DNA from: an uncultured Clostridia bacterium
GTDB lineage: Bacteria; Bacillota; Clostridia; Christensenellales; Aristaeellaceae
Direction: 5' to 3'
Assembly: GCA_937907055.1 (NCBI GenBank)
Contig: CALCTW010000034.1
Coordinates: forward strand, 3,009-35,008
Length of the DNA stretch: 32,000 nt
Both the position numbers and the translations under genes were made by a program. Shown piece by piece: positions 1 through 32,000 of this stretch. How positions within the stretch are numbered: the first letter of the stretch is position 1; each line of letters starts with the position of its first letter. The notes beneath the pieces were generated by a model, which did not search any database, was not told the DNA's origin, and saw only the letters and a program-made list of their open reading frames with translations.

Positions 1-2
1 AG

Positions 3-404
3 AAAAACGATATCAACCATGATAAATGGCTGGGGGTGGGCGGTCATTTTGAAGACGGCGAATCACCGGAGGACTGTGTTCTGCGCGAAACAAAGGAAGA
101 GACCGGGCTCACGCTGCTCGATCCCAGTCTTCGCGGCGTGATCACGTTCGTTTCCGGCGCGGATAACGAATATATGTTCCTTTTTACCGCCACAAAATGG
201 CAGGGCACGCAGACCCTGTGCGATGAGGGAACGCTGGAGTGGATCCCGAAGGAGAAGATCGCCTCCCTGCCGATCTGGGAGGGCGACAAGATCTTTTTTG
301 CCCTGCTGGAAGAGCCGGACCGCGCCTTTTTCTCTCTCAAGCTCATTTATGAGGGGGACCGCCTGACACAGGCCGTGCTGGACGGCGCGCCCTATCCGAT
401 CTGA
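3..404 (+). CDS. Nudix hydrolase (MutT / 8-oxo-dGTP diphosphatase-like), 5' end outside window
   Basis: The frame is open from base 3. A Nudix box is visible (GGHFEDGESPEDCVLRETKEETGL, i.e. GX5EX7REUXEEXGU). The GTG at 36 used by the ORF track is internal. Confidence 0.85.
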   Translation, partial: KNDINHDKWLGVGGHFEDGESPEDCVLRETKEETGLTLLDPSLRGVITFVSGADNEYMFLFTATKWQGTQTLCDEGTLEWIPKEKIASLPIWEGDKIFFALLEEPDRAFFSLKLIYEGDRLTQAVLDGAPYPI

Positions 405-518
405 TGATTTGTAAACAACCCCTTCCCTGCCTTGACCCTCCCCTTTTCTTCATGCTAAAATACCCCTGTCCCGGAGCGCGTTTTTCCGCTCCGGATCGCG
501 AACACAGGAGGCTTTCCC

Positions 519-3500
519 TTGACGGAATTCAACCATAACAACGGCGGCAGCGATCCCGCCGGTGAGACCCGTCCTTTTGCCCTTCCTGCCGATGACCGGC
601 CGGGGGCTGTTTCCGATACCCAGACCTTCGCGCCCGGAGAAGTCCAGGGCTACACAGATCCCCTCGGAGCCGCCGGATATCCGGAGGATGAACAGCCCCG
701 CAAGGCCTATTTTGACGATCACACCGATCCCTACCCCGAAGCGGCCCCTGCCTGGGAGCCGGAGGCCGATAACGGGAACGGCTATGATATCTCCGATGAT
801 CCCGCGCTGCAGATCGGGGATGTGCCGCCGCCGGAGCGCACGTTCGCCCCGGACGAGGACGAAGAAAAGAATCACAAGCGCAGCATCTTCAAGAAGCGCA
901 AGCGCAAGCCCAGCTTCGTGCTGGCCGTCATCATCAATTCGCTCCGCCTGCTGCTGCTCATCATCCTGCTGGTGGGTCTGAGCGGCGTGGGCGCCGTGAT
1001 CGGCATCGCCAAGGGCTATATGGACAGCGCGCCGGAGCTGGATCTGGCCGCCATCACCGATCAGGCGCAGACCAGTTTCATCTGCGACCGCTACGGCAAT
1101 GTGATCTGCGAATACATGGGCACGGAAAACCGCGTGATGGTGTCCATCACCACCATGCCGCAGCATCTTCAGCATGCCTTCGTGGCGGTTGAGGACGCGC
1201 GTTTCTACAGCCACAACGGTGTGGATGTCAAGCGCATCATCGGCGCTTTTGTGACCAACTTCACCACCGGCTCCAATCAGGGCGGCTCCACGATCACCCA
1301 GCAGCTGATCAAGAACACCCTGCTCTCCAACGAGCAGAGCTATAAGCGCAAGATCCAGGAAGCGTATCTGGCCATGCAGCTGGAGAACCGTTACACCAAG
1401 AATGAGATCCTGGAGAACTACCTGAACACCATCTATCTGGGCGAGAATTATTACGGTGTACAGGTCGCCAGCTACGGCTATTTCGGCAAGAATGACCTGA
1501 GCACGCTCACCCTGCGCGAGTGCGCCATGCTGGCCGGTATGACCCAGAACCCCTACTATTATAATTGCCGCCGTAATTATTACGTGCGCACGGTGACCGA
1601 TCCGAACGAGGATCCGAACACCTACCGCAATATCACGGATGACCGCACGGATTATGTGCTGCGCTGCATGCTTGAAAATGACTTCATCACGCAGGAGGAA
1701 TACAACGCCGCGCTGGACCGCAGCACCGCGCACATCCTGCAAAGCAGTCCGGAGAGCACGGAACTGTATTCCTACCCCCACTATGTGGAATACGCGGTAC
1801 GCGACGCCGTGCGCATCCTGCTGGAAAAGAACGGGCTGGAGAATACCTCCTCCAACCGCGTTGCCATGGAAAATGAGCTGCGTACCGGCGGCTATCACAT
1901 TTTCCTGGCCATCGATACCGAGATCCAGGAGCAGCTGGAAAACACCATCTACAATTATTCCGATTATCCCACCCTGCGTGACCCGGATGACAAGATCTAC
2001 CGCACGCGTAATTCCGACGGCACCTATAACGAGGTGATCCAGCCACAGGTGGCCGCAGTGGTGATGGATTACCGCACCGGCTATGTACTGGCCATGGTGG
2101 GCAGCCGCACACGCCCCACCGCGCGCAAAACGCTCAACCGCTGCACGGATATGAACATGCCGGTCGGCAGCAGCATCAAGCCCATCGCTGTCTACGCGCC
2201 GGCGATCGATATGGGCTGCAGTCCCGCCAGCGTGACCTACAACCTGCCCCTGCCCATCAGCGGATGGAAGGATGACAACGGCCGTGACAGCTGGCCCACC
2301 AACTACGGCGGCAGCAGCTACCGCGGGCCGGAGACCCTGCGGACCGCCCTGAAATACAGCGATAACACCGCGGCCGCGTGGACACTGCTCAATTACGTGA
2401 CCCTTGACCGCTCGGTGGATTACCTGACACGCATGGGCGTGAACAAGAGCCACATCAACGCCACCCCGTTCGGTGTTTCCCTCGGCAGCAGCGGCATCAC
2501 ACCGCTGGAGATGGCGGCCTGCTTCTCCGCGCTGGGCAACGGCGGCGTGTATCTGGAGCCGCTCACCGTGCTGGGCATCTTCAAGGAATCGCCCGGCGGC
2601 AATGTGGAAACGATCGCCGAATATTCCACCTATCAGGACCGCACACAGGTCTTCAAGGCCTCCACGGCCTATATGACCATCGATATGCTCAAGGACGCCG
2701 TGAGCGGCGGCACCGGTACCGGCGCCAAGATCAAAGGCCAGACCGTCGCCGGCAAGACCGGCACCAACAGCGATCAGAAGGGCGTGTTCTTTGCCGGGCT
2801 TACCGGCTGGTACTGCGGCACGGTCTGGATCGGCCATGACAACTACAAATCCCTTTCCAGCAAGACCACCGGCGGTACCGCCGCCGCGAAGCTGTGGAAC
2901 AGCTTTATGACCAAGATCCACAACGTCAAAAAGCTGGATAACAAAGATATTCTCAGCGGCAGCGCTTCGGATTACAATCTGGTCAAGGTGACCACCTGCG
3001 TGGTGAGCGGCCAGCTGGCGACCGATGCCTGCAAGCATGATCAGATGAACTACGGCACGGTGACCGATTACTGGTTGAACGGCACGCAGCCCACCACCTA
3101 CTGCCAGCTGCACAAGAGCGTGACCGTCTGCAGCGATTCCGGCAAGGCAGCCTCCCCGTACTGCCCTGTCACCTCCGAAAAGGGCGTCATCATCCTGCCG
3201 GTCGGGCATCCCCTGCAGCGTTTCGTCAACACCCAGTACAGCGGTGTGCTGACGGACTATCTGGGCGACTGGGCCAACCTGGATCTGGAGCATTATTCCC
3301 TGAACAGTCTGCTCGCCTCCGATACCTGCACCTGGCACAGCGGCTACCAGTCTCAGCCGCAGTATGGCGGCGGCGCCAGCATGAATGTGCTGAACGATGC
3401 CTACAGCCTGCTTTCCATGGGCGAGGCGCAGCTGTCCGTCCTCGGCCCCTACGCCCCCGGCTACAGCGCCCTGTTCAACGCGGTCAGCACGCTCAGCCAG

Positions 3501-3581
3501 CTGCTCAGCGGCAGTCCTACCGATAACGATCTGTACATTGCCATGGCCAACCTGACCCAGGCGATGCACAACGCGCAGTAA
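519..3581 (+). CDS. Class A penicillin-binding protein (bifunctional glycosyltransferase/transpeptidase, PBP1A-like)
   Basis: GT51 motifs EDARFYSHNGVD and GGSTITQQL. Transpeptidase motifs SSIKP (SxxK), YSDN (SxN) and KTGT. One TM helix follows an acidic/Pro-rich N-terminal extension. AGGAGG at 506-511 lies 7 nt before the TTG start. Confidence 0.93.
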   Translation: MTEFNHNNGGSDPAGETRPFALPADDRPGAVSDTQTFAPGEVQGYTDPLGAAGYPEDEQPRKAYFDDHTDPYPEAAPAWEPEADNGNGYDISDDPALQIGDVPPPERTFAPDEDEEKNHKRSIFKKRKRKPSFVLAVIINSLRLLLLIILLVGLSGVGAVIGIAKGYMDSAPELDLAAITDQAQTSFICDRYGNVICEYMGTENRVMVSITTMPQHLQHAFVAVEDARFYSHNGVDVKRIIGAFVTNFTTGSNQGGSTITQQLIKNTLLSNEQSYKRKIQEAYLAMQLENRYTKNEILENYLNTIYLGENYYGVQVASYGYFGKNDLSTLTLRECAMLAGMTQNPYYYNCRRNYYVRTVTDPNEDPNTYRNITDDRTDYVLRCMLENDFITQEEYNAALDRSTAHILQSSPESTELYSYPHYVEYAVRDAVRILLEKNGLENTSSNRVAMENELRTGGYHIFLAIDTEIQEQLENTIYNYSDYPTLRDPDDKIYRTRNSDGTYNEVIQPQVAAVVMDYRTGYVLAMVGSRTRPTARKTLNRCTDMNMPVGSSIKPIAVYAPAIDMGCSPASVTYNLPLPISGWKDDNGRDSWPTNYGGSSYRGPETLRTALKYSDNTAAAWTLLNYVTLDRSVDYLTRMGVNKSHINATPFGVSLGSSGITPLEMAACFSALGNGGVYLEPLTVLGIFKESPGGNVETIAEYSTYQDRTQVFKASTAYMTIDMLKDAVSGGTGTGAKIKGQTVAGKTGTNSDQKGVFFAGLTGWYCGTVWIGHDNYKSLSSKTTGGTAAAKLWNSFMTKIHNVKKLDNKDILSGSASDYNLVKVTTCVVSGQLATDACKHDQMNYGTVTDYWLNGTQPTTYCQLHKSVTVCSDSGKAASPYCPVTSEKGVIILPVGHPLQRFVNTQYSGVLTDYLGDWANLDLEHYSLNSLLASDTCTWHSGYQSQPQYGGGASMNVLNDAYSLLSMGEAQLSVLGPYAPGYSALFNAVSTLSQLLSGSPTDNDLYIAMANLTQAMHNAQ

Positions 3582-3588
3582 CAGACGG

Positions 3589-5580
3589 ATGGAACTGAAG
3601 GATATCAAAGGCCTGGGCGAAAAGCGCCTGCAGGCCCTCGCGGAGAACGGGATCGATACGATCGGCAAGCTGATCCTGACTCTCCCGCACAGCTATAAAG
3701 ACCTGACACAGGATACGCCTGTCAGGGAAGCCGCGCCCGGCGCCGACATCTGCGTGACCGGGTGCGTTTGCCGCGCGCCGAAGCTCAGCCGCTTCAAGGG
3801 GCTTTCCTGTGTGAGCGCGCTTTTTGAAGATGATACCGGCACGATCGGGCTGCAATGGTTCAATCAGCCGTGGATGAAGGACAACCTGCCCGAGGACGGC
3901 GAGATCACCCTGCACGGAAAGGTGACGCGTACAAAAAAGGGAAATCTGGTGCTGAACAGTCCTCAGATCGTCACCGAACGCGCGCTGGTGCCCGTCTACA
4001 CCGCCCTGAAGGCGATCCCGGCGAAGACGCTGCAGCAGGTCATGAAGACCGCACTGGAAAAGGCGGAAGACTGCCTTCCGGAAACGCTGCCGGATTCCGT
4101 ACGGGAAAAGTACGGCCTGTGCGGCCGGCATTTCGCGCTCCGTCAGGCGCACTTCCCCACCGATCACGAATCCCTTTCCGCCGCGCTGCGGCGTTTATCC
4201 TTTGAGGGCCTGCTCTTCTATCAGGCGGCCACCGTGATGCTGCGCGGCGAAAAGCAAAAGGGCGAAGCCCTGCGTTTTGACAACGCGCTGCAGGATTATT
4301 TGGCCTCCCTGCCCTTCCCGCTGACAGGTGCGCAGACGCGCGTGCTGAACGAGATCGCGAAGGATATTTCCGCCCCAATCGCCATGAACCGTCTGGTGCA
4401 GGGCGATGTGGGCTGCGGCAAGACGGCAGTCGCCTTCGGCGCCATGTATATGTGCGCCCGCGCCGGGCGGCAGAGCGTGCTGCTCGCCCCGACGGAAATT
4501 TTAGCCCGTCAGCACTTTGAAAGCGCGAAGGCCGTGCTGGGCAGGCTGGGCATTTCCTGCGGGCTGCTGCTGGGCGGCATGAAGGTAAAGGAACGCCGGG
4601 AAGCCCTGCAGAAGATCCAAAGCGGCGAATGGCAATGCGTGATCGGAACGCATGCCCTGCTCAGCCGGGATGTGGAATACGCCGCCATCGGCCTGATCAT
4701 CACCGATGAACAGCACCGCTTCGGTGTCCGGCAGCGCAATGAGCTGAACCGCAAGACCGCGCTTCGCCCGCACGCGCTGGTGATGAGCGCCACGCCCATC
4801 CCCCGTTCGCTGGCCCTGGTCCTCTGGGGCGATCTGGATATCAGCGTCATTGACGAGATGCCGGCCGGACGCAAGCCCGTCCGCACCATGCTGGTTCCCG
4901 AGAAAAAACGCGAGGATATGTACCGTTTTCTGATCAGGGAAGCCGCGCTGGGGCATCAGGCCTACATCGTCTGTCCGCTTGTTTCGGAAAACGAGCAGAT
5001 GGATGCCGCCGGCGCGCAGGAGTTATACGCCGAGCTTTCTACCGGTCCGCTGCGTGACCTCCGGCTGGGGTTGACCTACGGCGGTCAGAAGCCCGACGAA
5101 AAAGAAAAGACCCTCGCCGCGTTTTCGGCGGGAGAGATCCAGGTGCTGATCGCCACCACCGTGGTCGAGGTGGGTGTGAACGTTCCGGCGGCGACCTGTA
5201 TGGTCATCGAGGACGCCCAGCGCTTCGGCCTATCCCAGCTCCATCAGCTGCGCGGACGCGTGGGACGCGGCGCGGACGAGAGCTGGTGCTTCCTGATGGC
5301 GGAAAAGAACGAACGGCTGGACACCCTGTGCAAAACCGGCGACGGCTTCAAGATCGCCGAAAAGGATCTGGAACTGCGCGGCCCCGGCGATTTTCTGGGC
5401 ACCCGCCAGCACGGCGCGCTGCTGCCCGGCATGAATTTTACCGCCGATGTGCGTCTGATCGAGCAGACCCGGGACTGCCTGCGGGATCTTCAATCCGGCC
5501 CTCCCGAGGATCTGGCCCTCGTGCGCGCGCAAGCCGCCGCGCTCTTCCGGCAGTCGCTTGAAGAGATCGTGCTGAACTGA
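3589..5580 (+). CDS. recG: ATP-dependent DNA helicase RecG
   Basis: Walker A GDVGCGKT, DEQHRFG box, SATPIPRS and QLHQLRGRVGRG helicase motifs. An N-terminal wedge/OB-like region is present and the length is typical (663 aa). Confidence 0.93.
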   Translation: MELKDIKGLGEKRLQALAENGIDTIGKLILTLPHSYKDLTQDTPVREAAPGADICVTGCVCRAPKLSRFKGLSCVSALFEDDTGTIGLQWFNQPWMKDNLPEDGEITLHGKVTRTKKGNLVLNSPQIVTERALVPVYTALKAIPAKTLQQVMKTALEKAEDCLPETLPDSVREKYGLCGRHFALRQAHFPTDHESLSAALRRLSFEGLLFYQAATVMLRGEKQKGEALRFDNALQDYLASLPFPLTGAQTRVLNEIAKDISAPIAMNRLVQGDVGCGKTAVAFGAMYMCARAGRQSVLLAPTEILARQHFESAKAVLGRLGISCGLLLGGMKVKERREALQKIQSGEWQCVIGTHALLSRDVEYAAIGLIITDEQHRFGVRQRNELNRKTALRPHALVMSATPIPRSLALVLWGDLDISVIDEMPAGRKPVRTMLVPEKKREDMYRFLIREAALGHQAYIVCPLVSENEQMDAAGAQELYAELSTGPLRDLRLGLTYGGQKPDEKEKTLAAFSAGEIQVLIATTVVEVGVNVPAATCMVIEDAQRFGLSQLHQLRGRVGRGADESWCFLMAEKNERLDTLCKTGDGFKIAEKDLELRGPGDFLGTRQHGALLPGMNFTADVRLIEQTRDCLRDLQSGPPEDLALVRAQAAALFRQSLEEIVLN

Positions 5581-5663
5581 TATTCCCGCGTTTCATCGGC
5601 GCGGTTAGGCTTTCGTGTATTGCCCTCACAGGCGGCACGGCCCGGAAAGCGGAAAACCGAATA

Positions 5664-5692
5664 TTGCGAATTCAACATTTCTATGATAAACT
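5664..5692 (+). promoter_or_regulatory. Candidate sigma-A promoter for the DegV gene
   Basis: TTGCGA (5664-5669), a 17 nt spacer and TAAACT (5687-5692), with an extended -10 TG at 5684-5685. It lies about 60 nt upstream of the ATG. Confidence 0.5.
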
Positions 5693-5753
5693 GTTTCTGA
5701 CGCGCGGAACCGCGCGTCCACACAGAAATCATAACGATAAGGAGATATAGATC

Positions 5754-6644
5754 ATGTCTGATTACATTCTCAGCTGCTGCTCTACCGCGGATATGAGCAA
5801 AGAATACTTTGAAAGCCGTAACATCCGTTACGCCTGCTTCAACTACGAACTGGACGGCACGACCTACAAGGATGACCTGGGTGTCACCATTCCCCTGCCG
5901 GATTTCTACGCCGCCATGGCGGAAGGCAAGATGACCCGCACCAGCCAGATCAACACCGAAGATTACGAAGCCTACTTTGAAGAGCTGCTGCAGGAGAACA
6001 AGCCCATCCTGCACATTGCCTTCTCCTCCGGTCTTTCCGGCTCTGTCAACAGCGCGATCATCGCGGCGGACAATGTGATGGAACGCCATCCCGGCTCCCG
6101 TGTCGTGGTGATCGACTCCGTGGCCGCTTCCTCCGGCTTCGGTCTGCTGGTGGACAAGGCCGCCGATCTGCGCGACGAAGGCAAGACCCTCGAAGAAAAC
6201 GCCGCCTGGATCGAGGCCCACAAAAAGAACCTGAACCACTGGTTCTTCACCACCACCCTCACCTACTTCATCCGCGGCGGCCGCGTCAGCAAGGTGAGCG
6301 GCACCCTGGGCAACATGCTCAATATCTGCCCCCTGCTCATCGTGAATGACGAAGGCAAGCTGATCAACGTGGAAAAGATCCGCACCAAGAAGAAGGTCAA
6401 GGCCACCATCGTGGACCGTATGATCGAAAACGCGGACAATGGCCTTGATTATGACGGCAAGTGCTTCATCTCCAACAGCAACTGCCTGGAGGACGCGCAG
6501 GATGTGGCCCGTATGATCGAAGAAAAGTTCCCCAAGCTGAACGGCAAAGTGCAGATCTACGACATCGGCACCGTCATCGGCAGCCACACCGGCCCCGGCA
6601 CCGTCGCGGTCTTCTTCTGGGGCAAGGAGCGCACGAACGCCTGA
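5754..6644 (+). CDS. DegV family fatty-acid-binding protein
   Basis: The overall sequence pattern is typical of DegV (for example VIDSVAASSGFGLLV and the GPGTVAVFF end). AAGGAG SD lies before the ATG. Confidence 0.9.
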   Translation: MSDYILSCCSTADMSKEYFESRNIRYACFNYELDGTTYKDDLGVTIPLPDFYAAMAEGKMTRTSQINTEDYEAYFEELLQENKPILHIAFSSGLSGSVNSAIIAADNVMERHPGSRVVVIDSVAASSGFGLLVDKAADLRDEGKTLEENAAWIEAHKKNLNHWFFTTTLTYFIRGGRVSKVSGTLGNMLNICPLLIVNDEGKLINVEKIRTKKKVKATIVDRMIENADNGLDYDGKCFISNSNCLEDAQDVARMIEEKFPKLNGKVQIYDIGTVIGSHTGPGTVAVFFWGKERTNA

Positions 6645-6790
6645 TCGCTCCGAACGGCAAGCCGCGCGGCTCCTGCAAAGAGCACCGCGCGTATTAAAAA
6701 AGCCTCCGGCAGTACAGCCTGAAGGCTGCCCGTCGTGCTCCCCAGTTCAGCAAGCGCTGATTTGCGGAAGTACAGATATTGCTTTCAAAG

Positions 6791-6826
6791 GACTCCGATC
6801 TCAGAAATGGGATCGGAGTCTTTTTT
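6791..6826 (+). terminator. Rho-independent terminator
   Basis: A perfect 10 bp stem GACTCCGATC (6791-6800) / GATCGGAGTC (6811-6820) with a 10 nt loop, followed by T6 (6821-6826). It sits at the point where composition drops to AT-rich. Confidence 0.75.
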
Positions 6827-6962
6827 GCTATGTACGGGTTTTACTATCCTTATGACCTTAATACAGCAAATCTATTGATGCATTTTGTTGCTGATTTGAT
6901 AAGTTGTTGCTTCGCTTGAAAAGGGATTATTTTGTATATGAGCCAAATACCAACTCAAAGGC

Positions 6963-6991
6963 TTGACAGAATCGTCAAAACGAACTATAAT
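6963..6991 (+). promoter_or_regulatory. Perfect-consensus sigma-70/sigma-A promoter
   Basis: TTGACA (6963-6968), exactly 17 nt, then TATAAT (6986-6991). The TTG of the -35 box is what the ORF track uses as the start codon of the 394 aa ORF. Confidence 0.7.
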
Positions 6992-7067
6992 TGAGAGCGT
7001 GAAAACTTACCATGTTGGACTACATGATGCAAGCGATCACTGTACCAAGAAAGAGAGGGCACCACAA

Positions 7068-8147
7068 GTGGAAGGAACAAGCGAAAAAGTGAAGCATCCA
7101 TGCGTGGCTCTTCGGGATGAAATGATTCGCGCCGGCATGAATCAAAGGGAGCTCTCAGTTCGAACCGGAGCCACAGAGAAGCATATCAGCACTGTTCTGA
7201 ACGGTGACCGAGATATCTCGGTGGCATTTGCCAGAAAGCTAGGTTATGTGTTTGAACATGACGCAACCTATTGGCTTGATTTGCAGGCACAGTACGACAG
7301 CTATCAGATGCGTATTCGTGAAGAAAATGAAATATCACAAGACGAGCTTGATATTCTCAAACCCTTGCATGATATTTGTGAGCACTTCATTCAGCGCGGA
7401 TATCTGAAGAATCATTGCGGCGATGCAACAAAGGTCATGCGTCTTCGGTCACTGCTTGGCGTCAGTGACCTGACTGCCATTCCGAGGATTACATATAACG
7501 CAGCGTATCGCGCTCAGATCACAGAGAATGTGAAGGTGGATCCGTATGTGCTGTTTGCATGGCAACGGTTATGCGAAAAAGAAACGGAACACATTATCTC
7601 AGATTCAGATCTGAATGTGGATAAACTTCAGGAATGCATCGGTGAAATCAAGCAACAGATGCATGGCGCCATAACGGAAAGCATTGCTTCGCTGCAGAAT
7701 ATCTTTGCCCGCTGCGGTATAGCATTTCAGGTGGTGAAGAATTTCCGCGGAGCCCCTGTTCAAGGGTTCATAAAAAAAACGGAGGCAGGGAAAGTACTGT
7801 TATGCCTCACGATCCGCGGCGGACGATCGGATGCATTTTGGTTTACCTTGTTCCATGAGATCGGTCATCTCTTGCATGGTGATGTGACCACGAGATTTGT
7901 GGATTTTGACTCCATATCAGGGAAGGCAGAAGATGCTGCCAATCGGTTTGCGAGTGATACGCTGATCGATCCGGAAAAGTACAGACAGTTTTTGCGAAGC
8001 AAGTCTTCGATTCTGTGGCAGGATATTGAAGCATTTGCGAAGCAGGAAGATATCATGCCCTCTATTGTGCTGGGTCGTCTGCAAAAAGACGGTATTCTGG
8101 AGTGGTCTGACTACGCAGGCAATGTAGTTCGCTACCAGTGGGCGTGA
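7068..8147 (+). CDS. Fusion of an XRE/HigA-type HTH domain with an ImmA/IrrE (COG2856, Peptidase_M78-like) zinc metallopeptidase domain
   Basis: The N-terminus HPCVALRDEMIRAGMNQRELSVRTGATEKHISTVLNGDRDISVAFARKLGYVF follows the HigA/VapI HTH pattern. The C-terminus carries the HEXXH motif FHEIGHLLHGD. The start is uncertain: GTG 7068 (GAGGG 8 nt upstream) is preferred, with GTG 7089 as an alternative. Either must lie downstream of the promoter at 6963-6991. Confidence 0.85.
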   Translation: MEGTSEKVKHPCVALRDEMIRAGMNQRELSVRTGATEKHISTVLNGDRDISVAFARKLGYVFEHDATYWLDLQAQYDSYQMRIREENEISQDELDILKPLHDICEHFIQRGYLKNHCGDATKVMRLRSLLGVSDLTAIPRITYNAAYRAQITENVKVDPYVLFAWQRLCEKETEHIISDSDLNVDKLQECIGEIKQQMHGAITESIASLQNIFARCGIAFQVVKNFRGAPVQGFIKKTEAGKVLLCLTIRGGRSDAFWFTLFHEIGHLLHGDVTTRFVDFDSISGKAEDAANRFASDTLIDPEKYRQFLRSKSSILWQDIEAFAKQEDIMPSIVLGRLQKDGILEWSDYAGNVVRYQWA

Positions 8148-8370
8148 ATCGCCGTTGTGATCTGTATTTGGCGATACAGGTCACAGTGGCCTGAATCCAG
8201 AGATGAAGGAGGTGAGAATATTGAGGGCAATAAAAAAACCGGTAGTTGACTGTTGGCGCAGCTGCTACCGGTACCCCTGCGGAATTGGCGTTCCACAAGA
8301 GCAGAAGCGTCAGATGATGACACTTTCCCACAGTCATCATAACACTTTTCTGCTGCGACGTCAATAAACT

Positions 8371-8435
8371 ATGCTTTTGTTCTGTAGATATGAATGCTTT
8401 TGTTCTGTAATATGAACGGATATGAACAAAAGCAT
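8371..8435 (+). promoter_or_regulatory. Repeat cluster (putative operator) with an embedded candidate promoter
   Basis: ATGCTTTTGTTCTGTA occurs twice in direct orientation (8371-8386 and 8394-8409, 23 bp period). Its inverted copy GAACAAAAGCAT lies at 8424-8435. ATATGAA occurs three times (8388, 8410, 8420). A candidate promoter TAGATA (8385-8390)-17-TAATAT (8408-8413) has repeat 2 filling its spacer. Confidence 0.5.
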
Positions 8436-8476
8436 GTTGACTAGAATTGCTCTGAGGAGCAGAAAGTGAGAATAAT

Positions 8477-9151
8477 ATGACGGATATTTTTACTGTCGCG
8501 GATCTACTAGAAATCATTAGGGATTATAAAATGTATCTTCAAGGGAAGGTACATTTTGCTCCGGATGGTTGGCCGATAATGGAGCGAGAATGGTTCCTCG
8601 ATGTATGGCCTGATGAACTTGTTCCATATCCAAATCGGAACAATAAACTGTATCACAACAAGCACAATTCTACTCTATGCTACTATTGCGCTGACAATCG
8701 CATCTATCCAAGATTCAATAACCTGTTTCAAGAAATCGGATCATACAAAGCATTTCAAGGAGTTGTTGGACCGGATATCACAGTTACCAGAGACATGGAT
8801 ATCGAGCTGCAACAATCGATTATGTTGGCAAATCAGTTGTTTATGGCGATTCTTGCAGTAAATGGAATCAAAGTTGTACTTAACACCCGTTGCGGGGGAT
8901 TGGCAACAGTATCGTGCTTCCGATACCTCCCCAAAGGGATTATGTGTGCATCCGGCTTCCTTGGTTGCAGCAATTCCCGTACAACATCAGAAGCGAGCAT
9001 ATATGTCAACAAGGTGTTATCTTTACGGCCGTCTAAATTGCTTGTATACGGAAAGCAAGATGAATTGGTTAACCAACAATTGGATACGCTTGGTATTAAC
9101 TATAGGTATTACGAAGATTTTCATCGTATTTCTTGCAGGAGGTGCGTGTGA
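8477..9151 (+). CDS. DUF4417-like protein (function unknown)
   Basis: The sequence follows the pattern I recall for DUF4417: FQGVVGPDITVTRDMDIELQQSIMLANQLFMAILAVNGIKVVLNTRCGG, then KGIMCASGFLGC, then PSKLLVYG. This rests on recollection, not on a search. Confidence 0.65.
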   Translation: MTDIFTVADLLEIIRDYKMYLQGKVHFAPDGWPIMEREWFLDVWPDELVPYPNRNNKLYHNKHNSTLCYYCADNRIYPRFNNLFQEIGSYKAFQGVVGPDITVTRDMDIELQQSIMLANQLFMAILAVNGIKVVLNTRCGGLATVSCFRYLPKGIMCASGFLGCSNSRTTSEASIYVNKVLSLRPSKLLVYGKQDELVNQQLDTLGINYRYYEDFHRISCRRCV

Positions 9152-9537
9152 TGTCTGACTATAAGCAAGCGTATTCTGATATCTCTAAAGATTACATCGA
9201 GAATGTCGTCCCCAACAATTCACTGGACACGGAGCGCTACAATCGAAGCAAACTTCGAGAAGCGAAGAACAATGATAACTGGTTGAAAAACAAAGTAAAT
9301 CTCAATGAAATTGTGGACCGTTTTGTCCCAACCGTTGAAGGCTTTGTGGAACAGCATCACGAAGGTGGTGTCAAGTATGACTTTGAAGGAGAAAGATATA
9401 TTGTAAAATGTGATAAAGTTGCAGGCTACCTTCGGATCTATGATAAACAAGCAAAAATGTATTGTACATTGGATGGGACTCCTTCAAGAAATGGTGACGA
9501 AACTCATTTCAAGATCAAACGAAGGGAGGAGATGTGA
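9151..9537 (+). CDS. Hypothetical protein (128 aa), no recognised domain
   Basis: The ATG overlaps the upstream stop (TGATG). AGGAGG lies 8 nt upstream. Coding-like composition. The C-terminal segment VAGYLRIYDKQAKMYCTLDGTPSRNGDETHFKIK looks beta-rich. Confidence 0.6.
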   Translation: MSDYKQAYSDISKDYIENVVPNNSLDTERYNRSKLREAKNNDNWLKNKVNLNEIVDRFVPTVEGFVEQHHEGGVKYDFEGERYIVKCDKVAGYLRIYDKQAKMYCTLDGTPSRNGDETHFKIKRREEM

Positions 9538-9541
9538 CCGT

Positions 9542-9886
9542 ATGTGGATTCGGGTAGCGAAACACCAAAGCGCCATCAAAATCGGCCAAGCTGGTAATCG
9601 TTATATTGATGGGCCTCTTATCGAAGAATTCTATTTTGACGAAGCAATGGCAGAAGCACTGGATGCAGATCATTTTCTTCCTGAAATGTGGGAAAAACTT
9701 CAGGCAATGTTTGATTGGGGAGATTGTGATTATTTCGAAGCTGATCGTTGCAAGAAGCTTTACACTTGGGTTTCAGAAAGACTGTGCAAAGACATCTCTC
9801 CTGCGATCAGACCTGTATATGAGGTGATGCAAGAGTATTCTGCATTGGCCGTAAGGCTTAATACCGGGATGTACTTTGATTTTTGA
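9542..9886 (+). CDS. Hypothetical acidic protein (114 aa), no recognised domain
   Basis: The ATG lies 4 nt after the upstream stop. GGGAGGAG lies about 11 nt upstream. The protein is Trp/Asp/Glu-rich. The upstream part of the 158 aa track ORF overlaps the previous gene and is not used. Confidence 0.6.
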   Translation: MWIRVAKHQSAIKIGQAGNRYIDGPLIEEFYFDEAMAEALDADHFLPEMWEKLQAMFDWGDCDYFEADRCKKLYTWVSERLCKDISPAIRPVYEVMQEYSALAVRLNTGMYFDF

Positions 9887-9896
9887 GGACGCATTG

Positions 9897-10316
9897 ATGA
9901 AATCAACTTATCAAATACCGTCGATACATCTTGATTCGCGCCCTCTCCCCACAGTTGTCCCTAAGATAATACAATTGTCTGAAGCTGAACGGTACCGGGA
10001 CTTGTCGAATGATTATGATCTTACAGATTACCCTGATTGTAAAAGGAAGGTATCTGCTCTTGATCTTCTAAGGATAAACGATGAGAAAGCGATTCTGTCT
10101 GCTCTGCTGCCCTTTCCTGGCAATATGACACTGGTAGTAGTACTTGACTACCTTGCTGGTTGCAGACCGGCAGACAGTTTGTTTGTGAGACGCACACTCC
10201 AAGCCATTCAACTTGTTCTGTCCCTCTTTCCGCAAGTTACTATTATGCTTGCTGTTACACCAACCGAACAAGACTTCTTTCGGGATATAATCAATACAGC
10301 ATACAAGGGAGCGTAA
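9897..10316 (+). CDS. Hypothetical protein (139 aa), no recognised domain
   Basis: The ATG lies 10 nt after the upstream stop, with GAGGA 7 nt upstream. The C-terminal half is hydrophobic (LVVVLDYLAGC...LVLSLFPQVTIMLAV). Confidence 0.55.
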   Translation: MKSTYQIPSIHLDSRPLPTVVPKIIQLSEAERYRDLSNDYDLTDYPDCKRKVSALDLLRINDEKAILSALLPFPGNMTLVVVLDYLAGCRPADSLFVRRTLQAIQLVLSLFPQVTIMLAVTPTEQDFFRDIINTAYKGA

Positions 10317-10320
10317 TCTG

Positions 10321-10668
10321 ATGAATCATGAAACCATTGGCCTGAAAGTCACGGAATACGCATCCATGGCTACCTTGTGTGACCATTATCAGAAAATACC
10401 GCAATGCATCCATGAGCGAGATTGTCTCAGCAATCAAGAACAACGAGTATGTTCTATGCTTTGATTATGATGATGACCGCGGTCTGAAAAAATCATCGCC
10501 TGCTACAAGGCACTTCGGAAGGCAAAGATTGGCGCCCAGTTATATGAGATGGATGACGAGCCCACCACGCTCAAGTTCATGGAGAACCTGAACGGTACCT
10601 ATCGGCAGATCTCTGAAGAGTGGATGCACAGATGGAAGCAGAGTCCGAGACCTGATCTTTATAGCTAA
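10321..10668 (+). pseudogene. Frame-disrupted small ORF (about 115 codons if repaired), unknown function
   Basis: An ATG at 10321 has AGGGAG 9 nt upstream. Protein-like translation continues only by switching frame twice, near the TGTGTG run (~10376-10381) and at the A6 run (10487-10492). The repaired C-terminus is ...DDDRGLKK/IIACYKALRKAKIGAQLYEMDDEPTTLKFMENLNGTYRQISEEWMHRWKQSPRPDLYS, with the stop at 10666-10668. Confidence 0.4.
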
Positions 10669-10701
10669 GAGGACCATCGTTTGAACAAGCGATGGTCTGA
10701 A

Positions 10702-10731
10702 GTCTCCGGCACGAAAGCCGGAGACTTTTTT
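10702..10731 (+). terminator. Rho-independent terminator closing the AT-rich islet operon
   Basis: Stem GTCTCCGGC (10702-10710) / GCCGGAGAC (10717-10725), loop ACGAAA, then T6 (10726-10731). A second hairpin precedes it (GACCATCG...CGATGGTC, ~10672-10697). Confidence 0.7.
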
Positions 10732-10744
10732 ATGTATGGATCAC

Positions 10745-12562
10745 TTACGCGTTCAGCAGAGAGCCGGTCGCCTCATCCTCATACTGACGGGTATACAGGC
10801 GATGATAATAGCCGCCCTTCTTCAGCAGCTCGGTATGCGTGCCCTGTTCCACGATCTTACCGTCCTGCACCACGAGGATCAGATCGGCATTCTTGACAGT
10901 AGACAGGCGGTGCGCGATCACAAGGCTGGTACGGCCCTGTATGATGGTATCGATGGCAGCCTGGATCTTCTGTTCGGTCAGGGTATCCACGCTGGCCGTG
11001 GCTTCATCCAGCACCAGAATCCGGGGATCGCACAGGATGGCGCGCGCGAAGCTGATCAATTGCTTTTCGCCGGTGGACAGCACATCGCCGCCCTCGCCCA
11101 CATCGGTATCGATGCCGTTTTCCATCCGCGCCACCACCTCATCCGCGCTGACCAGCTTCAGCGCGCGGGCGATCTGTTCCTCCGTCGCGTTCGGATTGCC
11201 GTACAGCAGGTTTTCACGGATCGTGCCGCTGAACAGATGCGGTGTCTGCAGCACGTAGCCGATGGCGGAATGCAGCCACAGCTGACTGCGCTCCCGGGCA
11301 TCCCGGTCATCGATCAGCACCTGACCCGCGGTGGGCTCAAAGAAGCGGCAGACCAGATTGACCAGTGTACTCTTGCCCGCGCCGGTCTCGCCGACGATGG
11401 CGATATTGCTGCCGAAGGGGATCTTCAGATTAAAATGCTCCAGCACGTATTCATCGCCGTCCGGATACCTGAAGGAGACATCCTTGAATTCGATATCGCC
11501 GCGCAGCGGTTCCCAGTTTTCCTTCTTCGGGTTGAAGGAGTCGCCGTACTGTTCAATGACCGCGGGGGTATCGGTCACATCGCTCTTCGTGCCCAGCAGA
11601 CGGGTCAGACGCTCGATATTGACCTGCGTTGTAATCACATCGCTGATCGCGTCAATGATCCAGCGGACAGGCTCCATCATGCCCTCGGCATAGCTCATGA
11701 ACATGGAGAAGGTGCCCACTTCGCTCTCGGCGATGTATCCGCCCTTCCACAGCACGATGGCCAGCGCCAGACTGCTGGCCAGGTTCATGGTGGCGGCAAA
11801 CAGTCCGCGAAGACGGCTGGCATGGATGCCCATGTGCTTCATCTTCGCCGTATCGGCATTGAAATCGCCGTTCATCTTATCCTCGATCACGAGGGTCTTG
11901 ATGGTCTTGGCGCCGGTAATGCCTTCATTGAAATCGCCCGTGATCCTGCTGTTCTGCTCGCGGATCTGACGGTTCACATGCACCAGCTTTTTCTGGAACA
12001 GGCTGAAAAGGATCACGATCAGCGGCAGAATGGTGACCACCATCAGCGCCAGCTTGGCGTTGACGATGAACATGACCGCCACGACACCCACCAGATAGCT
12101 CAGATGCCACACGCTGTCCATCAGCGTCCAGCTGACCAGCGAGCCGATGCGGGAGGTGTCGCTCATCACACGGCTGTGGATATAGCCCACGCTGTTCTGA
12201 TTAAAATAGCTGAAGGAAAGGGTCTGCAGATGATTGAACGCCGCGTTGCGCAGGTCCCGGTTGAAGGAGACCTCCACCGTCATGGCGCCGGAGCAGCTCA
12301 CATAGTTGCACGCGCCCGCGAACAGGGTGCAGCCGACATACAGCAGAATGAACCACGGCAGGGTGTCCAGGGTATGCTCCCCGATAAAGTGGTTCAGCGC
12401 GTAGCGCTGGAAAACCGGAATCAGGATATCCACACCCGTCGCCAGCAGGCCGCAAAACACCATGATGCTCAGCCGCTTCCGGTACTTTTTCATGAACGGG
12501 ATCAGCCGCGGGATCCCGAAAAACGGCAGAGACACATTTTTTTCTTTCGTTTCTTCACTCAT
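10745..12562 (-). CDS. ABC transporter permease/ATP-binding protein (type I exporter half-transporter, second of pair)
   Basis: An N-terminal six-TM exporter domain. Walker A GETGAGKS, signature LSTGEKQ, Walker B ILVLDEATAS. The start overlaps the upstream stop (TAATG at 12560-12564). Confidence 0.93.
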   Translation of the reverse strand: MSEETKEKNVSLPFFGIPRLIPFMKKYRKRLSIMVFCGLLATGVDILIPVFQRYALNHFIGEHTLDTLPWFILLYVGCTLFAGACNYVSCSGAMTVEVSFNRDLRNAAFNHLQTLSFSYFNQNSVGYIHSRVMSDTSRIGSLVSWTLMDSVWHLSYLVGVVAVMFIVNAKLALMVVTILPLIVILFSLFQKKLVHVNRQIREQNSRITGDFNEGITGAKTIKTLVIEDKMNGDFNADTAKMKHMGIHASRLRGLFAATMNLASSLALAIVLWKGGYIAESEVGTFSMFMSYAEGMMEPVRWIIDAISDVITTQVNIERLTRLLGTKSDVTDTPAVIEQYGDSFNPKKENWEPLRGDIEFKDVSFRYPDGDEYVLEHFNLKIPFGSNIAIVGETGAGKSTLVNLVCRFFEPTAGQVLIDDRDARERSQLWLHSAIGYVLQTPHLFSGTIRENLLYGNPNATEEQIARALKLVSADEVVARMENGIDTDVGEGGDVLSTGEKQLISFARAILCDPRILVLDEATASVDTLTEQKIQAAIDTIIQGRTSLVIAHRLSTVKNADLILVVQDGKIVEQGTHTELLKKGGYYHRLYTRQYEDEATGSLLNA

Positions 12563-14400
12563 TATTCACACGCCTCCTCTCCGGAAAGGCTCTGGATATC
12601 GTAGATCTGTTTATATAGTCCCTCCTGACGCGCCAGTTCCTCCGGCGTGCCCAGCTGGGCGACCCGGCCATGATCCAGCACAAGCACCTGCTCTGCCTTG
12701 GACAGGGTGGTGATGCGGTGGCTGATCAGGATGATGGTCGCGCTGCCGAAACGCTTTTCAAGCGCGGCGCGGATCTTCGCGTCGGTCTCGGTATCGACTG
12801 CGGACAGGGAATCATCAAAGATCATCACCGGGGTCTTCTGCGTCAGCATACGGGCAATGGCCGCGCGCTGCTTCTGACCGCCGGACAGCGTAACGCCGCG
12901 CTCACCCACGAAGGTGTCATAACCCTTGCTGAAGCCGTTGATCGTCTCATCCAGGCAGGCGGCCTTCGCGGCCTCGTCGATATCCGCCTGGATCAGCGCG
13001 TCATTGGTGATCATCAGGTTTTCCTTCAAGGTGCGCGAGAACAGGAACGGCTCCTGCAGAACGATGCCGATGTTCTTCCGCAGATGCTCCATGCGGATCT
13101 CATTGATGTCCCTGCCGCCGATAGTGATCCGGCCGTTCTCCGGCTTCAGGGGATACAGGCGGTCCAGCAGATACATCAGCGTGCTCTTACCGCTGCCCGT
13201 ACCGCCCAGAATGCCCAGCGTGGTCCCGGCCGGGATCCTGAAGGAGATGTCATGCAGCATCTCGGGGCAGTTGTCATACCCGAAGCTCACATGATCGAAT
13301 ACGATATCCCCGGTCATATCGGCATCCGTCACGCCCGGCGCGTCCTTCTCTTCGTCCGCGTCCATGATATAGCCCACACGGTCGATCGCGACACCGGCCT
13401 TGCTCATCTCGCTGATCATGCGGCCCAGCTGACGGACAGGCCACACCAGCATGCCGTTGTAGCTGACGAAGGCGATATACTGGCCGGGTGTCATGTCTCC
13501 GTTCAGCACGAAGATCACACCGAAAACGCTGGTCAGCATCACCTGAACGCCCACCAGAATATCGCTCGTGATCCAGAAGCGCGCCAGGATCATGGCCATT
13601 TTTGTCCACAGGGATGTGTAGTAATCGTTGTGCTTTTCAAAACGGTCACGCTCGTAACGCTCCCGTCCGAAGGCGCGCACCACACGCACACCGGTCAGGT
13701 TCTCCTGCGCCATGGCGCTCAGCTTGCCCTCGTTTTCATCGCACTTTTCAAAAGCCTCTCCCACCTTATTGTGGAACACCAGCGAATAGATGACCATGAT
13801 GGGCATCGGCGCCAGCGCGACCAGCGTCAGAAGCGGATTCATCCCGATCATGAAGACCAGGCTCATGACCAGCAGGATCACGATGCGGATCAGGCCGGTC
13901 ATCTGCTCGGAAATAAAGTTGCGCATGGTATCGATATCGCTGGTGCAGCGCTGGATGATATCGCCCGTGTGATTCTGCATGTGCCACTGGAACGGCAGGC
14001 GGCTGATGTGCGAATAAAGCGTATCGCGCATGTTCTTGACCAGTGTTTCGCTGCCGCGGGCATTGGTCACGCGGAAGCCGTACTGGCAGATCACCTTGAC
14101 CAGCGCCACCAGCACGATGGCGAGCGCCAGGATCCACAGATCCTGCCTGAGCTGCGCCACACCGCCCACCTTCGCGATCAGATCCTGCACAAAGGGGCTC
14201 AGACTGCTGAGCTCCTGCCCGCCGATGACATTATCCACCGCCACGCGGATGATCTGCGGGGTGATCATGTCGCTCAGCGCGCTGAGCGCCGCGCAAAGCA
14301 TGCACAAAAGGAACATGGCCCGCGCGCCCCTCAAAAATGCCCAGATCAGTTTCGCGCGTCCGGGCCGCTTTTCAGACGGCTTTGAAATCGTATTTTCCAT
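12562..14400 (-). CDS. ABC transporter permease/ATP-binding protein (type I exporter half-transporter, first of pair)
   Basis: Walker A GGTGSGKS, signature LSGGQKQR, Walker B VMIFDDSLSAVD. I chose the start at the ATG at 14400 (MENTISK...) because GGGAGGGA precedes it. The longer track ORF to 14463 lacks an SD. Confidence 0.92.
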   Translation of the reverse strand: MENTISKPSEKRPGRAKLIWAFLRGARAMFLLCMLCAALSALSDMITPQIIRVAVDNVIGGQELSSLSPFVQDLIAKVGGVAQLRQDLWILALAIVLVALVKVICQYGFRVTNARGSETLVKNMRDTLYSHISRLPFQWHMQNHTGDIIQRCTSDIDTMRNFISEQMTGLIRIVILLVMSLVFMIGMNPLLTLVALAPMPIMVIYSLVFHNKVGEAFEKCDENEGKLSAMAQENLTGVRVVRAFGRERYERDRFEKHNDYYTSLWTKMAMILARFWITSDILVGVQVMLTSVFGVIFVLNGDMTPGQYIAFVSYNGMLVWPVRQLGRMISEMSKAGVAIDRVGYIMDADEEKDAPGVTDADMTGDIVFDHVSFGYDNCPEMLHDISFRIPAGTTLGILGGTGSGKSTLMYLLDRLYPLKPENGRITIGGRDINEIRMEHLRKNIGIVLQEPFLFSRTLKENLMITNDALIQADIDEAAKAACLDETINGFSKGYDTFVGERGVTLSGGQKQRAAIARMLTQKTPVMIFDDSLSAVDTETDAKIRAALEKRFGSATIILISHRITTLSKAEQVLVLDHGRVAQLGTPEELARQEGLYKQIYDIQSLSGEEACE

Positions 14401-14440
14401 ATTCGGTCCCTCCCTATCACAGAGTCTGTTTCTCTGCCAA

Positions 14441-14476
14441 TAAAAAACGCCTGTTCCGCACATACGGACAGGCGTG
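14441..14476 (-). terminator. Intrinsic terminator inside the 5' leader of the ABC operon (putative attenuator)
   Basis: On the minus-strand RNA: CGCCTGTCCG, loop UAUGUG, CGGAACAGGCG, then U6. The plus-strand stem arms are 14448-14458 and 14465-14474, with the A-run at 14442-14447. It lies about 40 nt upstream of the ABC start codon and 20 nt after the leader ORF stop. Confidence 0.6.
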
Positions 14477-14493
14477 GAATTTCATCAGCCCTT

Positions 14494-14568
14494 TTACAGG
14501 AAGAAGGCACATGTATCCCTTTCCTGTTCCGTATCCTGCATATCATTCAGATGATCCCTGATGTACAT
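14494..14568 (-). CDS. Candidate 24 aa leader peptide (MYIRDHLNDMQDTEQERDTCAFFL)
   Basis: AGGAGAAGGAAC lies immediately upstream of the ATG (14566-14568, minus). The ORF contains CGGAACAGG, identical to the 3' arm of the downstream terminator, which allows an alternative antiterminator pairing. Confidence 0.4.
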   Translation of the reverse strand: MYIRDHLNDMQDTEQERDTCAFFL

Positions 14569-14691
14569 GTTCCTTCTCCTTTCTGTTTCATTCCGGGTGC
14601 CTGCTCAACATATCACAGTTTTCCGGTTTTGTCACGTGTTTTCATGTTGCCTTCCGCCCTGCCGGGACGGGCTGTAAGGCTAACGACCGTT

Positions 14692-14720
14692 ATTATTGCA
14701 TAACGGATGTTCTCTGTCAA
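14692..14720 (-). promoter_or_regulatory. Candidate promoter of the ABC exporter leader transcript
   Basis: Minus strand: TTGACA (plus 14715-14720), a 17 nt spacer ending in the TGC extended -10 element, then AATAAT (plus 14692-14697). It predicts a leader of about 285 nt. Confidence 0.5.
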
Positions 14721-14782
14721 CCCCGGCCGCGCGTTTTTTATTGCATACAATGCGCCCGACAGGCGAAACGGCCCGGATAAAC

Positions 14783-14818
14783 AAAAAACGGATCAGCGCC
14801 CGAAAAGAGCGCTGACCC
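14783..14818 (-). terminator. Rho-independent terminator of the secreted-protein gene
   Basis: Stem TCAGCGC (14793-14799) / GCGCTGA (14809-14815), followed on the minus strand by U6 (plus A-run 14783-14788). It lies about 30 nt after the stop at 14846. Confidence 0.65.
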
Positions 14819-14845
14819 GGAAACGAACGATGATCAGACAGAAGT

Positions 14846-15718
14846 TCAGTCGATCTCGGCCTCGTATTCCACAACGAAGGCATACTGTCCGTTATACTCG
14901 ACCAGATACCACTGACGGTTGAAGAACTCATCCACCGTCTTGCCGAAGCACTTGAAGCGGTCACCGGAAACGGCCTTGTAGAGGGTGGGGTTGTAATCAC
15001 CGCTCGTGGACGCGTCATCGGGACGGAACAGGATCAGCGCGTCCTGATCCACATCCAGCATCTTGGGCGTCTTGTACAGATGGACCACGCAGGCGCGGCG
15101 ATAATTCCAGGAGATGGCGCCCAGCGTGCCGGCAGGCGTATACTGCGTGCTGCCCTTGCGGGTGATGGCATACCAGGGATCGCCGTCTTCACCGATGACA
15201 GTGCCGGCGTAGGGGAACATCTCACCGTAATTGGCGCCGCCCACCATTTCATAGCTGCTGCCGGCACCGGTGCGGATGCGGCTGGGATTCAGCTGGTTGC
15301 AGATGAAGACGTAAAGGTTATCGTATACCGGCGCGGCAGGCTCCACCTGCTCGACGGCTTCAAAAACCATATCCTGCGGGATCATCAGCTTCAGCGCGTC
15401 ATTTTCAAACAGGAGCATCGCAGCCGCGGTATTCTCCGCCTGCATATACAGCGCGGGGACCTCGCCCTCATTGCCGTCCATCACGGTATAACCAGCCTGA
15501 GCGGCGCGCTCCGCGTAGGAAGCGACAAAGGCGTTCACATCAGCGGGAGCGGGATAAGTGAACACAGTATAAACAGCACCGGCATACTCGGTATTGCCTT
15601 CAACGGTGCCGACCGCGCCCAGATCCAGCGCGGGATCGGGCAGGGCTTCGACTTCCGCCAGCGCGGCGCAGGTAAAGAGCATCAAAACAGCCAACAGGCA
15701 GATGATCCATTTTTTCAT
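14846..15718 (-). CDS. Secreted protein with two SH3b-like repeats (function unknown)
   Basis: Signal peptide MKKWIICLLAVLMLFTCAALA. The C-terminal segments NPSRIRTGAGSSYEMVGG...DPWYAI and LFRPDDAS...RQWYLVEYNGQYAFV resemble bacterial SH3 domains. GAGGAGG SD is present. Confidence 0.65.
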   Translation of the reverse strand: MKKWIICLLAVLMLFTCAALAEVEALPDPALDLGAVGTVEGNTEYAGAVYTVFTYPAPADVNAFVASYAERAAQAGYTVMDGNEGEVPALYMQAENTAAAMLLFENDALKLMIPQDMVFEAVEQVEPAAPVYDNLYVFICNQLNPSRIRTGAGSSYEMVGGANYGEMFPYAGTVIGEDGDPWYAITRKGSTQYTPAGTLGAISWNYRRACVVHLYKTPKMLDVDQDALILFRPDDASTSGDYNPTLYKAVSGDRFKCFGKTVDEFFNRQWYLVEYNGQYAFVVEYEAEID

Positions 15719-15783
15719 GGTCGATTCCTCCTCGTTTTTCCGGGAAAAGGCCGAACTTTTTCAGCCTCTTTTTCCACAGTACA

Positions 15784-15812
15784 ATACTATTCTTTTTCCA
15801 CAGCTTTGTCAA
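15784..15812 (-). promoter_or_regulatory. Candidate promoter of the secreted-protein gene
   Basis: Minus strand: TTGACA (plus 15807-15812), 17 nt, TAGTAT (plus 15784-15789). It is flanked by two copies of a 13 bp direct repeat. Confidence 0.5.
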
Positions 15813-15827
15813 TATTTCCTTATACGC

Positions 15828-15856
15828 AAAAAGCAGCGGAAAAACCGCTGCTTTTT
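15828..15856 (-). terminator. Terminator downstream of rpsU (symmetric, potentially bidirectional)
   Basis: Stem GCAGCGG (15833-15839) / CCGCTGC (15845-15851) with an A5 loop. It is flanked by A5 on one side and T5 on the other. Confidence 0.75.
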
Positions 15857-15865
15857 AAGAAGTCA

Positions 15866-16039
15866 TCAATACTTACGCTTACGAGCCGCTTCAGCCTTCT
15901 TCTTGCGCTTCACGCTGGGCTTTTCGTAATGTTCGCGCTTGCGGACCTCAGCAAGAACGCCCGCGCGGGCGCACTGCCTCTTAAAGCGCTTCAGGGCGCT
16001 TTCCAAAGATTCATTCTCTTTTACTCGAACTTCAGACAC
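15866..16039 (-). CDS. rpsU: 30S ribosomal protein S21
   Basis: (V/M)[56 protein letters not shown] is a textbook S21 sequence. The GTG start at 16037-16039 is preceded by GGGAGGGA. It corresponds to only the last 57 codons of the 474 aa track ORF. Confidence 0.92.
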
Positions 16040-16108
16040 TGTTATCCCTCCCTTCGCCACTTCGCCTTGGCAATCGCCGTATACACGACGGATGGCGACC
16101 GTACGGAT

Positions 16109-16137
16109 ATTATAGTACGAATACCCCTTCCCGTCAA
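16109..16137 (-). promoter_or_regulatory. Candidate rpsU promoter
   Basis: Minus strand: TTGACG (plus 16132-16137), 17 nt, TATAAT (plus 16109-16114). Confidence 0.55.
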
Positions 16138-16209
16138 CTGCTTTTTGGAAAGTTAACATTTTACCCCGACCGATCCCGGCGTTGTTTTGCCCTTTGTGAA
16201 ACCCCGTGA

Positions 16210-16238
16210 TTGACAAAAAAGACCTGTCCTGATATATT
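16210..16238 (+). promoter_or_regulatory. Candidate promoter of the EamA transporter gene
   Basis: TTGACA (16210-16215), 17 nt, TATATT (16233-16238). Confidence 0.55.
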
Positions 16239-16306
16239 TTCCACGTTGTTTTCTGAGGAAAAATGCCCTGTTTTTTATCACATTTTTCATTAAAAAGGAT
16301 GATCGC

Positions 16307-17179
16307 ATGAACAAAAAGCTCCTCGGACATCTGCTCGCGCTTTTCTCCTGCTGTGTATGGGGCACCACCTTTATCTGCTCCAAGATCCTGCTGCAGCACA
16401 TGACGCCGGTCACGCTGCTGCTCATCCGCTTTGTGCTGGGCTTCTTTGCCCTCTTCCTGCTCTACCCCAAGCCGATGCCCTTCCTTGGCCTGAAAAAGGA
16501 GTTGATCCTGCTCGGCGCGGGTGTCAGCGGCATCACGGTCTATTATCAACTGGAAAACACCGCGCTCCTCTATGCTGATGCCTCTCTGGTCAGTGTCATC
16601 ATCTGCACCGCGCCGTTCTTCGTCACCATCTGCTCCCGCCTGTTTCTCCGCACGGAGAAGCTGCGCCGCGGCTTTATTCCGGGCCTGCTCATTTCCACCG
16701 CGGGCATCTGCGTGATGAGCTTTACCGGCGCGCTGCAGCAGACCAGCCTGTCCGGCGTGCTGATGGCCGTGATCGCGGCGATGTCCTGGGGCTTTTATTC
16801 TGTCTTCACCAAAAAGGCGGAGGCCTTCGGCTATCACACCATCCAGACCACGCGCCGCCTTTTCCTGTACGGCACGCTGGGCATGACCCCCTTCATCCTG
16901 CTTGACAAGGATTTTTCCCTTGACTTTTCCCTGATCATTCAGCCGGAGATCCTGATCAACCTGCTGTTCCTCGGCATCGTCGCCAGCGCGCTCTGCTTTG
17001 TCACATGGAATACAGGGCTCAAGCATCTGGGCACGCTGTCCTCCAGCGTTTACATCTATCTCACCCCGGTCATCACGGTGGCGTTTTCTGTTCCCATCCT
17101 GCACGAGCAGCTTTCGCTGCAGGGTGTGATCGGCATTATCCTCACCCTGCTCGGCGTGATCGTTTCCGAATGGCTGTAA
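16307..17179 (+). CDS. EamA/DMT superfamily transporter
   Basis: A 10-TM hydrophobic profile with two EamA-like halves. The N-terminus [21 protein letters not shown] is typical. Confidence 0.88.
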
Positions 17180-17249
17180 GAACACTTCCTTACAGAAAGC
17201 CCAAAAACACGCAGAACATCGATACCGATCCATGACGATCATCATAAAA

Positions 17250-17284
17250 GCCGCGCGAGGCAGACTCACGCGGCTTTGTTTTTT
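17250..17284. terminator. Bidirectional terminator between convergent genes
   Basis: GCCGCGCGAG gcaga CTCACGCGGC hairpin (17250-17274), with an A-run before it and TTTGTTTTTT after it. Confidence 0.6.
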
Positions 17285-17286
17285 GA

Positions 17287-18000
17287 TCATTCAAGGATCA
17301 TATAGCGCTTAAACAGTGGCACCAGCTCATCCGCTTCCGACGGGGCGTAGCGCGGCGAGATCGCGAGCGAAACAAAATCATACGTCGCTTCAGCACGGAA
17401 TTCCTCCGGCCCTCCGTACACGCGGAAGGGGATCTCCGGCTCGGGACCGTTCTGTTTTTCAAACATCCTTGAAGTCAGGGAGACCATTTTGATCGTGCCG
17501 GGATCATCCGGCTTCAGGATCTCCTTCGGGATATCCGGACGCGAGAAGGGCTGACGCACATTCTCCAGCGCGCGGATCCGGCGCATGGCCAGCGCAAACA
17601 GAAGATAATTGGCCTCGTCCAGCTTATGGTCCGCGTAAAACGCGTTCAGATCCAGACGCTTTTCCACAGCGCGGCTGATGACATTGTACAGCACATAGCC
17701 CGGCCCGGGATAACCGATGCCCAGATCGCTGTGCGCGTCGATATGCGTCGCCTCGAAGGGGGCCGTCAGCCGGCCTTCTCTGATCAGCTGTTCCCACCAG
17801 ACCAGTGCCTGATCATGGGTCTCAAACACGCGCCCGGGAATGGGCCGCGCGGCATCCAGCCCGCACTGCTCCTCCAGAAAACGGCGCGCCCGTTCCTCCG
17901 GCCAGGGCTCATGCCCCGTCAGGCAGGGGCGCTCCCCCTTTTCCGCCAGCGGACAGCAATCCGCCAGAAAGAAATCCAGATCGATATCCAGTACCCGCAT
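17287..18000 (-). CDS. UPF0489-like protein (arginase/deacetylase-fold, uncharacterised)
   Basis: N-terminal LDIDLDFF and a HIDAHSDLG motif, as I recall them for UPF0489 and arginase-like metal sites. AAGGATG SD is present. Confidence 0.6.
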
Positions 18001-18046
18001 ATGTTTTCATCCTTGCATTCCGGGACGGCTCAGAGGCCGCGCCGGA

Positions 18047-19081
18047 TCATTTCTTTTCTTTGACATCCGCCCTGCCGGCAATGATATCCCGGTAATCCGC
18101 CAGATTCTTCTTGAGCAGCGTGGGGATCGGCAGTTCATACGGGCAGCGGCTCAGACAGGCGCCGCATTCCACGCAGTCATCGATCTTTTCCATTTCGACC
18201 TGCCATTCCGGGCTCAGCCAGTGAGTGGTCGGAGAACGGCGGATCATCTGGCTCATGCGCGCCGCCTGATTGATCTGGATGCCCACGGTGCAGGGCATGC
18301 AGTAGCCGCAGCCGCGGCAGAATTCGCCCAGCAGCTCCTTCCGGTCGGCATCGATCACCGCCTGCAGCTCCTCCGTCATCACGGCATCCCGCTCAAAGAA
18401 GCTCAGCCACTGCTCCAGCTCGCTCTCCTTCTGAACGCCCCAGATGGGCAGGACGGGATACTGTGTCATGAACGCCATGCAGGCATCCGCGTTAGTCAGC
18501 AGACCGCCGGAAAGGCCCTTCATGGCAATGAAGCCCATGTCAGCCGCTTCACACTTCTTTACCAGCGCGATATCGCGGTCGGACGCCAGATAGGAGAACG
18601 GGAACTGCAGCGTTTCATACAGGCCGCTTTCCACGATCTCCTCCGCCACGCCGATCTTATGCGCCGTGATGCCGATATGACGGATCATGCCTTTTTCCTT
18701 CGCCTCCAGCAGGGCTTCATACATGCCGGTGCCGTCGCCGGGACGATAGCAGCGATCCGCGCAATGCAGCTGATAGATGTCCAGATAATCGGTCTTCAGA
18801 TTGGTCAGGGTCGTGTTCAGATCCTTCCAGAACTGCTCCGGGGTCTTCGCGCCGGTCTTGGACGCGATGAAGATCTTTTCACGCATGCCTTCAAAGGCAA
18901 TGCCCAGCTTGACCTCGCTGTCCGTATACGCGCGGGCGGTATCAAAGAAGGTCATGCCGCCTTCATAAGCCCTGCGCAGGATACGCACGGCCTCCTCCAC
19001 GGACACACGCTGCACCGGCAGCGCGCCGAAGGCGTTCTTGGGGGTCACGATCCCGGTCTTACCCAGTTTGATCATTTCCAT
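18047..19081 (-). CDS. Aldo/keto reductase with a C-terminal 4Fe-4S cluster domain
   Basis: AKR N-terminal pattern (GKTGIVTPKNAFGALPVQR..., FFDTARAYTDSE). C-terminal Cys motifs CRGCGYCMPC and CVECGACLSRCP. The start was chosen at MEMIKLGK (19081). Confidence 0.87.
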   Translation of the reverse strand: MEMIKLGKTGIVTPKNAFGALPVQRVSVEEAVRILRRAYEGGMTFFDTARAYTDSEVKLGIAFEGMREKIFIASKTGAKTPEQFWKDLNTTLTNLKTDYLDIYQLHCADRCYRPGDGTGMYEALLEAKEKGMIRHIGITAHKIGVAEEIVESGLYETLQFPFSYLASDRDIALVKKCEAADMGFIAMKGLSGGLLTNADACMAFMTQYPVLPIWGVQKESELEQWLSFFERDAVMTEELQAVIDADRKELLGEFCRGCGYCMPCTVGIQINQAARMSQMIRRSPTTHWLSPEWQVEMEKIDDCVECGACLSRCPYELPIPTLLKKNLADYRDIIAGRADVKEKK

Positions 19082-19149
19082 GTTTTCTTCCCTGCTTTCT
19101 GTATTTTTTACTAATAATAAAGCCCTGTTTAGAATAAATAAACCGTCTT

Positions 19150-20295
19150 TTATCCTCTCATCCGGTCCAGGCACACCGCCAGTGTGATCTTCAGCCCGGG
19201 CAGCAGAGAGTCAATCTCCACCCATTCATCCTGGGTGTGCGCGTTCCTGCCGCGCATCGCGCCGATCGTGACGCCGGGGATCCCCGCGCCGAGCGCGCTG
19301 TTGGCATCGGTGGAACCGGCGCCCTCGCGGATCTCATTCCCCGCGTAGGTCTGCTGGATCGCTTTCATGTCATCGGTCAGCTTCCGCAGAACCGCCTCAT
19401 CCACGCCCTGCCTGCAGGGACGGATGCCCAGCGTTTCCACGTCGATCGACATTCCCTCCTCACGGAAACGGCGGATCGTCTCCTCAAAGAAGGCGCGCAT
19501 ATCCTGCATCCCCTCCTGATTCGGGCTGCGGTATTCATACAGAAGGCTGCACTCCGCGCAGATGCTGTTGACCGTCGTGCCGCCCTCGATGACCCCCGCG
19601 TTATAGGTCGCGCCGGATACCGGTACCTTCTCATACAGCGCGCGGATCACCTCCGCCATCTGCACGATGGCATTGGTATTGCCGAAGCACTTGTAGGAAT
19701 GGCCGCCCTGCGCGCGGATCCGGATCCTGTACCGTTCGGAGCCCACCGCGTCATTGACGATGGCATCCATGGAGCCGTCGATGGAGATCAGGGCGCTCAT
19801 GCGGCTGCCGTATTCCTGCACGATCCGCCGGGAGCCCTTCAGATTGCCCAGCCCCTCCTCGCAGCTGTTGGCGACAAGGATCAGATTGCCGTTCGCGAGT
19901 TCCGGATGCTGTATCAGATAGCGGCCCGCCATCATGATGGATACCAGATTGGCCGTGTCATCCCCGATCCCGGGGGCGTACAATTTGCCGTTTTCCTCTC
20001 GCAGCGGCAGCGGATCCGTATCCGGAAACACCACATCGGTGTGCGCCATCAGCACGGTGACCGGCCCATTGCCGTCATCCCGCGCCGGCCAGATCACATT
20101 CTGCGCTTCATCGATCCGAACACCCTCGGCCCCGGCGTTTTCCAGCCACGCCTTCACAAACGCCGCTCTTCGGCCTTCATCATGCGAGGGCGCCGGGATC
20201 GCGCCCAGTGTTTTCAGCAGATCAAGCAATTCCTCCGCGTGGGCATCGCACCACGCCTCCTGCTCCGCGGTCAGATAATTTTTCTTTTCTGTCAT
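19150..20295 (-). CDS. M20/M25/M40 family metallopeptidase (dipeptidase/deacylase-like)
   Basis: AHTDVVFP, GIGDDTANL and NSCEEGLGNLKG metal-ligand motifs. The start was chosen at MTEKKNYL (20295), with GAGGG 7 nt upstream. Confidence 0.87.
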   Translation of the reverse strand: MTEKKNYLTAEQEAWCDAHAEELLDLLKTLGAIPAPSHDEGRRAAFVKAWLENAGAEGVRIDEAQNVIWPARDDGNGPVTVLMAHTDVVFPDTDPLPLREENGKLYAPGIGDDTANLVSIMMAGRYLIQHPELANGNLILVANSCEEGLGNLKGSRRIVQEYGSRMSALISIDGSMDAIVNDAVGSERYRIRIRAQGGHSYKCFGNTNAIVQMAEVIRALYEKVPVSGATYNAGVIEGGTTVNSICAECSLLYEYRSPNQEGMQDMRAFFEETIRRFREEGMSIDVETLGIRPCRQGVDEAVLRKLTDDMKAIQQTYAGNEIREGAGSTDANSALGAGIPGVTIGAMRGRNAHTQDEWVEIDSLLPGLKITLAVCLDRMRG

Positions 20296-20305
20296 TGCAA
20301 AGCCC

Positions 20306-20995
20306 TCACAGCTGCTGATCCCGGCGTTCGGCGCGGAGGATCGCGTTCCGCATGGCGAAGGTGATCTCATCCGCGCGGACGATCTCCACCCCCGCGAACG
20401 GGGCATCCAGCAGCCGCTCCCACATGAAGCGCGCGGCACGCAGGTTTTCGTTGATCTCCTGCGCGCATACCGCTTCACGGGCGGAGGGCATGAGGGTGAG
20501 CAGACGGCGGTACAGCGCGGTGTAGGTGTCCCACAACAGCTGCGGCACCGAGGGCAGAGTGTAATAGACGGTTCCCTCTGCCTTCAGCTGCTCCAGCACG
20601 GCTTCCATTTCCGGGCGGAAAAGCGCCTCCTGAGCCTTCAGGATGGCCTGCAGCACCACATCGCTCTCCGTGGTCCCGGCCAGCGGCAGCAGCAGCGCCA
20701 TCATTTCCTCCTCGCCGTGGCGGAACGGAACGGCGTGATACAATAGACCGTTCAGTTTTTCCAGCGGACGGTGATAATCCTTCTGCTGATAGGCGGCGAA
20801 AGCCATCTCGCTCCTTCTGGCGCACACCTCGCTCAGGATCTGCAGCTTGCTTTCAAAATGATGATAAAAGCTGCCCTTTGTGCACTGAAAGGCTTCCACG
20901 AGCTGCTGGATCGAGGTCTGGTTATAGCCTCTTTCAAAAAACAGTTTTTCCGATAATTTGATCAGGTTTTCCTTCTTGATCTCACCCTTCAGCAT
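20306..20995 (-). CDS. TetR/AcrR family transcriptional regulator
   Basis: N-terminal HTH LIKLSEKLFFERGYNQTSIQQLVEAFQCTKGSFYHHFESK. The start at 20995 (MLKGEI) is preferred because GGAAGG lies 8 nt upstream. The alternative is 21016. Confidence 0.87.
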   Translation of the reverse strand: MLKGEIKKENLIKLSEKLFFERGYNQTSIQQLVEAFQCTKGSFYHHFESKLQILSEVCARRSEMAFAAYQQKDYHRPLEKLNGLLYHAVPFRHGEEEMMALLLPLAGTTESDVVLQAILKAQEALFRPEMEAVLEQLKAEGTVYYTLPSVPQLLWDTYTALYRRLLTLMPSAREAVCAQEINENLRAARFMWERLLDAPFAGVEIVRADEITFAMRNAILRAERRDQQL

Positions 20996-21671
20996 CTTCT
21001 TCGCCTTCCTTTTCATCGATCATATACGCCAGATCCGCCTTCAGCGACTGATAAAAGCTTTCCACCATGCGGGATTTTTCATCCCACATCGCGCGCGCGG
21101 CCGGGGTCACCATCGGGCTGAGCCGTCGGGCGTAGCGCAGGGTGTATTTTTCGATATGCTGCAGCGCGTCCTTGAAATCACACTGCGGATTGCGCGCCTG
21201 CTCGATCCGCGTATCCATGATGATGCCCATCGCGCCGCTGTCATCAAACAAATCGGCCTCCATCAGCATGAGCAGCATCCTGGGGATATCGGGATTGCGC
21301 ATCCGCGCCTTATCACTGTGCGCGGCGACCAGCTCGCACACACGGTTGACTTTATCACTGCTCCAGCCCTGCCCGGTCAGATACTCCCGCGCGATCTCCG
21401 CGCTCTTCTCCGCGTGCCGGGAGGTATCCTCGCACAGCACATAGCCGCTGTCGTGGAAAATGGCCGCCGTGATCAGGATATCCTGTTCCTCGATCGTCAG
21501 CCCGCCCTGCTTGCCGATCAGCCGCATGGTCCACGTGACCACACGCTTGGTGTGATCAAACCGGCTGTAGCGGATGGAGGCCTTGGTGCCGAAGGTGTGC
21601 GTATAGCCCACCAGACACTTTTTCACATGCCGCAGCATGGCGCGGTATTCATTCATTCGTTTTTCATCCAT
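20982..21671 (-). CDS. HD domain phosphohydrolase
   Basis: The H...HD motif (AAIFHDSGY) is present with downstream conserved His/Asp. The GAGGAGGGG SD overlaps the VanW stop. Confidence 0.85.
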   Translation of the reverse strand: MDEKRMNEYRAMLRHVKKCLVGYTHTFGTKASIRYSRFDHTKRVVTWTMRLIGKQGGLTIEEQDILITAAIFHDSGYVLCEDTSRHAEKSAEIAREYLTGQGWSSDKVNRVCELVAAHSDKARMRNPDIPRMLLMLMEADLFDDSGAMGIIMDTRIEQARNPQCDFKDALQHIEKYTLRYARRLSPMVTPAARAMWDEKSRMVESFYQSLKADLAYMIDEKEGEEDAEG

Positions 21672-21684
21672 GACCGTCCCCTCC

Positions 21685-23697
21685 TCAAAGGCTGTACTCG
21701 ATCACCTGACGGATCATCTTGTAGATGGAATCAAACAATTTCACTCTTCTGTACTCGACCCCGTTGAGCTTGTAGATCCTGTAGGTCTCCACCGTGTACC
21801 CGGTGCGCGCCTTCTTGACCTCGCGCTGGGTGCCGCTGGGCAGAGAACTGTTCAGGATATATTCCGCCTCTGCCGGCGGCTTCTCGGTGCGCGTGACCAC
21901 ACTCATCAGTTCAATGGTCTCGCCCGCGGGCGGCGCGACCCCATAAAACTCCACCGTGCATTTTCGGCCTTCATAATAAGCCACGATGAACACGGGCCAT
22001 TCTTTATCGTTTCTGAAGCAGAAATCCAGATTGGGCCAGTTCACCGTCGCGTCGCGGCCCTTATCCACATAGGAGCTGGGCCAGGTGTGCGCGTAATGCT
22101 CCGTGATGGACATATCCGCCAGCGCGGCCGCGTTGAACAGCGTGCTGCTCACCTGACAGACACCGCCGCCGATATCATCCACCGTGGTGCCGTTTTTGAT
22201 CGCGGCAGCCGCCATATAACCCTTGGCAGCCGTGCGTTCACCGGTGCAGGCGTTGAAGGAAAAAGTCTCCCCGCTCCCCAGCACCGTACCGTTCACCGCC
22301 TCACAGGCCAGCAGGATATTCATGTTGCGTTCCGGATCATCGGTGGTATCGGTCGTAAAGGAAGCGATCTTCGAGAAGGTGCTCATGAGCTTGGTCTTCG
22401 TCACGGCAGGCTGTACGATGCCGGGCTCCAGGATCACCTCGCCGGTGTACTGCCCCTGATCCAGCATGGAGATCAGCCCGGCGTACAGGGCTTCGGTATC
22501 GATCGTCCGCCCGCTTTTCTCTTCCGTGAACACGAAGGTGCGCGTGGTAAAATCGAACGCCGCGACCGTGGCATCCACCGCCGGAGAAGTCTCCGCCGCG
22601 CCGATGGACTGCACCACCTGCTGCACATCGCCCCTGGAATAGGTGACGCGCGTGTAATAGTACGCGCCGTTCTTCGCGATCTGCTCCATCTTTTTATACC
22701 GGTATTCCACCGGCGAAAGCATGGTATCCGCGATGCCCTGACGCGTCAGATTGAGCGCTTCGTTGAGCACCGCCGCGGTATTGCGGTAAAAAGGAATATG
22801 ATCGCTCGTCACGCGGTAGCTGCCGCCGCCGCGGATGGTGACGGTGATATCGATTTTGGGCGTGCTTTCCGCGTGATCGGCCTTCAGCGCTATCTCGGCT
22901 TCTTCCCGGGTCATGCCGCCGACGGCGACACCGTCCACCGTGATCCCCTCCGGAAACCGGCCGCCGTATACGGCTTCCACGCGGCGGCGATGGGCAGGCT
23001 CGCCGGAGATAAAGTAGCGGTCGATGAGGCTGCAGCCCATCCAGATCAGCAGCGCCGCGCAGACAAGACTGATGAGCACCCACGGCCACCGGTGACCGGA
23101 CGGCCCGGACGGCTTTCCGGCAGGCGTTTCCGCGTACCTTTCATTTCCGCGGCTCCTCGCGCGAGGATGATCACCGGGGGCCGGAGCGGCCTTCGCGCCG
23201 CCGTTTTCCGGGCGTAGACGGGCATGACCGACCGCGGGATCCCCCGTATCTCCCCAGCCGACCGGGATATCATAGGCATCCTGAATGGAAGCCGCGGGCA
23301 CGAAAGCCGGCTGTGTTCCGGGCGCGCGGGCGTCATCGCCCCAATGATCCGGGATCCCGTAAGGATCCGCGTATGCGGGCTTCTGCTCCGGCGCGGCTCT
23401 GTTTTCCCCGGCGATCCGCGCGCGGAGGACCTTCTTTTCCCTGCGTTTTCCGCGCCGCGGCTGTTCTTCTTCATAAACGGCGTCCGGATAGGGTGTTTCC
23501 GTGCCCCAGTCCTCCGGGACCGGCACAGCGCCCTGAAGCGGATCTTCCCCTGCAGGATAGGCGGGCGGCATCTGCCGCGAAACAGGAGGCATATACGCGT
23601 TTTCCGGGACAGGCGCGGCGCTGCCGGGATCATCCCATATGTCATCCGGCACGGGCGCTTCCCACAGATCGCTGTTCTTCCGCTGATCCGGGCGCAT
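21685..23697 (-). CDS. VanW family protein with a Pro-rich cytoplasmic N-terminus, a TM helix and a C-terminal G5-like domain
   Basis: VanW core GGGVCQVSSTLFNAA...HYAHTWPSSYV...GRDATVNWPNLDFCFRND. The C-terminus TGYTVETYRIYKLNGVE is G5-like. The start was set at the ATG at 23697 (AGGAGG upstream). An alternative lies 21 nt further up. Confidence 0.85.
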   Translation of the reverse strand: MRPDQRKNSDLWEAPVPDDIWDDPGSAAPVPENAYMPPVSRQMPPAYPAGEDPLQGAVPVPEDWGTETPYPDAVYEEEQPRRGKRREKKVLRARIAGENRAAPEQKPAYADPYGIPDHWGDDARAPGTQPAFVPAASIQDAYDIPVGWGDTGDPAVGHARLRPENGGAKAAPAPGDHPRARSRGNERYAETPAGKPSGPSGHRWPWVLISLVCAALLIWMGCSLIDRYFISGEPAHRRRVEAVYGGRFPEGITVDGVAVGGMTREEAEIALKADHAESTPKIDITVTIRGGGSYRVTSDHIPFYRNTAAVLNEALNLTRQGIADTMLSPVEYRYKKMEQIAKNGAYYYTRVTYSRGDVQQVVQSIGAAETSPAVDATVAAFDFTTRTFVFTEEKSGRTIDTEALYAGLISMLDQGQYTGEVILEPGIVQPAVTKTKLMSTFSKIASFTTDTTDDPERNMNILLACEAVNGTVLGSGETFSFNACTGERTAAKGYMAAAAIKNGTTVDDIGGGVCQVSSTLFNAAALADMSITEHYAHTWPSSYVDKGRDATVNWPNLDFCFRNDKEWPVFIVAYYEGRKCTVEFYGVAPPAGETIELMSVVTRTEKPPAEAEYILNSSLPSGTQREVKKARTGYTVETYRIYKLNGVEYRRVKLFDSIYKMIRQVIEYSL

Positions 23698-23896
23698 AGG
23701 ACCTCCTTTTAAAAACATACCATTTTCTACAATTCTATCCTCATACAGCGGTTTTGTCAAGAAAACACGCGGTTTTTACGCGGGAATACAGCGAAAAACA
23801 GCACAGAAAACCGAAAGAATACACTCCGGCTGTTTGACGGCACGGAAATCTTTGATATACTGTGCGTATCGCGTTCGCAGAAACGGAGGAAAACGC

Positions 23897-24720
23897 ATGT
23901 TCAAGAAACTGAAACAGGTTTTCAGGGAGGATTCGCCCTACCGTCTCTTTTTGCTGACATTGCTGATCACAGGTGTCGGCTACGGTATTTACAAGGGCAT
24001 CCTCGACAACTACATGGCCGAGGTCGTCCACATTGAAAAGATGGACCGCGGCGTGGTGGAATTTTTCCGCGAGATCCCGGGCCTGCTGCTGATCTTTATC
24101 ACAGCCGCGCTGTACACACTTTCCGCGGAGCGCATTTACAAGATCGGCGCTGTCATCATGCTGGGCGGCATGGTGATGATCTCCGCCGTACCGGCCACCA
24201 AGGCACTGGTAACGATGGCGATCTGCCTGTATTCGCTGGGTGAGCACATCCAGCTGGGCATGAAAAACACCCTTTCACTGGAATACGCCAAGGCGGGTCA
24301 GGGCGGCAAAGCGCTGGGGCATCAGAACGCCATGTCCAATATCGGCACGGTGGCCGGTTACGGCATCGTCATCGCCGCGTTCTCGCTCTTCAGCACGGAA
24401 AAGCCCTTCCGTCTTTTCTTCTCCGTCGGCGCTGTGCTGATCGGCATCGCCATGCTGCTGTCCTTCCGCATTCCAGGCAAGAGCCGGCAGACCGGCCAGA
24501 AGCGCTTCTATTTCCGCAAGAAGTTCACCAAGTATTATATGCTGGAGGTCTTCTACGGCGCGCGCAAGCAGGTGTTCTTCACCTTCGGCCCCTACCTGCT
24601 CATCCTTCATTACGGCGCGGACGCCCCGGTCATCAGTCTGCTGTTCGCCATTTCGGCTGTCGCGGCCTACTTCCTGGCCCCGCTCGTCGGCAACATCATC
24701 GACAAGGTGGGCTACAAGGC
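23897..24720 (+). CDS. MFS transporter, N-terminal ~275 aa only (truncated at the composition breakpoint)
   Basis: GGAGG SD lies 7 nt before ATG 23897. About eight TM helices are followed by an abrupt switch of sequence character at ~24.72 kb within the same open frame (track ORF 23834-25288). Confidence 0.7.
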
Positions 24721-25288
24721 CGTAGAGAATTTATACTTCTCTGCAGTGTTCAACTTCAGGTCGCAGTTTGCAGAGGGCTACAAGAGCCAGACAGACAAGA
24801 CTCCGATCTCCGCTTTCTTCGCTCCTGCATATGCCACACTCGGTCTTGGTATCGACTACACCCCGAGCAAGAACATCTCCGTCAACTTCGCGCCTCTCAC
24901 CGGGAAGACCGTTATGGTCAAGATTCCTGAACTGAGGTCGACATACGGCAACGCTGATGACCAGTTCTGCCGCTTCGAGCTCGGTGCCCAGCTGAAGATG
25001 GATGGAAAGATCGAGGTTCAGAACTTCAAGGCCTCCACTTCCGTGACACTCTTCTCCGACTATCTGAACAAGCCTTTGAACATCAAGGTCAACTGGGATG
25101 CCAATGTCGAGGCGAAGATATCCAAGTATTTCTCCGTCACGCTCAGGACCAACATGATCTATGATGACAACATCAAGCTCACAAAGGTCAATGACCGTAC
25201 CGGCGAGACTTATCAGGCTGCCGGAGTCCAGTTCAAGGAACTCTTCTCGATCGGCTTCACCTATACAATCGGCGACAAGAAGAAATAA
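24721..25288 (+). CDS. DUF3078-like outer-membrane beta-barrel protein, C-terminal fragment
   Basis: NLYFSAVFNFRSQFAEGY, SAFFAPAYATLGLGIDYTP, FAPLTGK, TLFSDYLNKP and RTNMIYDD match the Bacteroidota DUF3078 pattern as I recall it. There is no N-terminus or signal peptide. Confidence 0.65.
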
Positions 25289-26586
25289 TGACCCTTCAGG
25301 AGAGATTTGACGCGCGTCTGCGCAGTTTCACGGCGGGCGAACCCCGCAGGGTGCTTCTGGCAGTGAGCGGCGGCGTCGATTCGATGACGATGGCCTCCCT
25401 GTTCCACGACAGCGGGGCCGTCTCCTTTTCTGTGGCACACGTCAACTTCCGGCTCCGCGGCGCGGAAAGCGACGGCGACGAATCGCTGGTCAGGGAGTGG
25501 TGCAGTGAAAGGGGAGTGGAACTCTTTGTCAGGGAGTTCGACACCGGACGCTGGGCTGAGGAGCACTCTGTCTCCATAGAGATGGCTGCCCGTGAACTCA
25601 GATACGGCTGGTTTGAAGAACTGGCGGCTGAGAAAGGCTTTGATTTCATTGCCGTTGCCCATAACCTGAATGACCGCAGTGAAACGCTGATGCTCAATCT
25701 GCTCCGCGGCACAGGCCTCCGCGGCCTGGCGGGCATACGCTCACTGAACGGCAGGATTATCCGTCCGATGCTCGATTTCACACGCAGGGAGATAGAGCAG
25801 TATGCCGCCGCGAAGGGGATTGCATACCGGACCGACAGCACCAACAGCGACGTGACTTTCTCGCGCAACCGCTTGCGCAACAATGTCTTCCCTGAATTTG
25901 AGAAGATAAACCCGTCATTCCTGACCACTTTCCGTACGGAGATGGAGCGTTTCGCTGAGGCTGAGCAGATGATGGATGAGTTCTACAATGCCCGTGCCGG
26001 CGAGCTCTACGGCTGGAACCAGTCCGGAGCCTTCGGCATAGACATCTCCCAGCTGCAGATAGGCGGCCATCCGCGTTACTGGCTCTTCAGGATCCTTGAC
26101 CAGTTCGGTTTCAACGACGCCCAGCTTGACGGCATATACGCCTCCCTGGACTCCCAGAGCGGCAAGAGGTTCTTCTCCCCGACACACATCCTTGTCAAGG
26201 ACAGGGAGTATCTGATGGTGTACCCGCTTTCGTCGGGTGAGATTCCTGACGTTAAGATCGAGGTCCTTGATGACCTCCGCGGCTTCGATCCCCGTGCGCT
26301 GCCGGCCGGCACCCTGTGCGTTGACTCGGCTCTTGTCAATCTTCCTCTCGGATTCCGCCACCCACGTCCTGGTGACCGTTTTGTGCCTTTCGGAATGAAG
26401 GGCTCCAAGCTGTTGAGCGACTATTTCACTGACCTGAAGCTGGATGTTGAACAGAAGTCCCGCGAGGTGGTTGTGACCACAAAGAAAGACGGCGCCGAGG
26501 TCATCGTCGCCGTCCTCGGCCGCCGTATCGACGACCGCTTCAAAGTGTCGGCAGCTACCGTTTCGGCGCTGCTTCTATCTCGGTAG
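25288..26586 (+). CDS. tilS: tRNA(Ile)-lysidine synthetase
   Basis: PP-loop motif AVSGGVDS, and AHNLNDRSETLMLNLLRGTG, typical of TilS. The ATG overlaps the upstream stop (TAATG). Confidence 0.9.
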   Translation: MTLQERFDARLRSFTAGEPRRVLLAVSGGVDSMTMASLFHDSGAVSFSVAHVNFRLRGAESDGDESLVREWCSERGVELFVREFDTGRWAEEHSVSIEMAARELRYGWFEELAAEKGFDFIAVAHNLNDRSETLMLNLLRGTGLRGLAGIRSLNGRIIRPMLDFTRREIEQYAAAKGIAYRTDSTNSDVTFSRNRLRNNVFPEFEKINPSFLTTFRTEMERFAEAEQMMDEFYNARAGELYGWNQSGAFGIDISQLQIGGHPRYWLFRILDQFGFNDAQLDGIYASLDSQSGKRFFSPTHILVKDREYLMVYPLSSGEIPDVKIEVLDDLRGFDPRALPAGTLCVDSALVNLPLGFRHPRPGDRFVPFGMKGSKLLSDYFTDLKLDVEQKSREVVVTTKKDGAEVIVAVLGRRIDDRFKVSAATVSALLLSR

Positions 26587-26878
26587 CCTCGAATCCGATC
26601 CTGTTGATTGCTGCGGCAAGCTTTTCCTTGTCGGTCTTTGACGCATCATACTTGATCCAGACAGTCTTGTCTGCGAGAGTGACTTTCATGTCCTTGATGC
26701 CCTTCTCGTCAGGGAGCTTCGCCTCGACCTTCTTGACGCAGTTCTTGCAGTCAATCGAGGTTACGAAGGTGACTTCCTGATACTTGGACTCTTTTTTCCT
26801 CCTGTTCTGAGCGTCGGCGCTGAATGCGAAGCTGCCCACGAGCAGAAGAGCTGTCAAAAGTGTGAGAAAACGTTTCAT
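26555..26878 (-). CDS. Heavy-metal-associated (HMA) domain protein with signal peptide
   Basis: MKRFLTLLTALLLVGSFAFSA signal peptide, then the HMA-like fold motif VTSIDCKNCVKKVE (CxxC). The start was set at 26878, not the longer track ORF. Confidence 0.8.
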   Translation of the reverse strand: MKRFLTLLTALLLVGSFAFSADAQNRRKKESKYQEVTFVTSIDCKNCVKKVEAKLPDEKGIKDMKVTLADKTVWIKYDASKTDKEKLAAAINRIGFEATEIEAAPKR

Positions 26879-26906
26879 AGCGGTGTATGTTTTTTGAATG
26901 TTGCTG

Positions 26907-29147
26907 TTATTTCCAAAGAGTGTACCGAAGTCCTGCATAGAACTTCGCCCCCATAAGAGGCCCCCATACGTTGCTGGCGTCGAACGAGTATGTGAAAGGG
27001 GAATTCCATCCGATGATGGCTTCCTTCTGGCGGAATCCGCCGAGGTTCTCGCCTCCGATATAGACATCGATGCCGCCCCTGAACTTGTGGGTCACCTGGG
27101 CGTAGAACATAGGGTATACAGGTGAACGGTCCATCCCCCAGGCCATGCGTGCTGCTCCGTTGAGCTTCATCGGGCCGTTGACCTGGGCTGTGAAGTCGAA
27201 CACCCATTTGCTCATTGGCGTGGAGTACTGCAGATTGAGCACTCCCTTGCAGCGGCTGGTCATCGGGCGTTCCTGCAGGCCGGCGCCGAGGTATGTCGCC
27301 TTTGCATCGGTGTAGCGGAATGTTGCAATGATGTTGAACCTCTCGAAAGGGTCGACTGAGAAGTCGGCCTGGTAAGTGTTCGTATAGGATTGCGCCCCTT
27401 CGCCCAGGCTGTCCATATCGTAGAAGAGCACTGTTCCCGTGATGCGGTCAGGGTCAACGGTCACCTGGTGGTTGAAGTCGTTGCGGAAGTAGTCGAAACT
27501 GAGATAGGTGTCTGAGTCCTCTGCTCCGAACGGGAGGTAGAAAGTGGCGTTTGCACCGAAGGTCCAGGCATCCTCCAGAAGGTTGAGGTCACGGGCGACG
27601 GACAGCATGTACCCTGTTGACATCACTCCGAGGTTGTCTGTGATGAGGTCGGCTGTGCGGTATCCGCGTCCGCCGAGGGCCCTCAGGACAATGTTCTCGG
27701 TAAGTGACCATTTGAGGTTCGCCCTCGGGGCGAAGAGCCAGCCGTGGACAGAGTTGTGCTCGAGGTTGAGGCCGCCTACGAATGTGAGCCTGTCATCCAG
27801 GGTGAAAGTGTATTCCCCGAATGCGGCAACTGAAGTCTCTTTTCTGCTGAGGTCAAGGTCAGGCAGGACTGGGTGTGCTGCAATCTGGTCGATGTCGTCG
27901 TGTTTGAACGTGAGTCCGAACTCCACTTTGTGCAGGCTGCTGATCTCGTTCTGGTATATGAGGTTTGCGAATGCGGAGTTCTGGGTGCCGTTGAAAGTCT
28001 TCTCTCCGAAGAAGGAGTCGAATTCGTGGTGGTTGAAGTCCGCCACAAGGGCTATGTTGGCTGAGTTCTCCTCATTGAGGGGAATGCCAATCTTGAAATA
28101 AGGGTTGACGCCCCTGTTCCGGATACTGGTCCCCCATATGGATTTCTGGAGATTGAAGCCGTTGTCCCTTGTCGCGTCCATCTGTCCGCCGAGGCGGTCG
28201 TCATTGATGAACCGCGCGCCGAAACGGATCTGCATCCCGCTCGGAGCATAGTACAGCCAGCGGGAGGTGAAGTTGAACTGGAGGTTCTCAGGCTCGTCGC
28301 GGAATCCGTCACTGTTGTGGTCCATACGGGAGGCGGTGCCGCCCACGTGGCCCATATTGATCATACTCCACTTTTCATTGAACTGGATGGCGGAGGCGAT
28401 ATTCGCCTCATACATCCTGTCGAGGCTGCCGTAGAGCTGGACGAAGAGCGGTGTCTCATCGGTCGGCTTGCGGTGCTCCATATTGATCTGGCCAGTGATG
28501 GCCTCGAGGCCGTTGATGACTGAAGACGGACCTTTTGCGATCTGGATGCTCTCGAGCCACTGCCCTGGGATGAACGAAAGGCCGAAAGGGCTTGCGAGAC
28601 CGCGCATCACAGGCCTGTTCTCATCGAGCATCTGGGTGTAGGTGCCAGAGAGACCGAGGAGCTTGATCTGGCGTGCGCCTGTGACAGCGTCGGAGAAACC
28701 GACAGTGACGCTGGCGGAGTTCTCAAAGCTCTCTGCCAGGGCGCAGCAGGCCATCTTGCACAGCCCGGCGGAAGTGATGACTTCAGTCCTTACGGGATTG
28801 AGTTTGGAAAGTCCTGCCTGGCGGCCTGTCACAACGCTCTCGTCAAGGCCGTTCTCGCCTGTGAGATAGAAACTTGCGCTGGCTGTGCCCGGCTCTACGA
28901 CGACAGTGTCGCGGGTGTAGCCCACATAGGTGGCGACAAGCGTGGCGGTCTGCTTGATGTCGAGGGTGAAGCGGCCGTTCTCATCGGTCTCTATCATCTT
29001 CGATTTCTCCAGATGGAACACCTGTGCGAAAGGCAGCGGCTCTGTCTGTCCGGAGGCTCTTTTATAGAATACGCTTCCCTGGAATGACTGTGCGGGAAGA
29101 AGCGTTGCGAATGCTGTGAATAGTAAAAGAAATGCTGTTTTTTTCAT
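26907..29147 (-). CDS. TonB-dependent receptor with an N-terminal carboxypeptidase-regulatory-like domain
   Basis: A signal peptide, a CarbopepD_reg-like segment (GSVFY...ETDENGRFTLD), plug-domain motifs, and a C-terminal barrel ending in ...GLRYTLWK. Confidence 0.92.
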   Translation of the reverse strand: MKKTAFLLLFTAFATLLPAQSFQGSVFYKRASGQTEPLPFAQVFHLEKSKMIETDENGRFTLDIKQTATLVATYVGYTRDTVVVEPGTASASFYLTGENGLDESVVTGRQAGLSKLNPVRTEVITSAGLCKMACCALAESFENSASVTVGFSDAVTGARQIKLLGLSGTYTQMLDENRPVMRGLASPFGLSFIPGQWLESIQIAKGPSSVINGLEAITGQINMEHRKPTDETPLFVQLYGSLDRMYEANIASAIQFNEKWSMINMGHVGGTASRMDHNSDGFRDEPENLQFNFTSRWLYYAPSGMQIRFGARFINDDRLGGQMDATRDNGFNLQKSIWGTSIRNRGVNPYFKIGIPLNEENSANIALVADFNHHEFDSFFGEKTFNGTQNSAFANLIYQNEISSLHKVEFGLTFKHDDIDQIAAHPVLPDLDLSRKETSVAAFGEYTFTLDDRLTFVGGLNLEHNSVHGWLFAPRANLKWSLTENIVLRALGGRGYRTADLITDNLGVMSTGYMLSVARDLNLLEDAWTFGANATFYLPFGAEDSDTYLSFDYFRNDFNHQVTVDPDRITGTVLFYDMDSLGEGAQSYTNTYQADFSVDPFERFNIIATFRYTDAKATYLGAGLQERPMTSRCKGVLNLQYSTPMSKWVFDFTAQVNGPMKLNGAARMAWGMDRSPVYPMFYAQVTHKFRGGIDVYIGGENLGGFRQKEAIIGWNSPFTYSFDASNVWGPLMGAKFYAGLRYTLWK

Positions 29148-29197
29148 TTTGTCTGGTTATGGTTGTGTTGTCCGGTATCTTGGGGGATATCGGAAAA

Positions 29198-29596
29198 TCA
29201 CAGCCTCCAGACAGAAATGAGGGCCCTCGGTATGCCGGGCGGGATGCCGGTGAAGAGGGATGGCGCGGCGGAGCGGCAGGATGCTGCAGCCGGTGCGGCT
29301 GCAAGCGGCTGGCTCAGCGCTGCGGAGAGGACGGGCACGATGTGGGTCTGGCTTCCGGTGTCGGAGTCCTGAGCGTCGGTGATGACGAGGATCTCAGTTG
29401 TGCAGCAGCCGGCGTGGTGATGGTGCTCATCCTCGTGGTGATGGTGGTGGACCGACTCGCAGGAGATGTCTCCGGCGAGAAGCACAAGATGGGAGACTCC
29501 CTCCTCGCTGCAGTTATGGATGCCAATGCCCATATACGAAAGGATATATGTGCACAGGAGCGCGATGCAGGATATGTGCCTCAGGAAGCCGGTCAT
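29198..29596 (-). CDS. Small His-rich membrane/secreted protein, possibly HYC_CC_PP family
   Basis: The hydrophobic N-terminus MTGFLRHISCIALLCTYILSYMGIGIHNC, a HHHHHEDEHHHHAGCC block and a C-terminal IPPGIP match the order of the H-x-C, CC and PP motifs. It sits directly upstream of the TonB-dependent receptor. The start (29596 or 29638) is uncertain. Confidence 0.5.
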   Translation of the reverse strand: MTGFLRHISCIALLCTYILSYMGIGIHNCSEEGVSHLVLLAGDISCESVHHHHHEDEHHHHAGCCTTEILVITDAQDSDTGSQTHIVPVLSAALSQPLAAAPAAASCRSAAPSLFTGIPPGIPRALISVWRL

Positions 29597-29620
29597 ACCG
29601 CAAAATAACAATAAAATTGT

Positions 29621-29628
29621 TATATTTG
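29621..29628 (+). promoter_or_regulatory. Bacteroidota-type -7 promoter element (TAnnTTTG) upstream of sppA
   Basis: TATATTTG lies 37 nt upstream of the sppA ATG. I saw no clear -33 element. Confidence 0.35.
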
Positions 29629-29664
29629 CAAAATTCATTTGAACACAATCAAAATAGACAGACA

Positions 29665-31434
29665 ATGAAAATATTCTGGAAAACCGTTTTCGGTTCATTC
29701 ATCGGCGCGCTTCTGGCCATGCTGGTGATGACTCTGCTCACCTTTGGCATCATCGGCTCTATTGCCTCTTCGGGCAGCAAAGAGACCTCCACGGCAGTGG
29801 CTCCTAACTCTGTACTGAAGATTGACCTTTCGAAAGGTTTCTCGGAGAAGGGCGGAGAGTCTTTCTCATTCGATATTATCTCCGGCACTCCGTCAATGGG
29901 TTCGACGATGCCTCTGAACAATGCTGTGAAGGCCATCAAGGCTGCGGCCTCTGACCCTGCTGTCAGCCTGGTCTATATCACTCCTGCCCCTGCTGCGTCT
30001 CTTACTGTCAGCCAGATCGAGGAGCTGCGTGCGGCACTCTCATCCTTCCGCGAGAGCGGCAAGCCGGTGGTGGCATACTGCAGCTCGATGACAACCGGTC
30101 TTTACTATCTCGTGTCTGTCGCTGACAAGGTTATTCTGAACACATATGGCGACTGCATGTTCAGCGGCCTGAGCTCCACGATGTTCTATTACAAGGACCT
30201 GATCGACAAGCTCGGAGTCGATGTCCAGCTTATCCGCCACGGCAAGTACAAATCAGCTGGCGAACCGTATATCAAGAGCGAGATGAGCGCCGAGAACCGC
30301 GAACAGTACGAGGTTATGCTCGGCACTATCTGGAACACGATGGCCGAGACCATCGCTTCATCCCGCGACTTCTCAGCCGAGGATCTGAACAGCTGGATTG
30401 ACAACCTTGCTATCGAATCCGCTGAGGATGCGAAGGCAAAGGGCATTGTCGACGAGCTCTGGTATGACGACCAGGTGGAGGAGTACCTCTGCTCGCTCGT
30501 CGGTGTGGAGAAATACAAGGATGTGAAGAGCATCTCCCTTCAGAAATATGCCGCATCAAAGGTAAAGCCTGACTTCCGCGCAAAGGACAAGATCGCTGTG
30601 ATCTATGCTGACGGAGAGATTGTGATGGGCGACAAGAGCGATGGCCAGATCGGAGACAATTTCGCGAAGGAGATCGCCAAGGCGCGTGCCGACAGCTCTG
30701 TCAAGGCAGTCGTCTTCAGGGTCAACAGCCCGGGCGGAAGCGTTCAGGCATCAGCAATCATCGAGCGCGAGATCGAGCTCCTCAAGGCTGAGAAGCCTGT
30801 TATTGCAAGCTACGGTGACTATGCCGCCTCCGGCGGATACTGGATCAGCTGCAACTGCGACAGGATATTCTCCAACAGGACCACTCTCACCGGCTCCATC
30901 GGAGTCTTCGGATTGATTCCGAGCTTCGGCAAGGCCATCAAGAAGAACCTCCATCTCAACACATTCGAAGTCTCGACCCACAAGCACGGAAATATGGGAG
31001 ATATGATCAACCCTCTCGATGCTGACGAAGTTGCCTGGATGCAGAATTCCATCGAGACTGTCTACGATGATTTCACATCAAGGGTTGCAAACGCCCGCCA
31101 GAAGTCTCAGGAGAGCGTCGACTCAATCGCGCAGGGCCGCGTCTGGGCAGGTGGTGATGCCATCGTCATCGGTCTCGTCGACCAGCTCGGCGGCCTGGAG
31201 GATGCCATTGAATATGCAGCGGATGCAGTTGGTCTTGAACACTATCAGCTCGTTACATACCCTGCTCCGAAGACCACTTTCGAGAAACTTATGGAATCAA
31301 TGAACGAAACAGAGGTTTCAGCGGCTGCCGGCACCCCTGAGGCTGTGGCTGAAAGGGCGAGCGGGAGAATCCTCGGCCTGAAGGGCTCAGAGACCTTCGC
31401 CCTTATGCCTGAAATCTGTGTAAAATGTAAATAA
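29665..31434 (+). CDS. sppA: Signal peptide peptidase SppA, 67K type (two S49 domains)
   Basis: An N-terminal TM segment (FGSFIGALLAMLVMTLL), tandem S49 domains, and the catalytic-region motif YAASGGYWIS. Confidence 0.9.
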   Translation: MKIFWKTVFGSFIGALLAMLVMTLLTFGIIGSIASSGSKETSTAVAPNSVLKIDLSKGFSEKGGESFSFDIISGTPSMGSTMPLNNAVKAIKAAASDPAVSLVYITPAPAASLTVSQIEELRAALSSFRESGKPVVAYCSSMTTGLYYLVSVADKVILNTYGDCMFSGLSSTMFYYKDLIDKLGVDVQLIRHGKYKSAGEPYIKSEMSAENREQYEVMLGTIWNTMAETIASSRDFSAEDLNSWIDNLAIESAEDAKAKGIVDELWYDDQVEEYLCSLVGVEKYKDVKSISLQKYAASKVKPDFRAKDKIAVIYADGEIVMGDKSDGQIGDNFAKEIAKARADSSVKAVVFRVNSPGGSVQASAIIEREIELLKAEKPVIASYGDYAASGGYWISCNCDRIFSNRTTLTGSIGVFGLIPSFGKAIKKNLHLNTFEVSTHKHGNMGDMINPLDADEVAWMQNSIETVYDDFTSRVANARQKSQESVDSIAQGRVWAGGDAIVIGLVDQLGGLEDAIEYAADAVGLEHYQLVTYPAPKTTFEKLMESMNETEVSAAAGTPEAVAERASGRILGLKGSETFALMPEICVKCK

Positions 31435-31442
31435 CCGGCTCA

Positions 31443-32000
31443 ATGAAAAGAATCATCATAATTGCTGTGGCCCTTCTGGCCGCTTTTTCCGCAAACGCCC
31501 AGACCTGGGTCAGAATCAATCAGGCCGGCTACCTTCCCGATGACTGCAAGGTGGCGGTCCTTATCTCGACAAATCAGACTGACGGCGAGTTCTCCGTGTG
31601 CGAGGCACTCTCCGGAAAGGTGGTCTTCAAGAGCACTGGCGTCCCTGCCAACCCTTCAAAATGGGCTCTCAAGAGCGCCTGGAGACTCAATTTCTCAAGC
31701 GTGAAGACCCCGGGCAGCTATTATATCGTGTCGAACGGCGTGGAGTCTCCAGTCTTCCGCATCGGTGCAGACGTCTATGACGGACTGGCAGACTTCCTGC
31801 TTATCTATATGCGCCAGCAGCGCTGCGGCGACAACCCTTACACAGGTGAGCTCTGCCATCAGCACGACGGCTATATCGTGGACCACCCGACCCGCACCGG
31901 CGAGCATATCGACGTGACCGGCGGCTGGCACGATGCAACCGACTACCTCCAGTATATGACCACCTCTTCCACGACCATCTACCATATGGCATTCGCGTGG
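31443..32000 (+). CDS. Glycoside hydrolase family 9 protein, N-terminal part (3' end outside window)
   Basis: Not in the ORF track because it has no stop within the window. ATG 31443 is in frame to base 32000 (186 codons). Signal peptide MKRIIIIAVALLAAFSANA, an Ig-like CelD_N-type segment, then DVTGGWHDATDYLQY, which resembles the GH9 GGW(Y/H)DAGD motif. Confidence 0.75.
   Translation, partial: MKRIIIIAVALLAAFSANAQTWVRINQAGYLPDDCKVAVLISTNQTDGEFSVCEALSGKVVFKSTGVPANPSKWALKSAWRLNFSSVKTPGSYYIVSNGVESPVFRIGADVYDGLADFLLIYMRQQRCGDNPYTGELCHQHDGYIVDHPTRTGEHIDVTGGWHDATDYLQYMTTSSTTIYHMAFAW

Follow-up and report, generated by a model that had tools for sequence, protein, structure and literature searches.

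Two described systems stack gene cassettes at a recurrent site. Integrons hold arrays of small, recombinase-less cassettes that share a recurrent recombination site and vary among strains; the cassettes are mostly promoterless, their attC site is an imperfect inverted repeat folding as a hairpin, and intI, attI, and Pc adjoin the array. In staphylococci, SCC and pseudo-SCC cassettes with and without a recombinase pile up at rlmH (orfX), with direct repeats of the gene end between them; their recombinases are Ccr serine recombinases, and the repeats are short (about 15 to 20 bp).

Cis-mobilizable elements (CIMEs) and tandem accretion at att sites have been described for the ICESt1/ICESt3-related islands of Streptococcus thermophilus, and each known CIME is described as having arisen by deletion from a particular ICE or IME (PMC5704250). 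The streptococcal IME_rpsI elements encode a tyrosine integrase, a MobV relaxase with oriT, and a Rep protein (PMC5090054, PMC5357655), and the tycheposons of Prochlorococcus are integrase-carrying units that target tRNA genes (bioRxiv 10.1101/2020.12.28.424599). With respect to cargo, PD-lambda-2 is a validated toxin-antitoxin (TA)-like defense system made up of a HigB-like protein A, a toxic XRE-peptidase component B, and a P4-antitoxin-like protein C (PMC9519451). The locus described here, an islet between degV and a pair of ABC exporter genes, shares features with each of these systems.

An AT-rich islet with an orphan rpsI end

The sequence-only reading had delimited an AT-rich islet of about 3.9 kb, with a sharp change in composition, at positions 6827 to 10735 of the window (the whole stretch of DNA analyzed, 32,000 nt), and the computed statistics bear this out. 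GC content is 0.440 in this interval versus 0.578 in the rest of the window, corresponding to a z score of −7.2 against 402 non-islet windows of 3.9 kb (mean, 0.577; standard deviation, 0.019; minimum, 0.549). GC3 is 0.39 to 0.49 in the islet open reading frames (ORFs) versus 0.79 to 0.82 in recG, degV, and both ABC genes, and it is over the islet that tetranucleotide usage departs most from that of the remaining window (distance, 0.49 versus 0.15 to 0.29 elsewhere). GC breaks were placed at 6758 and 10747 by two-change-point maximum-likelihood segmentation. Every credible islet gene lies on the plus strand behind a consensus promoter, again as first read, and this promoter (P1) is kept in two other copies of the element (L022 and L038). 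The reported absence of mobility genes and associated structures also held: searches of Pfam, PHROGs, NCBIfam, and PADLOC found no integrase or transposase domain in the islet and no recombinase, relaxase, or T4SS domain in any ORF of the element, here termed cassette W, and no tRNA, tmRNA, Rfam family, or long terminal inverted repeat was found in the islet. Features are listed in Table 1.

Table 1. Features of the islet and its edges, in window coordinates
Feature	Start	End	Strand	Basis or detail
Native degV/ABC terminator stem, 5' half, stranded by the insertion	6695	6711	+	Aligns with empty allele L028
Orphan rpsI 3' end (ending in QYSLKAARRAPQFSKR and stop), att core of cassette	6710	6760	+	rpsI 3'-end matches
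Left (P') arm: spacer (TTTGCGGAAGTACAGATATTGCTTTCAAAG), then rho-independent terminator	6761	6826	+	Hairpin 6787-6824 plus T run
Promoter P1	6963	6991	+	TTGACA, 17 nt, TATAAT; 12/12 sigma-70 consensus
ORF1, 359 aa, XRE/HigA-like HTH plus M78 (ImmA/IrrE) Zn-peptidase with HEIGH	7068	8147	+	Profile matches
DUF4417-operon leader	8205	8435	+	Strong RBS, small ORF, three ATGCTTTTGTTC copies
DUF4417 protein, 224 aa, operon gene 1	8477	9151	+	Pfam PF14386, E 1.4e-13
p128, 128 aa, operon gene 2	9151	9537	+	Start overlaps DUF4417 stop (TGATG)
p114, 114 aa, acidic, pI 4.6	9542	9886	+	Directly 3' of p128
p139, 139 aa, operon gene 4	9897	10316	+	Most variable operon protein
Decaying terminal gene(s)	10322	10668	+	Compared with L022 copy
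Cassette's own terminator, truncated	10669	10697	+	3' stem cut after CGATGGTC, no T run
Native degV/ABC terminator	10699	10731	+	Same 26 nt directly behind degV in L028

Terminator hairpins lie at 6787 to 6826 and 10699 to 10731, and the assignment of both had to be revised. The strong terminator noted at the right end does form a hairpin, but it is the native degV/ABC terminator and not the cassette's own. On the left, the GC-rich segment from 6710 to 6826, comprising the orphan rpsI 3' end, a spacer, and a terminator, is part of the element; the element starts at about 6712, some 115 bp to the left of the border first drawn at 6827, and the terminator originally given to degV belongs to the element instead. 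These two errors on the left side arose because the att remnant, i.e., the orphan rpsI 3' end, had been missed. This end matches the real rpsI 3' end at 88 to 96% in L022, L039 to L046, and L066, and has no rpsI gene attached; four codons before it there is an in-frame TAA (6695 to 6697), with degV further upstream. The left arm behind it is kept in at least nine att copies, and its hairpin varies in sequence among cassettes while maintaining pairing. Once a cassette sits at rpsI, the left-arm terminator would end rpsI transcription.

Cassette W at rpsI and in arrays

Cassette W was found in eight other contigs, in at least three other contexts, with 98.6 to 99.9% identity over about 4 kb. It lies directly behind rpsI in L022 and L023 and within arrays of other cassettes in L038 and L066. 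In L022, copies of the rpsI 3' end on either side of W form a 52/53-bp direct repeat. The left one completes rpsI, and the right one is the gene's original end, pushed away from it, with the native terminator behind; insertion at the rpsI 3' end with a duplicated gene end was seen in L022, L023, and L066. Contigs with an identical S9 protein have no insert or other inserts, one of which encodes a 356-aa tyrosine integrase and a primase, and another rpsI-site insert has a C-terminal integrase remnant beside a cassette-type left arm. Upstream of the rpsI arrays lie rplM and an EAL-domain gene.

From left to right, a complete unit consists of the 52-bp rpsI 3' end, spacer and terminator, promoter and cargo, a second terminator, and an 88-bp right arm, directly after which the next copy of the rpsI 3' end follows. 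The right arm is at least 91% conserved in four copies, on three unrelated cargos. Units occur singly behind rpsI or stacked with other integrase-less cassettes, and array members are divided by one conserved composite site (88-bp arm, rpsI 3' end, and terminator), two full copies of which are 1.74 kb apart in L066. Sister cassettes carry AAA_14-DUF4143 (PDC-S01), HTH-AAA_28, or RelB with a TOTE primase-helicase, and include PADLOC defense candidates. In our reading, the islet is one non-autonomous, att-bounded cassette (W) of a family that integrates at the 3' end of rpsI, the gene for ribosomal protein S9, in uncultured Clostridia. We hypothesize that the cassettes are moved in trans by the tyrosine recombinase of an autonomous element using the same site, and that such mobilization, together with tandem accretion, would constitute CIME-like behavior. 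The contigs yielded neither an integrase with arms matching the cassette nor a circular or excised form of it.

Insertion at degV/ABC and decay of the window copy

An empty degV/ABC junction in relatives, which had been proposed as a check on acquisition, has a counterpart in L028. This contig is 98% identical over recG-degV and has an empty degV/terminator junction, with 43 bp from the degV stop to the terminator corresponding to window positions 10700 to 10725; the contig stops 26 nt into this terminator, and continuity on the ABC side lies beyond its end. The window's left junction also occurs with other cargo, in L029/L030 and L034/L035. Strains with empty or alternative-cargo alleles are 97 to 98% identical to the window, and seven independent contigs back the left junction. 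The sequence comparison supports horizontal acquisition of the islet by recent import.

The window copy is located at a secondary site: degV and ABC are convergent, and the copy interrupts the stem-loop of the terminator lying between them. Positions 6695 to 6710 are 94% complementary to positions 10717 to 10732, 4006 nt apart, and the junction has a 12-bp target duplication, visible as an imperfect direct repeat (left copy, 6700 to 6711, AAGCCTCCGGCA; right copy, 10700 to 10711, AAGTCTCCGGCA). Since a conservative tyrosine-recombinase crossover does not produce such a duplication, the degV site may originally have been entered by a route other than tyrosine recombination.

Homology of the window copy to L022 and L066 stops at 10697, and the copy has only its left att (6710 to 6826), without the 88-bp right arm and attR. 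L022 has an intact 81-aa ORF whose reading frame is broken in the window copy at an A6 run (10491 to 10496; A7 in L022), with a second indel close to the end of the ORF, and L066 has a different frameshift at the same place in the terminal gene. The missing right arm and attR, which the L022 copy has, and the frameshifted last gene mark the window copy as decaying, and because its right end is truncated, it is probably immobile and fixed in place. The sequence-only reading had offered a horizontally acquired cargo cassette and a decayed element remnant as alternatives. Both halves apply, the former in view of the empty allele and the mobile copies and the latter in view of the attR loss and the frameshift.

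A four-gene operon with a toxin-like protein

The DUF4417-p128-p114-p139 operon has a constant gene order and constant protein sizes in loci L050 to L065, whose hosts range from 32 to 60% GC; in every case its AT content exceeds that of its flanks, and the upstream genes vary. These loci indicate that the four genes have been kept together across many Firmicutes; the operon was not found in the phage and plasmid collections. The DUF4417 protein scores 51.2 bits against PF14386 (gathering cutoff, 28.9), has 19 invariant residues across 47 homologs, and yielded an AlphaFold2 model with a pLDDT of 94 whose PDB matches are weak and confined to TIM barrels; it is predicted to be an alpha/beta-barrel-like enzyme. 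Compared with the L050 homologs, identity is 52% for p114 and 26% for p139. The p114 gene lies directly downstream of p128 in every examined locus extending past p128, and we consider its product a candidate immunity protein or antitoxin for p128. Apart from ORF1, no W protein matched PADLOC, which has no model for this operon.

p128 is the best-conserved operon protein (63 to 87% identity, about 100 clusters). Its profile matches the C-terminal tips of RHS, PAAR, and MuF proteins with library-wide E values of 5e-7 to 3e-4, and six residues (K75, D88, Y93, R95, D98, and H119) are invariant in p128 and the toxin tips. The RHS core TIGR03696 scored above cutoff in four tip-bearing proteins (P0489, P0493, P0518, and P0506), one of them 3398 aa long, and the delivery domains of other proteins with p128-like tips are PAAR (P0513) and Phage_Mu_F (P0517). 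Structure comparison gave no support (Foldseek best E, 0.23; no PDB sequence matches), and this type of domain has no Pfam model and no solved structure. The profile matches identify p128 as a free-standing homolog of a polymorphic-toxin C-terminal domain, and this homology is the only statistically supported functional link for the operon. MuF loci in IMG/VR carry other tips.

Upstream of the operon, ORF1 starts at GTG 7068, while TTG 6963 falls within the promoter. It matches PADLOC PD-Lambda-2_B over nearly its full length (E = 1.2e-27) and PHROG 2439 (4e-22). Its peptidase half matches RmrA models (E values of 2e-8 to 6e-3), with no RmrT model for comparison and no upstream gene; the Pfam matches to Peptidase_M78 and HTH_3 are both marginal, and that to HigA TIGR02607 (9e-11) is below cutoff. 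ORF1 is a putative regulator, sensor, or antitoxin and is not a conserved partner of the DUF4417 operon. The leader between them contains a 48-aa ORF (TTG 8221 to 8367) and ATGCTTTTGTTC at 8371, at 8394, and, inverted, at 8424; this architecture recurs in three other lineages with different sequence and may represent an operator or attenuator.

Proposed reading and alternatives

Taking the locus as a whole, we think it probable that a CIME-like rpsI cassette, moved in trans, was stranded here and carries a toxin-based conflict module. In such a module, p128 would be an intracellular toxin related to polymorphic-toxin warheads and p114 its neutralizer, with DUF4417 and p139 as accessory or sensing components; ORF1 would repress the operon via the repeated ATGCTTTTGTTC sites until a trigger causes release. 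If this is true, the cargo is a TA-like conflict system serving abortive infection or addiction.

The islet might instead be what decay has left of a single larger autonomous element (IME, ICE, prophage, or satellite) formerly equipped with its own integrase, and not a member of a family mobilized as cassettes; the repeated array sites would then record repeated rounds of integration and deletion. The same rpsI site is used by integrase-bearing elements and contains an integrase remnant, prophages and ICEs typically have XRE-M78 regulators in their control modules (a homolog is a moron in phage NatCom_34192), DUF4417 is present in phages, and the published tandem model is one of decay followed by accretion (PMC5704250). 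We nevertheless regard this origin as unlikely, because three unrelated cargos, including a single-gene one, have the same right arm and left-arm type, which would not be expected had different elements decayed independently, and because W, 99% identical in four contexts, appears to have moved in its present integrase-less form. It is very improbable, and largely refuted, that the islet has been at this locus since before these strains diverged, its AT richness serving a function, or that its junction is a metagenome-assembly chimera. The right junction was observed only in this window, and the related species L050 has a homologous operon beside the orthologous ABC pair, but that copy is inverted, with another upstream gene and no att; one empty and two alternative-cargo alleles in close strains and the multiple contigs across the left junction also count against this explanation, as do the split terminator halves at both edges, which pair with each other.

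As for the cargo, the operon may have no intracellular TA or defense role, with DUF4417 acting as a nucleic-acid-modifying enzyme with small partners (modification/restriction or anti-defense) or with p128 as a weapon exported to attack other bacteria. In phages, proteins with a ParB fold occur as fusions with either DNA methyltransferases or DUF4417 (bioRxiv 10.1101/2025.10.10.680097; PHROG 940), the DUF4417 barrel weakly resembles AP endonuclease 2 and queuine/DNA transglycosylases, and an HhH-GPD glycosylase is an AT-rich, divergent neighbor in one lineage. However, the DUF4417 fold matches are not significant (E ≥ 0.017), the supported link is the one to toxin domains, and no secretion or trafficking domain or hydrophobic segment was found in p128, leaving such roles doubtful.

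Comparison with known systems

The favored reading, a CIME-like cassette with a conflict module, differs in several respects from what has been described. As in CIMEs, W has no integrase or transfer genes, its L022 copy is bounded by attL and attR (the 52-bp repeat), it stacks in tandem at the 3' end of a conserved gene, and it would be expected to rely on a resident or incoming integrase; integrase-bearing elements co-occur at the same rpsI site. In contrast to CIMEs, several cassettes of 1.6 to 5.6 kb with unrelated cargo have the same two arms, and the window copy lies away from the primary site and retains attL but not attR. W resembles IMESag-rpsI/IME_rpsI of streptococci in its rpsI 3'-end target, its replacement gene end, and cargo in which TA types are common, but it encodes no integrase, relaxase/oriT module, or Rep, and its host clade is that of Clostridia MAGs. 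As with SCC, W-type cassettes are tandem at the 3' end of a housekeeping gene and separated by gene-end repeats, whereas the inter-cassette site here is about 200 to 250 bp and the candidate recombinases are of the tyrosine type. Integration at a gene 3' end, probably by a tyrosine recombinase, with partial gene copies between units and degenerate remnants, resulting in variable islands, is shared with tycheposons, but the target is rpsI rather than a tRNA gene, and conserved integrase-less cassettes are not the described tycheposon unit. Integrons likewise have small recombinase-less cassettes with a recurrent site, variable among strains. An integron assignment was rejected: the only structures that the composite site forms are the terminator hairpin and small local stems, its arms do not pair with each other, no intI, attI, or Pc was found beside the arrays, and the cassettes have their own promoters and terminators.

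Within the cargo, ORF1 combines an HTH with an HExxH peptidase and matches PD-Lambda-2_B and, more weakly, RmrA. A complete PD-lambda-2 system was rejected, as only B was matched and genes for the HigB-like A and P4-antitoxin-like C are absent; RosmerTA, another TA-like defense system, pairs RmrA, likewise an XRE and M78-peptidase protein, with an adjacent RmrT toxin; in W, no gene lies upstream of ORF1, and its neighbors are those of the DUF4417 operon. Residues about 25 to 125 of p128 align with the extreme C-terminal domain of RHS, PAAR (T6SS), and MuF (PMC5576092) toxins, with invariant K, D, Y-x-R, D, and H, and a small acidic gene follows, as is the case with immunity genes. Unlike those toxins, p128 is free-standing, with a helical N-terminal hairpin in place of the delivery domain, and is encoded within a four-gene operon.

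A strain-variable insertion downstream of degV

The AT-rich islet between degV and the ABC exporter genes has a GC content of 0.440, against 0.578 in the remainder of the window; 3.9-kb segments outside it average 0.577 (standard deviation, 0.019; lowest value, 0.549), which places the islet at z = −7.2. Tetranucleotide distance to the rest of the window is maximal on the islet, and GC3 is 0.39 to 0.49 in its ORFs versus 0.79 to 0.82 in recG, degV, and the two ABC genes, so that the sharp change in composition and codon usage described in the sequence-only reading is real and strong. The layout described there was likewise confirmed: all credible islet genes are on the plus strand, with a perfect TTGACA-17-TATAAT promoter, and searches found no integrase, transposase, or relaxase domain in the islet, no tRNA, tmRNA, or Rfam family in the window or in the arrays discussed below, and no terminal inverted repeat of the islet. 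Three smaller GC dips (0.47 to 0.51) occur elsewhere in the window; one includes rpsU and the region upstream of it, where a listed 474-aa ORF is an over-extended frame ending in S21.

The species is rare in public data; the nearest DegV in a scan of one genome per species is only 61% identical, which provided neither a relative at species level nor an empty site, and exact look-up of the window DegV and ABC proteins returned nothing. A protein search recovered a 99% DegV cluster, whose contigs gave the strain comparison. In one of them (L028; GCA_045628485.1), which is 98% identical to the window over recG-degV, 43 bp separate the degV stop from AAAGTCTCCGGCACGAAAGCCGGAGAC, the final 26 nt of which are identical to the hairpin preceding the ABC stop in the window. 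This is an empty site, on a contig that ends at this point, before any ABC gene. Two others (L029 and L030) match the window to about position 6800, beyond which they encode RelB, ParE, and an ECF sigma factor. A further pair of loci (L034 and L035) comes from one 86-kb contig that is 98% identical to window 1-6799; their cargo is an HTH-AAA_28 gene plus a 214-aa gene, after which window 6743-6873 occurs a second time. As the degV locus differs among near-identical strains, the islet is not ancestral but a strain-polymorphic insertion. Alignment to relatives in search of an empty degV junction, as proposed with the sequence-only reading, thus yielded one empty allele and alleles with other cargo, and the horizontal acquisition suggested there is borne out by the empty site and by the same cassette elsewhere at rpsI.

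Several other features of this neighborhood were observed. The recG/degV gap, one gene from the islet, is a second insertion/deletion polymorphism, with 68 bp in the window and two additional genes in L028. In L034, the sequence diverges after the first 130 bp of the left arm of W (the gene cassette of the islet) and runs to the contig end, with a GC-rich hairpin, GGAGGGGGTGGCTAACCCCCGTCCTCC, and a T-loop-like GGTTCGATTAC; ARAGORN and Rfam found nothing in this stretch. In a related species (L050), whose ABC pair is 82% and 70% identical in amino acid sequence to that of the window, a homologous DUF4417-128-114-137 operon lies directly beyond the same ABC operon, in reverse orientation relative to the ABC genes, with a 124-aa gene upstream, MazE/PIN after it, and no rpsI-like att; we considered both a recurrent landing site and an old association.

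Coordinates of features in the window and in the comparison contigs
Feature	Window	Comparison contig
Islet	6827-10735	
Composition breaks (two-change-point likelihood fit)	6758; 10747	
GC dips outside the islet	14251-15000; 15751-16500 (rpsU); 29501-30000	
recG/degV gap (two genes in L028, of 220 aa and 265 aa, neither in a clear Pfam family)	5586-5653	L028 2931-4817
Stretch just past degV	6647-6699	
Complementary terminator halves	6695-6710; 10717-10732	
Edge repeat	6700-6711 (AAGCCTCCGGCA); 10700-10711 (AAGTCTCCGGCA)	
rpsI end without rpsI	6710-6760	
Cassette W	6711-10697 (start approximate)	L022 2559-6524
Second copy of 52-bp stretch		L022 6666-6718
Promoter	6963-6991	
ORF1 (XRE-M78)	7068-8147	L068 3968-5023 (phage homologue)
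Leader of the DUF4417 operon	8205-8435	L050 7770-7990; L056 7110-7260; L060 7135-7270
DUF4417 operon beside ABC operon	8477-12562	L050 5101-9845
Last cassette gene	10413-10668	
Frameshifted A run in last gene	10491-10496	L066, about 520-545
Hairpin preceding ABC stop, identical in L028	10700-10725	
Divergent stretch after W left arm		L034 13575-13746
Tandem duplicate of rpsI end and terminator		L040 10341-10564; L044 5906-6128

The same cassette at the 3' end of rpsI

The exact DUF4417 protein of the islet is present on six other contigs, and at two of these loci (L022 and L023) this DNA follows rplM-rpsI directly, instead of degV. The copy in L022 is 98.7% identical to that in the window. The leading 50 nt of the DNA common to the two are the last 50 nt of rpsI, so that the window carries ..QYSLKAARRAPQFSKR* without an attached rpsI gene. 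Beyond the cassette in L022 lies a second, 87% identical copy of the 52-bp rpsI 3' end (the core), next to the native rpsI terminator. This is a textbook arrangement for site-specific integration at the 3' end of a gene, with the element bringing a replacement end.

The rpsI site is hypervariable among contigs encoding an identical S9 protein. Some keep the native rpsI end (GCGTTAA and its terminator); in one, a 356-aa tyrosine integrase precedes genes for a repressor, a primase/DUF3987 protein, a KAP NTPase, and TIR; another retains the C-terminal 101 aa of an integrase next to a cassette-type left arm and continues with MNT/HepT and a type I restriction-modification system; and still others have Fic or different cargo. 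Over the short region that aligns, the two integrases share only 34% identity.

Truncation of the window copy

Homology to other copies of W ends in the window inside the 3' stem of the cassette's own terminator, and the 88-bp right arm and attR are missing; the window copy is therefore truncated, in agreement with the earlier suggestion of a decayed remnant. The short repeat at the two edges and the complementarity of the flanking halves indicate that a native bidirectional terminator was split, with duplication of the 5' half-stem. In 4 kb, a repeat of 12 bp alone is not significant, and its weight comes from its location at both homology break-points and its identity to a terminator half. 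Conservative tyrosine-recombinase crossover does not duplicate target sequence. A simple conservative crossover at a pseudo-att site was therefore rejected, as it needs both a 12-bp stretch of target and part of the core to be duplicated. The right junction may be a later deletion scar; at the left, the stretch just past degV aligns poorly with the empty allele.

The last cassette gene, which is intact (81 aa) in L022, is frameshifted in the window at an A run (A6 vs A7) and in L066 at the same homopolymer in a different manner; decay, slippage, or homopolymer sequencing error could account for this.

Arrays built on two shared arms

Besides its occurrence at rpsI with att repeats, W is found within arrays. 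In L038, an att-like remnant is followed by a multi-gene cassette (RelB, NUDIX-YjbR, AAA_14-DUF4143, and a TOTE AEP-helicase-PLD protein), a 93-bp arm with the 52-bp core, and W. In L066 (GCA_024404245.1), the end of W is followed by arm, core, and terminator; a single-gene AAA_14-DUF4143 cassette; again arm, core, and terminator; the HTH-AAA_28 cassette of L034 (91% identical); and core genes. The right arm (88 bp; CCATCACNCCCGTATCCCTCCTCCTTTCT..CTGTATAATCATTCATCCGCAT..GGTGCATTTTCCCCACAG) lies immediately left of AGTACGGTCTGAAGG; four copies, on three unrelated cargos, share at least 91% identity. The left arm, a spacer (..ACAGATATTGCTTTCAAAG) and then a terminator hairpin whose sequence varies between cassettes while its pairing is kept, occurs in at least nine copies. 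Both arms are thus conserved across unrelated cargos. In one JGI metagenome scan, a 23-nt left-arm motif gave three chance matches to unrelated eukaryote-like DNA, and neither arm motif matched anything in IMG/VR.

We hypothesize that the cassettes are mobilized in trans by a tyrosine recombinase, with a crossover that, from junction variants in a few sequences, likely falls within CTGAAGGC. A second boundary type, CAGTTC..AAGCG, in L034, L038, L040, and L044 hints at a second recombinase specificity; a second right-arm type common to L034 and L038 was sought and not found. In L040 and L044, the last 18 nt of rpsI and its terminator are duplicated in tandem downstream of native rpsI, the copies lying about 170 bp apart without cargo between them and with the second boundary type (CAGTTC..), which looks like the footprint of a past integration and excision.

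Cargo genes and their predicted roles

ORF1 joins an XRE/HigA-type HTH to an M78 peptidase with HEIGH. In PADLOC it matches PD-Lambda-2_B (1.2e-27) and, more weakly, RmrA models. In PD-lambda-2, the B protein is toxic and is neutralized by the HigB-like A, and C is required for defense (PMC9519451); W has neither an A nor a C gene. Searches of phages gave only weak matches to ORF1 and to DUF4417. In a human-gut phage (NatCom_34192; PV036448.1), a full-length, 30% identical homologue of ORF1 (XRE-M78) forms a moron flanked by the large terminase and portal genes and is preceded by two tiny ORFs.

The 329-bp leader between ORF1 and DUF4417 contains a strong RBS, a small ORF, and three copies of ATGCTTTTGTTC, at which ORF1 may act as a repressor or sensor. 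Four lineages share, ahead of DUF4417, the combination of a strong RBS, a mini-ORF with Lys-Lys (AAAAAA), and a perfect 10- to 13-bp inverted repeat that is lineage specific in sequence, the architecture being kept and the sequence not; it could be a leader/attenuator or a co-evolving operator.

Downstream, DUF4417 (224 aa), p128, p114, and p139 follow one another with stop/start overlaps or gaps of 4 to 10 nt. Their order and sizes are kept in every other lineage examined (L050 to L065), in hosts of 32 to 60% GC, and in all of them the block is more AT-rich than its flanks and without accompanying mobility genes. Different partners lie upstream of it (a 124-aa protein, Fic, a divergent HhH-GPD glycosylase, or, in the window, XRE-M78). 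The operon is thus conserved as a block, which is the functional unit, with ORF1 as a putative, swappable regulator.

DUF4417 yields a confident alpha/beta-barrel-like model (pLDDT, 94) whose structural matches are insignificant PDB TIM barrels and a few unnamed viral proteins, and it is predicted to be TIM-barrel-like at most; in phages it is joined to ParB-like domains. Assigning an activity from fold to DUF4417 or p128 was abandoned, as PDB sequence and Foldseek searches gave no significant match. The best-conserved operon member, p128 (63 to 87% identity), has no match in Pfam, PDB, or Foldseek, nor by tblastn in phages and plasmids. Searching 1.84 billion representatives exhaustively with a profile returned 154 relatives, the distant ones including longer proteins with the domain at the extreme C terminus. 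Among ten of these scanned for other domains, four have an RHS repeat-associated core just upstream of it (one protein is 3398 aa), one an N-terminal PAAR domain, and one a phage MuF domain. K75, D88, Y93, R95, D98, and H119 are invariant in the alignment. Accordingly, p128 is homologous to a toxin domain and is a stand-alone representative of a polymorphic-toxin warhead family that lacks annotation.

From its position and charge (pI 4.6), p114 is a candidate neutralizer of p128; among 102 IMG/VR MuF-toxin loci fetched to compare immunity genes with p114, none has a p128-like tip. We propose that p128 and p114 would form a toxin-neutralizer pair with DUF4417 and p139 as accessory proteins, the outcome being abortive infection or addiction. 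Sister cassettes hold PADLOC defense candidates (PDC-S01 [1e-62 and 1e-135], PDC-S07, and a PrimPol/TOTE protein), as does the element with an integrase that occupies this rpsI site in L041 (PDC-S49 and PDC-S66).

Implications and relation to known elements

AT-rich islets that lack mobility genes usually lead nowhere; this one can be tied to a concrete mechanism and site. The rpsI ends of uncultured Clostridia support arrays of tiny, integrase-less, shared-arm cassettes with candidate defense genes, and the 88-bp arm followed by the 52-bp core is a testable substrate for recombinase discovery. A widespread four-gene operon gains its first functional handle in the toxin-domain family of p128, a family also found at the tips of RHS, PAAR, and MuF polymorphic toxins.

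A bolder reading, which we regard as rather unlikely, is that of an undescribed integron-like system of Clostridia, in which integrase-less cassettes with sites of about 200 to 250 bp (88-bp arm, mimic of the rpsI 3' end, and terminator), each small cassette having its own promoter and terminator, would be shuffled singly in trans into arrays at rpsI and secondary sites, spreading conflict and defense genes. DUF4417-p128-p114-p139 would then be a new multi-component, toxin-based defense system whose toxin domain, itself new, is common to RHS, PAAR, and MuF warheads. Folding of the composite site gave no attC-like structure, and an integron attC interpretation of it was dropped.

Integration at the rpsI end, already known for streptococcal integrative and mobilizable elements (PMC5090054), operates in uncultured Clostridia too. 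The closest known kind is the cis-mobilizable element (CIME) in a tandem-accretion island (PMC5704250), although the window copy falls outside that definition because its attR is lost. The family also falls outside the definition of integrons, having no attC fold, no intI, and cassettes that are not promoterless. Integrons are among its analogues, together with SCC/pseudo-SCC islands and tycheposon islands. What goes beyond these known kinds is the combination of very small cassettes carrying unrelated cargo between the same two arms, along with an uncharacterized four-gene operon.

Follow-up and report, generated by a model that had tools for sequence, protein, structure and literature searches.

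The window, that is, the whole 32,000-nucleotide stretch of DNA analysed here, contains an islet at about 6.83-10.7 kb with a GC content of 39-47%, against 55-65% in its flanks, situated between degV and an ABC exporter. Its regulator gene (7068-8147, plus strand) encodes a protein of 359 aa composed of a HigA-type helix-turn-helix (HTH), a helical middle part and a zinc peptidase of the M78 type (ImmA/IrrE/CapP-like). On the same strand there follow a DUF4417 gene (8477-9151), genes for proteins of 128 aa (9151-9537), 114 aa (9542-9886) and 139 aa (9897-10316), and a last, frameshifted cargo gene (10321-10668). The right end of the low-GC islet is marked by a terminator hairpin (10699-10728).

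The regulator gene is preceded by a SigA/sigma-70-type promoter on the plus strand, TTGACA-17-TATAAT (6963-6991), with the -35 element at 6963-6968, the -10 element at 6986-6991 and no mismatch to the consensus, as an earlier, sequence-only reading had stated; it is the sole 12/12 promoter within 6.5-11 kb. In the 2.55-Mb assembly of the genome (140 contigs, 89% complete), this exact pattern is present in 45 copies, compared with 0 for the reversed control pattern. Such a difference lies far above chance and, consequently, the element at 6963 is almost certainly a promoter in use, to judge from these counts, with a transcription start site probably near 6998. The same count contradicts the earlier view that a perfect consensus promoter is rare in natural DNA: in this organism such promoters are routine. 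The promoters of the related clade are near-consensus as well, with 10-12 of 12 matching positions, and those of L031, L188 and L189 are also perfect. Among six sequences of the immediate subclade (70-76% protein identity), CTTGACA and the first letters of the -10 element (TAT) are invariant.

An open reading frame is indeed present at 6963-8147, and its listed TTG start coincides with the first letters of the -35 hexamer. The proposal that TTG 6963 belongs to the -35 box and that the true N-terminus is shorter is borne out by the homologues, which align only from 7089 on: in all 90 of those first collected, the alignment to the window protein begins at the residues encoded from this position (VKHPC...). 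In the five closest relatives (L012 and L186-L189; 70-76% identity), the start codon lies 7-9 codons 5' of the HPC motif, behind a Shine-Dalgarno (SD) sequence. By this comparison, the regulator most likely starts at GTG 7068, behind the SD GAGAGGG (7053-7059), giving the 359-aa product that the public gene call also reports and a 5' leader of about 70 nt. In terms of annotation, the start in the ORF track is off by 35 codons.

The domain composition of the regulator is supported by several comparisons. The HigA/VapI-type HTH (7095-7352, plus strand) is indicated by a sub-threshold NCBIfam match, by a profile search against the PDB and by Foldseek: the NCBIfam HigA model TIGR02607 scores 41.4 bits, which is under its equivalog cut-off of 47.7, the profile built from 36 aligned sequences matches HigA/VapI antitoxins in the PDB at E of about 1e-10, and the N-terminal part of the structural model matches many HigA structures with TM-scores to the targets of 0.7-0.85. 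The peptidase domain (7700-8100, plus strand) carries the HEIGH motif at 7854-7868 and, about 25 residues further on, the Glu that serves as third ligand, within EDAANRFA. Throughout the 36-sequence alignment, which reaches down to 38% identity, there is no variation in the two His residues and the Glu of HEIGH, in an Asp that follows, or in the EDAANRFA Glu. The Peptidase_M78/COG2856 assignment had been left to profile searches, and these support M78: Pfam PF06114 is matched with 22.0 bits against a cut-off of 22 by the 352-aa form (21.9 bits for the 394-aa ORF), and also by all 36 aligned homologues, the best of them at an E value of 4e-8. The AlphaFold2 model (pLDDT 89) finds CapP (7t5t) as its best Foldseek match (E=1e-4, probability 1.0), followed by PprI (8sln) and IrrE (3dti/3dte); the TM-scores to these M78 structures are about 0.3, low since a single domain aligns.

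Among the defence-system models of PADLOC, the best profile match is PD-Lambda-2_B (PDLC03982; E=1.2e-27), extending over ORF residues 43-376 and profile positions 57-376 of 402. The RmrA models match weakly (2e-8 to 6e-3) and are limited to the peptidase core, and capP (8e-7) and capH (0.02) give partial matches. Collectively, these profile and structure comparisons indicate that the regulator probably unites the functions of repressor and protease, as a member of the Xre-COG2856 fusion class, and that it is closest to PD-lambda-2B. The sequence-only reading of an XRE/HigA HTH fused to a COG2856-type HEIGH protease is thereby supported, and its general idea of a self-contained repressor-protease beside effectors can be accepted. 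We are far more certain of what the gene is than of the mechanism proposed below.

The family is large, with more than 1,400 matching protein clusters and at least 548 stretches in species-representative genomes that encode a relative. A metagenome scan returned no relative above 63% identity, the closer ones being obtained from exact-protein look-ups. For the analysis of genomic context, ORFs were called around 84 loci and then clustered. In 53 of the 84, a gene of about 120 aa lies directly upstream of the regulator, and the profile of this gene matches the HigB, GraT and YoeB toxins in the PDB (E=1.6e-4). The window and about 24 other loci are without this HigB-like gene; downstream of the regulator they have instead DUF4417 and, after it, variable pairs of small genes. 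In a maximum-likelihood tree, the regulators linked to DUF4417 all fall into a single clade (28 rows, support 98/89) that is embedded among those linked to HigB, and its members are found in Clostridia, Lachnospiraceae, Succinivibrionaceae, Bifidobacterium apri and Segatella copri.

In the terms of PD-lambda-2, component A (the HigB-like gene upstream) is absent from the window and from the whole DUF4417 clade. No ORF is present in the window between the degV terminator and the promoter, and a search of the 89%-complete genome with the HigB-like profile gave no match anywhere. Furthermore, the PADLOC PD-Lambda-2 models did not match any of the four downstream proteins, hence no component C was found among them. 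The phylogeny suggests that a single, well-supported clade lost its HigB-like partner and now precedes DUF4417 and toxin/immunity-like genes. The sequence-only reading mentioned neither this missing partner nor the mini-ORF and antisense sRNA described below. PGAP designates plasmid relatives as 'HigA family addiction module antitoxin' or 'ImmA/IrrE family metallo-endopeptidase'; where HigB is absent, the 'HigA antitoxin' label misleads.

The upstream regions of the relatives contain a palindrome, TTACC-N5-GGTAA, situated beside the -35 element or just 3' of the -10 element. At least one exact copy is found in 48 of the 84 loci, and all 52 exact copies present in the 777 kb that these loci comprise fall within 600 nt upstream of the regulator. 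Its position follows the gene arrangement: in the HigB clade it lies 5' of HigB, and in the DUF4417 clade at the promoter of the regulator itself. On comparative grounds there is strong evidence that the palindrome is the site bound by the HTH of the regulator, which would thus be autoregulated.

No canonical palindrome is found near the window promoter, even with up to two mismatches allowed, and L012 is also without a canonical site. What the window has just 3' of the -10 element is leader box 1, TTACC-ATGTT-GGACT (7007-7021), which its conservation in the subclade marks as a variant of the putative family operator: in all six subclade sequences an invariant TTACC (7007-7011) is followed by 5 nt and then by rGACyA. 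Leader box 2, GTACCA (7042-7047, plus strand), precedes the SD at 7053-7059, and its TACC (7043-7046), directly 5' of the SD, is likewise invariant among the six. In an otherwise diverged leader, the invariant columns of the subclade are thus the -35 element, the start of the -10 element, both TACC boxes and the SD. The differing right half-site in the window and L012 could mean that repression is weaker or of another geometry.

Repeats at 6.88-6.95 kb and 8.37-8.44 kb had earlier been put forward as binding sites. This is not sustained by the comparison, as conservation of the copies at 6.88-6.95 kb does not extend to the closest relatives; a pairing of these repeats with the 12-mer at 8.37-8.44 kb was rejected too, no match being present within 2 mismatches. 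The 12-mer itself, ATGCTTTTGTTC, occurs as two direct copies and one inverted copy 5' of the DUF4417 gene (8371-8435), which account for three of its four copies in the genome. It is specific to the window, the segment that carries it being missing from L187 and L188, and this extra repeat-bearing segment of 110 nt might contain a separate weak promoter.

The spacer between the regulator and DUF4417 contains two elements that emerge from the comparison of the clade. The first, on the plus strand (8207-8223), is a strong SD (AGGAGGTG, 8207-8214) followed by the TTG start (8221) of a mini-ORF, which in the window is open to 8367 and comprises 48 codons. In nearly all loci of the clade, an SD and a start codon lie 14-60 nt 3' of the regulator stop, with a reading frame that ranges from 1 codon (ATG-stop, in the Succinivibrionaceae versions) through 3-15 codons up to 48-70 codons. 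The reading of the 48-codon, Cys-rich small ORF as a protein gene was rejected on these grounds: lengths vary from 1 to 70 codons, and the conserved nucleotides fall into a different frame in L187 and L188.

The second element is a candidate antisense sRNA of about 98 nt on the minus strand (8232-8329), convergent with the regulator. Its promoter, TTGACG-17-TATGAT with a TG before the -10 element (8336-8364, minus strand), corresponds in many relatives to TTGACT-17-TATAAT (11/12), and it ends in an intrinsic terminator, with a hairpin (8239-8271) followed by a minus-strand T-run that is read from A7 at 8232-8238. Promoter, body and terminator are present together in 22 distinct relatives. The predicted fold has three hairpins (-41.5 kcal/mol), and RNAalifold applied to 13 of the 22 relatives gives 27 pairs, 15 of them compensatory. 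Pairing is retained in 92% of the cells on the minus strand vs 74% on the plus strand, with 71 vs 8 G-U cells, for a structure that was predicted on the minus-strand alignment. The terminator stems differ completely between relatives, and the loop motif (GCGCCAACAG in the group of the window) is kept. A scan of 6600-10800 with Rfam (E<=1) returned two chance-level matches, none of them in the spacer, and a search for trans targets of the sRNA inside the islet returned one 9-nt match, taken as chance. Taken together, the conservation of the spacer suggests that mini-ORF and convergent sRNA may form an undescribed gate at the RNA level.

No plus-strand terminator is found between 8147 and 8477, and neither a copy of the family operator nor a convincing promoter was detected before DUF4417. 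In three relatives (L186, L024 and L039), moreover, the spacer shortens to 38-71 nt; where the sRNA gene is present, the distance from regulator to cargo is 200-330 nt. Taking into account the lack of operator, promoter and terminator and the short spacers of these three, the cargo would be transcribed by read-through from the regulator promoter.

Regarding the cargo, the gene order of L187 and L188 is that of the window, with products of 359/360, 224, 128, 114 and 142/127 aa. The DUF4417 model (pLDDT 86) shows a fold of beta/alpha repeats, and the attempt to derive a function from it was given up, the structural matches being only weakly TIM-barrel-like (TM of about 0.4, E of about 1e-2). In the literature, DUF4417 is found solely as a phage-enriched partner of ParB-CTPase domains. 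Searches of the small cargo proteins against Pfam, NCBIfam, PADLOC and PHROGs gave no usable matches; the small genes look like a toxin/immunity pair. The frameshift in the last gene may indicate that the islet is decaying.

The islet was not found among the 30 relatives searched, and was therefore probably acquired recently. The linkage of regulator and DUF4417 recurs at unrelated chromosomal sites, such as between ogt and amt in L002-L007, as well as on a relaxase-bearing contig: in L008-L011 the cassette has a relaxase gene and a ParM-like gene as neighbours and is accompanied by an EndoU toxin. Genes for an integrase or a recombinase and phage genes are absent from 6.8-10.7 kb, no tRNA or tmRNA was found as an insertion target, and the borders hold no sequence common to the other insertion sites. 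This distribution indicates that the regulator is the head of what appears to be a small mobile gene cassette.

The architecture of the regulator is well represented in the literature. Protease and repressor had been held to be normally separate proteins; however, Makarova et al. (2009) reported COG2856 and Xre domains to be fused in more than half of cases, next to RelE or PIN toxins, and already proposed that such fusions act as LexA-like autoprotease-repressors (PMC2701414). The fusions of that survey have exactly the architecture of the window protein, and differ in their partners, since the three-component toxin-antitoxin (TA) class predicted there involves RelE or PIN, whereas the clade of the window has DUF4417 and BECR-like putative small toxins. 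Taken by itself, the Xre-M78 fusion gene therefore belongs to a common class that is already known, and is ordinary within it. In PD-lambda-2, as tested by Vassallo et al. (2022), a HigB-like protein A and a HigA-HTH-peptidase B are accompanied by a third component C; B alone is toxic and is rescued by A, and C is required for defence (PMC9519451). PD-lambda-2B of E. coli ECOR42 resembles the window protein in combining a HigA-like Xre HTH with a C-terminal ImmA/IrrE peptidase, and the sister clade of the window (the 53 loci) carries the same HigB-like gene directly upstream. In contrast, the window has neither A nor the P4-antitoxin-like C, and carries downstream DUF4417 and toxin/immunity-like genes together with the mini-ORF/antisense sRNA spacer.

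Precedent for a protease that triggers derepression comes from CapH/CapP (Lau et al. 2022, 10.1101/2022.04.27.489752), which regulate CBASS and other immune operons, and from PprI; for Rosmer-like systems, the NetFlax authors have suggested the same. In CapH/CapP, an HTH repressor is inactivated by an M78 protease, and the immune operon is induced after DNA damage; the resemblance extends to CapP being the best structural match to the peptidase part of the window protein. CapH and CapP are nevertheless two proteins, usually encoded divergently from the operon that they control, whereas the window has a single polypeptide and its cargo is transcribed in the same direction. ImmR/ImmA of ICEBs1 and DdrO/IrrE (PprI) of Deinococcus similarly pair an M78 (COG2856) protease with the Xre-type repressor that it cleaves. 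Unlike the window protein, they are separate proteins whose target is an integrase/excision module or a radiation regulon, and the islet has no integrase or recombinase.

The spacer has a formal counterpart in the par locus (Fst/RNA II) of pAD1, where a toxin mRNA and an antisense RNA converge on a common bidirectional terminator. Common to both are a short ORF and a convergent RNA of about 70-100 nt ending at one hairpin, which in the window group has a retained loop and a covarying stem. The mini-ORF peptide of the window clade, unlike the par toxin, is unconserved and shrinks to ATG-stop, and so is not a toxin.

The domains with the catalytic residues, the promoter, the conserved boxes, the operon-like linkage and the elements of the spacer all have comparative or computed support. 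The interpretation that we favour, with slightly more confidence than doubt, is that of a repressor-protease that represses its own gene, is cleaved upon a signal and acts as the gate of the cassette. From this support and the precedents we infer DNA binding, a signal, self-cleavage, read-through and a role of the sRNA, in the following manner. The HigA-type HTH would bind the leader of its own promoter at the TTACC-type boxes, as the comparative operator assignment suggests, and so keep transcription low. The consensus promoter would drive the regulator and then, by read-through, DUF4417 and the 128-aa and 114-aa cargo. A stress signal, possibly comparable to the ssDNA or DNA damage of CapP, PprI and ImmA, would activate the intact M78 site, which would remove or inactivate the HTH in cis or between subunits, so that the promoter then fires fully. 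Ribosome loading at the mini-ORF and the antisense sRNA, two elements identified by comparison, may add a second threshold after transcription, and the effectors would then be reached only in a strong burst of transcription.

A different role for the same protein is suggested by RmrA of RosmerTA, a tested example of the HTH + ImmA architecture (Millman et al. 2022; Ernits et al. 2023, PMC10440598). The regulator could be an antitoxin of this type that acts post-translationally, binding or cleaving a toxin encoded nearby (DUF4417 or the 128-aa protein), which phage infection or loss of the cassette would set free, transcriptional control being secondary. RmrA antitoxins, also mobile and defence-associated, are encoded in either gene order beside many unrelated, often unrecognisable toxins; the cargo resembles a toxin/immunity pair, and the RmrA profiles do match in part. 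These matches are, however, weak and confined to the peptidase core, RmrT is not matched at all, and the tight coupling to one toxin gene that is expected of TA systems is replaced by 200-330 nt with an sRNA gene. The cargo, moreover, has an immunity-like gene of its own, and the family-wide operator indicates control at the level of DNA. We consider this explanation unlikely.

The toxicity of PD-lambda-2B on overexpression and its neutralisation by a HigB-like protein fit a simple repressor poorly, and raise the question of whether the HTH-peptidase is itself the effector: when abundant it would arrest growth, tight autorepression and antisense control would replace the HigB-like neutraliser, and DUF4417 and its neighbours would be passengers. 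The PD-lambda-2_B model as best profile match (E=1e-27) and the lack of a HigB-like gene, both directly before the regulator and in the rest of the genome (89% complete), are consistent with such a role. Nevertheless, the toxicity is known solely from overexpression in E. coli, a perfect promoter whose operator is degenerate would make a toxic protein difficult to keep, and the linkage to DUF4417 is retained throughout the clade and in several phyla, which speaks against a passenger role; we regard an effector role as improbable. Slightly less probable still is a simple transcription factor that regulates itself and whose islet is in decay, with a peptidase that is kept without serving as a switch and with spacer elements that are leftovers, for example of a shared terminator. 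The frameshift in the last cargo gene, the non-canonical operator and the absence of the islet from the 30 relatives, with its probably recent acquisition, would agree with this. Against it stand the catalytic residues, invariant in 36 sequences down to 38% identity, and the spacer, in which the sRNA stems covary and the SD and start are retained even as ATG-stop, indicating selection.

The signal-cleaved repressor-protease can be extended to a broader proposal, which we put forward as speculative and hold to be rather doubtful. Regulator, SD-start(-stop) mini-ORF and convergent antisense sRNA would constitute an undescribed three-layer gate, composed of autorepression, a proteolytic trigger and an antisense/translation-coupled threshold, that evolved in a single PD-lambda-2B-like clade after HigB was exchanged for DUF4417 and a toxin-immunity pair; the cassette would then be a new mobile defence/addiction module spreading between gut and rumen phyla.

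To our knowledge, Xre-M78 fusions are among the commonest unexplained regulators of TA and phage-defence systems, and we know of none for which sensing and action have been shown. Judged by sequence comparison, the new details provided by this locus are the partner swap at the level of a clade, a sharply defined putative operator, and the conserved mini-ORF with its antisense RNA. Each of them offers a handle on the family: the putative operator TTACC-N5-GGTAA is confined to the operon promoter across two clades, the clade that appears to have dropped HigB and taken other cargo amounts to a natural experiment, and the compact spacer with its start(-stop) mini-ORF and candidate antisense RNA is directly testable.

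The short stretch at 6711-6825, an element of approximately 50-115 nt, lies between the degV stop codon and the low-GC islet and is closed by a hairpin followed by a T-run (6787-6830). Copies with 84-98% identity occur in many related genomes, with several copies per genome, and contig C97 of the window's own assembly is among the sites. A search of the element for Rfam and tRNA matches gave none; it may represent an unknown sRNA or repeat element.

In the leader of the regulator, the HigA-type HTH-M78 fusion, an upstream ORF of 26 codons (7012-7092) begins with an ATG that falls within leader box 1; its last four bases, GTGA, overlap the in-frame GTG at 7089. A similar upstream ORF is found in the close relative L012, where the terminal ATGA lies at the start codon. 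The leaders of the other close relatives, L186-L189, contain no upstream ORF of this kind, and that of the window lacks an SD; its occurrence is probably due to chance. Regarding promoters, several of the 45 perfect consensus copies in the window's own genome form divergent back-to-back pairs approximately 60-130 nt apart (e.g., C23:4833-4947, C75:5961-6102, and C99:32895-33050).

Ahead of the DUF4417 gene, ATGCTTTTGTTC is present as two direct and one inverted copy at 8371-8435, i.e., three of its four copies in the genome. The segment of approximately 110 nt carrying them is absent from L187 and L188, which are otherwise collinear. In the plus-strand RNA, the copies are predicted to allow two alternative 12-bp hairpins, located 5' of the DUF4417 SD. 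In the Succinivibrionaceae-type copies, the mini-ORF of the spacer that follows the regulator is shrunk to a start-stop site, composed of a strong SD, an ATG and an immediate stop codon, 15-25 nt past the regulator stop (L023, L026, L030, L034, L036, L046, L112, and L120).

The final islet gene (10321-10668) can be read only by changing frame twice, with protein-like sequence extending further in other frames; this pattern suggests decay. At L012, a second, truncated HTH-M78 ORF (295 aa) follows the cargo (approximately 7800-8700); L030 carries the unit of spacer, DUF4417, toxin-like and immunity-like genes twice in tandem behind a single regulator (6131-9500). At L008-L011, the contig is plasmid-like, and genes of the ParM-like, NikA-like and relaxase types accompany the regulator on it. 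Next to the regulator come genes for an EndoU_bacteria toxin, a 119-aa product, DUF4417 and RhuM; this gene set shows that the cargo is modular. Near the cassette of one relative, L006, an Ntox35-domain gene (12167-12883) with two small genes downstream constitutes another polymorphic-toxin-type locus in the cassette neighbourhood.

Follow-up and report, generated by a model that had tools for sequence, protein, structure and literature searches.

Several described systems share parts of their organisation with the locus analysed here. In polymorphic toxin systems, the gene for a PAAR/T6SS, RHS or phage MuF toxin is followed by one for immunity (Jamet et al. 2017, PMC5576092), while in type II toxin-antitoxin (TA) systems the antitoxin is DNA-binding, autoregulating and usually encoded first. 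Potentially lethal operons are also found downstream of an HTH repressor and an M78 peptidase, as with CapH/CapP, ImmR/ImmA and DdrO/IrrE. PD-lambda-2 (Vassallo et al. 2022, PMC9519451) has an Xre-peptidase fusion at its core and acts as a TA-like system of abortive infection, and in Bxa/Bsi/BAH a toxin comes with a pair of immunity proteins, of which one binds it and the other is enzymatic (PMC11699363). The DUF4417 domain, for which a full-text literature search found no assigned function, is known from phage ParB-DUF4417 proteins (phrog_940; bioRxiv 10.1101/2025.10.10.680097). Islands without an integrase, CIMEs among them, are mobilised in trans and carry no recombinase of their own.

The locus lies in a 32-kb stretch of DNA (the window) from a gut or rumen Clostridia genome. 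It had been described as an AT-rich islet amid housekeeping genes, which agrees with its GC content of 44%, against 57-60% in the flanks, and with the presence of degV on one side and an ABC transporter pair on the other. A regulator is followed by a DUF4417 gene and four further ORFs (Table 1), and four of these five genes recur together in other genomes. The cassette that they form is a promising candidate for a hitherto undescribed system of defence or addiction. We regard the chances as about even that it is a mobile toxin–immunity conflict cassette behind a stress-gated XRE/M78 switch, probably acting in defence by growth arrest.

Table 1. Features of the islet and its boundaries in the window.
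Feature	Position	Strand	Description
Islet left end	6711-6762	+	~50 bp copy of rpsI 3' end (ending in LKAARRAPQFSKR and stop)
Sigma-70 promoter	6963-6991	+	Consensus TTGACA-17-TATAAT, 12/12 match
Regulator, XRE-HTH + M78/ImmA-type Zn-metallopeptidase	7068-8147	+	359 aa from GTG; 359-aa gene call in L001
Candidate operator, ATGCTTTTGTTC x3	8371-8435		Two direct, one inverted, all perfect
DUF4417 gene	8477-9151	+	224 aa; Pfam PF14386
ORF2	9151-9537	+	128 aa; TGATG overlap with DUF4417 (-1)
ORF3	9542-9886	+	114 aa, pI 4.6; 4 nt past ORF2
ORF4	9897-10316	+	139 aa; 10 nt past ORF3
ORF5 pseudogene	10321-10668	+	4 nt past ORF4; three frameshifts
Right boundary, bidirectional terminator hairpin	10699-10728		Common to the convergent ABC transporter operon (terminator scan)

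A sequence-only reading of the window had proposed a five-gene, DUF4417-led module. The five co-directional ORFs were re-found at the positions and with the spacings that it gave (-1, 4, 10 and 4 nt), as were the Shine-Dalgarno-like elements AGGAGG, GGGAGGAG, GAGGA and AGGGAG upstream of ORF2 to ORF5, respectively; the DUF4417 ATG is preceded only by GTGAG. Assignment of the first gene to DUF4417 is borne out by a PF14386 match over residues 41-202 that scores 51.2 bits (E=1.4e-13), the gathering threshold being 28.9. The remaining ORFs had been reported to carry no recognisable motif, and indeed ORF2 to ORF5 have zero matches in Pfam, PHROGs, PADLOC and NCBIfam, none of which contains a model covering ORF2, ORF3 or ORF4. 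Effector models of PADLOC-DB v2 gave nothing at E<=1 for DUF4417, ORF2, ORF3 and ORF5, and QatA alone for ORF4 (E=0.019). Neither of the sequence-based outcomes named in advance as refuting the proposal was seen: these profile searches (Pfam, PHROGs, PADLOC and NCBIfam) gave no ORF a phage or ICE housekeeping function, and homologues elsewhere have kept strongly to the same gene neighbourhood.

DUF4417, ORF2, ORF3 and ORF4 occur together at approximately 50 loci in Clostridia, Actinobacteria (including Bifidobacterium) and Fibrobacter, as a cassette of 1.8 kb that spans three bacterial phyla. With the four families adjacent in ~50 independent loci, the arrangement is far beyond chance, and purifying selection on the four ORFs is evident across these loci. 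The proposed five-gene module is in this respect one gene too long: all five ORFs are present in the window, but the conserved unit has four, and ORF5 was found at no cassette locus outside the window's lineage. Gene order is permuted among loci. The term “DUF4417-led” is true of one order, and D-2-3-4 (D being DUF4417) is the most common, but other loci order their genes differently. ORF2 and ORF3 are adjacent in nearly all loci (the exception being L044), and DUF4417 and ORF4 are adjacent or fused, save in the order D-2-3-4. The highest conservation of the four is that of ORF2, with 70-79% identity versus ~50% for DUF4417 and ~30% for ORF4; ORF2 is intact in 55 loci and ORF4 was found in 54 (jackhmmer). 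An ORF3 ORF is present at every locus with an ORF2 ORF, persists at L014, L031 and L035, which have a truncated ORF2 or none, and occurs as three tandem copies in L029. A two-gene version, a bare pair of an ORF2-like and an acidic gene, is seen in L023. Two MAG loci have a split DUF4417 and an intact ORF2 (L039 and L043), suggesting that DUF4417 may be dispensable for self-protection. ORF2 had zero matches in phage, plasmid and viral collections (50,697 phage genomes of INPHARED, PLSDB and IMG/VR), and a phage or plasmid origin of the cassette was rejected. There was no cassette-type DUF4417 in IMG/VR, a single match to DUF4417 at 23% identity in the phage genome collection, and no larger recognisable element enclosing the cassette at any of its loci.

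The sequence-only reading had suggested that ORF2 and ORF3 resemble a toxin/immunity pair, a suggestion that homology now favours. An ORF2 profile searched against 1.84e9 proteins matched the tips of polymorphic toxins at E-values of 1e-6 to 3e-4, and the long proteins among these matches carry PAAR, DUF6443 (RHS) and Phage_Mu_F domains of Pfam. The reciprocal HMM comparison of ORF2 with the toxin tips (E=1.6e-15) recovered all 56 ORF2 ORFs and no others. The homology begins at approximately residue 25, no further domain is present in ORF2, and N-terminal trafficking or secretion domains (PAAR, RHS, LXG, MuF etc.) are absent from it. Judged by these alignments, ORF2 is a stand-alone copy of the PAAR, RHS/DUF6443 and MuF toxin domain. 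K75, D88, Y93, R95, D98, T118 and H119 are invariant in the ORF2/toxin-tip alignment, and these residues, common to ORF2 and secreted toxins, are catalytic-looking. The AlphaFold2 (AF2) model of ORF2 (pLDDT 88) is a helical hairpin plus a beta-sheet, for which Foldseek returned nothing below E=0.18 and no PDB fold match; PDB searches with the ORF2 and DUF4417 sequences, singly and as profiles, also gave no matches. Colicin E3 and CDI entries appeared in the Foldseek output at E ~1 and are not counted as evidence.

Downstream of ORF2-like polymorphic toxins are acidic proteins of 104-126 aa, one of them being Pfam DMP12, and the C-terminal motif of ORF3 is common to all of them. Their similarity to ORF3 is weak at 9-16 bits, with hhalign P=1.6e-4, and they take the top ranks among 185 ORFs. 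ORF2 and ORF3 are also found fused (P0250 and P0284). ORF3 is on this basis the putative immunity (antidote) protein of ORF2. The acidic, Trp-rich character given to it by the earlier description was confirmed (pI 4.6, 4 Trp), but ORF2, said to be basic, has a pI of 6.3. The likeness to polymorphic toxin systems lies in the homology of ORF2 to their C-terminal tip and in the position of ORF3 4 nt behind, where an immunity gene would be. The cassette differs from them in that its 128-aa ORF2 stands alone, as a toxin domain for which Pfam has no model, and in that the pair is joined to DUF4417 and ORF4 behind an XRE/M78 regulator, with no T6SS, T7SS or prophage context. Conversely, DUF4417 and ORF4 are absent from the polymorphic-toxin loci with ORF2-like tips. 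From type II TA systems the cassette is set apart by the placement of ORF3 after the toxin and by its lack of a DNA-binding domain; Pfam searches of 43 ORF3 family members found no HTH, RHH or other domain, only scattered noise.

Among 113 DUF4417 homologues, D73, R79, D100, N136, R138, S159, C164, K179 and D214 are invariant and D106, D108 and H216 nearly so. The AF2 model of DUF4417 (pLDDT 93) predicts a TIM-barrel-like enzyme in which beta and alpha elements alternate and conserved Asp, Arg, Asn and His lie at the strand ends. Foldseek matches to this model in the PDB are generic TIM barrels, and weak (E ~0.02, TM ~0.4), and those in BFVD are unnamed DUF4417 proteins only. Neither this model nor that of ORF2 has a significant PDB match, so the enzymatic activities suggested below are guesses. 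In DUF4417 proteins of 357-375 aa the ORF4 domain recurs as an extension at the N-terminus (hhalign probability 99.9%, E=1.7e-31), and L046 and L061 encode fused ORF4-DUF4417 ORFs; by this evidence from domain fusion ORF4 is a partner of DUF4417. The idea that ORF4 is a second immunity paralogue of ORF3 was rejected (hhalign probability 1.4%). The phage ParB-DUF4417 proteins have the DUF4417 domain in common with the cassette (phrog_940, E=2e-10, profile positions 178-358 of 388), but the cassette protein is without the N-terminal ParB/Srx domain (Pfam, no ParB match), and the phage proteins are without ORF2 alongside and, by inference, without ORF2 to ORF4. By analogy, Bxa/Bsi/BAH offers a possible logic for a small binder (ORF3) combined with an enzyme (DUF4417-ORF4), but no homology to the cassette was found, and toxin loci with ORF2-like tips are without DUF4417. 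DarT/DarG is a further example of such toxin-immunity logic.

The upstream gene had been described as an XRE-ImmA regulator. Its product carries the HEIGH (HExxH) motif of an M78 peptidase at aa 298 (nt 7854-7868), probably fused to an XRE-type HTH domain. It matches PD-Lambda-2_B (E=1.2e-27), capP (8e-7) and capH (E=0.023) in PADLOC, and phrog_2439 (E=4e-22) and the metalloprotease phrog_87 in PHROGs. Its Peptidase_M78 score is 21.9 bits (cut-off 22), and the HTH matches, HTH_3 with 18.4 bits (cut-off 23), HigA TIGR02607 with 41.4 (cut-off 47.7) and capH, are sub-threshold and mutually agreeing. By profile similarity the protein is CapH-CapP, ImmR-ImmA or PD-lambda-2B-like, and it shares with CapH/CapP, ImmR/ImmA and DdrO/IrrE the placement of a putative repressor and a peptidase upstream of a potentially lethal operon. 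It is, however, a single fused and co-directional protein, whereas capH and capP of CBASS are described as divergent, and the cargo is entirely different. The match to PD-Lambda-2_B extends over nearly the full length, but a HigB-like A component (there are only ~200 bp upstream) and a P4-antitoxin-like C component (no PADLOC match) are lacking, and the downstream genes are unrelated; since B alone is matched, membership of PD-lambda-2 was rejected.

The TTG that would start the regulator at 6963, giving an over-long ORF of 394 aa, is the -35 box of a sigma-70 promoter, and translation probably begins instead at the GTG of position 7068. This promoter serves the regulator gene, and possibly the whole operon too; no promoter was detected on the + strand immediately upstream of DUF4417. 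The three ATGCTTTTGTTC copies, 40-105 nt upstream of DUF4417, are the sole perfect ones in the window. At 8220-8367 a small ORF follows a strong SD, but it lacks conservation and has diverged more rapidly than the coding genes have; it is therefore probably no gene. Rfam searches found no RNA family in the islet.

At other loci, XRE and/or M78 genes adjoin the cassette in 26 of ~46 evaluable cases and fall into at least four sequence clusters, with PADLOC identifying capP among the upstream neighbours in 11 and capH in 7, models to which the regulator in the window is a weaker match; about 30% of loci have no recognisable regulator. In 4-7 loci SoFic precedes the cassette, and in ~8 it is followed by Type I/III/IIG restriction-modification (R-M) and MADS genes. 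One cassette lies between Type III mod and res, and another beside MazE-PIN. The conflict-system context proposed for the islet is supported by the generality of the regulator link and by R-M, MADS and SoFic genes beside about one third of the loci; most neighbours, however, are housekeeping genes, so that defence-island enrichment is only moderate.

Compared with the window by blastn, L001-L006 are 98.7-99.9% identical over 6711-10697, and homology to L001 stops at 10697; a near-identical islet occupies a different site in these other metagenomes. In L001 and L002 the left-end stretch completes a real rpsI, with a second, degenerate copy 4.1 kb downstream. The islet of the window is not adjacent to rpsI despite its rpsI-like left end, which looks like an att-type remnant. 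Apart from this end, its flanks have only a 12-bp imperfect repeat, and half of the right-boundary hairpin, AAGYCTCCGGCA, recurs at the left junction (6700-6712). Att-like direct repeats of 24-408 bp flank ~19 islets, clear cases being L001 (rpsI, ~50 bp), L030 (tRNA-Arg, 46 bp) and L058 (61 bp). No integrase or recombinase was found within 6711-10697, and a motif scan of all loci gave one candidate integrase, 8.7 kb from its cassette. A dif/Xer identity of the 27-bp repeat in L028, L032 and L034 was rejected, the likeness being too partial, and JGI metagenomes contained no match to an empty insertion site for the window islet. As in CIMEs, att-like repeats duplicate the 3' end of rpsI, tRNA-Arg or some other gene and the islets enclose no recombinase; the variable repeat length, and the 12-bp imperfect repeat of the window, are differences. 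As part of the best explanation, the islet is read as small, horizontally acquired and without an integrase. ORF5 had correctly been called frame-disrupted: three-frame translation and alignment to L001 place its frameshifts near 10375, in the A-run 10487-10492 and near 10617, and by comparison with intact homologues (P0378, 113 aa, and P0380, 105 aa) it is the remnant of an acidic protein of ~105-113 aa.

The conservation of the cassette, the homology of ORF2 to toxin tips, the fusion of ORF4 to DUF4417 and the association with regulators are direct observations. That ORF2 is toxic and ORF3 neutralises it, what induces the operon, whether it defends the cell and what DUF4417 does are matters on which we infer the following course of events. 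The XRE domain would repress the operon via the ATGCTTTTGTTC repeats, and the M78 peptidase, activated by DNA damage or phage replication as in CapP, ImmA and IrrE, would lead to de-repression. ORF2 would be an enzyme, probably metal-independent, acting on nucleic acid, which the small, acidic ORF3 would bind and neutralise. If ORF3 were outcompeted, lost or displaced, ORF2 would arrest or kill the cell, and the infection would be aborted and/or the islet stabilised. A point against this course is the translational coupling of ORF3 to ORF2, since induction alone does not free the toxin. DUF4417 would work with ORF4, and the two would either sense or trigger the response or supply a second, enzymatic antidote. 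In a more specific version, the cassette would be a new anti-phage system in which a mimic-like immunity protein holds a warfare-type toxin and control lies with a so far uncharacterised enzyme family, DUF4417 with ORF4 as its lid, which would make, sense or reverse a nucleic-acid modification, the phage ParB-DUF4417 proteins being the matching counter-measure; this we consider distinctly unlikely. Bolder than this reading would be a variant in which the cassette proteins themselves move the att-flanked, integrase-less islets.

Other explanations place the emphasis on different parts of the evidence. ORF2 and ORF3 may form a selfish, TA-like addiction module that stabilises the integrase-less islet, with DUF4417-ORF4 as cargo and no anti-phage role. 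The islets are indeed discrete insertions, with 24-408 bp direct repeats at tRNA or gene 3' ends, 99% identical copies lie at different sites, many neighbours are housekeeping genes, and in L023 the ORF2-like/acidic pair is found alone. However, all four genes are kept together over three phyla, immunity operons are where control of the CapH/CapP kind and R-M/SoFic neighbours are typically seen, and a chromosomal islet of 2-4 kb has little need of post-segregational killing, leaving addiction as a possibility, if an unlikely one. A further idea is that the islet is what decay has left of one end of a prophage or ICE, comprising a regulatory module and early genes with no present function. ICEs and prophages typically carry ImmR/ImmA-type regulators, and the att-like repeats without an integrase and the ORF5 pseudogene would fit, but the idea is scarcely probable given that ORF2 is unmatched in the phage genomes, PLSDB and IMG/VR, as is cassette-type DUF4417 in IMG/VR, that no cassette lies inside a recognisable larger element, and that the four ORFs are intact and evidently under purifying selection across ~50 loci.

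Two further explanations give ORF2 a lesser part. If the operon were an IrrE/DdrO-type response to damage, or one of repair or DNA modification, DUF4417-ORF4 would process nucleic acid, and ORF2/ORF3 would be a domesticated, non-lethal nuclease and its regulator. This would be in line with the control of Deinococcus damage regulons by XRE/M78 pairs (10.1101/2022.04.27.489752), with the fusion of phage DUF4417 to DNA-acting ParB-CTPase domains (phrog_940) and with the DMP12-type DNA-mimic partner beside ORF2-like toxins; the mobility of the islets, their scattered occurrence and their foreign GC content, and the conserved residues that ORF2 has in common with genuine secreted toxins, make it very unlikely. 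Alternatively, the islet could be an immunity island, with ORF2 as a vestige, retained mainly because ORF3 shields the cell from ORF2-type toxins delivered by neighbours or MuF prophages. The triplicate ORF3 of L029 and its retention where ORF2 is truncated or missing point in this direction, as does the frequency of orphan immunity arrays, which gut bacteria commonly carry. Yet it is ORF2 that is best conserved and intact in 55 loci, and DUF4417-ORF4 and the regulators would be left unexplained, so that we hold an immunity island to be highly improbable.

DUF4417 is widespread in both phages and gut bacteria, and the cassette places this family in a functional context for the first time; ORF2, ORF3 and ORF4 define three protein families. 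Judging from homology, a warfare toxin domain of T6SS, RHS and MuF proteins appears to have been recruited here as an effector that works inside the cell and is gated by a regulator. How mini-islands move is a separate question, posed by the att-flanked islets that lack an integrase. The cassette is compact and directly open to cloning tests, and if it is a defence system it would add a new effector and a new control logic to bacterial immunity, and would suggest a reason for the presence of DUF4417 in phages.

The islet carries an undescribed four-gene conflict cassette, which, judged from sequence comparison, would combine a toxin-immunity pair of polymorphic-toxin origin with a putative DUF4417-ORF4 enzyme. 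This upholds and sharpens the candidate conflict or defence module proposed in the sequence-only reading. As that reading described, the islet is AT-rich and lies between housekeeping genes (44% GC versus 60% and 57% in the flanks), with degV on one side and a convergent ABC-transporter pair on the other. Its five co-directional ORFs have the positions and spacings first reported, with Shine-Dalgarno elements present. The DUF4417 assignment is borne out by Pfam (51.2 bits versus a gathering score of 28.9), and ORF2-5, in which no motif had been placed, have zero matches in Pfam, PHROGs, PADLOC and NCBIfam. ORF3 is indeed acidic (pI 4.6), but ORF2, described as basic, has a computed pI of 6.3.

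Features of the window islet and repeats flanking related cassettes
Feature	Position	Strand	Remark
Islet	6711-10697		3,987 bp; encloses the five-ORF block
DUF4417	8477-9151	+	Pfam match
ORF2	9151-9537	+	spacing -1 (TGATG) from DUF4417
ORF3	9542-9886	+	4 nt after ORF2
ORF4	9897-10316	+	10 nt after ORF3
ORF5, broken	10321-10668	+	4 nt after ORF4
rpsI repeats	L001:2559-2610 and 6666-6718		direct repeats around islet
tRNA-Arg(CCT) repeat	L030:2973-3018 and 6387-6432		direct repeats; 3' 46 nt
UPF0014 gene 3' end repeat	L058:7019-7079 and 11068-11128		direct repeats
GATATGYTAAACATACCAAATYGT repeat	L028:6518-6544 and 8381-8407		
GATATGYTAAACATACCAAATYGT repeat	L032:9917-9942 and 11777-11802		
GATATGYTAAACATACCAAATYGT repeat	L034:1964-1991 and 3827-3853		

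DUF4417 has 113 close homologues, and a scan with one genome per species gave 48 loci; hosts are Lachnospiraceae, Oscillospiraceae, Erysipelotrichaceae, Bifidobacterium, Atopobium, Eggerthellaceae and Fibrobacter. Searching all ORFs with tblastn and jackhmmer placed DUF4417 in 60, ORF2 in 55, ORF3 in 58 and ORF4 in 54 of 62 loci, duplicates included. The neighbourhood of DUF4417 homologues is thus conserved, with the four families nearly always close-packed, in four gene orders (D being DUF4417): D-2-3-4, the commonest and that of the window, 2-3-4-D in Actinobacteria, 2-3-[XRE-M78]-D-4 in Fibrobacter, and 3-D-4-2 in locus L044. The description “DUF4417-led” fits the first order and not the other three. 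ORF2 and ORF3 are adjacent in nearly all loci; L040 has the pair duplicated and L029 has three ORF3 copies. Outside the commonest order, ORF4 lies beside DUF4417 or is fused to it (fusions in L046, L061 and proteins P0100/105/110), and the ORF4 family aligns with the N-terminal extension that long DUF4417 proteins carry (hhalign probability 99.9%, E=1.7e-31).

The fifth ORF of the originally proposed five-gene operon does not belong to this conserved unit of four. Among cassette loci ORF5 is limited to the window's own lineage, with three frameshifts in the window copy, which had been recognised as frame-disrupted, and one in that of L001, while relatives elsewhere (P0378, P0380) are intact and have 105-113 aa; ORF5 is therefore a pseudogene. 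Its family is very small (four clusters in 5.8 billion sequences), acidic, 105-123 aa long and without any known domain, and one member, P0379 (L069:8001-8372), lies in cassette-free surroundings near integrase and MCRA genes.

Searched exhaustively by profile, 1.84 billion representative proteins yielded just 154 members of the ORF2 family, mostly stand-alone proteins of 120-130 aa. In the more distant significant matches (E 1e-6 to 3e-4) it is the C-terminal ~100 residues of a longer protein that align. These longer proteins are P0370, which is of the PAAR type; P0363, which is 3,398 aa long and contains DUF6443; P0344, P0348 and P0374, fragments that terminate in the RHS core motif; and P0368, P0365 and P0351, which are MuF and VG15 phage-head proteins. 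PAAR, RHS and MuF-type proteins are standard carriers of polymorphic toxin tips, i.e. C-terminal toxin domains. K75, D88, Y93, R95, D98, T118 and H119 are invariant in the alignment of ORF2 and tips. Reciprocally, an HMM built from eight tips alone and run on 5,203 ORFs recovered all 56 ORF2 ORFs and no other, the window ORF2 at E=1.6e-15. The AF2 model (pLDDT 88) has a helical hairpin and an antiparallel sheet. Its residue set (His, Arg, Lys, Asp, Tyr), together with a partner of DNA-mimic type, leads us to infer that ORF2 is a metal-independent enzyme targeting nucleic acid. ORF2 was not found in 50,697 phage genomes, PLSDB plasmids or IMG/VR.

The gene directly after each ORF2-like tip toxin encodes an acidic protein (104-126 aa, pI 4.1-4.9) ending ...AI..N...FDF, much like the ORF3 end ...AVRLNTGMYFDF. 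The ORF3 profile gives these proteins low but specific scores (16.4 bits for L067) and ranks them top among the 185 ORFs of toxin loci; the ORF3 family and the immunity-position proteins align at hhalign P=1.6e-4. The protein after the PAAR toxin is a member of the Pfam DNA-mimic family DMP12 (L062:4969-5325), and its immunity position suggests that DMP12 proteins are polymorphic-toxin immunity proteins. The ORF2/ORF3 pairing is supported by fusions of the two (P0250, P0284), by the presence of ORF3 in every locus with ORF2, and by a bare two-gene version in Bifidobacterium tissieri (L023:19898-20623, minus), ~9 kb from the cassette and without DUF4417 or ORF4, in which a second ORF2-like gene (120 aa) precedes a 117-aa acidic ORF and which looks like a minimal toxin-immunity pair. 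Loci with a truncated or missing ORF2 (L014, L031, L035) still have ORF3. The tip homology and the ORF3-like genes behind tips agree with the initial impression of a toxin/immunity pair, and we regard ORF2/ORF3 as a putative pair of this kind, derived from polymorphic toxins.

DUF4417 and ORF4 were not found in polymorphic-toxin loci with ORF2-like tips, which means that immunity to this type of toxin does not require them there. The predicted DUF4417 structure (pLDDT 93) comprises seven alternating beta-alpha units, with conserved Asp, Asn, Arg, Ser, Cys and His at or just past the strand C-termini, a clustering that suggests an enzyme active site. The modelling and Foldseek searches proposed earlier returned generic TIM-barrel matches alone for DUF4417 (E about 0.02, TM about 0.4) and no significant PDB match for ORF2; a PDB sequence search with DUF4417 was blank. 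The papers naming DUF4417 that were consulted after full-text search assign it no function. One of them reports that phages often fuse DUF4417 to ParB-CTPase domains (bioRxiv 10.1101/2025.10.10.680097); the cassette type was not found in IMG/VR. Possible roles for DUF4417-ORF4 are a sensor or trigger, a second effector or, by analogy with Bxa/Bsi/BAH (PMC11699363), a second enzymatic antidote.

Upstream of DUF4417 in the window lies the previously noted XRE-ImmA regulator, in which an XRE-HTH and an M78 peptidase (HEIGH) are fused; PADLOC PD-Lambda-2_B aligns with nearly the whole protein (E=1.2e-27), and capP also matches it (8e-7). The TTG annotated as its start coincides with the -35 box of a perfect sigma-70 promoter, and translation likely begins at the GTG at 7068, the start called in L001. 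XRE and/or M78 genes, split or fused and belonging to four or more unrelated sequence clusters, adjoin the cassette in 26 of ~46 evaluable loci, and among them capP matches 11 and capH 7. The cassette would usually be gated by a CapH/CapP-like switch. A Fic gene takes their place in 6-7 loci (in four it matches SoFic, a defence family, with E down to 6e-106), and 14 loci have no recognised regulator. Type III, Type I and Type IIG restriction-modification and MADS genes lie downstream in ~8 loci, one cassette adjoins MazE-PIN, and the remaining neighbours are housekeeping genes. At L061:6072-14250 a cassette with an ORF4-DUF4417 fusion lies between Type III mod (N6_N4_Mtase) and res (ResIII + RE_endonuc). 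Three perfect copies of ATGCTTTTGTTC, with no others in the 32 kb window, cluster just upstream of DUF4417 and plausibly form an operator. The regulator-DUF4417 spacer is the islet part most divergent from L001 (92% identity, indels), and has a good promoter-like site antisense toward the regulator gene 3' end (8336-8364, minus; TTGACG-17-TATGAT with TG) beside a 22-nt imperfect inverted repeat (8300-8354).

The cassette behaves as a mobile element. Islets 98.7-99.9% identical to that of the window occur directly after rplM-rpsI in metagenome contigs, where the final ~50 bp of rpsI come from the left end of the islet and a second, degenerate copy is found 4.1 kb farther downstream; the window islet retains the rpsI-like end despite sitting in the terminator of the ABC operon. 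Direct repeats of 24-408 bp flank the islet in ~19 loci (table; also L007, L016, L020, L027, L036, L047, L052), and copy gene or tRNA 3' ends, a feature of integrase att sites. Recombinase genes are almost absent within 10 kb of the islets; a motif scan of all loci gave one candidate tyrosine recombinase, 8.7 kb from its cassette.

The half-hairpin AAGYCTCCGGCA is repeated at both window junctions (6695-6712 and 10699-10732), and the islet, which lacks ~150 bp and the second rpsI copy of L001, appears to have landed in the bidirectional terminator hairpin that separates degV from the ABC operon. The ABC pair (10745-14463, minus) is orthologous to that at L055:5164-8921 in another Clostridia genome (82% and 70% aa identity), which is directly followed, in opposite orientation and with other accessory genes, by a DUF4417 cassette of a different lineage (51% identity), suggesting an insertion hotspot. 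The ~27-bp repeat GATATGYTAAACATACCAAATYGT, common to three Lachnospiraceae genomes, bounds the four cassette genes alone as a 1.86-kb unit, and may represent a site of recombination, an operator or the scar of a tandem duplication. In L060 a 44-bp hairpin-containing repeat (5502-5545, 9455-9498, 12254-12297) bounds two consecutive units, a 990-aa Metallophos protein with a DnaB_C fragment and the cassette, an arrangement resembling tandem accretion at a single site, or else a REP-like element that recurs genome-wide.

As to what the cassette does, it is unlikely to be a purely selfish addiction module, and a damage-response operon is distinctly less probable than that. We give slightly less weight still to an immunity island, and least to the islet being a decayed element. 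The most likely reading, with about an even chance of being correct, is growth-arrest or abortive-infection-type defence, in which stress or phage would trigger the cassette and the host cell would then undergo growth arrest or abortive infection.

Follow-up and report, generated by a model that had tools for sequence, protein, structure and literature searches.

A ribosome-dependent (leader-peptide) transcription attenuator probably gates both genes of an ABC exporter pair on the minus strand of the window, the whole stretch of 32,000 nucleotides analyzed here. Four interacting leader segments are proposed: A (the initiation region of the leader ORF, with its SD, spacer, and AUG), B/C (the last third of the ORF), D (the terminator 5′ arm with a few nucleotides on each side), and E (the terminator 3′ arm). 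The features on which this reading is built are as follows, in the order of transcription.

14789..14819, minus strand: terminator belonging to a 290-aa gene upstream, which delimits the leader transcription unit on its 5′ side
14692..14720, minus strand: promoter-like site P1, TTGACA, 17-nt spacer, (TGc)AATAAT, 11/12 consensus plus TG extension
14636..14690, minus strand: 5′ extension, in P1 transcripts only, with a hairpin GCCUU...GAAGGC, an SD-like GGAAGG, and a mini-ORF
14645-14613, minus strand: 10-codon mini-ORF of the 5′ extension
14607..14635, minus strand: promoter-like site P2, GTGACA, 17-nt spacer, (TGa)TATGTT, 9/12 consensus plus TG
14564..14580, minus strand: region A, leader SD, spacer, and AUG, putative 5′ strand of the anti-antiterminator (folding, covariation)
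14494..14568, minus strand: leader ORF, 24 codons plus TAA, read from the sequence, product MYIRDHLNDMQDTEQERDTCAFFL
14523..14534, minus strand: region B, AUACGGAACAGG, putative 5′ strand of the antiterminator, which includes the CGGAACAGG copy
14498..14515, minus strand: region C, UACAUGUGCCUUCUUCCU, codons T-C-A-F-F-L, anti-SD, putative 3′ strand of the anti-antiterminator
14448..14474, minus strand: intrinsic terminator hairpin, -17.0 kcal/mol, with compensatory changes in the helix
14474-14465, minus strand: D, terminator 5′ arm, CGCCTGTCCG
14464-14459, minus strand: terminator loop, TATGTG
14458-14448, minus strand: E, terminator 3′ arm, CGGAACAGGCG
14442..14447, minus strand: terminator T6 tract, likewise read from the sequence
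12562..14400, minus strand: ABC half-transporter 1 (ABC1), 612 aa, with a degenerate Walker B motif (IFDDS)
10745..12562, minus strand: ABC half-transporter 2 (ABC2), 605 aa, with a canonical Walker B motif (LDEAT) and a non-canonical signature (LSTGE)

In the proposed mechanism, A:C would act as an anti-antiterminator that also shuts the leader's own ribosome-binding site, B(+C):D would be the antiterminator, and D:E followed by U6 the terminator. A:C would form once C has been transcribed. With no ribosome on the leader, or with one that has finished and gone, A:C would hold and leave D free, so that D:E forms and transcription ends 41 nt before the ABC start. A normally moving ribosome would cover B/C while D emerges, which again would lead to termination. 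A ribosome held at the start or in the first few codons would occupy A and leave B/C free to capture D before E is made, and RNA polymerase would then continue into the ABC genes. What the leader would sense is early translation that is slowed or blocked, e.g., by ribosome-targeting antibiotics, as in bmrB-bmrCD and vmlR. Both the ribosome position that switches the leader on and the nature of the inducer are what we infer here, and induction by translation-targeting antibiotics may be expected by analogy.

The sequence-only reading had placed a leader ORF and an intrinsic terminator between a promoter and a heterodimeric ABC exporter pair. This layout was borne out, and P1 and P2 are the only promoters ahead of the pair. 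The terminator and its T6 tract occupy 14474-14442, with the stem beginning 19 nt after the leader stop codon; a simple terminator scan overlooked it because of a bulged A. From the T-run to the ABC1 start codon (14400) there are 41 nt, which contain an SD (GGGAGGG at 14414-14408, minus strand) and no promoter-like site. Sister strains lack the ATG that lies at 14463 inside the terminator loop, so the start of ABC1 is at 14400. ABC2 overlaps the ABC1 stop codon by 1 nt. Together, IFDDS of ABC1 (Walker B) and LSTGE of ABC2 (signature) make up one degenerate ATP site. Among bacterial PDB structures, ABC1 is matched best by YheI/BmrC (3.5e-87), and ABC2 matches TM_0288 (1e-94) and YheH/BmrD (1e-88). 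Motifs and structure matches agree with the heterodimer proposed earlier, and by its sequence the pair is assigned to the BmrCD type of heterodimeric exporters, a similarity at the family level rather than an established orthology.

The layout of a short SD-preceded ORF behind a promoter and upstream of ABC genes is repeated at 12 other loci, in other species. Thirteen homologous leaders from about eight clades were compared, all from uncultured metagenome-assembled genomes or metagenome contigs. They lie upstream of orthologous ABC pairs whose ABC1 proteins share 50-78% amino-acid identity, and their upstream neighbors differ (MnmA, an Ig-domain protein, an SH3-like protein). In all 13, the gap from the leader stop codon to the terminator is 18-27 nt and the terminator lies 25-78 nt before the ABC start, with no room for an additional promoter. 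The arrangement is conserved across about eight lineages of uncultured Clostridia from gut and rumen.

The promoter reported earlier, P1 (TTGACA at 14720-14715 and AATAAT at 14697-14692, with a 17-nt spacer ending in TGC), is present in the sequence and identical in three strains of the same species (alignment A7), but the conserved promoter is P2. In P2, 38 nt separate the -10 hexamer from the leader ATG. In alignment A5, its -35 and -10 elements line up position by position with those of L003, L151, L061, L147, L001, and L013, and P1 is without a counterpart in other species. Since P2 aligns with the promoters of the homologues, the 5′ region of about 100 nt described before exists only in P1 transcripts. 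Pairing of their 5′ extension with region C, the spacer, and D gives a duplex of -42.3 kcal/mol, a value matched by 2.7% of permuted extensions. Pairwise alignment of the P1 and P2 modules was unconvincing, and so we do not claim a tandem duplication.

The 24-codon ORF of the earlier account is found at 14568-14494, with its ATG at 14568, its TAA stop at 14496-14494, and the SD AGGAGAAGG at 14580-14572, 3 nt before the ATG (all minus strand). Several properties of the 13 leaders suggest that this ORF is translated. In each of them, an AUG lies close downstream of a GGAG or GAGG core, and frame 0 is open for 18-25 codons and always closes after region C and before region D; the other two frames stop after 0-55 codons, at scattered positions. 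No recognized arrest motif was seen in the leader peptide. A type I toxin mRNA was rejected, given that the peptide is charged, non-hydrophobic, and unconserved, and so was an amino-acid-sensing attenuator, as single-codon runs are missing and the operon is non-biosynthetic.

The anti-antiterminator is the strongest conserved element of the leader and the best supported. The leader SD, spacer, and AUG pair with the final ~18 nt of the leader ORF, and A:C is part of the MFE fold in 13/13 leaders. In the window the SD:ORF-end duplex reaches -21.2 kcal/mol (z = -4.7; 0/300 shuffles as good), and A:C was far more stable than shuffles in eight of the ten leaders tested. Whole-leader MAFFT alignment across all clades mis-registers region C, and therefore AUG-anchored per-sequence folds and cognate/non-cognate duplex tests were used, and column-based counts were limited to eight closer sequences. 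In the AUG-anchored folds, spacer positions -8 to -1 carry three to five different canonical pair types. Cognate A:C pairings sum to -181.5 kcal/mol, compared with -131.0 +/- 8.5 kcal/mol for non-cognate ones, and no derangement was as good. Among the eight closer sequences, 84% of cells are paired (39-57% with slid partners) and 11 of 16 pairs show compensatory change (1-5 when slid), and none of 500 shuffles came up to the observed value. RNAalifold on a plain MAFFT alignment of these eight sequences independently recovered A:C together with the terminator.

This helix, which was left out of the earlier account of leader pairing, changes the logic of the switch. Antitermination had been taken as the default unless ribosomes cover the ORF; with A:C the order is reversed, so that without a ribosome the default would be termination.

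The antiterminator put forward previously, in which the middle of the ORF pairs with the terminator 5′ arm, holds up in the comparison. As had been noted, CGGAACAGG lies inside the ORF at 14531-14523 (minus strand) and is identical to the initial 9 nt of the terminator 3′ arm. Such a copy recurs in other clades with differing sequences: the terminator arm and its mid-ORF partner are GCGGCGGA with UCCGCCUGC in L003 and L151, and AAGGGGCG with GCCCCUGC in L044, and the corresponding element in L061 is CGCGGCGGA. That arm and partner both differ between clades and the copy is nevertheless kept is what an antiterminator predicts. The best upstream partner of D lies within ORF nt 19-57 throughout the clades, a range that narrows to nt 30-57 if L148 is set aside. 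In the window, B:D has an energy of -13 to -18 kcal/mol, and 3% of permuted arms were as good. The cognate versus non-cognate test gave p ~1e-4, and comparison with permuted D arms gave a combined Stouffer z of -4.7 over eight clades, with per-sequence values of p = 0.02-0.29. When the B:D pairs of the window were projected onto an alignment of the eight closer sequences (A4), 64% were paired, compared with 40-49% when slid, which lends moderate support. The covariation check in homologous leaders suggested with the sequence-only reading hence gives a strong signal for A:C and compensatory changes also in the terminator helix, while the support for the antiterminator is weaker than that for A:C but significant, and modest per sequence.

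In folding calculations, the A:C, antiterminator, and terminator helices exclude one another. The whole leader of the window folds with z = -3.5 (0/200 shuffles fold as well). In MFE folds of the growing chain, A:C is present at the stop codon in 13/13 leaders. Once D and the terminator loop have emerged, it is replaced by an antiterminator of 8-10 bp in seven leaders, including that of the window; in the other six, the equilibrium fold never switches to the antiterminator. A:C and the terminator return after E is complete in five of the seven, again including the window, while in L147 the terminator alone returns and in L061 the antiterminator is retained.

Masking parts of the ORF in place of a ribosome bears on where the ribosome would have to stand. 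A mask over the start codon or codon 5 made upstream capture of D more probable, and a mask over codons 10-15 made it less probable or left it unchanged. For the full-length leader of the window, the masked folding proposed as a check gave a divided result: the equilibrium probability of the terminator fell from 0.95 without a mask to 0.06 with the stop codon masked, but stayed at 0.94 with the start masked. As the full-length equilibrium favors the terminator even when the start is masked, the early-stall version rests on kinetics and analogy. The ribosome that turns on the same three-helix switch could instead stand at the 3′ end of the ORF (last codons or stop; slow termination or tight coupling), where it would cover C, break A:C and a local B:C hairpin, and free B for D. 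The stop-codon mask, which increased D capture also in L003, L044, L045, and L032, speaks for this possibility, as do the tightly kept stop-to-terminator distance (18-27 nt) and the footprint of a ribosome at the stop codon, which leaves both B and D uncovered. We nevertheless consider a 3′-end switch unlikely. The antiterminator would need to close around a ribosome-bound loop, the precedents (bmrB, vmlR, and trp) stall upstream of the antiterminator, and a normally terminating ribosome would also switch the leader on, making expression constitutive. Moreover, the end of the ORF is unconserved: the last residue may be L, K, P, R, V, F, or I, and TAA, TAG, and TGA are all used.

Two further explanations dispense with attenuation by a translating ribosome. 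The ORF might encode a functional small peptide (e.g., a signal or an exported substrate) with its own terminator, the ABC genes being reached by unregulated leaky read-through. Its strong SD, its conserved length, its constant position next to an exporter, and the many peptides that are basic at the N-terminus and aromatic or Cys-containing at the C-terminus (CAFFL, GYAFLP, AFTCL) would be in keeping with such a role, but between clades the peptides have almost no sequence in common, and non-synonymous changes occur within one species (H6L; L001 and L013 differ likewise). The sole conserved part of the peptide is Ala-Phe (GCCUUC), which is kept because that RNA pairs with the SD; the conserved C-terminal codons coincide exactly with the anti-SD strand, and L147 reads the common RNA motif CAUGUGCCUU in another frame. 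Comparison of the leader peptides with Pfam and NCBIfam gave no family match, and the covarying antiterminator and the mutual exclusivity of A:C, antiterminator, and terminator would be left unexplained, which makes a functional peptide very improbable. That conservation is carried by RNA helices and not by the peptide would in turn suit an RNA switch that works without translation and responds to a protein or a small ligand, with the apparent SD a mere helix strand and the ORF incidental, as would the pairing of SD and AUG in the most stable fold, which disfavors initiation on the finished RNA. It is at odds with the 13/13 leaders that keep an AUG behind the GGAG/GAGG core and an 18-25-codon frame ending between C and D. 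The hairpin loop, where a ligand pocket would be expected, is not conserved among the leaders. Searches of Rfam 15 with the leader region at E <= 10 returned chance-level matches only, far below gathering scores, and nothing in the whole window reached a gathering score. Of all the explanations, such a switch is given the least credence.

Within the attenuator model preferred here, a more speculative extension is that the uORF is “self-closing”, its SD and AUG being open only co-transcriptionally, before its own 3′ end has been made. There would then be at most one ribosome per transcript, and the leader would sense initiation occupancy or free ribosomes rather than an elongation stall caused by the nascent peptide; in the species of the window, the SD-like decoy strand added by the second, upstream promoter could compete for C and retune the switch. 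We regard this as a doubtful though possible refinement. If it is true, what the attenuator reads out is the presence and dwell time of an initiating ribosome at the start site while RNA polymerase travels to the terminator.

As judged from the sequences searched, the leader family appears to be small. A covariance model (R1) built from eight leaders and run over 154 sources recovered only its training sequences plus one copy in the window; the L029-L032 and L044/L045 clades lie beyond its reach. A metagenome scan with an ABC1 alignment yielded 80 loci with essentially no further leaders of the present type, most of them being gap-adjacent operons or having other leader types. Most orthologous ABC operons are without the present leader, e.g., those that directly follow the gene gap. 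The control is dispensable.

Multidrug resistance is a candidate role of heterodimeric ABC exporters of the BmrCD, PatAB, and EfrCD type, whose mode of induction is known from very few organisms. The present leaders point to abundant, uncultured Clostridia of gut and rumen as carriers of a conserved attenuator that can be defined by its sequence and for which a helix-by-helix model can be given. They also suggest that coupling of exporter expression to translation stress reaches well beyond Bacillus. The covarying helix in which the leader hides its SD and AUG is a clean case on which to build an RNA family model, absent from Rfam. The family is undescribed; the regulatory principle is already known, and no new one is revealed.

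Attenuators of the E. coli trp type choose among three exclusive helices (1:2, 2:3, and 3:4) by the position of the ribosome on a leader ORF. Three mutually exclusive helices are found here as well; unlike in the trp type, runs of regulatory codons are missing, the operon is not biosynthetic, and region 1 is the initiation region instead of distal leader codons. The erm and cat translational attenuators work at the level of translation, with a leader ORF, stalled ribosomes, and hairpins that hide the resistance gene's SD. In the present leader, by contrast, the hidden SD is the leader's own, and the output is transcription termination via a hairpin and U6.

The earlier description of a BmrB/BmrCD-like attenuator is apt for the logic and the exporter type, although, by its anatomy, the leader is probably not a bmrB homologue. 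It would work like bmrB-bmrCD or vmlR and is set apart from both by its anatomy, probably being homologous to neither. In B. subtilis, bmrB-bmrCD is controlled by a ribosome-mediated transcription attenuator (Reilman et al. 2014, PMC4191407). The likeness comprises a short ORF before a heterodimeric type IV ABC exporter pair, a gene order of ABC1 and ABC2 that matches YheI (BmrC) and YheH (BmrD), and a terminator with antiterminator and anti-antiterminator alternatives. In bmrB, which has 53 codons, all three structures lie inside the coding region (nt 60-162), read-through is low without leader translation, and the role of the anti-antiterminator was left open (PMC4191407). The present ORFs have 18-25 codons (24 in the window), with the terminator outside the ORF, 18-27 nt past the stop, and an anti-antiterminator built from the leader's own SD and AUG.

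The B. subtilis vmlR leader represents the leaders of antibiotic-resistance ABCF genes; there, a ribosome arrested at the start of the uORF blocks the anti-antiterminator, so that the antiterminator forms and the intrinsic terminator is bypassed, and mutations of the SD and AUG abolish induction (Takada et al. 2022, PMC9226507). Its uORF has three codons (MIN) and lies in a bulge, with the SD single-stranded ahead of the hairpin (PMC9226507). Both leaders hold the uORF inside the anti-antiterminator hairpin. Unlike in vmlR, however, the 24-codon ORF of the present leader spans the whole hairpin, its SD, spacer, and AUG form the paired 5′ strand, and the genes downstream encode membrane exporters instead of a soluble ABCF ribosome-protection factor.

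All features of the leader lie on the minus strand of the window, and every item listed by the sequence-only reading (promoter, ORF with its Shine-Dalgarno sequence (SD), terminator, and copy of the terminator 3' arm) is present at the sequence level. The features and the two exporter genes that they precede are:

14819-14789, minus: terminator of the upstream 290-aa gene
14720-14692, minus: promoter-like site P1, TTGACA, 17 nt, (TGc)AATAAT, 11/12 consensus matches
14636-14690, minus: 5' extension specific to P1 transcripts
14635-14607, minus: promoter-like site P2, GTGACA, 17 nt, (TGa)TATGTT
14580-14572, minus: leader SD, AGGAGAAGG
14568-14494, minus: leader ORF, 24 codons, MYIRDHLNDMQDTEQERDTCAFFL
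14531-14523, minus: CGGAACAGG, exact copy of the terminator 3' arm
19 nt, minus: spacer from leader ORF to terminator hairpin
14474-14448, minus: terminator hairpin, CGCCTGTCCG / loop TATGTG / CGGAACAGGCG, -17.0 kcal/mol
14447-14442, minus: T6 tract 3' of the hairpin
41 nt, minus: from T-run to ABC gene 1, with GGGAGGG
14400, minus: ATG of the first ABC gene
14400-12562, minus: ABC gene 1, 612 aa
12562-10745, minus: ABC gene 2, 605 aa

The whole leader fold was better than 200/200 shuffles (z = -3.5), and a simple terminator scan missed the hairpin solely because of a bulged A. No promoter-like site was found in a promoter scan between the T-run and the ABC start, so the ABC genes would be transcribed only via read-through of the leader terminator.

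The two ABC genes have one base in common at their junction and encode full-length half-transporters, each combining a membrane and an ATPase domain. Walker B is followed by Asp in gene 1 (IFDDS) and is canonical in gene 2 (LDEAT), whose signature motif is non-canonical (LSTGE). Heterodimeric exporters in which one ATP site is degenerate have this pattern. The nearest bacterial proteins of solved structure are YheI/BmrC for gene 1 (3.5e-87) and TM_0288 for gene 2 (1e-94; YheH/BmrD matched at 1e-88), and neither protein reached NCBIfam equivalog cut-offs, including that for Tet(46), which places the likeness to BmrCD at the family level. Very long ORFs run antisense to the ABC genes at 10736-12604 (+, 622 aa) and 12670-14385 (+, 571 aa); their translations are low-complexity and rich in Arg, Ala, His, and Gln, which suggests by-products of codon composition rather than genes. 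Elsewhere, a long spurious ORF ends in ~58 residues, at about 15866-16045 (minus), that resemble ribosomal protein S21 (rpsU), with a near-consensus promoter upstream at 16137-16109.

Conservation of the leader was assessed via a search with ABC gene 1 across one genome per species, which gave 66 loci, and five contigs added from the closest database proteins. The same type of leader is present at 13 loci (the window, L147, L148, L001, L013, L003, L151, L061, L029, L030, L032, L044, and L045), representing about eight clades with 50-78% identity in ABC1, from Clostridia metagenome-assembled genomes, Eubacterium sp. CAG:841, and Gemmiger. All 13 have a promoter 35-55 nt 5' of a strong SD, an ORF of 18-25 codons that begins with ATG, an 18- to 27-nt spacer, a GC-rich hairpin followed by a T-run, and 25-78 nt between terminator and ABC start. 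Frame 0 stays open for these 18-25 codons and the other two frames close at 0 to 55 codons. The upstream neighbors vary by locus, thus the leader travels with the ABC operon. The leader peptides are almost unrelated across clades and matched no protein family in Pfam or NCBIfam. A metagenome scan gave no further leaders of this type.

In the minimum free energy (MFE) fold of all 13 leaders, the initiation region of the ORF (region A: its own SD, spacer, and AUG) pairs with the 3'-terminal ~18 nt of the same ORF (region C). This anti-antiterminator helix, A:C, was omitted from the scheme of the sequence-only reading. In the window, 14580-14564 pairs with 14515-14498 (AGGA:UCCU, GAAGG:CCUUC, and ACAUGUA:UACAUGU). 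The SD-AUG spacer varies by clade (AAC, GCAU, UUUC, UGUCAUC, CGCGCAC) and the strand paired with it changes in step, so that positions -8 to -1 show three to five different canonical pair types. The sole conserved peptide motif, Ala-Phe (GCC UUC), is simply the anti-SD strand at the RNA level; in L147 the shared RNA motif CAUGUGCCUU is read in another frame. The A:C duplex outperformed dinucleotide shuffles by 3-4.7 standard deviations in 8 of 10 leaders tested, the two exceptions being the Gemmiger leaders, whose GCGCGC-rich repeat survives shuffling. Among eight clade representatives, the cognate A:C pairings have a summed energy of -181.5 kcal/mol versus -131.0 +/- 8.5 for deranged ones, and no derangement was as good. 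From an ordinary MAFFT alignment of eight closer leaders, RNAalifold predicts exactly A:C and the terminator. For A:C, 84% of cells are paired versus 39-57% with partners slid by one to three columns, 11 of 16 pairs show compensatory change versus 1-5 when slid, and 0/500 shuffles reach these values.

Pairing of region B, which contains the mid-ORF copy, with the terminator 5' arm (region D), as first proposed, is supported. The best upstream partner of D lies within nt 19-57 of the leader ORF in every clade, and within nt 30-57 except in L148, and its sequence tracks that of the terminator across clades. CGGAACAGG pairs with CCUGUCCG in the window, GCGGCGGA with UCCGCCUGC in L003 and L151, CGCGGCGGA with UCCGCCCGCG in L061, CGGGUAACGCG with GCUUGCCUG in L001, and AAGGGGCG with GCCCCUGC in L044. 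Against permuted arms the signal is modest per sequence (p = 0.02-0.29; window 0.03) and reaches a Stouffer z of -4.7 over eight clades combined; cognate pairings beat deranged ones at p ~1e-4. On a plain alignment, the window's 11 antiterminator pairs are 64% paired versus 40-49% when slid, with compensatory change in five. The antiterminator is thus supported, less firmly than A:C and the terminator.

The conserved, covarying helices are mutually exclusive in folding calculations. When transcripts of increasing length from the 13 leaders were folded by MFE, A:C (15-20 bp) was present in all 13 once the stop codon was out. In seven, including the window, A:C was wholly lost and an antiterminator of 8-10 bp gained after D and the terminator loop emerged. 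Upon completion of the 3' arm (region E), A:C and the terminator returned in five of these seven, including the window; only the terminator returned in L147, and L061 kept the antiterminator. In the window's antiterminator conformer GGGAU pairs with AUUCC and GCCUU of region C folds on spacer AAGGG, which means that C is used differently in the two states.

A ribosome was represented as a 30-nt unpaired footprint in equilibrium folding. Placed at the start codon or codon 5, prior to the 3' arm, it raised the probability that D is captured upstream (window 0.67 to 0.82, L003 0.38 to 0.97, L044 0.62 to 0.93), and at codons 10-15 the probability was lower or unchanged. A stop-codon footprint also raised it, and at full length in the window only this footprint suppressed the terminator (0.95 to 0.06). 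Equilibrium folding thus has no power to choose the decisive stall position.

The promoter originally reported, P1, is a near-consensus promoter-like site, identical in three sister strains, but the conserved promoter is the weaker-looking P2, whose -35 and -10 align column for column with those of L003, L151, L061, L147, L001, and L013. P1 and its 55-nt extension have no counterpart beyond the window's species. A hairpin (GCCUU...GAAGGC) and an SD-like GGAAGG occur in the extension, together with a 10-codon mini-ORF crossing P2 (14645-14613, MKTRDKTGKL). The complementarity of the extension to region C, the spacer, and D is striking (-42.3 kcal/mol, matched by 2.7% of permuted extensions), and it may form a second, competing anti-antiterminator strand. 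Pairwise alignment gave no convincing case for the P1 module (promoter plus SD) being a tandem duplicate of the P2 module.

Five leader positions distinguish the three sister strains from the window: the mini-ORF ATG is GTG (two strains), His6 is Leu within the hairpin loop, a Cys codon at the edge of C changes synonymously, one spacer base is altered, and G14461 is T in the terminator loop. No change falls in SD, B, D, or E. An ORF lister places the ABC1 start at the loop ATG (14461-14463, minus); the sister strains carry ATT there, which removes the in-frame ATG at 14463 and confirms the start at 14400.

Taken as a whole, the element would be a three-helix, ribosome-dependent transcription attenuator. 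By default, A:C would close once C is made, blocking the antiterminator and shutting the leader's own ribosome-binding site, so that the terminator forms and transcription ends near 14442. A ribosome held at the start or early codons would occupy A and leave B/C free to capture D, preventing the terminator and allowing transcription of the ABC genes. During normal translation, the moving ribosome would cover B/C at the critical moment or be already gone, again giving termination. By analogy with the Bacillus subtilis attenuators bmrB-bmrCD and vmlR, the leader ORF is probably translated, an early stall is the likely activating position, and the signal may be ribosome-targeting antibiotics. In bmrB-bmrCD, read-through drops when leader translation is abolished and is induced by lincomycin, chloramphenicol, and erythromycin (PMC4191407), and in vmlR ribosome arrest at the start of a uORF inside the anti-antiterminator leads to antitermination (PMC9226507). 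BmrCD is reported to protect against bleomycin/phleomycin and not against translation inhibitors (bioRxiv 10.1101/2025.01.13.632840), which indicates that inducer and exporter substrate need not coincide.

Many orthologous ABC operons do not have this leader. In a large rumen/gut clade the ABC pair lies directly 3' of gap and its terminator, without a leader ORF, so the attenuator is dispensable or replaced. In these loci (L002, L004-L012, L014, L015, L040, L053, L067-L073, and L082) the GAPDH C-terminus ...IKYFAELK is followed by the strong terminator GCCCGCTTTCGGAGAACCGGAAGCGGGC. Other, unrelated leader types occur 5' of homologous ABC pairs in L036, L038, L039, L081 (1235-1397), and L132. 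One consists of a 13-codon ORF (MSERARTTREYTI or MLMKVRSTIEDFN) and three CCATGG-containing segments, which could form alternative hairpins, another has a 15-codon ORF (MLSIRIRNFREERIR) and a terminator, and that of L132 has a 32-codon ORF and a terminator. Control via leader ORFs may have evolved more than once among these exporters.

An Rfam search of the leader region and the whole window gave no family match, and our literature search turned up no report of a comparable leader from Clostridia. The regulatory principle is already established, but covariation this clean is unusual, and regulation of this kind is unexplored in the hosts, which are abundant in gut and rumen. We classify the leader among the leader-peptide transcription attenuators of drug-exporter genes. 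It appears to function like bmrB-bmrCD and vmlR but is a member of neither. Its ORF has less than half the length of bmrB, with the terminator positioned outside the coding region. Against vmlR, its ORF is eight times longer, its SD is paired where that of vmlR is free, and the genes under its control encode membrane exporters. What sets this leader apart is that the initiation region of its ORF doubles as one strand of the anti-antiterminator.

Follow-up and report, generated by a model that had tools for sequence, protein, structure and literature searches.

The fused open reading frame and its two flanks

The window analyzed here, a stretch of 32,000 nucleotides, contains an uninterrupted open reading frame from 23834 to 25288 on the + strand. 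Its likely start is the ATG at 23897, which has a GGAGG seven bases to its 5' side, and translation from this codon to 25288 gives a product of 463 amino acids. Pfam matches MFS_1 (PF07690) to residues 19–274 of this product (E = 1.1e-10), covering only positions 2–268 of the 347 in the model, which falls short of a complete two-lobed transporter, ~400 residues long in this subfamily. Residues 268–295 match the last 28 positions (65–92) of the 92-position DUF3078 model (PF11276) with 24.3 bits, just below the Pfam gathering cut-off of 25 bits for this family, because just the tail of the model remains in the fusion. The fused copy of DUF3078 is neither full-length nor above the cut-off, and it has no signal peptide.

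Three parts can be distinguished in the coding sequence, all on the + strand. The part specific to the MFS gene (23897–24702) encodes, together with the 21 nucleotides that follow it, residues 1–276 of a 402-residue protein that we refer to as P0002. These 21 nucleotides (24703–24723) are present in the genomes of both parents and form the breakpoint word. The 3' part of the DUF3078 gene (24724–25288) encodes residues 115–301 of a 301-residue protein, P0004, followed by the stop codon. The product is therefore P0002 residues 1–276 joined in frame to P0004 residues 115–301, and the residues across the join read ...APLVGNIIDKVGYKAV|ENLYFSAVFNFRSQFAEGY..., just as the first-pass annotation had written them. 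That annotation had described an MFS N-terminus and a DUF3078 C-terminus within one open reading frame, a description upheld both by the Pfam matches and by the identity to P0002 and P0004. We also follow it in taking the DUF3078 protein to be an outer-membrane protein. The combined product would then consist of about two thirds of an inner-membrane transporter and, from the C-terminal side, two thirds of a DUF3078 protein lacking its signal peptide, a combination that would have no plausible function in a monoderm.

The DNA to the left of the word (1–24702) is a Clostridia-type (Bacillota) segment, as judged from synteny, Pfam content, Shine-Dalgarno (SD) use, tetranucleotides, and the homologues of its MFS part. 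It encodes a class A PBP, DegV, ABC exporters, an SH3b protein, EamA, an aldo-keto reductase, an M20 peptidase, TetR, an HD protein, VanW/G5, and the 5' part of the MFS gene. The class A PBP, DegV, SH3b, and the VanW protein with its PG_binding_4 and G5 domains are gene content typical of Gram-positive bacteria. The DNA to the right (24724–32000) is a Bacteroidales segment, as judged from its matches to two contigs described below (L001 and L009), the absence of SD sequences, Pfam content, and tetranucleotides. Here the DUF3078 part is followed by tilS (25288–26586, + strand), an HMA protein (26555–26938, − strand), a TonB-dependent receptor (26907–29147, − strand), an outer-membrane protein that contains a CarboxypepD_reg domain, a 132-residue open reading frame (29198–29596, − strand), sppA (29665–31434, + strand), and the start of one further gene. 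Along with outer-membrane genes, the right segment thus carries the housekeeping genes tilS and sppA. The immediate neighbors of the join are VanW/G5 and tilS according to Pfam, with no integrase, transposase, or other mobility gene at the join, and the window contains no tRNA.

The join coincides with changes in SD use, in tetranucleotide composition, and in codon usage. A GGAGG-like motif lies 6–12 nucleotides before the start in 8/8 left genes checked and in 0/6 right genes checked, which agrees with the contrast in SD use reported by the first-pass annotation. Tetranucleotide profiles correlate at 0.80–0.91 among left chunks, apart from an island at 6.7–10.3 kb, and at 0.75 between the two right chunks, compared with 0.46–0.69 for right versus left. 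The codon-usage shift claimed earlier was likewise reproduced, together with this step in composition: a leave-one-out test placed each of the 13 left genes and each of the 5 right genes with its own side. When the open reading frame is divided, its N-terminal part scores +17.6 log-likelihood units (left) and its C-terminal part −43.6 (right). A further signal proposed for the right side, the Bacteroidota promoter motif TAnnTTTG, did not hold and was dropped as evidence because it occurs 5 times against 7.0 expected and so is not enriched; one copy lies at 29621–29628, 37 nucleotides upstream of sppA.

Two other features of the left segment deserve mention. Between 6700 and 10500 lies a low-GC island, with a GC content of 0.41–0.48 compared to 0.55–0.63 around it and a tetranucleotide profile that is related to neither half of the window (r = 0.0–0.27). 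The island encodes a 394-residue protein (6963–8147) with weak, sub-threshold matches to HTH_3 and Peptidase_M78 (ImmA/IrrE-like), a DUF4417 protein (8477–9151), and three small open reading frames with no Pfam match. We found no tRNA and no flanking repeats, and megablast gave no match in phages or plasmids. It may have arisen as a genomic island, located between DegV and an ABC exporter, or as a second misjoin. The second feature is a set of long open reading frames antisense to real genes of the GC-rich left half, among them 450–3668 (−), 12670–14385 (+), and 21637–23217 (+); the one opposite the class A PBP gene is 1072 residues long. These are most likely shadow open reading frames of high-GC coding sequence rather than genes.

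Parental loci of the MFS and DUF3078 genes

A protein search with the 463-residue product retrieved P0002, an intact MFS protein of 402 residues that matches the first 60% of the fusion at 100% identity. It is carried by two contigs, L005 (k141_659371 in ENA, 100,405 bp) and L006, both of which extend the MFS gene to its full 402 residues; the copy in the window is without residues 277–402, the last 126 of its parent. L005 aligns to the window at 16841–23777 and 23807–24723 with 97.1–97.6% identity, and the two share the gene order EamA, UPF0489, aldo-keto reductase, M20 peptidase, TetR, HD, VanW/G5, MFS. On its far side, the MFS gene of L005 is followed by radical-SAM/TRAM, CDP-alcohol phosphatidyltransferase, recA, an ABC transporter, recJ, and relA; neither the radical-SAM, CDP-alcohol phosphatidyltransferase, and recA genes nor the later genes of L005 are found within the window. 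These left-parent contigs belong to another strain, at 97.6% DNA identity to the window, and the exact left parent is not among them.

Residues 1–276 of the fusion, identical to P0002, are 62–70% identical to the other Clostridia MFS transporters listed. Among the matches listed, all named MFS relatives come from Bacillota, Clostridia, Clostridiales, or Lachnospiraceae metagenome-assembled genomes (MAGs), at 62–68% identity. The listed relatives are 393–412 residues long, whereas the window copy ceases to be an MFS protein past residue 276. All five MFS sequences inspected retain the GYK motif that lies at the join.

The left parents also reveal two differences between strains. Over window positions 23807–24723 there are 22 nucleotide differences in 917 bases relative to L005 and L006, yet MFS residues 1–276 are 100% identical, so that all differences within the coding part are synonymous; this is consistent with strong purifying selection on the transporter. 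In addition, L005 carries ~1.7 kb of extra DNA (L005 positions 7078–8757) between the VanW and MFS genes, where the window has just 29 unrelated bases (23778–23806). Encoded in this stretch of L005 are an AbiEii-family protein and a 180-residue partner, probably a toxin-antitoxin pair, and the difference is one of strain-level presence or absence of a toxin-antitoxin or defense module.

The same search identified the other parent as P0004, an intact DUF3078 protein (PF11276) of 301 residues that matches the last 42% of the fusion at 100% identity and is carried by contigs L007 and L008. Fusion residues 270–463 correspond to residues 108–301 of P0004, and the window copy is without residues 1–107 of its parent, signal peptide included. 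In five contigs from different samples and assemblers (Logan, MEGAHIT, and SPAdes), namely L001, L002, L007, L008, and L009, a complete 301-residue DUF3078 gene lies directly 5' of tilS, with another gene upstream of it. The alignments of all five to the window begin exactly at 24703. DNA identity to the window is 99.2–99.8% in L001, L002, L007, and L008, with L001 aligned over 24703–31833 at 99.2%, and L009 aligns over 24703–32000 at 91.4%. L009 is a MAG labeled Bacteroidales bacterium (JAZRVT010000003.1) and a species representative, and its TilS protein is 96% identical to that of the window. This is also the best identity among the 80 tilS loci kept, most of which are labeled Bacteroidales or other Bacteroidota. 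The order DUF3078, tilS, HMA, TonB-dependent receptor, sppA is the same in the window, L001, and L009.

The DUF3078 stop codon and the start codon of tilS overlap in the sequence ATAATG (window 25285–25290), and the 3' end of tilS overlaps the convergent HMA gene by 32 bases (26555–26586); both overlaps are present in L001 as well. Among the mostly Bacteroidota tilS loci, one (L082; JAMPGY010000013.1, 71,935 bp) comes from a MAG labeled Clostridium sp., with a tilS relative that is 42% identical. The bin of L082 may be mislabeled or contaminated.

The first-pass annotation had held both genes to be truncated at the join, and the parents, intact at 402 and 301 residues, bear this out. It had also proposed classifying the two halves separately, which assigns the MFS side to Bacillota/Clostridia and the tilS side to Bacteroidales/Bacteroidota. 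The MFS relatives, gene content, tilS labels, SD use, tetranucleotides, and codons all place the two flanks in different organisms, belonging to different phyla.

The breakpoint word

The two parents have in common 21 identical bases at 24703–24723, CAAGGTGGGCTACAAGGCCGT. The codon phase of this word does not differ between the two genes, each of which translates it to KVGYKAV (residues 270–276 of P0002 and 108–114 of P0004). Column-by-column comparison places the break at the two ends of this word: the left parents L005 and L006 are identical to the window at the word up to 24723 and unrelated beyond it, and the right parents L001, L007, and L008 are unrelated before 24703 and identical from there on. 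When ~45 kb of left-type DNA is compared with ~30 kb of right-type DNA, it is the only 21-mer in common, and no 22-mer is shared. The exact word occurs only in L001, L005, L006, L007, and L008. L002 and L009 have a T at 24721, which makes the word strain-specific and not a conserved site. Two genomes of 2.5–4 Mb are expected by computation to share ~3–7 21-mers by chance, so a graph node of this kind needs no biological cause.

The length of the word coincides with the smallest default k in MEGAHIT and SPAdes, which is 21. The parameter pair k-min 21 and k-max 141 is quoted in 52 papers recovered by a literature search, and the parent contigs bear MEGAHIT-style k141_ names. A study whose MAG naming resembles that of L009 assembled each sample with MEGAHIT v1.2.9, setting only the minimum contig-length option (PMC12632101). 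Judging from these related contigs, the window was probably assembled by MEGAHIT with a k-min of 21, and with that setting the word shared at the breakpoint is at least as long as the assembler's k. At k = 21, an overlap of exactly 21 nucleotides forms a single node of the graph, and at the next k it can no longer be seen; this is the least that a false join requires. Anything shorter would have spoken against a k = 21 join, and the overlap found is exactly 21.

Part of this word had been noticed before as a repeated 10-mer, GGGCTACAAG, thought to be the short shared k-mer at which the contig was misjoined. The 10-mer does occur twice, against 0.08 copies expected by chance, although at 24709–24718 and 24775–24784, 66 bp apart, rather than at 24710–24719 and 24773–24782 with a spacing of 63 bp. 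A shared word does exist at the join, but the 10-mer is merely part of the 21-mer. Both copies are native to the DUF3078 parent, so that the join owes nothing to the second. We therefore rejected the repeat as the mechanism, the word actually shared being 21 nucleotides long; nor is the second copy, native as it is to the DUF3078 parent, a target duplication.

Origin of the join

Taken together, the comparisons indicate that the window is very probably an inter-genome chimeric contig, that is, a translocation misassembly, and not a biological fusion. The first-pass annotation had already put forward a chimeric contig as the likeliest explanation, and this is now backed by intact parents (~97.6% identical on the left and 99.2–99.8% on the right), each with its own synteny, by the 21-nucleotide overlap, and by a junction that is unique. 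Assemblies made independently carry each flank beyond the breakpoint and on into its own genome. The fused gene and protein almost certainly exist in neither organism, the real genes being those for the 402-residue MFS transporter and the 301-residue DUF3078 protein.

We propose that two bacteria present in the same kind of sample, one Clostridia-type and one Bacteroidales, happened to share one identical 21-nucleotide word. In a k = 21 de Bruijn graph, the first default round of MEGAHIT and SPAdes, the word would form a single node crossed by both genomes. Were the low-depth branches pruned, the assembler would enter this node by the Clostridia path and leave it by the Bacteroidales path. Where two paths enter a node and two leave it, a de Bruijn assembler would normally end the contig, and the explanation consequently needs uneven coverage or pruning, which is assumed here. 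Because the codon phase of the word is the same in the two genes, the join yields an open frame of 463 codons.

The junction itself is confined to a single record. The fusion protein (P0001, 463 residues) forms a cluster of one member, from one contig of 35,010 bp with NCBI and ENA as sources, among ~15 billion proteins. Among the matches listed, none besides P0001 covers more than 60% of the 463-residue query, so none spans both halves. A degenerate 53-nucleotide pattern of the junction had 0 matches in one genome each of 185,579 species and 0 in JGI metagenomes, and an exact-product look-up of the fusion protein in a gene-position index, in which the window's own contig is absent, returned no contig, as did look-ups of the HD protein (20982–21668) and of DegV (5754–6641). 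Recurrence of the junction in independent samples, strains, or assemblies, as expected of a genuine fusion or transfer, was not observed in these searches.

The main biological alternative is a real and very recent inter-phylum transfer, in which the 21 nucleotides served as microhomology for illegitimate recombination and at least 7.3 kb of Bacteroidales chromosome was inserted into a Clostridia genome, disrupting both genes. An identity of this length could in principle serve illegitimate recombination, as is established, and adjacent ENA assembly accessions suggest that both organisms occur in related samples. The reading frame moreover stays open across the join, although this follows automatically from a word in the same phase. 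If true, the window would be a snapshot of inter-phylum chromosomal transfer without a mobile element in a gut community, moving the DUF3078 3' part, tilS, HMA, the TonB-dependent receptor, and sppA. We consider such a transfer very improbable. The junction is present on one contig only, the overlap is exactly the assembler's minimal k, and mobility genes are absent at the join. The cargo would consist of housekeeping and outer-membrane genes without SD sequences, of which the outer-membrane genes would be useless in a monoderm. Furthermore, the genes that usually follow in the left organism are missing from the window, and a second, unseen junction would be required.

A laboratory origin, in which PCR template switching or amplification chimerism joined the two DNAs at the 21 nucleotides and the chimeric molecule was then sequenced and faithfully assembled, would leave an identical contig, and template switching is known to be favored at short identical stretches. 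However, the chimeric molecules would have to outnumber the true paths, and the coincidence with k = 21 is more simply explained by the assembly graph. We rate this origin as slightly less probable than a transfer. Least probable of all is an artificial concatenation of two unrelated contigs, possibly by a later processing step, which the first-pass annotation had raised as an engineered alternative: the abrupt break and unrelated flanks would fit, but the exact 463-residue product is already on public record in NCBI and ENA on the 35,010-bp contig, and a blunt join is not expected to land on a 21-nucleotide word common to both sources.

Under the favored explanation, misassembly at a shared k = 21 node, the fused feature is without biological novelty. 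With no biology in the fusion, its value is practical, as a database error only. Both the deposited MAG contig (35,010 bp) and the deposited 463-residue "protein" would be artefacts and should be flagged. The contig places at least 7.3 kb of Bacteroidales DNA in an otherwise Clostridia-type contig, and such a contig can inflate contamination estimates, produce false calls of horizontal transfer, and seed a false MFS-DUF3078 domain architecture in protein databases. It also provides a clean worked example of how a k = 21 join can be diagnosed without reads, by locating both parents and measuring the length of their overlap.

In the CAMI benchmark datasets, inter-genome translocation is the commonest type of misassembly, and ~65% of breakpoints fall inside coding sequence (PMC9661791). 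The window resembles the de Bruijn metagenome misassemblies addressed by metaMIC (PMC9661791) and DeepMAsED, with the same join of unrelated genomes at a word at least as long as k, the same location of the breakpoint within coding sequence, the same change in composition, and the same continuation of the flanks into different sequence in other assemblies. There is no difference of substance between those cases and this one. The curiosity of the window is that its word stands in the same phase in both genes, with the result that the error looks like an intact gene of 463 codons and was deposited as a protein.
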